Source of the DNA: Octopus bimaculoides
Lineage: Eukaryota
Length of the DNA stretch: 47,646 nucleotides
Direction: 5' to 3'
Assembly: GCF_001194135.2 (NCBI RefSeq)
Contig: NC_068994.1
Location: forward strand, 2,382,120 to 2,429,765
The notes under the pieces are model-generated. The model saw only the letters and a list, made by a program, of their open reading frames with translations, was not told the origin of the DNA and ran no database searches. This document shows, in pieces, positions 1 through 47,646 of this stretch (positions are counted from its first letter, which is position 1; each line of letters opens with the position of its first letter). A program made the translations under genes and the position numbers.

Positions 1-267
1 ATAACACTGTGTATTATGAAATGCATTAAACACAGAGATAACACAGCAGCTGCTGCAACAAAGACTACAGCATACCAAGGTAGAGCAGAGATGAAACAAT
101 TGTTGTACCAGACTAACACTTCTGTTGCTATGTCAAGGAATCCGGAAGAGATGGTGAAAAGGAATATCTATTCTGAGAGATCCAAGAGTGAATGTTATGC
201 AGAAGGTCAGCTGCGGAACAAATATGAATCTTCAGTTCAGTCAAGAACTTTACCAAAGCCTACCCAA
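1..267 (+). CDS. Protocadherin A, 3' end of the large exon (end of TM helix plus proximal cytoplasmic tail); partial, runs off the window start
   Basis: Frame from base 1 reads ITLCIMKCIKH...AEMKQLLYQTN...RNKY...TLPKPTQ. It aligns with ITLCIVRCVKH...SEMRQLLIQTN...QNKY...ILKSAQ of the PCDH at 34311. Phase-0 donor CAA|GTAAGT at 267/268. Confidence 0.88.
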
Positions 268-425
268 GTAAGTCGTAAGATATTTTACATCTGTGACTTA
301 AGTTTGAAGTAAAAAAATTAGTTGGTGTAATTGTTTATATTATTAATTTCATGTTTGTTTTTAAAAACTTAATGCTAAGAGTAAATATCCAATGCTTTTT
401 AATTTCTTTTACTTTCATTATACAG

Positions 426-588
426 AAGTACAGTCAGCCAGTTGTGGTGACTTCGAATGATGATGCTGTTGAAGTAAGTAGTCTGACATCAACATATCAA
501 ACAGGAACGCTGTCTTCCCAGCAAAATAATGAACATGGACATAGTGTAGGGAATATGAAACATTATGAAGAAATACCAGAGATGTCAG
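426..588 (+). CDS. Protocadherin A cytoplasmic-tail exon (163 nt, phase 0 to phase 1)
   Basis: Acceptor tttcattatacAG|; reads KYSQPVVVTSNDDAVE...KHYEEIPEMS; donor TCAG|GTAACT. Gapless alignment to exon 37193-37355 with 26 of 53 residues identical. Confidence 0.87.
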
Positions 589-1423
589 GTAACTAGTAAC
601 ATCAAAATCAAAATAGTTCTGATCGTTTATCTAATTAAATGTATAATTTTAAACAGCATATTAATTTTAGATTTACCATTAGTGTTAGATTCTTTTTTTA
701 CATTGCTGTTAATATTTTATAGTATTCATATGTTTATTCAAATATTAACTATTTTATTGAATTTTATAATCTATGTTTTAAAAGGATGTCAAATTAGTTG
801 AGAAGAGAATATTTTCCACTATAGAATATAGCTCCTCTATTAATATATGAAGATAATAATGTTGGGAATTTTAAGTCTCTGCATCAATACCATGCCAACG
901 TCTGACCCAAATCTTAATTTTTGTTATCCTCACACTGGTATTGAACTGTGCCTCTGGTAAAGAAGCTTAACTCTCAACTGTCATTTGAAGAGATAGTTCT
1001 AGAGTGTTTCTTGTTGTATAATGCTCAGAATCTACCATAGTTCAAAGAAAGGCAATGGGGGAAACAGCTCCAGTAAAACAGGACACATTCCATGTTCTCC
1101 TAACAAAACAATGCTTTACTGGATATTATTTAAAATAATTGATTAAAAAGGATTAAGCTTTGGGCAACTGAATAATTTTAGAATATTTATCATTAAGAAA
1201 ATAATAAGAAACAAAAACTATTATCTGCTGATAATTAACATTTTAAATTTTATATTAATATTTTGTATTTAGTGTACTGAAATTATATTTATGTTAGGAG
1301 ATCAATATTTTTAATGAATTTATTTTCCATTCTTATAACTTCTCTACAAATTGATTACAATTTGTGCTATTGAACCAATTCTGTTTATTGGTTACTATTG
1401 AATATTTCTCATTTACATTTCAG

Positions 1424-1503
1424 GAAACAATATCTACAAAAACAATGAAGATTGTACATTGAAAAAAGATGAAAACCAGGAAACCTATCTAAAACATGCA
1501 TAA
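1424..1503 (+). CDS. Probable terminal coding exon of protocadherin A
   Basis: Acceptor tcatttacatttcAG|; in phase 1 it continues the tail as GNNIYKNNEDCTLKKDENQETYLKHA-stop (TAA 1501-1503). A similar acceptor context (tacatttcAG|G) follows the paralogous exon at 6686. Confidence 0.5.
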
Positions 1504-1758
1504 CATATAATAGTTTATCTTCTATCTGTCTTAGGGAGGCAAACATTATTTGTAACATTCTTAAACTGATGTCGTTAAGTTTTATTTTCTTAATTATCTT
1601 CACAAATAGCTTTCATTAGACATTCTGAGACATGACAACTAGATTTTTTTAAGATAGGCAACTTTAGTGTCCTTAAAAACCTCTCTGCCATAAAGACTAC
1701 ATGTCAGAATTTGATGGTTAATTTTATTTTCCATTAAATACAACACTGTATGTGTACG

Positions 1759-1812
<54 letters not shown>

Positions 1813-2216
1813 CTTAGCTATATGTGTGTACATATACATATAAATCAATCCAAGGAAAAAACAATTTCCTTCAATGGGATGGAAAACATCCAAATTTCAC
1901 TGGTTCTTTAGTTAAATACCACAAGATAGTAGAGAAAAAAATCTATATTAAAGGAAATAGAGAAATACGATTGACATATTAAAAATTTATTAATATTATG
2001 ATATAATATAATTATAATATAAAAAGATATAATATAATATAACAAATAATTAAAACAAATGTCTCCCCCAGGGAATTTATAAAGATTCACTTTTAAGCAT
2101 ATGAGTCTCTTGAGGGTAGTATTTGTCTAAAAAAAGACAAAAATTTCATGCAAGGACTGCGAAATTATAATAAAATAGACTTAATACATTACCTGTATTT
2201 ATTTTATACACTTCAG

Positions 2217-2354
2217 GAAAATGAAAGACAAAATCCACCCTGGGATTTGAACTTAGAACAAGAAGAGACCAAAATAAATCCCAAAAGTCATTTAGTTCAG
2301 TACTCAACTGTTTATGTTGCTCCAATAAAGCCAATTTTTTTGTTGTGTGATTAA
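2217..2354 (+). CDS. Candidate alternative terminal exon (phase 0)
   Basis: Acceptor attttatacacttcAG|; open in phase 0 as ENERQNPPWDLNLEQEETKINPKSH...CD-stop, which is compatible with the donor at 267. No homology support. Confidence 0.25.
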   Translation, partial: ENERQNPPWDLNLEQEETKINPKSHLVQYSTVYVAPIKPIFLLCD

Positions 2355-2639
2355 TTCGAGATCACTGGCAAATTTTATTGCTATTATTTAGTTAGAGTTA
2401 TGAAATACATGAGAGTTACATTTTGATAGCAAATATTTAATTTTACACGAAACATAGGATATAAGAGACCTTTGATGATATTTTATTTCCTTCAAAATTT
2501 GCTTTCCTCTCTAAACAAAGTCAGTTTAAAATTCCATTATCTTACATTTAAATTCTCTGTACTTCACTTTGTTTTCTACAAGCTACTTAACATTTATACT
2601 GATAGATGAAGAAAAGCAAGAGCATATGATTCAAGGGGT

Positions 2640-2641
<2 letters not shown>

Positions 2642-2687
<46 letters not shown>

Positions 2688-2736
2688 TTCTCTCTCTCTC
2701 TATCTCTCTCTCTTTCTCTCTCTCTCACACACACAC
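2642..2736. repeat. (CT)n/(CA)n microsatellite
   Basis: Directly visible. Confidence 0.95.
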
Positions 2737-2763
2737 ATTCAACCAAATGAAATGTTGTAGCAG

Positions 2764-2884
2764 GCTCCTCTCTGGTTGATCATCGTAAAGCTGTTGTTAC
2801 AGCAGCAGAGATCTAGCAGCAACAGCAATTGTTACAATGAACTGGTTTATTTCAAGTGGCAGTGTCAATCATAACACAAAACAT
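2764..2884 (+). other. Candidate 5' (leader) exon
   Basis: GC-richer island after a CT tract; ends in a strong donor CAT|GTAAGT; contains TACAGCAGCAG, shared with the islands at 11076 and 26132; ATG at 2837 is in phase 0 with the donor. Confidence 0.3.
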
Positions 2885-3037
2885 GTAAGTTTATTTACAT
2901 CTTTCAAGTGTTTATATTTTTCTGATAAAACATTTTCTTTGTAAATTCTGGACAAAGAAATATATAAATTGTTCCATGTTTACATAATCAGCAAATGTCC
3001 AGTATCTATATGTTGTGCAAAGTGAGAATCTTTAATT

Positions 3038-3535
3038 CATCACCATCGTCGTTGTCATTTAACGTCTGCTTTCCATGCTGGCATGGGTTGGATGGTTTGA
3101 CTGAGGACTGGTGAGCCAGAAGGCTGCACCAGGCTCAATCTGATCTGGCAAAGTTTCTACAACTGGATGCCCTTCCTAATGTCAATCACTCCAAGAGTGT
3201 AGTGGGTGCTTTTACATGCCACTAGCACAAGGGCCAGTCAGGTAGTTCTGGCAACAACCATGCTCGATAGGTGTTTTTTTTTACGTGCTACCTGCATGGA
3301 AGCCAGTCCAGTGGCACTGGCAACGACCACGCTCAAATGTTGTTTCTCACGTGCCAGTAAGGCAACAATTACGCTCGAATGGTGCTTTTTACATGCCACT
3401 GGCACGGGAGCCACTCCATGGCCCTGGCAACAATCACGCTCAGATGTGCTTTTAACGTTCCACTGGCATGAGTGCCAATCAGGTGGTACTGTCATTGGCC
3501 ACGTCAGCGATTTTGATTTCACTTGCCTCAATAGG
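3038..3535 (-). mobile_element. SINE-like repeat with (GAT)n tail and internal ~65-bp tandem units
   Basis: Same 3' sequence as copies at 28600-28770, 40722-40850, 43141-43390 and 43498-43557 (AGGAAGGGCATCCAG...CCAACCCATGCCAGCATGGAAA.CGGACGTTAAA.GATGATG). Confidence 0.85.
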
Positions 3536-4559
3536 TTAAATTATTAAATTAATTTTCTGTTGTATTTTGTCTCACACATAATGATCCTTTCTACATTTTG
3601 TTGTTGATTTTTTTTATATTTATATTTTTACAAAATATGATGCTTATGACACTATTTTAGGTTTAGAAACATTTCATTCGGTTTGAATATCATGTAATTT
3701 GTTAATTATTGTTTGTGATTTATAGAATAAACTATTTAATATAAAATATCAAGAGGTATTTTGAATATTAGCTAAGTGGCATAGACTGGGACATAAACAT
3801 TTTGAGTGGAGTCTGAAAAGTTCCAGTGACATCTTTTGATGAATTGGAAGTTTTTGCTCTCAGACATTGAATGTAAATGGCAGAATCCTGTGGCATGCAC
3901 TTGACTGAACTTAGACTAAAGAATTTCCTAAAGTCCTTGATGTAAGATTAATGACAATGAGAATATCAGATATTAGCTTTATTTATGCAAATCTAAAAGG
4001 AATTCTGTAATCATATTGTTCAAATCAAGGAACATGGAAAAAAATTGTTACCCAATTTTTAAATATGGCAAAATATTGGATTATTTACTTGCAAAATAAC
4101 AATATAAGATCTATAAATTAGAAAATTACTATTTGTAAATATTCAGTGACTAGTTGTCACTTTGAAAACTATACATTTCGAACAGGAATTTGGCAGCGGC
4201 ACCTCTAGCCAAACAATTATTCTGTGGTGCTGAAGGGAAATAACCTAGAAATCGTGATACACAGATATTGTTTTGAGCTGAGTGGGGGTGCTAGATTCCC
4301 TTGTTCAAAAATATAAGGACACAGATTGTATCGTATAGCCAGCTGGAGACGATGTCTCCTGGGTCTAAATTACAGCAACATTCATCCTAAACCAGGACTG
4401 CCATGTTATGTTGGCAAACAATCTTTACTCCAGTATAAGATCTGTTTTGGTTTACTTTTCCAGTGATATAATAAATATTTTCAAACATTACCATTGTAAA
4501 TTTCATAAAGTCATATGGTTTGCATTTTTACCTGGCAGGTGATCAGGTGGCAAGTAAGT

Positions 4560-4990
4560 TTCTTCATATTATTGTTGCAAATAGCCGAGTCATTTGCATT
4601 ACAGAACTCTCCGAGCCTTGATTTTTCTATTGTTTGGGCAATATCCAAGCTTGGAAAGACTAAAGGAAAGGCAAAAGCAATAAGCAATATCAGATATCCA
4701 TAAAAGAAGCTACTCATAAGGTTTTATGTGGCCATGGTGGAAGCTGAAAGTAAGAAGTTTGCCAAGTGTTCTTCATTTGTAAGCAAATTAATATATTTTT
4801 GAGGGAGTGTATACAAAAGGATTGCAGTACACTTGCCGTTAGCAACACTGCAAAAAGTAGAAGCATGGTGGATATGTTACTACAAGAGGTTGCTGGTAAA
4901 TTTGTGGGAGAGAGAGAGAGTAACCAGCCCAAGGGGACACAAACGAGGGAACTGCTATTCAGATAGACAGGTGTATGTACACAGTAAAGG
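4560..4990 (+). mobile_element. Degenerate RTE-type LINE C-terminal remnant
   Basis: Fragmentary translations KLLIRFYVAMVE, EGVYTKGLQ, LLVNLWE and PRGHKRGNCYSD follow the order of RTE/RTE-X post-RT motifs; frameshifted. Confidence 0.4.
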
Positions 4991-5029
4991 TATCAGCCTC
5001 ATTAACAAGGTTGCTCCCTTCCATTATTC

Positions 5030-5110
5030 TTTTCTACTCAAGGCACAAGGTCCAAAATTTTTGGAGAGGGGCCCAGTCGATTAGATCGACCCCAGTACGC
5101 AACTGGTACT
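5030..5110 (-). mobile_element. 3' fragment of a tRNA-derived SINE (family 2)
   Basis: GGCACAAGG...AGTCGATTAGATCGACCCCAGTACGCAACTGGTACT matches degenerate copies at 27560-28560 and 30370-30630. Confidence 0.7.
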
Positions 5111-5830
5111 TTTAATCTATATTCTTTGGTTGTGAAGAAACTGACTGAGTTTCCCTTCCATCTCATTTTCTTAACATCAGATATATCTGCTTCATCTCAG
5201 CTCTAGCATTTGATAGAATCCCTTCAGACCTGTCTGTCAAAGTTTTAATTGTTATTAGGAATTACTTTAATATCCTAAGCTTAATTGCATGAAGCTATTT
5301 GAAAAATATTTGATAAACTTTCAGGAAACACATCCTTAAATTGTAAATATATGCACTAGATACTAAAAAAAAATAATCTATACAATCTAGACTGAACAAA
5401 TTTTTATAGTTGTAAAATGATAATTAATACATATATCTCACATAATTTGCCAAAAATAGCTGCCGCACATCCCTCGAATAACACTCACTGCCTTTAAAAA
5501 ATTGAAGACTTATTTGAACAATATAATTCTAGATATACAAAAGGAATAGATGGTCATAATTGGAATGTTTGTTATCTTAGTTTTGCTCAATTAAGGCAAA
5601 ACAAGCTTTCTAAACAAAATATCTAAAAGCAAGATTAGTTCATATAATGTTCAAACTGATGAACCCCTATAGTCTATTTATCTAAGGAACAGTTAATGTA
5701 AACCTTTTAGCATACAGTTTTCAGTTGCTATAGAGTAAATAATCTCAAAGTTCAGCATTTACATTTCCTTTTGTATTTTTTGTGAATGTGCAATGTGTTA
5801 TATTTTAACATAGTTTTGTTTTCGTTACAG

Positions 5831-6718
5831 ATAATATTCTCAGCTACAGAACAAATATAAAGTTCAAAGCAGAACTCTTCCCAAACCTTCATTGGTAAGA
5901 ACCGTTTTTTGATAGAAACTTTTTAATTGCTACAAAATAATTTTTTTTTTTTTTTTTTTTTACAAACATATTTGACTAAAATTTTTCTCCAATTTCCTTT
6001 GATTAGAATTGTTTATTTTCCTTACTAATTATTTGCTATATTTTTAGACAGAAGTGCAGCCAACCAGTTATAGTAAACTCTAATGATGATGCTGTAGAAG
6101 ATTATTCAACTTTGCCTTCTAACGCCCCATCTGGTTCACTCTCTACTCAATAGGGCAACACCCAAGGGTGGGAAATTTCAACTTTATAAAGAAATACTCG
6201 AAATTTCAAGTAAGTAATTTAATAATCCCCTTGTAAATATCTATCATCATCATGATTGTTACACATTTCCGTTTCCATGCAGACATAGGTTGACTGGGTC
6301 TTCCATGGTTAAATACCTTTTTTAACACCAACTACTTTACAGAGTGTACAAGATGCATTTTCTCTTGGCACTAGGGAAGTTGCCATGTCTTCTACAAGAT
6401 TGAAAGGATCCCCTGGTACCTCACTTAACAGATTGCATTTTATTATGGCACCAGCACAAGAGAGGAAAAGAGTGAGAACATGATGGATAGATTGTGAGGG
6501 TGAATATTGGTTCTTACTACTGTTTAGCTATTTTCAAATAACATCATGTATTTAATATGAAATGCAAAATTTCCAATATTTTTTTTTTATGTTTTGTTAT
6601 TTTATAACTTGAACTATTCAGACTTTGTATTTCAATAAAATTTTAATTTGATTTGAAATTTACAACATTTCATTGGTACATTTCAGGGACTGAAATATAC
6701 ATTAAGCAGCAGCCTTGA
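5831..6718 (+). pseudogene. Collapsed protocadherin remnant C (mini-exon 5831-5894, tail exon 6052-6209, possible last exon from 6687)
   Basis: 5844-5894 encodes LQNKYKVQSRTLPKPSL, close to gene A LRNKYESSVQSRTLPKPTQ, then donor GTAAGA. The intron is 157 nt versus 158 nt in gene A. 6052 onward reads KCSQPVIVNSNDDAVE, with TAG at 6151 and a frameshift before LYKEILEIS|GTAAGT. No cadherin-repeat sequence lies upstream. Confidence 0.85.
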
Positions 6719-8266
6719 ATAAGAGTCACCACCAAAAGACATCCTTGAAACATGTAGCAATCATGAAAACAATCTTCCCCCAGTCTATTAATTAACATAA
6801 TGGAAATTTTGTTGCATAATATTTGAGTGGAACTTTAATTTCAAAACCATGACAAGTCAAACAATGTAAATATTTCCTGTCTGCTACAATTTACCCATAT
6901 ACTAGGCATATCAAAGAAAAAATAGCTTTAATGATAGCTACTTTAAAAGACAAACTTTTATATCTTGAGGCTTATTGTTTTATTTTCTGTTATCTCAGTA
7001 TTCCTTTGCACTGAGTTACGTTTTCTTGAAACTGTTTTTATCTCAATAAGAACTATCGTTGAAGAGGACTCTTTACAAGCTTTCTTTTTCAAGTTTCCCC
7101 TTTGAGAAAAGGGGAAAATAAAATTATTTGTATTTATTGATATTGTGACATTAATTCCCCCAAGTCCCAAAAAAAAGAGAAACTATTTTGTTGGGCGTAT
7201 ACTTGTATTTGTAAATGTTTATATGTTTGTGCTCTTTTAAAAAAGAAAGCTTAACTCAAACTTCTCAAACTAAATGTTTTAATAAGCTACAAGGGTAAAT
7301 TTAGTTGTAATAAAACTTATTTTTGACATGGTTCATTAAGTTCTTGCTACTTCAGAAATATTTCTGTAAAAAAAAATAATGTTCATACATAGATAACATT
7401 AAAAAAAAATGATATTTTCTTTAGTAAAAAGTACCAGAATACAATGAAAGTATTCTTGATGCAGCAAATTTAAATATTTGTCCACCATTCACATTCTATT
7501 TGTTGAAGTTTTGTTATAAATAAGAAGGTTTTAACTGAAACAATTTTATGTACATCAGTTTGCTTGTTAAACCAAATTCACATTATAAGAATATGGTGTA
7601 TCATAATATTGTTTCCTTGTATCAGCATAAAGTTACAGATTTGTAAAGAAGTACAAATGTCTAAATTCGCCCCAGTACACACTTATATCATCAACCAGCA
7701 GAAGAATGGAAAGCAAATTTCGATCCAGTGAGATCTTGTAATGGATATAAAGGAATGTAATAAAATAACATAATATATTTAATTCAGCACCCAATACACA
7801 CACACACACACACACACACCTCCTTATATCAGAAAACACTCATTTGGTATTATTTCATAAAAACAATTTATATCTTAGTAATTACATGCCAAATACATAA
7901 TCATATTTAAAATGAATGGTCAAGAGTAAGAGAAGGTGACATGCAAATATTAGCATCAAATAACTGTTTTAAATTTCTGTTGCACCAACAAAATTGATAC
8001 AGGATAATGGAACAGTTAAGCTCATTTATTGAAAATTCCTATCGACATGAATATATATCTTGAGGTAAGTTTAATTTCATCTTTCTATTAACTATACATG
8101 GATAAATATATTCTTTAAAATATTTTATCTGTATCTTGTTATAAATGTCTTAATATCATTTCTGAGTCATATATATTTATTTGTTTTATGTTCACACTGA
8201 TAAAGAGTGAGGTTGAGATTTTGATGTTATTTGAATTTATTATCTGCTTATGAATTATTGCATCAT

Positions 8267-8508
8267 GGAAGGTGTTTATAAGCCATTTAAAAAATTCTGT
8301 GCTGCAAATGCAGCACAGAATTTTGTCAGTGAACAGGTCGCAGTCTCAAAATGACAAAAATATTTTGGCAAATTAAATTTAAATGTTGAAGTGAATCTAA
8401 TGGTTTTTGTGTGTTTTTAAATGGCTTATAAACACCTTCCACACTGCAATTGTTTTTGTTTCAGCACGCAATCTCAGATCAGGTCACTTGCTATGCAAGT
8501 ACGTCTCC
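8267..8508 (-). mobile_element. Short interspersed element with fold-back 3' end (family 4)
   Basis: 27-bp perfect inverted repeat at 8267-8293 and 8414-8440; 16-bp hairpin 8291-8324; the head at 8441-8508 has a degenerate relative at 14700-14780. Confidence 0.6.
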
Positions 8509-8631
8509 ATAATTATGAATTATTTTCTTGGTGAAATAACTTCTTGAGGATTGTAATATTGAGTTAAAAATTTAGTTAGACTTCTTTATATATTCACAGG
8601 AGTAAAGATTAGAAATCAAAGAAATGGAGTC

Positions 8632-8834
8632 ATTCTTCTATTTGTTTCGGTAATTTGACTGTGGCCATGCTAGAGCACTGCCTTTAGTCAAGCAAATTGG
8701 CCCCAGGACTTATTCTTTGTAAGCCTAGTACTTATTTTATCTGTCTTTTTTGCTGAACGCTAAGTTATGGGAACGTAAACACACCAGCATCAGTTGTCAA
8801 GCAATGTTGGGCAGGAGGACAAACATAAACACAC

Positions 8835-8867
<33 letters not shown>

Positions 8868-9027
8868 TACGACGGGCTTCTTTCAGTTTCCATCTACCAA
8901 ATCCACTCATAAGGCTTTATTCGGCCCAAGGCTATAGTAGAAGACACTTGCCCAAGGTACCACGCAGTGGGACTGAACTGGGAATTATGTGGTTGGTAAG
9001 CAAGCTACTTACACACAGCCATTCCTG
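8632..9027 (-). mobile_element. Near full-length tRNA-derived SINE (family 1)
   Basis: Reverse complement matches 22844-23226 and 30674-31090: A/B-box-like head, internal (TA)n, conserved 3' half. Confidence 0.92.
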
Positions 9028-11039
9028 AAAAGCAATTATTACTAAGTGGAACATAAAGATTTTACAATTAAATTACATACACTACTATAATACTTCTCAA
9101 AAAATTGCATGAATCTCCACATTATTAAATATTTCATTGTGACAATCAGCAAAATAATTAACTATGAGCCTATAATCTAATCAAGTAATTAGAAAATAGG
9201 TATGTATTAAAATATATACCTTAATTATTCTTAAGTTAAAAACAAATATAGAAATAAATATTATGACTCTATATCTCCCAAATTCTAAATAATAGAAAAA
9301 AAAAAGTAATCACTTATGTATTCTCTGATGAAACTGCTGTTAAGAGCCTTTTCACAGTAATGCTAATATGAGCCAACAAGAGAGCCGCTAGATAATTGCT
9401 CAATTTGCTGGAAATCATACTCTATCACCTTAAAAAAGGAAAGGTTACATGAGATAATGTACTCTAAGATACAACTGACAAGGTGAGACAGTCATGGTTG
9501 GACTGCCTTAGATTATATGCCTACTCAATCAGAATGAACCTGAAGCTAAGCAGCAGCAACAACAACAAAATAGAATGTGTTTTTCTCCTGTAAATAAAGG
9601 GTTATGATAAACATGATACAGGAAAAGGGATAGCATATTTACATTGGGAATGACGTGTAGCAAACACTCATTGCTTGTAAACAGAAAGCAAATTAATATG
9701 AACAGCAAGTACTGATTGAATTAATTAGCTTCTAAAAGATTGTAATTTCGTGGCTTTTTAAATATTTTCTGTCTATATTAAAAAGTTTATCAGTGAAGTG
9801 CTTAAATATTTATGTAGTATTTAATTTGATTTTCAATATAATTATAAATCTAAAAAGAAATAATTTTATAGTTCAATAGAAATATCATTGTTATTTTTCT
9901 TTTCAAGTATTAAACAAGATTATCAATATAAAGAAACATTTAGGATTATAGTCATTCTCTCCCCAACCTCTCTCTCTCTCAAATAAGGAAATAAACATGC
10001 TATGAGAAATTACTTTGAAAAGAAAAGGGTTATAGTTACTTGTGTCTCTAAACTGGTACCAATTGTTATAAGATCCCAAAATATATTTTATGCTGGTGTT
10101 TGTCTCTATGACAAACTATCACAAAAGAATTTGTAACAAATCTGGTGATGTGGTTCCATAAAACTGCTTGATAATTATGTGTCAATCAGCAATTGAATGA
10201 TGGTTAATGAGTAAAGTCCATTTATTCCTTGATTGATGTTAGAAACCAGTGACCCACATGATAGATGGCAGGATATAAATATTGAGCTTCAAATACTAAT
10301 AGTGTAGTAATATTTGATGATACAAACTTCTGTAGCTTGATTTTCCACTCTGGCTATATTTTATGTGCCAGATATAAACAATAAATAAACTCATAAACAG
10401 ATGCATTGTTAAAACTTAACATCACAATGGAATTACATGGTGATCCTCAGAAAATAGTAAAAACAAAGTTTAATTTCCACTTTTATATGTCTTACTATTC
10501 TAAGAAATATTATTTTTGTCCACTATAAAGTTTTATCTGAAATAAAGAAACACTGATATTAATCTAATTTTTATGACAATATTTGAAAATTTTGATTAAA
10601 AATATTTCTGAAGAAATTACTGTTCTATAATTGCACATTAATAAAATCATGGTAGCTATTAAAAACACACACTGGTTTCTCTGCTTTAGCTTAATTATTA
10701 TTTTCATAATTATTATTATTAGGTATTGAGGGTTTTTTTTTTGTTGTACAGCTAATATTACATGGTCACTTACACTCTAGTTTACTACTAAAATAAAATC
10801 AATAATTGAGACAAATAACTAAGTATTTATTCAGTTATGTGCAGTGTTTGTATATATCTGTGTATATATATTGGTAGCTAGATAGTTATAAAACATAATG
10901 ATATGTAGAAAAAAAATGTTTGAATGGACTGGATCTCTTGACATAGACTTCTTTGTCGTTCAACACACAAAGCATGTTGACAAAAGAAACACAAAACAAT
11001 AAGTTCTTTCCAGCCTCCCACAGCCCATACTAACAAAGA

Positions 11040-11200
11040 AAGCTGAAGTATCAGGAACGCAGTAACAAACATAAATACAGCAGCAGGCAGACAGCCGTGC
11101 TATATTGACATAAATACATTGTGACACACTACTATAACAGTACAACTGAGTAGTCACACAAAGCAGTACAATTAGATTTTTCAATCCTCTTCTTCTAACC
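11040..11200 (+). promoter_or_regulatory. Candidate promoter/leader island paralogous to 26040-26218
   Basis: ACATAAATACATTGTGACACACTACTA (11108-11134) resembles ACATAAAATCATTGTCACACTACTA (26109-26133); both islands carry TACAGCAGCAG. Confidence 0.3.
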
Positions 11201-11800
11201 AGGTGGAATTAATTTTGTCACAAAAGTGCGCATTTTGTCATAATTCATTTTATTTATGTTATCTATATATGTATATATATCAGTGGGAAACATTTTGTGT
11301 GTGTGTGTGTGCACATCTGATTAGGATAGGGGTATTTTTTTTTAAGTGGTGGTAGTGTTTTTTTTGTTTTTTTTTCTTCTATAGAAAGCAAGAAGCTTTA
11401 AGCAACTGGGAAGGGAAATGAATGGAGTGTACTTTATATTGATAGAGCTGAGAGGTGGGAGGATAACAAGTGTCAGCTGTATTGTGTTGAATACAAAGCA
11501 GCGAAATCTTTATTGTTCTCTTGTATTTGCTGCCTTGCATTTTCACCATAAGAAAAATTCTTTAATGATCAATATGGAATTACTTATTACACATATAATT
11601 TTATTTAATATTTAGCATTCTTATTTTATTTCCCTCTGATTATAAAAAGATGTTTTGTTCAAAGTATTTTTTATGATAATTAAAGGTTTAATGTGAATTA
11701 TACATTTAGAGTAAAATGTAACAGAAATATACTTAATGTTACTTCATATTTTCAGTAGGCTAACAATAAATCCTTTGATAATTCAGTAGCCAAGATAAAC

Positions 11801-12131
11801 ATTGAAAGTGTACAGTTCTATATTTAAGAGATGAGGAATTATGTACATTAGACGGATATTTGTCCTCATCTTGCCCACGGGCATATGGCATAGGGGTTAA
11901 GAGCGTGGGCTACTAACCCCAAGATTCCGAGTTTGATTCCAGGCAGTGACCTGAATAATAATAATAATAATAATAGCATCGAAAAATGCCTTAGGAATGA
12001 GAACCCAGGTTCAAAAATTCCCCAAGACACCTGATGAAGGTTGGAGGGTATATCAGCCGAAAGGTTGTTAACAACAAACAAGATGAGAACAAATATCTGT
12101 CAAATAATGTAAATAATGTATTGAAAGTGTA
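11801..12131 (+). mobile_element. tRNA-headed SINE (family 3) with hammerhead-like 3' domain, inverted 3'-end copy at its 5' side and a 12-bp TSD
   Basis: TSD ATTGAAAGTGTA at 11801-11812 and 12120-12131; inverted terminus 11810-11873; A box TGGCATAGGGG at 11886 and B box GAGTTTGATTCC at 11919; (AAT)n spacer; tail of GTAAATAAT units. Confidence 0.88.
12027..12070 (+). ncRNA. Degenerate minimal type I hammerhead ribozyme motif
   Basis: acac-CTGATGA-a-ggttg(gagggtatat)cagcc-GAAA-ggtt. The core boxes are intact but stem III and the 3' strand of stem I are mutated. Confidence 0.55.
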
Positions 12132-13257
12132 ATTAGCTGTATTTATAATTGTGTCAGTAAATAGTGTTTAAGGCTTTGTTCATTCAGTTCTAAAAAAAAA
12201 AAACATATCAAGATTGAAAATGGTAAAAGCGAAAAAGAAAACTATTTAACTCAAACAATGTTTTAAATTGTTTTGATCTTTGTTGACTGTGAGAATTATA
12301 AATACCCTGTGATTTCAAAATCTCCCTTGTAATGTTGTTTTAAAAGCAACAAAGCTGTTGTATAAATATGTTATTTTTGTTCCAATAAATGAATTTTATT
12401 TGAAAGTTACTGTAAATGAAATTCAATGAATAAAAATAAAATGTATTAAATACGTAATTACATAAATAGAAAATAAACATAGATACAGAAAGTAAATTTT
12501 TTAAAGTTATTGTAATTATTTTTTACACTTAAATCTAAAAAAAATGAAAGTTACTATTTCTTAAAATGTTGGCTCCAATAGTTTTATTATTTATGCCATG
12601 GTCAGTAATAATGCTGTTGAACACAGTGGACAGGTCTGCCTTGATATCAATTTCAGTTGCAAGAAAGTTGTTTGAAAATCCATAACAGTAAAATTTTGGC
12701 ATTAAAATCACTTTCACTGATAAGGACCGTAATGATTAACAGCAATGATGTAAAACTACAGCTTACCGAAAATATGTATGATTATATGTGTAAGCAAAAC
12801 ATCCATAACTGTACTCAGTCAGGGCTAACCTTGAACTAGTAACAATAATTCAAGAATATTAATGACTAGTATTGTTTTTTGAAGTGTATTATATGTAAAA
12901 GTGATTCAACTGAAAGAAAGAAAAAATGCCTCCATTCTATTCTAAAACAGAAATGAACCAATTGTTTTACAAGACATGATACAGTCAATATATCAATATA
13001 TCAAAGAAAGTTGAAATTTTCACTCTAAATTGTCTGGATACCAACAAATATTGAACCTTCTTTCAAAGAAAAATACATCTCCTAATTATTACAGGTGAAT
13101 AATTTTGTGTCCATTTTATATAAATCTATGTGCATGCCATGTATGTATGCATGTTCTTGACAGAGTTTGAATAAATGTAATATTTATAGAGTGTTTTTAG
13201 CTCTGCCTACTCCTTTTACAACTTCCATATTTATGAGCAGCAGTGTCATAAATCCAC

Positions 13258-13397
13258 TCTACCAAATCCACTCATAAGGCTTTGATCGGCCCGAAGCTAT
13301 AGTAGAAGACACTTGCCCAAGATGCCATGCAGTGGGACTGAACCCGGAACCATGTGGTTGGTAAGCAAGCTACTTACCACACAGCCACTCCTGCACC
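13258..13397 (-). mobile_element. SINE family 1, 5' half
   Basis: Reverse complement of the head seen at 22844-22990. Confidence 0.9.
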
Positions 13398-14489
13398 TAA
13401 ACAATTATTGTAGACACCATCACTAACTATTATTACCACTGTGAGGGATCTTCTTTGGAGTTGCTCTACAAGCTAGAAATAGTCTCCAGGTCTTTCAGAA
13501 AAGATCAGATGATCACAGCTAGAATGCTTCTGATCACACCTTTGCTCAGATAGAGTTGAACTGGGAGTAAATGACAGCAGCCATAAAGACCAATACTGTT
13601 ATAGACCCCAGTATCTATAATATGTTGTATTTCATTTTTCTTGTGACTGGTTTAATTTACTGTGTAACCCATAGCTGACTAAATAAAAGACACGTTGAAC
13701 AGAGCTGAGCTCTTTTCAAAATAACTTTATTAAAAGAACAAAAAGGAAAAGAACTTTCTATTTTGCAGAGTAATCATTGATTTTTACTGTCATTCTAAAC
13801 AGACACTCATGTAATCAATAAAGCAAACAAAGATAATAAAAGCAGTGCCTACTTTTTTGGTGGTTGGATATGTGCACAAAAATTTGAAAAGGAAACAAAT
13901 AAAAGGAACGGATCATTAGAACTGAATGAAAATATTATACAAGCATGAGAGCAGATATAATCTAAGTAAAGTCTAATCTGAAATAAGGGTTAAGATTCAG
14001 AAATGAGTAAATTAAAGAAAGTGTGCTAAACATATAATGTGTAAGAAAATTAATTATTATAAAGATAACAAAGTTATATAAATATATTCTGAAGGTGTAA
14101 TTGACAAATATAAAATATTTTAACATTTAATTTTTGATTAAGCATAATGAATATCTTAATGTTATAAAACTACTTTTTCTGCAATAAGTCTGTAGTTTGC
14201 TTACTACACTTTTTTTTCCGAAACTGGAGGATGTTCGGAGAAATGGAACCTGTTCTCAGCTTAACTTTTACTACATCTCGATGGATAGCAAAACTTTCTA
14301 ATCAATTATGTCTAGACCTGCTGCTTTATAGTAATAATAATGAGCAATCAATTCTATCAAAACTTAAATTTGTTAACATCCACTTTTTGTTATATCTATA
14401 ATAAATCGCTTATTATTAGCATAATATATATGTATAAGTTCACAAAACATTCTTAATTCACACAAGTTCTCATAACATCTATAATTTGG

Positions 14490-14780
14490 CAAAAAATTGT
14501 TACATTCTCCATTTATTTCTTAAAATACTGTTTTCTACGAAGTGTCAAGAAGTTTCATTGCACTTTAGCAACCTGGTCACTGACATACTTAGTGTCAGTG
14601 ACCAGATTGCAGAGGTATTATAAAACTTCTTGACCCTTCATTGTAGACAGTATTATTAAGAAATGAATATAACAGATTTTGTGTTCTTAAAAGGTTAAAA
14701 ATTACTCTTCCACTATGTGACTGTTTCAGTTTCACCACACAATCTCAGATTGAATCTTGTGAAGCAAGTAAAACTCCAAA
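14490..14780 (-). mobile_element. Degenerate family-4 element forming a ~190-bp imperfect palindrome
   Basis: CTGGTCACTGACA (14573-14585) and TGTCAGTGACCAG (14593-14605) with further paired arms outward; 14700-14780 resembles 8437-8508. Confidence 0.55.
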
Positions 14781-17399
14781 ATCTATAATTTAAATGTCAT
14801 AAAGTGGCACATTGTTAATCTGCATGTCACTCAATGAAGGAATTACTATTATATATGATTTGTTTCTTAGCATGTGATAAAATCATAGTATATTTTAATT
14901 CCGTTTAGTACATGTTTGAACTGAGATAATTGCTACCCCACACTTTTTTTTATATGATTTCAGAACATGTTTCCTACCCAAGAGAGTCAAAGGTCTTGAT
15001 GGAATTGACAATATTTACTCCAAAGAATTCCAATTACACAGTAAACTGTGGTAAATTTATGTTTCAAATATATTAAATGTATTTTCAAATGTTTGATTCA
15101 CTTTATAAAAATCAGTAAATCTTTTAAACAACATGTAAAGCTTTGTTATGAAGGACTCTGGAGAAAATGTTCAATACACAATGAAAGTAGAAAATTCATT
15201 TGGTAAAGATGGATAGACAACATCGGATTAAAAGGTTTCAGTATTAATGAAAATTATAGTTCTGTTAAATAACACTTTCATATCAGACACATGTTAAAAA
15301 GGAATGATGAAGGCTAATATATGATCTTAAAAAACCTAAACCAGTGGAATACCCAGACTTCATAACTTTGGCATGTTATATGATACACATGCCAAAGCTC
15401 CTTTTAAAGCTAGTAATGGAATGGTATAAACATTAGAGGAAGAGATATCAATAAACCTCTGAAATTTGTAAATGAAAATATTTATGACTGGGGAAAGTTA
15501 CATAATTATTAATTTTAAATACACTAATGGTAAAGGCAAAATATTTCATCAAGAAAAGAAAATGCAAATACTGGTATATCTAAGAATATGGAGAGAAGTA
15601 ACATCAATGTGACCAACATAGCACTTGGGTTAGAATAAATTTGTAATCAATTCATTAAACAAAAACGAGAATTCAAAATACTCTTGATACTTTACATTAA
15701 ATGAAAAAGAAACGGACTTAAAGACTGCTACATCTGACTAGTTTTTTGTAAGGTTTTTAAACCCCTTTTTACGTAATAAAGATTTGGTAAACCATTGAAT
15801 TATTTGGAGTTGAGTATTCAGGTAACTGAGTTGTATAAAATGAGAGAAAAATGGAATGCATTTCAAATGTTGAGATCTAAAGCAGTTCATATTTATATAA
15901 CTTCAAAGGAAATACAGCTCTTTTAGATTATCAGAGGAGAGTGTTCCATAATGAAAATTATTTCAAAAGGAAAGAAATAGAGTAACAAAAAAAAAAAAGA
16001 AGCAAAGACTGATATACATATATGAAAGAACAAGAATTAGGTCAGAATGCCAATAAAATGTAACACAATTATAAAAACTACAACAGAGAGAAGTGATAAG
16101 TTGCTTCGAGCTGACCTCTGGTGCAGATGATACTCAACTGATTGATTGAACATATCTTCCTCCAGCAATGATTTGTGTTACATGAGATAAAAGCCAAGTA
16201 ATGGTAGTCTACTCTGATTTTTTTTTGTCTGCTTTACAAAATTCATCCAGTGAAATACAAGCTCTTGAACATTATTTGCTCTACTATATCTAATTTATTT
16301 TGGAATATGCAATTCCCAGAAAAATTTGAAGCTTTCAGTTATTGACTAAATAGAATGCTTAAATTTTCAATAACAGACACAAAACAGTAAAACTAAGTGA
16401 AATTCTAGTTTTTGTTTTCATGTGTGATGCTTCATGTTATAAATAAAACAATGGATTAATGTCCATGATAACTTGGCAATTTTATATACCAGTCCATTTG
16501 TATTTCAGAGAAAAATTTGTTTATGAACACTCAATATTTAACAATGAAAAAGAATTCCAACTTGGATAATCATTCATAAATTTTATTTACTTTATATTAA
16601 TTGACATTCTTATGTTTTTGCTGGAGTTTTTTTTTTTCCTAAACAATAAACATATTTTCTGTAAAACTTCTAAATTTTTTTTGATATGTTTACTGCAATA
16701 GGAAATACATTCAACTTATTGCTAATCAAATGTAGCCGACATTGAATGTTGTGTTTTTTTTTCTTTTCTTTTATAAGGATTCAAAGTAATTTAAATGTAT
16801 TAGCTCAATTTATATATTCACATTTTTAAATCTTATTTTATACAGATTCTGCTTATGATGGGTTTTTTTTCTTTTTTTTCAAATGATCTCTTGCCTGAAA
16901 TTTGAGATTCACTCAAATAATTCTTAAGCTACTATCATTCATTTATATTTAAATATTTTCATATCAAATTTACTTAATCAAGACTCGAACACTGTAAAAA
17001 TATTGCACTGGATATAGTCTGTAATGTTCAGTTGAATTATAATAGTGTGACATAAAAAAAAAGACCATAATTATGTATTAGTCAGGTTTTCATGTGTCCT
17101 AATATGAACAGCAAGATATTACCTGTGGTGTCTTTCCTATTTAATTCTTTTGTAATAAAATACAAATTAAAGTTAACTGTGTTTTATTTTTCCTAATGAA
17201 ATTACAATCAAGCATGAATTATTGTTGTGAAAATTTCCAGAATCTAAGCGTATTACTATTTATGTAAGTCTGAGCAAAACAAATGCTTGTCAACCAAGGA
17301 AAAATTGTTGATCAGATAGAGAACGTGAATGGCTTTCCTATCTTGTCTCCATTAATTGATGAAAGTGTTGCAGACATTGGCGCTGTGAGTAAAGCCAGA

Positions 17400-17790
17400 G
17401 CAACTTCAGTTGACTCTGAAGAATATGTAATTCAGTGCTGAATTGCCTAAGACCAAATCTCAAAGCTTTTGTGATGCCAATGCTAGTACCAATTGGGCAT
17501 TTAATGAGATCCACAGCCTAGACATCAAAATAAGAAAGATACTAACCACCACTGATAATTTCCACATCAACCACAACACCAACAGAATCTATGAAGATGA
17601 AGAGATGGTGGCAGAGGCAAAAGGTCAGTTTTGTGGGACAGGGAACAAAAGTTATGCACTATTGAAGAGGTCAGCTGCCCAACAGATGTGAACATACCAT
17701 CAAAAGTTCAAGAAAAAGAGAACATTTATAGTGAACTAATTATGTTAAAGATTTCAATAATGCCTTTGATTTCATTCCACAGTCAAAGCT
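17400..17790 (+). mobile_element. R4/Dong-type LINE RT remnants
   Basis: LDIKIRKILTTTDNFHINHNTNRIY followed by RDGGRG, typical of the post-RT region; FNNAFDFIP resembles the KAFDSVPH RT motif. Confidence 0.65.
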
Positions 17791-18901
17791 GTTAAGAGCA
17801 TAATACTCAAACGTATATATTTAAAATTTAATTATGTCTTTGACTTGATTTCATTGTTTGTCAGTCAGTTGCTGTTGTCTTATGAATACTATAAATGTTG
17901 TGGCTTTGATTTCATTCTATGGTTAGCATTTCTTTAAAGCATTGTATTTGTAGATCATAGACTGTAGTAAAAAAAATATAGATAAAATCATGAGTAGTGT
18001 TAATACTGTGGTTGTAAAATAAATAACATTTATGAAAGATGATTCAAAATTTTAAGGGATAAAACATTTCAAGAGTCATCTTATTGATTTCTTTCTTTTA
18101 TCATAAATTTCACTACAGAATAAGCCACACCCTACCAGGTGTCTGCTTGTAAAATTAATAGCATACTCTAATTCTATTGTATCACACATATAGAATGAAA
18201 TTTTAAACAAGTAAAATAATCTATAAATTTCCATATAAATAATCTTTGTGTAGTCACAATCTGTTTGTGACAATCTAATATTTTATATAGATTATTTATA
18301 AACATTTTTTCAGTACTTAATTTGATAAGCATTTCAGTTTATAGCTAATATATCTTTTTGAGACTAGGTTCAAGGCCCATTATATTTACATGAGCTTATT
18401 TTATTGACTATGGAAAAGCAAAAAGCAAAACACACTGACAAGATTTGAACTTAGAAGTAGGAGACCACAATGTAAATATTGAAAGCAATATTGATTACAG
18501 ATTTACTGTTCTATCAGCTCCACCACCTTTAGTTATAGATAATATTGACCCATTTTTTCTTTTATAGGGTTTAGTCATTGAACAGTGGCCATGCTGAGGC
18601 ATCACTTCTAACCCTTATCAAATCCAGTACTAATTTTTTCAACTTCTATTTCTCACATCACTAGGTTACATATTTGGCATTAAAAAAAAAAAGAACCAAT
18701 TTAACACACCAGTTTACACCAATAAATAAATAGATGAGTAGAGGTTTCCCAATTCATTGTTTGCTGACTTGATAAACTATATATTTAAAGTATTTCAACT
18801 TGTGTGATATAATTAGTCTGTGGTTTTACTAAGTGTTACCTAAATTACATACATCAGCCAAGTTTTGAAAGGATAAGTTAATATAAATTCTTTTAAAGCT
18901 A

Positions 18902-19744
18902 TTGGGTCATCCAATAAATAATACGTTTTTTTTTTATACTTCTTTTAGTTTTTGAAAATTAAGATAAACAAGGTTCTTTTTTCATCTAAAATATACTCTC
19001 CTTCATTTTCTACAATGCTCTTCCATCTATATGGTAGACTTGCAAGACCCCTCTTCTTTATTTTGGCGTTTCTCTTTCTCTATCCACTGACTTTGGTGCT
19101 TGACATTTTTATAGAGAACCCATTTCTCGCCACCAGTTATTATTTGGTCCAAAAAAAGGTTCATTCGTGAGACATGACTGCAAAGAAAAGCTCACATTCA
19201 CTCTCTGCACATGATTAGACTCAGAAAGTTTGTGAGGAACCCATTGACCCAATTTGCTGATTTTTCCGATGGCACAAAGGTGTCAATGAATGGTTGAATG
19301 ACCAAATCCAAGCTTCTCTGCTAGTTCCTTAACAGTTACGATGGGATTTTGTTCCACCAGGGTTTGCAGGACATCCTCATTAAGCTCTACAGATCTCCTG
19401 GAACAAGGCTCATCATCGAGGCTGTAGTTTCCAGTTTGAAATTTCTGGAACCACTGATGACACTAGCTTATGCTTATTGTCCAATCCCCATATGCTACAT
19501 TATTATTCCTTGCACTTTCCATTGCGTTGTTGCCTTTACTGAACTCATAAAGCAAAATATGCCAAATATACTCCTTTGTCACTTCTGTTATAGCTTTGAA
19601 AAAAATAACTGTTAAAATCGAACTGCACTCTTCAAAACTTTCACTAAGAATAAAGAATGTTGATGCAGATAGTTTATCCCATTCCCCCTCTGACTTTTAG
19701 TTCATGCAATTGAAAAAACCCGCATTATTTATGGGATGACCCAA
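18902..19744 (-). mobile_element. Internally deleted mariner (Tc1/mariner) DNA transposon
   Basis: ~27-bp TIRs (TTGGGTCATCC.ATAAATAAT.CG) at both ends, each flanked by TA (18900-18901, 19745-19746). The minus strand encodes QWFQKFQTGNYSLDDEP, LGQWVPHKL and FLDQIITGGEKW, then jumps to the C-terminal LASLPYRWKSIVENEGEY. Contains stops and frameshifts. Confidence 0.93.
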
Positions 19745-20090
19745 TACAAAACCCTTTTACTAAAAATAAATGAGGTTGAATTAAAACCAGAAATTATTAC
19801 TCTTACTGACTCAAGTACAGAAGATTTTGAAATAAAAAAATGAAGACCATCTGGCCAAGTGCTGCAGTAAGAGAACCTCTCCAAGTCAATTTACTTATCT
19901 CTTAATGACATCATTCTGTCTTAAACCAAGACATGTTGAATTCTTGATATGTTGTCCAGAAAAAAAAAGTGAGATGATTCTGGCTGGAATACCTTTGATC
20001 ACAGGTCTGCTGGACTGGGGCTAAACAACAACAATCTAATCTGTTTCTAAGCCAATCTCGTTACTACAAAAGGTAGGTCACCATTACAAA

Positions 20091-20287
20091 TTGGCAAAAT
20101 TGGTAAAGTGCCTTGCTGCATTTCATCGTGTACTTTTATATTCTGGTTTCAAATCTTGCTGAGACAAACTTTGCTTTCCATCCATACATGCACAATCATA
20201 TAAGTATCAGTTTAGTACTGAAGTTGATTTAATTATACCCATCCTCCCACATTTGCAATCTTGTACCTATGTTAGAAATCAATATTA
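20091..20287 (+). mobile_element. Highly degenerate SINE family 2 copy
   Basis: TTCTGGTTTCAAATCTTGCTGAGACAAACTTTGCTTTCCATCC resembles the head/centre at 23837-23937. Confidence 0.5.
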
Positions 20288-21173
20288 AACACATTTAAGT
20301 TTGAATATATAAGTACGCAGTTATTCCTGTGCAATAGGTTTTGCTGAAAATAAAGTGATCTGCTGCTACTCTCATACTTTCTCTAACTACAATATTCAAT
20401 CGTCAATACCACATCGTCACCATCATCACTATCTTGATGTCTGCTTTTACCATGCTGGCATAAGTTGTATGGGTTTGAGAATAGATTCCCTAGAAGTAAC
20501 TACCTTAGCAGAATGCTCTGAAACTACTACAAATGAAAATTTTTGCATTGGGTGGGTAGAGAGCGAGTTTCTTGCATAGTCTCTCTTCCTACAAAAGCAA
20601 AAATACACTGCTGCTGCTGCTTATGATGATGATGATGGTGGCGGCGATGATGGTGATGATGAGGAGGAGGAGGAGGAGGAAAAATATTGATATAAATGTT
20701 AGTAATTATATTCAAGATTTGAAATCTTAACGTTTGCCAAGTGGAAAGCTATCATCATATTGCTGTGAAAATTCTCAATGAATCTAAAGTGTCTCGTGAC
20801 TGCAACTACAGAACACTTTTCACTGCCACACTGCATCAATGAACGTACACACGCCTGTCCTTGAAAATCATTATTACACTTTGTTGTAGCTGACTACCTT
20901 AGTAGCCAGCTCTCAACTGCTGCAGCTTACAGTGATGATGGTTGTGGGAGACACATGTCCGTAGTCTCTCTCCCTCCCCCCTCTCTAAATGCTAAGCATA
21001 TCTCTCTCTTGCTTGGTTAGTTGATATATTTATTTTTGTAGTAGTTTGTTTCTCTCACTCCATCACGCACATGTTCATACACACACACACATTCATAGAT
21101 CACAAACCAGTGTATCTTCCCCAGCTTGCTTATATAGTTTATATATATATATATATGTATAAGTATGTATATG

Positions 21174-21211
<38 letters not shown>

Positions 21212-21485
21212 TGCACACACAGTGAGGCAAAGAAGAAAACAAACACTGAGAGAGCTTTCAGCTGTCTCCTAATGAACATAAATAGTAGTCATATGCTGTC
21301 AGCTGAACTTGATCTAGGCTTCATTAAGCATGAAATATGCTTCGATTTCTGACATCCACGGTCTCTCTCTCTCTCTCTCTCTTTCACTTACCATTCACAC
21401 TGATTCTAGAATAAACCATTGTCATTTTCAATATCTTAGCAAATAATGGAATATATAATTTCTATCTGCAGTTCACAGAACAAAG

Positions 21486-21487
<2 letters not shown>

Positions 21488-21563
<76 letters not shown>

Positions 21564-21639
21564 TCTATGCAGATTTGTAAGTGTAGATGTGTGTATGCAT
21601 GTATGCAAATGTAAATGTGCATGTGTAGGTGTATAAATA

Positions 21640-21679
<40 letters not shown>

Positions 21680-21990
21680 TCAGTAAATAGTGGGGTTAGG
21701 TGTATAAATATATATGTATATACACTGCATATATATAATATGCATGTGTATCTATATAATATCTTTATATATATATGCTTGTATACAAACATACATATAT
21801 GTGTGTTGTGTATGTATAGATGTTTATTATGTATTTATGTGTGTGTGTGTACACATATATGTATGAATATGTATGTATATATGTGTGTGTGTATATATAT
21901 ATATATACATGTATGTATACTTATAAATATATATATCTATATACATATGCATATATAATATATACTTATATGTATGTGTCTGTGTGTGTG
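21488..21990. repeat. (TA)n tract (21488-21555) and complex TA/TG low-complexity block
   Basis: Directly visible; explains the spurious Y/I/C/M-rich ORFs on both strands. Confidence 0.95.
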
Positions 21991-22004
21991 CGCGTACGTG
22001 TGAA

Positions 22005-22744
22005 ATGTCATGTGATTCTACCGGCAATGTTTGCGTAATACACTGAAGATCTTGTACATGATATGAAAGTATTGCAGTTGGTGAAAACGATGAGTATCAT
22101 GTCCATGATCATGAAGCACCAACTTGAATGGTTTGGTAATCTTCTTCACTTAGAGGAGACATGCAACTCAAAACTGGTGCCGTATAGCGAGTTGCAGCAG
22201 GGAAAACACCCTTAGTGCAAGCCACGCAAGTATATCAACAACAACCTTAAAGATACACTTAAAACGATCAATATTGATGCTAGCACCTGGGAAAATCTTG
22301 CATCAGGTGGAGTATTGTGAAGGAATCTGATTGCTTGGTGTTAATCGATGCAAGAACAACAATGTTGCATACACTGAGTTGAAATGTAATGGTGAATATA
22401 TGGGGGATGTGAACCCTCTCCCTCAGAAGGATACAAAAGAGTCTCTTTCATGAGACAAGTGTGGTCATGCCTGGTACTTAAAGGTAGGTATACTCAGCCA
22501 TAAGCGTAATCATAGAAACAACACCATCCCACCATTCATTCAGCAAGATCTCTCACACAACTTCTGTAATAAAATGTGTAGGTCAGCCAGTGGACTCACT
22601 CAGCATTACAAATCCCAACATTTGAATAATCAGGCTGCTACTGCTGAGAAACTGACTTGTAATCAATGTCAAATGACTTGCAAGTCCCTCGCAGGTTTTA
22701 AGAGCCATATGAGACGTCAGCAGCAAGAGGAAAACCAAATGTAA
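22005..22744 (+). mobile_element. RTE (BovB-like) LINE 3' remnant ending in three C2H2-like zinc fingers
   Basis: Degenerate [40 protein letters not shown]. Then one frame from 22451-22744 with xDKCGHAWYLKVGILSHKRNH, HNFCNKMCRSASGLTQHYKSQH and CNQCQMTCKSLAGFKSHMRRQ. Confidence 0.8.
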
Positions 22745-22843
22745 AGTGTTTCATAGAATGAAATGAGTTTAAGATGTGGTCTTACTCAGTCGCAATTCAA
22801 CTTCCACTATCTAAATATATATATATTTATATATATATATATA

Positions 22844-23226
22844 GGCGCAGGAGTGGCTATGTGGTAAGTAGCTTGCCTACCAACCACATGGTTCCGGGTT
22901 CAGTCCCACAGCATGGCACCTTGTGCAAGTGTCTTCTACTATAGCCTCAGGCCGACCAAAGCCTTGTGAGTGGATTTGGTCGACGGAAACTGAAAATAGC
23001 CCGTCGTATATATGTATATATATATATATGTATGTGTGTTTGTCCCCCACACCATCGCTTGACAACTGATGCTAGTGTGTTTACGTCCCCATAACCTAGC
23101 GGTTTGGCAAAAAGAGACTGATAGAATAAGTACTAGGCTTACAAAGAGTAAGTCCTGGGGTTGATTTTCTCGACTAAAGGCGGTGCTCCAGCATGGCCAC
23201 AGTCAAATGACTGAAACAAGTAAGAG
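22844..23226 (+). mobile_element. Full-length tRNA-derived SINE (family 1)
   Basis: Head GGCGCAGGAGTGGCTATGTGGTAAG...GGTTCAGTCCC (A/B-box-like); several copies in the window. Confidence 0.93.
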
Positions 23227-23370
23227 TATATATGTGTGTGTGTGTGTAAATATTAAGTATATGATTTAACTTATTAAACACAGTTCAACAAAGGATGAAC
23301 TCGCATTCAACCCTTTAAATATATATATACATATAAAAGTATATATAATATATAAACTTATATATATATA

Positions 23371-23556
23371 TATTCTTTTTATTCTTTTTATTCTTTTACT
23401 TGTTTCAGTCATTTGACTGTGGCCATCCTGGAGCACTGCCTTTAGTCAAACAAATCAACCCCCGGACTTATTCTTTGTGAACCTAGTACTCATTCTATCG
23501 GGTCTTTTACTGAACTGCTAAGTTATGGGGACATAAACACACCAACACCAGTTGTC
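23371..23556 (-). mobile_element. SINE family 1, 3' half, inverted relative to 22844-23226
   Basis: Reverse complement of 23065-23226 plus a TAAAAAGAA-type tail. Confidence 0.9.
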
Positions 23557-23659
23557 CTGCTGATCATTACATCACTTGCGGGACATATTAACAAAACTGA
23601 GCGTCTAGTGAGTTTCAACTAGAGATCAGTGTTAAAAATATACATAAACAATTGAGGGA

Positions 23660-23940
23660 TTTTTACCTTGCTGGTACTTGGCGACTTCACTAGTGCTGGT
23701 GCCAAAAAAACAGTACCCAGTACAACCTTGCAGGTTCACGGATGCCGGTGCCACATAAAAAGCACCTGTACCAGTACCACATAAATGCACCCATGTTGGT
23801 GCTGTGTAAAAGCACCCAGTACACTCATTAAAATAGGGTGGTGACCTGGCAGAATCGTTAGCATGCCAGGTGAAATGCTAAGCAGTATTTTGTCTACCAT
23901 TACTTTCTGATTTCAAATTCCGCTGAGGTCGACTTTAGCG
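23660..23940 (+). mobile_element. Composite: tandem-unit fragment of the (GAT)-tail repeat followed by a SINE family 2 head (23837-23937)
   Basis: AAAAGCACC units as in 3200-3500 (reverse). Then GACCTGGCAGAATCGTTAGCA...TTTCAAATTCCGCTGAGGTCGACTTT. Confidence 0.7.
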
Positions 23941-26039
23941 ATGAAAGAGTGCAATGAAATAATCTAGAAAGGAAGGTAGTCATTTTACTCACTGCAAAAT
24001 ATGGTTAAATCCATAATTAGATTACACTCTCAAATCAAATTATCTTGAAATATTCCATTCTTGATAAAAGTCATATCATAGTAATATTGTGCAAATGAAC
24101 CTAATCTTTTGAAGACTCTACTACTATTTATAGCCTACTAATGAAACCCAAGCAATTAATTCTACCTTGCATCACCAACATTTCTAAACCTATCGAAACT
24201 GATTGGACAGCAAACTTGATTGAATATACTAGTACTGTTACAATGCATGTTTTTAGCTAAACACTACACGACTAGATCTAGTCAACTGAGACCAAACTGT
24301 GGTTACACACAAACAAGAACACTGAATAACAGATTGTTTAACATAATCCAAGACAACAGTGAAGTATGGTATATTCAGCGTTCTGAATCAGAATTTGCTC
24401 CCAAAGAATGAGTCAGCTATCTTCATGTTCTGCATCTGAACAAAACTGATGCAACAACTTCACTTGTAGCTTTCACTTGTTCCCTAAAGGATCTAAAAAC
24501 AGGAGAACGAAGCAAGATTTTGGGAGATAAAACGTAATTAGTTCATAATTCAATATTGTATATAAATAGTGAAGAGCATATTTGATAATTAAGTTATTCA
24601 GTGTAAAACAACTCTTTGGTAAAACTTAACAATTAGTATTTTCTGCAAGATTTAAAATCCAGTGATTTAGAATATCATTATCAATAACTGAAATATAGAA
24701 TTAACTAATTGATACAATTAGGGTTGATGCAATATATGTTTTCTTTCTCTTTTTTTTTTTTTCAGTGAAAAGGAATATATTTTACAAAAAAAAAAAGAGA
24801 AGGAAAAAAACATTAATGCAACACCAAGTGCTTCAATTGATCACACAACATATAATTCCTGATTAATTCACCCACAAACAAATTAACTGCTAAATAGTTT
24901 TCTTTTCAAAAAAGCACAACTCCACCCCTATTAATCATTATTCAATTAAAAATATTAAGATTAAAGACAATATTTTTAGAGACAGGATTTAAATTCAGAT
25001 AGGTGGGGACACAATAAAATAGATATTATAAAATATCTAATCTTTATCTTGTATACAATTCTATCTTTTGCTAAAGAATACTTACCAAAATAGAGAAGTA
25101 AGAATTTTAATAATTTCAACAAAACTAAAATTTAGATCTAAATAATATTCTGAATTACAAATCAATATCTAAATAAGACACAAATTTTTTTTTATTCAAA
25201 AGTAATGAAATTGAAATTTAGAAAAATTAAAATAAAACTTTTATGTGGTTGACATTGTATTTTTATATTTAGTAGCTCCAGAAAGAATAAAGTAGAAAGT
25301 GTTGATATGCAGACCAAAGAACTAAGTGGTAGACGCAAGCTTTGAAAGCATTGCTTAAATTTCTTAAAATGCTGCATATCATAAATGGAGGAAGCACATA
25401 CAAGAGTAACGCAGTTCCAGATGGCAGTCTCATGTGAGACTGCCGTTTCTGGGGTAATTACTGAGGTAATTACATGAAAATAATTTCTTGATGGCAAAAT
25501 AAAATCAAATTATTTTTATAAGAATAGAATATTTACATAATAGCATTTGATTAATTAAGTATGTGACCAATATTGCAGATTATACTTTAAAAAAATTAAC
25601 AATAGAGTTTAATGAAACATTTCAATAAAAATTAATGAACTAGTTAAATGTCAGACATTCCGGTTTTTTAAACGCAAATCTGAAAAATTATCTAAACACA
25701 AAAATATATGAATTTGATTTCACGTGCTTGTGATGATTTTCCTAAGTGTTAAGCAACAAGAGGGGAGGGGTAGGATGACATAATAATAAATGTTTATAAC
25801 AAGTAAATCTAATTCAATTTTTTGTAGCACTTAAATTGATATACATAAGCCTTACAGCTATAATTATCAAAATCAAAACTACATTGTTAATGCTTCACAT
25901 AAGGAGAAAAAAAGAAAGAAAGGAAAATAAAAAGAAGGAAGGAAGGAAGAGAGAGATAGTGAGTGAGTGAGAGAGAGAGAGAGAGAGGAGTGATTGAAAG
26001 AAAATCAAGACAGAGTGGTGGGAAGAAGAAGCCTAAAGA

Positions 26040-26218
26040 AAGTGAGTGGCAAGTGAAACCTTAGCATAGCAGCAGGTTGGCTGCTTGACTTCTATTTCCA
26101 GTCCATCAACATAAAATCATTGTCACACTACTACAGCAGCAGTCAGATTGGATCTCTTTTATCATGACACATTCCTACAGTTACAGTTGAAGTAACAATG
26201 GATATCCTAATAATAGCG
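26040..26218 (+). promoter_or_regulatory. Candidate promoter/leader exon of protocadherin B
   Basis: Follows a GA-rich tract (25900-25990); GC-richer island sharing motifs with 11040-11200 and 2764-2884; possible donor GCG|GTATTT at 26218/26219. Confidence 0.3.
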
Positions 26219-27559
26219 GTATTTACTTTATTTTCTTTATTCTAACAATTTCTTGCATTTTTCTATCAACTCATTCATCTCATTTGTTGTCTTTATTTGC
26301 AATTGATAATCCAATATTTTTCAAATATTCATTGGCATATCAATGTTTATAATATAATGCATTCAGTTTGATATTGTAGATGGAAAAAGAGAAATTTGGT
26401 TTATTCAAAATATGTAAATTCACTCTATTTCACCTAATATTTTATGGTGAATAATACAAGCCATTCTGTGGCATATTTTTGCTGCAGTTTTCACCCAAAT
26501 TGTTTTTAGAATGTAGCAACTACACTACAATAATATTGATACAGCTACTCTTTATGATAGATTTTAAGAAATGCAGAACTACAGGTGGCAAAGAAATATA
26601 GAGTAAATATCTACAGAATTACAACCTGCAAGAAATATGCTGCAAAAATTATCATATATCAAATTATTTAATTTTATATCACTCATAGATATTAAGTATC
26701 TTGCTTGCTGCTGTTGAGAATTACATTAAAAAAATTAATAGTAATAATAATAATAATAAAATTATAACTTGCTGAGCCGCAAATAAAATATGGCAGACTT
26801 ATAGAGTTTGGCTTCTGCTAATTCTTTGAATTTGTCAATCTTTTGTAAATATAATTTCATCAAAGTATAAAACAGTAATAAAAAAAATAGTTGTGTAATA
26901 ATATTGGAGAAGTGGGTTATATTATGAATACTGTTTGATTGGTTTACAATAGAGATTTCAGTGATTTTTGGTTTTTCATCTGTGCTTCATTTGCTTATTG
27001 CATATGTGTGGGTATGAATATATATATATGTACATATGTATGCATGCAAAGCTGTGTATATCTAACATTTTCAAATAAAATAATAAAGAAATTGTATTAA
27101 ATTCATTGATAGTTAACTTTAGAATGAACAAAAAGTACATGTAAAACAAGTACATTTATATTCAGTACGAATAAGGTAGAATAACAAGATATAGGTTCAA
27201 TTCCACTAGAGGGTCATATTTGTATCCTCTTTCATAAACTTTTCCCAATCATACCAACACTGTTTAAATGCAATTGAAAGAACAGATGTATGCAGTAATT
27301 AGATTAGAGATGCAAGTTCTGGAAATTTTCTTGTAAGGTAATTTGAAAAAACAAAACAGAATGTTTGCATTGCAAGTTCCAGCTTTTTCCTAGACAACTG
27401 CTAGTTTTTCTCAATGAATATATAACCAACAAAAATTCTGATTCTCCAGACTTAATTTGTAACCTGACAGCAAGTTTACAATATTTACAATAATAATTAG
27501 TTTTTATGAGAATTCAGTAACAGCAACATCATCAATAATAATTGTTTCTAATTTAGTCT

Positions 27560-28770
27560 CTAGGCTAGCAATGTTAAGGGAAGGGGGTAAATCAAGGCCA
27601 TTGCCCCCCCCCCCCCAGTATTTAATGAATACATTATTCTGTCAACTCTGGCAAAGTTGACTTCAGTAGGATTTGAAAACATATAAAGAGCCAAGGCAAT
27701 ACCACTAGGCACTTTGTCCAATGCTTAAGGATTTTACCTACATACCATTCTAATTATTGATCCCAGTATTGTAAAGGGATGGTACTTTATCAGTCTAAAA
27801 AATGAGGACAAAATTGACCCTAGTGAGATTTGAGCACAGAGAGCCAAAATGTATTCCACAAGATTTTCTATCCAACACTCTAACAACTCAGCAAACTTGC
27901 CATATCAGTAATAAAAAAAAATTAAGCTGAGTTTTAAGGGGAAGGAGTCAGTTGATTTAAATCAACCCCAATACTTAACTGGTATTTTATTTACTATCAC
28001 TGGAAGAATGAAAGATAAAGTTGACTTCAACAGAATTTGAACTCGGAGCATAAAAAGCCATAAATACCAAAAGACTTTTTGCTTGACATTTTTATGATTC
28101 AGCCAAATGATAATGGTAACAGTAATAATTGTTTCTCATTTACACACAAGGCCAGCAACTTTGAGGGGATGGGGTTAGTTAATATCATTGTTCCCAGCAC
28201 ACAATATTTTCTTTTACCAAACAACATTGACCTCAGCAGGATGAGAACTAAGAACATTACCAGAATAAATATCACCATCCTCTAACGATTCTGCTAATTC
28301 ATAGCACTATCAATCCTCCATATGATGATGATGATGATAGGAGGAGGAGCCTTTCTATTATGGGGACAAATTTAGTGGGAGGGGGGATAGTTTTATCAGC
28401 CCCCAGTGCTCAACTGGTACTTATTTCATTGACCCTGAAAGGATGAAGGGCAAAGATGACCTTGGTGGAATTACAACTCAGAATGTAGAGAGGAGAGAAA
28501 TGTTGCTAAGCATTTTGTCCAGTGTGTTAACAATTCTGCCTTAACAACAACAACAGTAATAATAATAAGGATTTCAAATCTTGGCACAAGGCCAACAATG
28601 TTTGTGTTAGGAAGGGTTGGCATTAGGAAGGGCATCCAGCCATAGAAACCATGCCAAATCAAACTGGAATTTGATGCAGCCTTCTAGCTTGCCAGCCCTA
28701 GTCAAACGGTCCAACCCATGCCAACATGGACAACGGACGTTAAATGATGATGATGATGATGATGATTAAT
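27560..28770 (-). mobile_element. Array of about five degenerate SINE family 2 copies plus a (GAT)-tail fragment (28600-28770, +)
   Basis: Repeated ACTGGTACTT-ATTT-ATTGACCC-GAAAGGATGAA-GGCAAAG-TGACCT-GG-GGAATTTGAACTC modules in the same orientation. Confidence 0.7.
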
Positions 28771-29099
28771 CACCCTCAGTTTAGTATTAAAAATGGCAAA
28801 GGCAGGGTATCAGTTTAGAGATAGTAAAGGAAAAATTAACCATTTGCTCTACATGGATGATCTGAAGCTTTTTAGTAAGAATAAGAAAGAGACAGATTAC
28901 TTAATCCAAACTGTGAGTCTCTTCAGCAAAGATATAGGTATGGAATTTGGCAGAGATAAGTGTGCAATATTAGTCACAAAAAAAGGGACTGGTAGTCAGT
29001 AGTGAAGGCATTCAATTACCAGACATTATAATCGCTGAAAGAAGGAAAAAGTTATAAGTATCTACGACTATTAGAATCTGACTGAGTACTAACTATAGA

Positions 29100-29322
29100 C
29101 ATTATTTACATTATTTACATTATTTATATTATTTACATTATTTACATTATTTACATTATTTATATTATTTATATTATTTACATTTGACGGATATTTATCC
29201 TCACCTTGTTTGTTGTTAACACAACGTTTTGGCTGATATACCCTCCAGCCTTCATCAGGTGTCTTGGGGAAATTTCAAACCTGGGTTCATTCCTAAGGTA
29301 TTTTTCAATATTATTATTATTA

Positions 29323-29361
<39 letters not shown>

Positions 29362-29388
29362 TCACTGCCTGGAATTGAACTCAGAATG

Positions 29389-29440
<52 letters not shown>

Positions 29441-29622
29441 TAATAATAACATCAAAAAATACCTTAGGAATGAGAACCCATGTTTGAAATTTCCCCAAGA
29501 CACCTGATGAAGGCTGGAGGGTATATCAGCCAAAACGTTGTGTTAACAACAAACAAGATGAGGACAAACATCCGTCAAATGTAAATAATGTACATAATTC
29601 CTCATCTCTTAAATATAGAACT
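29100..29622 (-). mobile_element. Family-3 SINE insertion forming a ~430-bp near-perfect palindrome; 14-bp TSD
   Basis: TSD GTACTAACTATAGA at 29086-29099 and 29623-29636; arms 29178-29316 and 29452-29590 are reverse complements with about 6 differences; (ATT)n and (AAT)n also pair; the loop 29358-29387 is the SINE B-box segment; (ATTATTTAC)n is the tail. Confidence 0.9.
29499..29544 (+). ncRNA. Minimal type I hammerhead motif (G12 to A variant); mirror copy at 29218-29263 on the minus strand
   Basis: gacac-CTGATGA-a-GGCTG(gagggtatat)CAGCC-aAAAC-GTT-gtgtt. Stem I is ACAC/GTGT, stem II is 5 bp, and stem III is the palindromic ACGT. Confidence 0.6.
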
Positions 29623-30673
29623 GTACTAACTATAGAAATGAAAGAGAAAATTGAGAAAGAGTACATCAGAAGGGTAAGGGAGTTAATGAACCTGAAGCTA
29701 AATGGCCTGAATCTAGTGGAGGCTGTAAATACTTGGGCAGTATTGCTACATAGATATTCAGCAGCTTTTGTACATAGGGCAAAATCTGAATTAACAAATC
29801 TAGACAGAAGAACTAATTAGGAATTTAATATGAATTGAGGACTTCATCCATGAGCAGGAATAGCAAGACTATATTTACCGAGAAAGGAAGATGGCAGAGG
29901 TTCAATATCAGTAGCAGACTATGAGGAGTTAACTAGAGTCAATATAGCCTCCTGTGTGGGTAATAGTGAGGAAATTTTATCAAGAGTTGTTAGAATAACA
30001 GTAGAAGATAAAGAAATCAAAAAGCTAAATGAGGTTAAAAAACAGAAAAAAGAAGTAAGATTATCTGACCAGCAAGAAAAGTCTTTGCATGGTAGATTTC
30101 CAACGAGAGTGGCAGAAAATAGTAATAGTGAGACATGGTTATGGTTACAGAAAGGAAGGCTGAAATGGGAGACAGAAAGTTTGTAAGTATCAGCACAAGA
30201 TCAAGCATTAAAGACTAATTGAATAAGAGCCAAGATAGACAAAAATCGTATAACACTTTCAATACAGTAAAAATAAGAACACCACAACAAACCACGGCAC
30301 ACAGAGCTGTGCTCAGTAGTCTAGTGAAAACGTGATAAAAATAAGGCTACTGAATAATAACGATGATAATAATAACAACAACAACAACTTAGACACAAAG
30401 CCAGCAATTTTGAAAGTGGAGTTAGTCATTTAAATTCCAGAAGTTGACTGGTACCTTGAGAAATGAAAGGCAAAGTTAACTTTGACTGGAGTAATAATGA
30501 CAATAATCCTTTCTACTATAGACACAAGGCCTGTAATTTAGGGAATGAAATTTGAACTCGGAATATAAAGACAGAAGACATGCTGTTAAGCATTTTGTCC
30601 AGTGTATTAACGATTCTTCTAGATCACTGCCTTAATAATAATAATAATAATAATGTACAGACCAGACCATCAA

Positions 30674-30830
30674 CAAGAATGGCTGTGTGGTAAGAAGCTT
30701 GCTTCCCAGCCACATAGTTCTAGGTTCAGTCCCATTGCATGACACTTTGGGCAAGTGTCTTCTACTATAGCCTCAGGCTGACCAAAGCCTTATGAGTGGA
30801 TTTGCTAGACAGAAACTGAAGGAAGCCCGT

Positions 30831-30887
<57 letters not shown>

Positions 30888-31090
30888 ATGTGTTATTCCC
30901 CTCACCATCGCTTAACAACCGATGTTGGTGCATTTATGTTCCCATAACTTAGCGGTTTAGCAAAAGAAACCAATAGAATAAGGACTAGGCTTGCAAGGAA
31001 TAAGTCCTGGGGTTGATTTGTTTGAATAAATGCAGTGCTCCAGCATGGCCATAGTCAAATGAGTGAAACAAATAAAAGAATAAAAGAATA
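30674..31090 (+). mobile_element. Full-length SINE family 1
   Basis: Matches 22844-23226; ends in (TAAAAGAA)n. Confidence 0.92.
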
Positions 31091-31389
31091 TTGTTGTGAA
31101 AGACCAAAATAATAAATTCTGTTTATTGATTGACATGAGCATGCTCAGTGCCTGGGAGAATTCGATAAGCTCAGAAAATATAAAGATTTGCTAATCGAAA
31201 TCGAAAGGAGATTTTCTTGGCATTGCTTTAGTATGGCATTCTGTAACAACATTTTTATAGTCTAGTTTTTATTTCTCTGTTTATTACTGCTCAGTATGGA
31301 TCTTCTTTTTTTCTTTAAACTAAATGCCAATACTTGAGCCAAGAAGAAAGTTTATGCAGAAAGTACTTTTCTAAGAAAATGAGGTGTTT

Positions 31390-32400
31390 GAAGCTGGGTA
31401 TGATAATTTTAGGTGAGGTGATTGAACCCAATGTACCTGTAATAATTTATATGATTTTCAGTTATCCTTCTGGGCATCACCCCATATTTGGCATTTCTAC
31501 TTTTAATTCAGTATACTTTGCAATTCTTTTCTGCTTTGCAACATTTTTTCTGAAGGAATTTCAGTGTCTATCATTGAAGTATTCTTATATTCCATGTCAT
31601 GTATAATGTCTTTGAAGTTTGGTTATTCTGTTTGTGTGGATGTCAATATCCCATAGGATCTTTGGTATACTAGATTCATTCTGGTATGTGATTGTACCAC
31701 TCATGTGAAGTGTTGTATCCATATTATTTATCAAGTGACCAATTTAAATTGAGATTGACCTTTCTGAGCTAATAGTCTACAATCTGCTACAATATAATCG
31801 ATATTTTACACTTGCTCATATTGCTTACATATGCTTATCTACTGAAATAATATTTAGTGTTTGATCTTGAGCAGCTACGAACAAATTGCTTCTCTCTCCC
31901 ATGTTCATTCATGATTTCTGACATTCTTGCTACCTTTGTGTAACGATCCATGTAACTGCATTTCTTCTTAGACATCCTTTTGCAATTTATTCTACTTTGG
32001 TACACAGATTTCTCTTCAAGTTTAACAAGTCATAATTCTTTTACTCCAAGTATTACTGATAATGCTCTTTTTATTTCACAAATTATCACATTTTAGAATA
32101 CAGTCTCCTCTTAAAGTTCAATGCTAATTAAGTTCTAATTATATTACAACATATTTAAGTAGTTCTTCACCTTTTACAAGGTAAAAACCTTCAATCTTCT
32201 TCTACACAATCAGAAATGTTAATAAGTTTTCTCTTCCAGACTTTCCATTTCATGCATAATTGACTGATATTTGCCTTCAAATGGAGCACTCCATCATAAT
32301 TAGGGATTTTCATGTTTTTCTAATGCATCCACTTCATCTTTTCTCCATTTCATATTCCTCCACTATTACATATGAAAGAGCACATCTCCAGACCAATAGA
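31390..32400 (-). mobile_element. Degenerate R4/Dong-type LINE 3' region (post-RT to REL endonuclease)
   Basis: Minus-strand EWYNHIPE, KILWDIDIHT, MIDTEIPSEKNVAK, IAKYTELKVE and IITGTLGSI motifs; many lesions. Confidence 0.65.
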
Positions 32401-32539
32401 GTTAGGGTTTTCATACTGGAAGTCATAACAGGATTATGACACTCCAACAAAAAAGAGTTAGAATAAATATACACCAAGAAAAGTTTCATGGAATAACAAA
32501 GTGTTTATATTCATGAATGTGCCCCTACACACACACACA

Positions 32540-32750
32540 CACAAAGATGGTGGAATCAAGACTAATTAGTTGGCTATTGTTGTCGAGGAAAGGAAGCAGC
32601 TTTGGATTAGATATCAGTCCCAAAAGATGATATACATCTCTATAAGAAATGAGAAAATTAAACAAATATGAAGATCTGGAAATAGATATCCAGAAAGTGA
32701 GACTAAACTCCTTATAATAAATGCTTTGAGATTTATTGAAAAAACATCAT
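32540..32750 (+). mobile_element. REL endonuclease fragment of an R4/Dong-type LINE
   Basis: ISPKDDIHL / NEKI / KYEDLEIDIQK-like residues across frameshifts. Confidence 0.45.
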
Positions 32751-34310
32751 CATCATCATCATTTAACATCCATTTTTCCTGCCACTATGCCACACACATT
32801 TACCACACTTTGGTTATAACAACAAAACCACAAATTTGGTGGCAAAGCAGAGCCAAATAAATATTATGATTGTAGTGATTGCGATAGGAGAGATTCATGC
32901 TTAGAAATTCAAAGAAAAAACTCAGCAACTTTTAAGTCTTATAGAGAATAAATGTTTTTATAAAATGCAAATATAATATATCTTTAAAATTAGTTTTACA
33001 CATAGAATAGGGTTTGGTATGAATAATAGCATACATCTTCCCAATCAAGCAGAAACATCCAGGGCTTAGATTATGAAATCCTTTCAAGAATTTTAAATCA
33101 TACACGCTTTTTAATGAAGTTGTTTGTTGGCATTTGTATACTGATGACTTTGAATCTCAATGTGTTGTATTCAGAAAAGCATATTTCTATTGCTAATTTA
33201 TGTTATAAGAGAGGTGAATGGCAGTATTGATAGAGAATTAAATAAAATGCCATACAATATTTAGTTACATCCTACTATGGTCTGAGATTAAATCCCACCA
33301 GGTCCGACTCTGCTTTCATTCTTTTGGGCCCTGTAAAATAAGTACTAATTAAATACCTAAATTGACTTTATCAACTATTTTCAACCTTGTGTTATATAAG
33401 AAATCATTATTAAATTAAGAACAAGTTAAAGCACTAATTATCAACAATGCAGCAATTAATTAGCTGCTTATTGTTCCAAGATGTTTTCAGTAGTAGAAAA
33501 TCATTAATAAAAAATGTTGTAAGAATTTTGAGAAATAAGGCGTAAATTTTGTTTTGTTTTTTAATTTGACTTTTGAAACATGTCAGCTGACAAGAATGAT
33601 TTCTTAACAAATGAACACAAATTGTTAACAGATTGTCATTCCAGACTTTTTTAAAAAGTGAAAAACCTTAAAAAAAAATGATCTGGATCTTAAAATCTTT
33701 ATCTTGAACATTTCCTTTCTAAAGTCCTTTTAAATCCTAAATAATTCACAGATGCGTGTCTTAATGAACCACATCTACCATTATAAATTCAGGATAAATG
33801 CTATCTGTCAAGAAATAATTATGAGAATGAATTGTAGATTAAAGTCTATTTATAGTAGAAATATAAGATTGTTTAGAATAATAACATAATGTCTCACTTC
33901 TCTCCTTTTCTGCAGAAATTTGTTTATGATGAAGCAAAGAAGATAAATGGGCTTTAATCACACAGCTTTCTGGAGAGCATACCTGTGTAGATGAAGTGGA
34001 TTTATTTGAGCTAGGAATTATAGTTTCCCAAAAACTTTCTTTCTCTATAAAACTGAACTGATTTTTACTCTTATTTTTCTTTTTTCTACTTAAATAAGCT
34101 GATTATTTTCATTATTTACGACTGAAAATATTAACTATTTGTTTTAATTTGCTTTTTAATCTTCATTGATTTATTGATTATTATTAAATATAAATTGTAA
34201 ACAAAATTTGTTTGAATACATTTTGATATTGTTTCTGTTTGTTTTCTGTTTTAGAAATTATTGCAACCAAAACCCAATATCTTCAATCAAAAGCAGTACT
34301 AAGCAGAAAT

Positions 34311-36677
34311 ATGTTTCTATCACTGTGTATAGTACTGTCACTCTTGCATGACTGTCTAATGATAGATCTTACCTACCGAGTGCAAGAAGAGAAACCTTCA
34401 GGAACATATATTGCAGATATTGCTGCTGACTCAACCTTTTTGGACACTATCAAGTCATCAGAACAAAGTCTGATAACATTCAGTCAGTTGAAAGAAAAGT
34501 TAACACAACTGTTCAATGTTACAAAGCCAGGAAAGCTTTACACAGCTCAAATACTGGATGCTGAGTCTTTGTGTACATATAACAAAAAATGTTTTAGAAT
34601 AGTTAAAGTTGCAGTTCGAAAAACAAAAAGTTTCACAAAGATTTTGAAAATCAAACTAATAATAGAAGATATCAATGATCATCAACCAGAGTTTCCTCAG
34701 AAACAAGTCAATATTAAGTTTTCAGAAACAGATATTCAAGGCACTGTAAAATCTCTTCCAAATGCAATAGACAGAGATCTTGGGTTTCAGAATTCACTTA
34801 TAGAATATAAACTGAAGAAAAAAGAAGACGAGCCTTTTTCCTTATCTGTTTTCAAAAGAGCAGATGGCATCTCTTCCTTAAGGATTATTCTCGAGAAACC
34901 ATTAAACAGAGAAATTCAAGATTCATTTACACTTAATGTTATTGCCAAAGATGGAGGAACACCACCAAAGCAGAGTGTATTAAATGTTGTAATCTCAGTT
35001 GAAGATGAGAATGATAACCAGCCTGTGTTTTCCAAACCTTTATACAACATTTCTCTAAAATCAACTCATGAAAAAACAAAACCAGTTGTTGTGATATCTG
35101 CAACTGATTTAGATCTGGGTGAAAATGGGAAAATTTCTTACTATTTCAGTCCAAAAACGCCTGAAATTTCAAAAAAATACTTCCAATTAAATAAAGAGAC
35201 TGGAGAGATATTTATGGTTTACAATTCTCAGTTAGATGGAATAACACTTTCTGAGTTATTTGTTGAAGCCAGAGATGGAGGCAGTCCACCTCTCAGTTCC
35301 ATCGCAACTGTTTTAGTAAATGTTATTGACCAACACAACAACCCTCCAAATATTGATGTCAACTTTATTTCTTCTCAAAATGATAACACAGCAACCATTC
35401 CTGAAGATATTAAAGTTGGTAGTTTCATTGCTTATGTGATGGTCACTGACAATGATGTGGGACTTAATGGGCAGGTCAGTTGTGATATTAAACATGACAA
35501 ATTTAAACTACGGTCAATGGGGTCTAAGGAATACAACTTAGTTCTTGAAAAGCCAGTTGATAGAGAGACACAAGACCATTACAAAATCACTCTCTCTTGT
35601 CAGGATAAAGGTCTACCTCCTCTCATATCAACAGAAAATTTATCCATCCAAGTGACTGACATTAATGATGTACAACCAAAATTTACCAAAGATACCTTCC
35701 AGTTTCTTACTTATGAAAATAAAGATAAAGACTTCCCTATTGGTTTTGTCAATGCCACTGACCTTGATTTAGGACCAGGTGGTCAACTGACATATTTTTT
35801 ATCAAACAAGGATAAACCTTCACTTCCTTTTATAATTACTAGCTATGGCTTTATTTCAACTACAATGTCATTGGACAGAGAGAAACAAGATGTATATAAG
35901 TTCCAAGTGTTTGTGAAAGATAATGGATTGCCTTCTCTGAATGACACTGCCAATGTTGTTGTTGAAATTTTAGATCAAAATGACAATGCACCATTTTTCA
36001 CCTTTCCCAGTGTTGACCCTTACAATCTAGATATTCATTACTATCCACAAGGTAAAAAAGACATAACTGTTCTAAGAGCTTCTGACAGGGACAATGGAAA
36101 CAATGCTTTCCTAACATACGGATTCTTTAAAGGCAACGACAAAAACTTGTTTGCAATAAAACCTCATTCTGGTGTGGTGTATTTTTCTCGTAAAGTTTAC
36201 CTAGATGATGCAGGAGCATATGAACTGGTATTTATTGTCAAAGACAGTGGCACACCAATGCAGTCAGCAACAACTACAGTTTCCCTGACACTCACTGTTA
36301 GCAATAAAACATCTCCAATGTTGACAGCTGTTCAGTTACAATCAGATAACTTGATTGATGTAACTCTATTGATTATCATTGTTGCAGCAGCTGTAATAGT
36401 ATTTGTTGTTATTGTTGTTTCTATTACGCTGTGTATTGTTAGATGTGTTAAACATGGAACTACTACAGTAAGAACAGGGAAGAAACCGCCATACAACTCT
36501 GAAATGAGACAACTCCTAATTCAAACAAACAATCCAATTGGATTAATGAATTCTGAGAATATAATCAGTAGAAATGTTCTTCCAAAACGAACAAAACATC
36601 AACTTTATCCTGAAAACTTAGCTCAGAACAAATACAAAGCACCAATTATAACAAGAAATATTCTCAAGTCAGCACAG
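34311..36677 (+). CDS. Protocadherin B large exon: signal peptide, six cadherin repeats, TM helix, proximal tail (789 codons)
   Basis: Uninterrupted ORF. First ATG at 34311 (MFLSLCIVLSLL) follows acceptor ctgttttAG|34255. Repeat boundaries DINDHQPEF, DENDNQPVF, DQHNNPP, DINDVQPKF, DQNDNAPFF; EC1 has LDAESLC; TM LLIIIVAAAVIVFVVIVVSITLCIV; phase-0 donor CAG|GTAAAT at 36677/36678. Confidence 0.97.
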
Positions 36678-36942
36678 GTAAATATTGATAACTCCAGGTG
36701 CAACATATTTAAATTTAATCACTTATGTTGAAGTTAATTCTTTTTAATATTAAATACAAAGTTTCTAATTTCCTGGACTTTTAAATTCTAAACAGTGTAC
36801 ATTTACAATATTTATAACTACACTATATTTTAATTGGTTCAATCTCTGATCATAATATGGTGCTTATATAAAAATTATAATAATTCATCTGAGACATTTA
36901 TTATATTTTAGAAATCTACAATGGATGTTGGAATAATTTCTG

Positions 36943-36978
<36 letters not shown>

Positions 36979-37192
36979 CTTCATTTCAGGTATTCAAGAT
37001 TAGATGAAACAGTTCTCATTAATTCTGTTGTGTCTGGGGAGAGTCATTCTCTTTTAGTGCCTTATAATTTATGCAAGTAACTGATGTAACATGAAATTTC
37101 AAAGCAAGGGATTACAATTTAAAACATTGTTTAATAAAATGTTTCATGGAAAATACAAATGCTTCACATTTTTACTTTCCTTTTTCTTATAG

Positions 37193-37354
37193 AAATACAG
37201 TGAACCAGTAGTCGCAACATCTAATGATGATGCTATGGAACACAACACTGATGTTCCTGATTATACTTTGGAGACACTACCAGCTCAAAGAGATGGAAGA
37301 CACAAATTACGTGAAGGAGGAGGGAGACATTATGAAGAAATTCCAAGTATGTAA
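37193..37354 (+). CDS. Protocadherin B cytoplasmic-tail exon
   Basis: Acceptor tttttcttatAG|; KYSEPVVATSNDDAME...RHYEEIPSM-stop, then G|GTAAAA at 37355/37356. Same 163-nt length as 426-588. Total predicted protein is 842 aa. Confidence 0.88.
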   Translation, partial: KYSEPVVATSNDDAMEHNTDVPDYTLETLPAQRDGRHKLREGGGRHYEEIPSM

Positions 37355-39016
37355 GGTAAAAACTACTCAGTATGTTAGTTATATTGATACTGTTTTATAT
37401 CACAAATTTCATCAATGTAATGCTGTTGAATTTTGTTTACACATATACTTTTTTTAATTAATACAGAATAATAATAAATGGGAAAAAGGGCAGCAACACC
37501 AGCAAAGAAAATAATGAGGAACTGAATAAAGACAGCAACTCCATTCTTTAACCTAATATTTATGATGAAAAACATTCAATCACAGAATCAAACAGTTTGA
37601 TAGAAAACTTTCAAATTTCACAGACATACAGAGAAGAAAAAAATATTGTACATATTCACAATGGCAAATATTTTTACTCCCAAGATATCAGTATTTCCTA
37701 ATTTGAAAAATCATTTTAAAATATAATTTAAGGAAACAAAACGTGGTGCAGTGAATATATACAAGGTCATAATTTCTACTAAAATACTTCAGTTCTATGA
37801 ATCATAGATAGCATATCAGAAATAACAAAACTAGATACTTATGTATTTAAAACTATAGGTATATATGCATTATATTCGTATCAAATTTGACTTCAAGATT
37901 ATAAATATTTCATTTACATCACTTCAATGTATTCATTAAAAGCTTCTTTATTTCTTTTAGCCATTTTAAATACTCTAAATATTGAATGAAGAAAATATAG
38001 CTATTTCCCAATAATTTTCAATGGTTTTCTTTTGAAGTATGACTAATAGAATTATAAACCCTATGGATAAAGAACTTAAATCCAGTTTTAGATATTTTGG
38101 TCCTGCTCTGGGTTTTGAGCACATTGATAAGTAAGCTATTATAGAAGTTAACTCATTCTGATACTTTTAAGTTAAAGCTAGATTAGGGAATAAAACTTCC
38201 TGTGTCGAATTACATATTACTAATAATTAGATACAATTTTAGAGTGTTTGAGAGATTTTACAAGCTTTCAGTTTTACAAAAGTGAGTAAAATGCTATTTG
38301 GCTTCATATCAAGGCTCATTATCAAAGTCAATCTGTAATTTGAATACAACATTTTATAGCAATATTTATATTTGAGAGGATTCTAAACAAAACAACTCTA
38401 TTTACTGAGGGAATTGATTAATTAGAATTGGGGTGAAATGCAATTAAATTATGTTACTTTGAAATGAGTGTGTAACACTTCGAAAACAACTTATGCAATG
38501 CAGCATACTTTTCTCTCTCTCTCTCTCTCTCTCTCTCCAAATATGTAAGTGTGTGTGTGAGTATGTGTAAGTTAATGAAAATAAAATAAGTTAAATAAAT
38601 GTTGATAACATTATTTTTTACCTTGTAAGTATATCAGTTGTAAGATAAGTACATACTTAAAAAAAAACTATTACATCCACTAGAACTCATCATGCTAATT
38701 AATCTGTCCATCCTATAATTATGACTATTATATAAGTCATTATGCAGTCTACATCTCATTTATAAGGTGTCACACAAATCTCTCAACTATACAATTCATC
38801 ACATTAATCTATCTACTATATACATAATAACATGTCTATCAAAGATGAATCCACAAAAAATAAAGCTACAATTCCCTCAAATTTAATGATTTCAAACTTA
38901 CCAAATTATCCATTTTAATGCATTAACTACTGAAAATTTTTCCAAAACTGTTTTTTTTTTTCCAAACCAAGCTTTGATATTTTTTCATACAAGCAATATC
39001 ATAACTGAAGCATTTT

Positions 39017-39050
<34 letters not shown>

Positions 39051-40721
39051 AAAGATTTCTCAGCAGCCATTGTGTATATACTATATGGAAGACATTGTTC
39101 TAAAAGGAATCATCTATCATTCTTGATTTCATATTTTTTATCATTGTAATCATTTCACCTTGTATCTGACAGTTGGTTGATCTAATTAGTTTATTAATAT
39201 TTTTTGTATATAAATTTCTTCAGAAATAGTGTTAAAAAGAGATTTTTTCCTCTAAATCAAGCAGTATTTTTCATTTTTCTTATATGGAATATTTAGATAT
39301 ATAATTCTTTAATACAAATGCACTGTAAAATGTATTCACTTAATTTAGAATCCTTTGCAAATTATAGTCTCTTATAGTCTCTAGTATATAATCAGCCAGT
39401 ATCAATTCTTTATCTATTTGGCAGAAATTTAAAGCAGTTGCAAATTATGTTTACTTTTCTTATTTCACTTAATTTCAAATGCTCTTTACAAGATTTCACT
39501 CCCTCCTATGCGGAAACCCAAAAGTTTGGTCATGTTTTGTTATGTATCATTTATGTTAATATCATTGAAAGAGGTTTCAATGTTTCCTTGCTCATAATTT
39601 AGAGCGAGTATAACAGCAGATCAACCAGCCGAACTTTTTGCTTACCCATGGAAATGTGTCCTTTTATCTTAAACATATTTTATGTCATTGTCAAATATAT
39701 CCCTCTTTCTTATCAAATTTTTTTCTAACAAGGAATATTAGAACGTTGTGATTTTTGCATAATTATTATTTTACCCATATATATTGCAAGTTCTACCTGA
39801 GATGTCTTTCATAATTTTTGAATAAAATAATATAAAATGGAAATGAGTTATTTATGTATATCTTTAAACTATCCCACTTTATAATCTTACCTCCAATGAT
39901 GGTGAACAAATTAATAGAACATTGTGTTTATTTTGAAAAAAAAGTAATCAATACAAAAATTAGTAATTGAATTTTCTCTTTAGAAGCTAAAACTTCACAA
40001 ATTATAACTGCTATAATTGCATATATGCATACAAACACACACACACATGTATATATACACACAATTATGCATATTTATGCTTACATGCATACAAAAAAAT
40101 ATATGTGATTGTAGTAGTATTTGTTGAGTAGAAAGCTATAGTGTTCAAGTTTTTTATGAAGGTTGTTTATGGTAAGACGGGAGGAAGTGAGTGAGATATT
40201 GTCATGTTTAGCTATCAGAAAAAGCTATCGGTTTGAAATGTCTTAGCATTTTAAAGGTTTTGTGTTTGCAAGAAAAGATTAATTCTGAGTTAAGGTTCAG
40301 CATTTGGTTCCAAAATAAAAGAATATGGCTGGATTTATTGGTACAGAATTGGCAGGTTTTGTTGTTTCCTTGGTATGATTGTGCTCGGAACACTATTTTG
40401 CAATTAATGCTAAATGGGGTACTATTTGGTTTCAGTGCTCATATATGTTTGGATAGTGAAGTATCATTTTTTCTGCTTGGGTTGCAAGAAAGTATGAGTC
40501 TGTTGGTTGTATTATGACTTGATTTGGTTTGCTGTTGACCCTATATATGTATGTGGTTGAAGTTGGTTGGGTTTTTTTTCATGGTTACAGTTGCACTAGA
40601 GACAATATTATTTGTGAAACAGTTTATGCTTAGAGAGCAGGATGAAGAAATTCTGAAGTTGCAATCATTGTTATAAAGTGTGGTTTTCAAATTTTATAAG
40701 TTATAACTGGCTTCAGTTTTT

Positions 40722-41162
40722 TTCCAATCTGATCTGGCAAGGTTTCTACAGCTGGATGCCCTTCCTAATGCCAACCACTCTGAGAGTGTAGTGGGTGCTT
40801 TTTACATGCCACCAGCATGAGAGCCAGTCAGGCGGCACTGGCATCGACCATATATATAAATATGTATACATACACATATACATATGTAAGTACATATGTA
40901 CAGACATAGATACATACATATAATGGGCTTCTTTCAGTTTCCATCTACCAAATCTACTCACTAGGCTTTAGTCAGCCTGAAGCTATAGTAGAAGACATTT
41001 GTCTAAGGTGCCATGAAGTGGGACTGAACCCAGAACCATGTGACACTGAACTCAGGGACTTCTTTCACTTTCTGTCTACCAAATCCACTAACAAGGCTCT
41101 GGCCAGCCAGGACTATAGTAGAAAACTCTTTCCCAAGATGCCACATAGCAGGACTGAACCCA
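40722..41162 (-). mobile_element. Chimeric SINE stack: (GAT)-tail repeat fragment plus two family-1 head fragments
   Basis: 40722-40850 matches 3130-3260; 40921-41042 and 41055-41162 match the reverse complement of 22880-23005. Confidence 0.8.
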
Positions 41163-42374
41163 AGAAAGGAGTTGGCTAGAAAGGAGTTGGGTGCTTTTAG
41201 TAGCCTGCATGTCTGCAGTTCTCTGCAAACCATACATTATTAGTTCTATTAAGTAATGGTCTGAGAGAATCATGAGTCACCGTAACATTATGGATGAGTG
41301 TCACATTTTTACCCCTTGTTAGGTGGAGCACTATTTGCTCCATAAAGAACATGTTTGCGAGATCAAGCAGTCTTGGCTTTCTTTGCTTATTTCTGATTGT
41401 GTAATGCCTTTGTCATTTACTTAATTTGATATTATGCTCTGTACTCACGCAATGCTTTATTCTGAAGCATATGTCTATTGAGTTCCAGCACCAGGTTATA
41501 AGTATCACTAAATATGTGTGCACGCACATGCATGTGTGTGTGTGTGCATGTGTGTGTGTGTGTGTGTGTATGTGCAAATACATATATAAAACTGGGAATA
41601 GGGATTCAAGAACTCAAACAACATTCACAGATAGCTCCCCGCAGGATGTTCAGATAACAAGGGGAGAGTAGTTCAGTTTAGGGCATAAATTAATATCACC
41701 ATGCTTCTGAAAATCTCAGAATCATAAAAGTGGAGAGCCAAATGTTTAATGCATGTAAAATGTATTGAATAATAATCTTACTCATTATGTTACAATACAT
41801 CTACATGTATACTAATATCTGTGTAGGATGCTCTAGCTTTGATGATGTAACTGCATACAGATTATGAAAAAGCTGTAAACATATGGAATAAATATTTTTA
41901 TCTCTCACTTCTGAATTTGGTTAATTATACATTCATACATGCATGCATCCACACACACACACACACTCTCTCTAATCATCATGTGTGCATTAGACTGTGT
42001 GACAACAAATTTGCACAAAAACCTAAAAATGCTTGGTTTCATGAAGAAAGAACAAAAGAAACTGATGTGGGTTATCTGTATCAAATTTACTGGTGACTCA
42101 GTGAAGATTTGTAAGACATTCCAAAAATTCTCCATCTGAGATTCTTATGTGAATAGATATGCACACTAGAGTATATGCATCAATAGTTCAACCAACACAC
42201 CAACTCAACCACATATTCACAAATACCAGAAACTCTCTTTACTCAAAAAGTGTTGTTACTTTGTTAGCAACAGGCTTGAACTCTCTCAAGAAGAACTTAC
42301 ATAAAACTCAAAGAAAAATTGATATTTTATAATCAGAAAATGGAGAAAACCTCCACATTCTCATTTTTATATAT

Positions 42375-42480
42375 NNNNNNNNNNNNNNNNNNNNNNNNNN
42401 NNNNNNNNNNNNNNNNNNNNNNNNNNNNNNNNNNNNNNNNNNNNNNNNNNNNNNNNNNNNNNNNNNNNNNNNNNNNNNNN
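42375..42480. other. Assembly gap (106 N) inside a TA tract
   Basis: N run. Confidence 1.
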
Positions 42481-42502
42481 TATATATATATATATATATA
42501 TA

Positions 42503-42850
42503 TAAAGGAATGAAGCTAGTATGCTCTGATGGTTATGCAATATCAACGACGAAGTGCAAATATGCTGAGAGAAAAGTTGGATATAAGAGGAATAAGATGA
42601 AGCATGTCAGAAAGAAGACTACATTGGTTTGGGCATGACATGAATAGGAACGAAGACAGCTGTAAAAAGAAGTGCTGATTGCTTAAAGTGGATGGCACCT
42701 GTGGAAGAGGGAGATCCAAGAAGACATGGGACGAAGTAGTGAGGACCAATCTCAGGATGTTGGGCTTACAGAGGAGATGACAATGGACTGAGATGTCTGG
42801 CGATATGAGGTTCTTGAGAAGATTCACCCACCCCAGCAAAACTGAGTTCT
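42503..42850 (+). mobile_element. RTE-clade LINE 3' end
   Basis: RNEASML, LREKLDIRGI, ERRLHWFGH, LKVDGTCGRGRSKKTWDEVVRTNLRMLGL and DVWRY motifs. Confidence 0.85.
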
Positions 42851-43140
42851 GGAAGTGCTGTGTATTCCACCCACATGTAACATTAAATTTCTCACACATC
42901 TTATCCCAATAATCCAAACTGCATCTCTTCTCCTCTTCCTCACATTTCCTCTTTTTCATGCCTCTGTTTATCCCTCCCTCCCCATTCAGACTAATCCTGC
43001 CCTGTCAGCTGTATCAGGGATTGTTGCATATGTGAATAAACATTCAAAAATTAGGGAATGGAGGAGATAAAATCTAGACTACATATGTTTCTTAGCTAGT
43101 GGAACCTTCGAAGAAGTAAATTATTCAAACGAGGGAATAT

Positions 43141-43390
43141 ATATCATCATCATCATCATCGTTTAACGTCCGTTTTCCATGCTGGCATGGGTTGGATGGT
43201 TCGACTGGGGTCTGAGAAGCTAGGAGGCTGCACCAGGCTCCAATCTGATCTGGCAGTGTTTCTACAGCTGGATGCCCTTCCTAATGCCAACTGCTCCAAG
43301 ATTGTAGTAGGTACTTTTAACATGCCACCAGCACAGGGGCCAGAGAGGGCTGGCATCGACCACATTTGGATGGTGCTTTTACATGCCAGG
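43141..43390 (-). mobile_element. (GAT)-tail SINE-like repeat
   Basis: Matches 3038-3300. Confidence 0.88.
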
Positions 43391-43497
43391 ATTACTCCAA
43401 ACATTTACCAGTTTGTTCTCAGTTAAGTATTCAAAGTAGGTTATTCAACAGTTAATATAAATCCAATAATATTCTGATGAGACAAGAATTTAGTAAT

Positions 43498-43557
43498 CGT
43501 CCAACCCATGCTAGCATGGAAAGCGGACGTTAAACGATGATGATGATGATGATGATG
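43498..43557 (+). mobile_element. 3' terminal fragment of the same repeat, inverted relative to 43141
   Basis: CCAACCCATGCTAGCATGGAAAGCGGACGTTAAACGATGATG... Confidence 0.85.
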
Positions 43558-43789
43558 ACTCCATTGGATAATTCTAAATGTAGGTCTATGTAAAGCTGTA
43601 TAGACATAAAAAAAAAAATTAAAGGTAATGATATGCCACTTTGTAATAATCCTAATTACCATTGTTCACACATATACACAAGGTGACTCATTTAGTTTTA
43701 TATATATAAATGTGTAAAGAACTAAATGAAATTACTCAAATTTCACCTATATCAGCAAATCTGAAGGTGGAAGGGAGATAATTTCGAGA

Positions 43790-45495
43790 AATCAAGCTCG
43801 GATGGACCTAGTGCATGCTCAACGGCTATCTAGCAATAGCACGGGTACACAGAAATTCCGGGATGGTGTCCGGCATGCTGAAAACCCACGGCGATTGAGG
43901 CGCCTCTCAGCTTTTGTTGAAGCATGTCTCTAGGAGAAGGTCACTCTGATATAAAACCAGATGTGCAGGGAATGGCATTGGACATTTTGGGGATCTTTGG
44001 TTTGTGCTAGAGATCACAGCGCTCCCACATCCCTGAGCCTGCGACTCATATTGGCACCAGACATCTTGCTTCGGCTTGTCTCTGGATAATGTCAATAAAC
44101 AAGAGAAGGTCTATGAGGTGTTGTGCAAGCCTCATTGGACCTAAAACTCTGCACAGGCATTGCTGACCTCTGCTCGACATGTGCGTTTTTTCTTTTTTCC
44201 TGTATATATTTTCTTCATTTTTAGTATATATTTTTATTTTTATATATATTTTTTTTTTTATTCAGAAGTCCTGCGGTGATGGGAAGGTGATGAAGCATGC
44301 AGACCTGACGGAAGTATGTAGTCAGCGACCTGCATGTAGGCGGCCCATGCTAGATATAAAGTCATCTCCTTGTCGCGCCAAGACAGCGGTAGTATTCGGT
44401 TGCTGCATGGGTGTCTGAGCAGCTCNNNNNNNNNNNNNNNNNNNNNNNNNNNNNNNNNNNNNNNNNNNNNNNNNNNNNNNNNNNNNNNNNNNNNNNNNNN
44501 NNNNNNNNNNNNNNNNNNNNNNNNNNNNNNNNNNNNNNNNNNNNNNNNNNNNNNNNNNNNNNNNNNNNNNNNNNNNNNNNNNNNNNNNNNNNNNNNNNNN
44601 NGCTTGTGAGCTGAACCGTTATAAAATTGATATAGCTGCACTCTCAGAGACTCGTATAGAAGGTGATGGTCAGCTTGAGGAAGTAGGAGGTGGATACACC
44701 TTTTTTTGAAAGGGAAGGCAGGAGGAGCGCAGAGAGGCTGGTGTTGGTTTTGCAGTCTGATCTGATATCCTTAAGAAGTTGGAAAAGCTCCCTGTTCCTA
44801 TAAATGAACGTATAATGACGCTACAGTTGCACTTGAAAGGTAAGCGGTTTGCTACTCTAATAAGTGCCTATGCACCTACTTTGACTAGCTGTGATGAAGA
44901 TAAAACAATTTTTTATACTCAGCTGAGAGCCATACTTAGAAAAATCCCCAATTCTGATAAAGTCATTCTACTGGGGGATTTTAATGCCAAAGTTGGAACA
45001 AACTGGCAAACATGGAACTCTCTAGGATGTTTTGGAGTAGGGAAAATGAATAGCAATGGTTTCATGCTACTGGAACTTTGCAAAGAACATGGACTTTACA
45101 TTACAAGCACTCATTTTATGCACAAAGGTAATCACACAACAACATAAATGCATCCAAGGTCCAAAGTTTGGCACTTGCTGGATTATGTCATCATCCGCAA
45201 CCGCGACATTTATGACATTTGTAATGTCAAGTCCTTCCATGGATCGGAATGCTGGATAGACCACAGTCTGGTGCGAGCAAAGTTCCGAATGGTAATTAGG
45301 GTAAAAGAGAGAAGAGGACCAGTCAGCATTCCTCACCGCCTAAATGTCCACAAGGTATATGATGTTGTGGTTAGGAAAGAACTTCAGACTCGCTTGTCCA
45401 GCATTGAAACTGCTGCAACAGGGGAGGATTTTTGAGACCACGTTCTACAATGTGCAGCCGAAACCCTGGGATATGTTACTGCCAGACACAGAGAC
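43790..45495 (+). mobile_element. RTE (BovB-like) LINE 5' region and APE endonuclease, with an assembly gap
   Basis: From 44602: ELNRYKIDIAALSETR, GGGYTFF, LISAYAPT, VILLGDFNAKVG, HPRSKVWHLLDYVIIR, ECWIDHSLV; in-frame stops. 43790-44425 is GC-richer and assigned as 5' UTR with less certainty. Confidence 0.85.
44426..44601. other. Assembly gap (176 N)
   Basis: N run. Confidence 1.
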
Positions 45496-45499
45496 TCTT

Positions 45500-45770
45500 C
45501 TTTTGTCCCTCCTAAAGGTTACTATATCTGTCTGGAAGTCCCAGAGGATCTTTGCCTTCCTATTTTCACCCATTACCTTTCCCAGTGTATGTTGGTACCA
45601 AGCACCCATTACCTCATATCCATACTTCCAGCACAGTCGCCAGTGAAGGTTTGGGGATAACTTGTCATGTCTGCTCTTCTACTCTTTCTGTGCAAGACTT
45701 TCACAAGCACTGACAGCATGAGTCATGCTTTCGACCCTCTTCCAACACATTCTGCAGACGTTCATTGCAG
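45500..45770 (-). mobile_element. R4/Dong-type LINE CCHC/REL fragment
   Basis: Minus strand CRMCWKRVESMTHAVSACESLAQKE, RHDK, LHWRLCWKYG, WYQH and KILWDF. Confidence 0.8.
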
Positions 45771-47646
45771 AGATGGTTGTTGTTGGTATTATTATTATTA
45801 TTATTATCATTATTATTATTATCATTATCATTCAGGCCTTGCACTTGCATTCATTCTGTCTCTATTAAACCTTCCTCACTTCTCATTTTTCTAACACCCA
45901 TCCCTCCACCACCCTTCTAACTATGGCACTATTCAGCTGCTATGACTGCAGAATCTACACAATTTTTTCCCCCTATTTTGTGCTATCAGTTACTTCACCC
46001 TGTTCTTGGAACCACTTCCTTTCAAAATTCATCTCTCATTCTTAATATCATACTTTTCCACTTTATTTCCAGTTGTCTCTCCTTCTCCTCTGAGCTACAA
46101 CTTAGAACTGCCTTATTTCCTTTTTTATACCCCCTCATATCCAACACTCCCCAACTTTTGTTCTCCACTCGCTTTGGCCACCATTATGTACTTCAGATCT
46201 CCATCTCTATCACTGCCCATCTCTCTTTCTGCACATCATACTCTCTCTACTTTTTCATCTCTCCACAGCTGCTTTCCACCCTTTCTGTATGGCTACTTGT
46301 CACCTCCTCCTTCCTGACTTATTTCTTTCATATTTTTCACCAAACTGACACTTAACATCAACCACAACTCCTCCTTTGTTCATTATTCACTACATTCACC
46401 TTTACTACTCCTGTCTAACCATCTGTATCGTCCACACACACACGATGATGATAATGTATTTTATGTATGCATTATGCTTTAAATATATCATGGTTCAAAA
46501 AAATATATGTATACTCTTCTCCTTTATTTGTTTGTTTGTCACTGTCCATGCCATAATATCTCCATTTTTACAGTATACAGAACCATTTTTTGGTCTCAAG
46601 ATGTCCTTCTTTCTCTTCCTCTCTCACTATTTCTGGCCCTCCCCATCTCTTTCTCTCTGGCCCTTCCTCTCCCTTGCTTCTCTCATTTCCTATCCTTTTA
46701 TCATTGCTGTTCTCAGTAATTACACGATACAAAGTAGTAATACTACCTTTGCTCCACCACTCCCCTTTTTTTCTTCTTATTTCCTAATCGATATTTCTGC
46801 ATCACATTTAATAAGCAGCTGTCTATTTATATTATATTATTTGCTCTAACCTAATGATTTTCTTGATATTTTTCTTTCTCTTTCCTACATAATCAACAAT
46901 ACCTTTATTAATTTCATCGTACAAGACCTTATTTTTATCAATGTTAATTCACAACAAACTCCGTTATTCTGCTGCAGTTTGCTCCATATAAATATCTACC
47001 TTCTTTGCACCTCACTAGTTGTTTATACATACATATACATGTATATATATATATATATATATATGAGTGTTCAGTTACATAAACTCAACAATATTCAAAG
47101 AGAGTTCTGCCTTTATCATTTGGAAGAGACATGGATTCTACGAAGTGCAGAAAGGCAACTTTTGTAAAAGGGCAGTGTGGTTGAATAAAATTTGATACAG
47201 GGAAGAGAGTATCAGCAGCAGGATAGAAATAACCCAGTTCCTCTTGTAAACTGGATGACAATAAGGAAGGCATGCAACCATAAATAACATTCTAGAAACC
47301 ATGATGTACACAACAAAGATAAGCAATTTTCTCTGTCAAGCAAGCATGGTAAGAGAGATGTACAAGGACGATCATGGTGTATATGCACGTACACATTTGT
47401 GTGTGTGTGTGTGTGCATGCACGCGCATGTGTGTGTGTGCGTGCATCTATTTCCCTGTCCACCTCAGTTATCGCTCCATCGACCATACCTCCTCTCATCT
47501 CACCACATACGATGCTTACTTGCCTGCCCCGCTGCCAACCCCCCCCCCCTCTCTCTCTTTCATGCTCCCTTCTTCCACCCTTTCCATACATCTAATCTTA
47601 TAATGGTGAGCATGAAGGAATAATGTAGGACAGCCCTGGACAACCT

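What the first reader, a model, noticed from the sequence alone, without database searches (positions are those of the whole stretch)
5831..5894. A protocadherin whose ectodomain exon appears collapsed to 64 bp with both splice sites kept
Seen: the acceptor TTGTTTTC-GTTACAG|ATAATATT resembles the acceptor that opens gene B's large exon (TTGTTTTCTGTTTTAG|AAATTATT, 34254/34255). After only ~13 nt the sequence is already the last 17 codons of a large exon (LQNKYKVQSRTLPKPSL|GTAAGA), followed by a 157-nt intron (158 nt in gene A) and the tail exon. Inference: an internal deletion removed ~2.3 kb (signal peptide, EC1-6, TM) and left a splice-competent skeleton gene. This would be a distinct mode of gene death or recycling in the cephalopod PCDH array.
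Basis: partly seen in the sequence, partly recalled or inferred. Interest (0 to 1): 0.75.

Follow-up and report, generated by a model that had tools for sequence, protein, structure and literature searches.

The report
Deleted-out octopus protocadherin pseudogene relic

Summary
Window 5831-5894 is a 64-nt exon remnant with an AG acceptor and a GT donor. A 157-nt intron and a decayed tail exon (6052-6209) follow.

The window is Octopus bimaculoides chromosome CM046614.1. The orthologous loci of O. vulgaris and O. sinensis align at about 91% on both sides of window 5840-5842. At that point they carry an extra 2,339 bp and 2,331 bp, which is the rest of a protocadherin large exon: remaining 5'UTR, signal peptide, EC1-6, TM and most of the cytoplasmic part. 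The junction is clean, with a 3-nt TCA microhomology.

The acceptor looks genuine. All 15 large exons examined have a pyrimidine tract plus AG 48-57 nt upstream of the start codon, and two gene models splice exactly into it.

The gene was very probably dead before the deletion:
- The tail-exon TAG is shared with O. vulgaris.
- The O. vulgaris and O. sinensis copy has ATG>ATA, frameshifts and stops.
- Its 5' third is far more decayed than the species divergence allows.

The deletion is therefore post-mortem erosion, not a new mode of gene death. No evidence of use was found. Read-level confirmation of the short-read assembly was not possible.

The parts
5815..5830 (+). Pyrimidine tract plus AG: the retained 3' splice site of the ancestral large exon. 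A branch-point-like TTAAC lies at 5805-5809 (inference only).
   Evidence: 15 of 16 nt are identical to O. vulgaris L002 19900-19915. The same element lies 48-57 nt upstream of the (ex-)start codon in all 15 large exons examined. Models P0001 and P0122 splice into the equivalent site of other genes. Similarity to gene B's acceptor is reached by 3 of 5,428 AG sites.
5831..5842 (+). First 12 nt of the ancestral large exon, from its 5'UTR part (ATAATATTCTCA). This is the left side of the deletion.
   Evidence: 12 of 12 nt are identical to L002 19917-19928 and L003 104295-104306. In those species the exon continues ATTTGATCC... to an ex-start codon 38 nt further on.
5840..5842 (+). Deletion junction: the 3-nt microhomology TCA, present at both breakpoints in the undeleted orthologues.
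   Evidence: Left homology ends at window 5842 = L002 19928. Right homology starts at window 5840 = L002 22265. There are no filler bases. The missing stretch is 2,339 bp against O. vulgaris and 2,331 bp against O. sinensis.
5843..5894 (+). Last 52 nt of the ancestral large exon (..LQNKYKVQSRTLPKPSL). The GT donor follows at 5895-5896.
   Evidence: 48 of 52 nt are identical to L002 22268-22319. It is homologous to gene A 210-267 with a 6-nt indel.
5895..6051 (+). Retained phase-0 intron, 157 nt.
   Evidence: Its length matches gene A's 158-nt intron. It is 86% identical to O. vulgaris.
6052..6209 (+). Decayed tail exon (KCSQPVIVNSNDDAVEDYSTLPSNAPSGSLSTQ*). It has an in-frame TAG at 6151-6153, a further 1-nt deletion specific to O. 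bimaculoides near 6156, and the HYEEIP motif degraded to LYKEILEIS and out of frame. A GT donor is retained at 6210-6211.
   Evidence: Translation and alignment. The TAG and the Pro>Leu change in the motif are shared with O. vulgaris. Best protein match is P0004 residues 791-835 at 52%.

Best explanation
The region is the relic of a tandem-duplicated, non-processed protocadherin pseudogene, here called psiC. It lies between gene A and gene B on O. bimaculoides chromosome CM046614.1, and the junction is at about 2,387,959-2,387,961.

In the common ancestor of O. bimaculoides and the O. vulgaris/O. sinensis pair, psiC had the normal family structure. That structure is an acceptor, a ~2.4-kb large exon (5'UTR, signal peptide, EC1-6, TM, cytoplasmic part), a ~157-nt intron and a tail exon. 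The copy was already disabled at that stage.

In the O. bimaculoides lineage a single deletion of about 2.34 kb joined position +12 of the large exon to a point 52 nt before its end. The junction shows a 3-nt TCA microhomology and no filler. This is the signature expected of end joining or replication slippage. What remains is a 64-nt mini-exon flanked by the original acceptor and donor, plus the intron and the decayed tail exon.

Shown here: the deletion, its exact breakpoints, the orthology, the authenticity of the acceptor as a family feature, and the disabling lesions.

Inferred: the repair mechanism, the order 'death first, deletion later', and that the relic is now inert. That both splice sites survived is most simply a coincidence of where the breakpoints fell.
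For: Identity of the window:
- Gene B equals XP_014781381.1 (P0002) at 100% over 842 aa.
- The position on CM046614.1 comes.

Orthology and the deletion:
- Window 5107-5842 matches L002 19185-19928 at 91.4%. Window 5840-6471 matches L002 22265-22900 at 91.0%.
- The same is seen in O. sinensis: 103574-104306 and 106635-107248.
- Both flanks are single-copy in these loci.
- The extra O. vulgaris segment translates as a PCDH ectodomain, TM and cytoplasmic part.
- The junction is resolved base by base.

Acceptor:
- It is positionally conserved in 15 large exons.
- It is used by two models from different annotations.

Prior death:
- The tail-exon TAG is shared.
- O. vulgaris and O. sinensis have ATG>ATA.
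- At least 3 frame changes and several stops occur in the large exon.
- The first ~750 nt are 57-65% identical to gene A, with many frame-breaking indels.
- That part is at best 38-53% identical in amino acids to any of 121 PCDHs.

No constraint: the relic is 92-93% identical between species, against 92.7% and 95.8% for its flanks.

Not an assembly gap: no Ns occur in window 1-42374.

Context: four other length differences of about 0.3-0.8 kb lie in the same 7 kb.
Against: - The O. bimaculoides assembly is Illumina shotgun plus HiC (PMC9068888). It is visibly gap-ridden inside PCDH exons elsewhere. I could not inspect reads across the junction.
- The outgroup labelled Argonauta hians has no detectable psiC at the syntenic position. 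Polarity therefore rests on the content of the segment, not on an outgroup.
- Only one disabling lesion, the TAG, is strictly shown to predate the species split. The large-exon lesions are seen only in the sister lineage.
- Absence of transcription or splicing was not tested.
Confidence: 0.85

Rival explanations
1. Assembly artefact. The O. bimaculoides genome really contains the full psiC exon, and the short-read assembly dropped it through a collapse or a false gap closure.
For: The assembly is the 2015 Illumina shotgun assembly plus HiC. PCDH exons elsewhere in it are interrupted by N gaps that create false truncated gene models. In O. vulgaris about 1 kb of the missing segment is 99.3% identical to gene A, which is hard to assemble from short reads. 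O. bimaculoides is the shorter genome at all five large length differences in this 7 kb.
Against: There is no N within 36 kb of the junction. The two breakpoints share only TCA, so no repeat exists to collapse on. The left breakpoint lies in unique sequence. About 1.2 kb of the missing segment is a divergent 5' part with no close paralogue, and an assembler would not lose that.
Confidence: 0.05
2. The deletion itself killed a gene that was still functional.
For: The large-exon lesions in O. vulgaris and O. sinensis could in principle have arisen after the split. A protocadherin lacking its last ~20 residues might still have worked.
Against: The TAG and the degraded EEIP motif are shared across species. 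The 5' third of the sister-lineage copy is 57-65% identical in nucleotides, and at best 38-53% in amino acids, to every paralogue, with several frameshifts. That is far more decay than the ~8% species divergence can supply. O. sinensis has no protein-coding model at this position.
Confidence: 0.06
3. Recycled exons. The 64-nt mini-exon and the tail exon are spliced into transcripts that read through from gene A or run towards downstream genes. They would act as UTR or poison exons.
For: All four splice sites are retained. In this array, gene models splice a tail-exon donor into the next large-exon acceptor (P0001, P0122). A comparable O. vulgaris relic (L001 16089-16802) is exonised in a 199-aa model.
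Against: No protein in the 5.8-billion-sequence database contains the relic peptide. There is no sequence constraint above the flanks. With ~8% divergence, survival of eight splice-site bases is expected by chance about half the time. The supporting gene models may be prediction artefacts.
Confidence: 0.1
4. A 5'-truncated partial duplication that never had an ectodomain, or an insertion in the O. vulgaris lineage (reverse polarity).
For: Within the window alone, only the 3' end is present and no other PCDH coding fragment lies upstream. The outgroup lacks psiC.
Against: The 5' flank, the acceptor and the first 12 exon nt are orthologous to the start of a full-length exon in two species. The extra segment is exactly the missing exon body, in register with both retained ends. 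Its 5' third is old psiC-specific sequence that could not have been re-inserted from a paralogue.
Confidence: 0.02

Closest known systems
Its own orthologue: psiC of O. vulgaris (L002 19917-22641, 411-aa model at 21078-23449) and of O. sinensis (L003 104295-~107000)
   Same: Same genomic position between the orthologues of gene A and gene B. Same acceptor, exon end, intron and tail exon, and the same TAG in the tail exon.
   Different: These copies keep the 2.33-2.34-kb exon body, although it is disabled (ATA start, frameshifts, stops). About 1 kb of it was recently homogenised with gene A to 99.3% identity.
Fragmentary protocadherin reading frames in coleoid PCDH arrays (Albertin et al. 2022, PMC9068888)
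   Same: Pseudogene-like PCDH fragments interspersed in tandem arrays of full gene duplicates.
   Different: Those fragments were reported in general terms, mainly for squid. Here the event is resolved to the base, with orthologues and breakpoints.
Pseudogenes in vertebrate clustered protocadherin loci, e.g. 14 psi-variable exons 'at various stages of degeneration' in the anole (PMC2764143)
   Same: Birth-and-death turnover of tandem PCDH units, with dead units left in place and eroding.
   Different: Vertebrate units are single variable exons spliced to shared constant exons. Octopus units are whole multi-exon genes, so a relic can keep its own acceptor, donor, intron and tail exon.
O. vulgaris relic L001 16089-16802 (part of model P0001)
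   Same: An internally deleted PCDH large exon that still has its donor, intron and tail exon.
   Different: It retains 126 nt of EC5 fused to 242 nt of cytoplasmic sequence. It starts at a different, non-family acceptor, and it is included in an annotated 199-aa protein model.

Membership tests
Functional octopus clustered protocadherin gene | Uninterrupted ~2.4-kb exon encoding signal peptide, six cadherin repeats and a transmembrane segment | tested here: not met
   Only 64 nt remain. tblastn with 121 PCDHs finds no cadherin-coding sequence between window 620 and 6049.
Functional octopus clustered protocadherin gene | 3' splice site 48-57 nt upstream of the start codon of the large exon | tested here: met
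   Present at 5815-5830. It is orthologous to the site in L002 and L003 and matches the pattern of 15 large exons.
Functional octopus clustered protocadherin gene | Large-exon end (..NKY..RTLPKP..) plus GT donor, a ~157-nt phase-0 intron, and a tail exon K(Y/C)SQPV..SNDDA | tested here: met
Functional octopus clustered protocadherin gene | Open reading frame through the tail exon to the conserved HYEEIP motif | tested here: not met
   TAG at 6151-6153. The motif is degraded and out of frame.
Non-processed (duplicated) pseudogene | Keeps the intron and flanks of the parental gene structure and lies in tandem with paralogues | tested here: met
   The 157-nt intron is retained. The relic lies 5.2 kb downstream of gene A.
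Non-processed (duplicated) pseudogene | Disabling lesions relative to functional paralogues | tested here: met
   A 2.34-kb deletion, a nonsense codon and a frameshift.
Non-processed (duplicated) pseudogene | No functional transcript or protein | not testable with these tools
   The only evidence is indirect. No database protein contains the peptide, and there is no constraint above the flanks.
Microhomology-associated deletion (end joining or replication slippage) | Clean junction without filler DNA, with a short microhomology present at both breakpoints in the undeleted state | tested here: met
   TCA lies at L002 19926-19928 and 22265-22267, and at L003 104304-104306 and 106635-106637. One copy remains in the window at 5840-5842.
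Microhomology-associated deletion (end joining or replication slippage) | Polarity: the long form is ancestral | tested here: inconclusive
   Structure argues strongly for a deletion, because the segment is the exon body in register with both retained ends. The available outgroup lacks the locus.
Processed pseudogene (retrocopy) | No intron, a poly(A) tail, and a dispersed location | tested here: not met
   The intron is retained and the position is syntenic and tandem.
Assembly collapse or misjoin | N gap or flanking direct repeats at the junction | tested here: not met
   The nearest N run is at 42375. Only 3 nt are shared between the breakpoints.
Assembly collapse or misjoin | Lack of reads spanning the junction | not testable with these tools
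   No read data are available. A look-up of a junction-spanning ORF found no independent contig.

The most novel reading that the evidence does not exclude
The relic is not inert. In this array, tail-exon donors appear to be spliced to the acceptor of the next large exon, as in models P0001 and P0122. The 64-nt mini-exon and the tail exon of the relic would then be included in read-through transcripts between gene A and downstream genes. They would serve as regulatory UTR or poison exons, making the relic a dead gene kept as a splicing 'stepping stone'.
Probability: 0.08. Interest if true: 0.5.

Novelty: new member of a known kind. Interest (0 to 1): 0.2.

Why it matters
This is a cleanly resolved example of how units of the octopus protocadherin array decay. 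An old pseudogene was partly refreshed by gene conversion in one lineage and almost wholly removed by a single microhomology deletion in another. That adds base-level detail to the birth-and-death picture of cephalopod PCDH expansion.

It also warns annotators that such relics keep usable splice sites and can be drawn into chimeric gene models.

It does not change the understanding of protocadherin function. It does not reveal a new mechanism of gene loss.

Tried and rejected
Searches and look-ups that gave nothing:
- A protein search with the 52-aa relic peptide found nothing.
The same protein was then recovered as P0002.
- Exact look-ups of P0125 (the O. bimaculoides gene A fragment) and of a 46-aa ORF spanning the junction found no independent contigs. 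No second assembly could therefore be checked.
- The outgroup locus L007 is the positional orthologue of gene A in the assembly labelled Argonauta hians. It holds no psiC remnant between the gene A orthologue and the conserved downstream block, so it does not date the event.
- L006, around the gene B orthologue, does not reach far enough.
- Rfam and Tandem Repeats Finder found nothing in 4500-7500.
- No third-exon relic was found for psiC.
- The literature searches found no description of this locus or of PCDH exon structure beyond 'multi-exonic'.

Hypotheses rejected:
- A partial 5'-truncated duplication.
- An insertion in O. vulgaris.
- A genuine small exon in a paralogue.
- A retrocopy.
- A transposon-mediated breakpoint, because there is no repeat at either edge.

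Full report
**What is in the window.** The window is from Octopus bimaculoides.
- A large ORF at 34311-36677 spliced to a tail exon at 37193 gives an 842-aa protein. It is 100% identical to XP_014781381.1, 'protocadherin beta-15 isoform X1' (P0002).
- Its locus places window position 1 at about 2,382,120 of chromosome CM046614.1, GCA_001194135.2.
- The window opens inside the last 267 nt of another protocadherin large exon (gene A). A 158-nt intron, a tail exon (426-588) and a third coding exon (about 1424-1503) follow.

**The observation.**
- AG at 5829-5830 follows ttttgttttcgttac.
- The exon remnant is 64 nt, 5831-5894.
- The donor is TTG|GTAAGA.
- The intron is 157 nt, 5895-6051.
- The tail exon starts at 6052.

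Homology to gene A starts at 5840 and runs through the exon end, the intron (length conserved, sequence weakly) and the tail exon. The resemblance to gene B's acceptor is 18 of 24 positions. Only 3 of 5,428 AG sites in the window reach that score, two of them being B and this site. Generic acceptor-like sites occur at 3.1 per kb, so that statistic alone would not carry the claim.

**The decisive comparison.**
- Gene A's C-terminus is 95% identical to O. vulgaris P0004. The locus of P0004 (L002, OX597827.1) is collinear with window 1-7218 at 84-93% identity.
- Window 5107-5842 aligns to L002 19185-19928 at 91.4%. Window 5840-6471 aligns to L002 22265-22900 at 91.0%. O. vulgaris therefore has 2,339 bp that the window lacks.
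- O. sinensis (L003, CM016872.1) shows the same, with 2,331 bp.
- Both flanks are single-copy in these loci.
- The extra segment translates as the rest of a protocadherin large exon. It holds 38 nt of 5'UTR, an ex-start codon, the signal peptide, the cadherin repeats, the transmembrane segment and the cytoplasmic part. It stops 17-18 codons before the exon end.
- Base by base, the left homology ends with ...GATAATATTCTCA and the right homology begins TCAGCTACAG.... One TCA is shared and there are no filler bases.

**Is the acceptor real?** I located 15 large exons: gene B, two in L001, two in L002 and ten in L003. In every one a pyrimidine tract ending in YAG lies 48-57 nt upstream of the start codon or ex-start codon. 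Two gene models from different annotation efforts splice exactly into that site.
- O. vulgaris P0001 ends ...EEIPGVS|DFMFSILRHF*. This is the tail-exon donor joined to the first bases after the AG of the next gene.
- The 5,410-aa O. sinensis model P0122 reads ...EEIPGVS|GSIFTILGRLYLVATHSFK|MFLSL....

The AG at 5829-5830 is therefore the family's acceptor, retained by descent. Whether it is still used was not testable.

**Was the gene alive when the deletion happened?** Probably not.
- The tail exon has an in-frame TAG at 6151-6153 that O. vulgaris shares. The invariant HYEEIP motif is degraded in both species, to LYKEILEIS and LHREILKIS. O. bimaculoides has an additional 1-nt deletion.
- In O. 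vulgaris and O. sinensis the start codon is ATA. The reading frame changes at least three times, with several stops.
- The first ~750 nt are only 57-65% identical to gene A, with many frame-breaking indels.
- That part is at best 38-53% identical in amino acids to any of 121 octopod protocadherins. Intact paralogues are 55-85% identical to one another.

This decay far exceeds the ~8% divergence between the species. The copy was therefore an old pseudogene. The middle of the O. vulgaris copy (L002 ~21130-22180) is 99.3% identical to gene A. That is a recent gene-conversion tract, and the pseudogene there is a mosaic.

**Is the relic under constraint or in use?**
- Identity between O. bimaculoides and O. 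vulgaris is 92-93% for the mini-exon and tail exon and 86% for the intron. The flanks are 92.7% and 95.8%. There is no signal of selection, although the power of this test is low.
- No protein in the database contains the relic's peptide.
- The interval holds no Rfam family or tandem repeat.

**Could it be an assembly artefact?** The O. bimaculoides assembly is short-read shotgun plus HiC (PMC9068888). About 80 kb away, truncated PCDH models are produced by N gaps inside exons. At this site, however, three points argue against an artefact.
- There is no N in window 1-42374.
- The breakpoints share only 3 nt.
- The left breakpoint and about 1.2 kb of the missing sequence are unique rather than repetitive.

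I rate an artefact at about 5%. Reads were not available, and a look-up of a junction-spanning ORF found no independent contig.

**Polarity and dating.** The segment present in O. vulgaris and O. sinensis is exactly the exon body, in register with both retained ends. Its 5' third is old, psiC-specific sequence. An insertion is therefore not credible. The assembly labelled Argonauta hians has positional orthologues of gene A (P0012, L007) and of gene B (P0003, L006) about 33 kb apart. It has no psiC remnant between them. It therefore neither dates the deletion nor shows when psiC arose.

**Context.**
- The same 7-kb interval has four other length differences of about 0.3-0.8 kb between the species.
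- Other relics occur nearby: window 12550-12800, L001 16089-16802, and L002 2699-3746 with L003 ~87936.
- Pseudogene-like PCDH fragments in coleoid arrays have been noted before (PMC9068888).

**Verdict.** The observation and the deletion inference are confirmed. The object is a pseudogene relic produced by post-mortem erosion. It is ordinary in kind but unusually well resolved. The claims of a distinct mode of gene death or of recycling are not supported by anything found here.

Noticed in passing
L003 38254, 50121 and others; L001 16802>27222; window 34239-34254: Every large exon starts at an acceptor 48-57 nt upstream of its ATG. Annotated models (P0122, 5,410 aa, O. sinensis; P0001, O. vulgaris) splice the upstream gene's tail-exon or third-exon donor into it. 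Either consecutive octopus PCDH genes are linked by read-through splicing, or the annotators are chaining genes artefactually. The true 5' exon of these genes was not identified.
   Followed up: partly
L002 21130-22180 vs L002 ~11160-12230: The O. vulgaris pseudogene psiC is 99.3% identical to the neighbouring intact gene A orthologue over about 1 kb, while its 5' third is 57-65% identical. This is a recent gene-conversion tract involving a pseudogene. The direction is unknown.
   Followed up: partly
window 12550-12800 (+): A heavily decayed cadherin-repeat (EC4-like) fragment with stops, hit weakly by 24 PCDH queries (best E=1.7e-4). It is a second, older PCDH relic between genes A and B.
   Followed up: partly
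L001 16089-16802 (O. vulgaris): Another internally deleted PCDH exon. A 126-nt EC5 piece is fused directly to 242 nt of cytoplasmic sequence, with the donor, intron and tail exon intact. It is annotated as part of a 199-aa 'protocadherin beta-2-like' protein.
   Followed up: partly
L002 2699-3746; L003 ~87936-88105: A further PCDH fragment lies upstream of the gene A orthologue. Residues 607-763 are 98% identical to P0004. They are preceded by a diverged EC piece, and no exon end or tail exon follows.
   Followed up: no
L005 11281 onward, also ~4750-5650 and ~13600-15300 (O. bimaculoides, 80 kb downstream of gene B): Truncated or chimeric PCDH models (646 aa; 1,102-aa 'protocadherin-11 Y-linked') coincide with stretches lying inside or next to large exons. 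N was read directly from 11281 onward. The two other stretches are inferred to be N runs from long stop-free ORFs on both strands. These models look like assembly artefacts, not real collapsed genes.
   Followed up: yes
window 1424-1503: Gene A's third coding exon (GNNIYKNNEDCTLKKDENQETYLKHA*) is 99% identical to O. vulgaris and O. sinensis. The surrounding sequence is 90-93% identical. This exon is unusually conserved.
   Followed up: no
window 1-16 and upstream: No full-length O. bimaculoides orthologue of P0004 is in the protein database. The only O. bimaculoides member of its cluster is a 164-aa fragment (P0125) that starts at window 16. Gene A may be cut by a gap or truncated just upstream of the window.
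   Followed up: no
window 2326, 4503, 5107-5111, 6471-6512: O. bimaculoides is shorter than O. vulgaris and O. sinensis at four further sites, by roughly 0.3-0.8 kb each. The two largest extra segments matched nothing else in the loci fetched.
   Followed up: partly
window 42375-42480 and 44426-44601: Runs of N (assembly gaps).
   Followed up: yes
window 3037-3504, 6236-6300, 43136-43388: Copies of a dispersed repeat also abundant in the O. vulgaris and O. sinensis loci. One copy begins just after the relic's tail exon and is shared with O. vulgaris.
   Followed up: no
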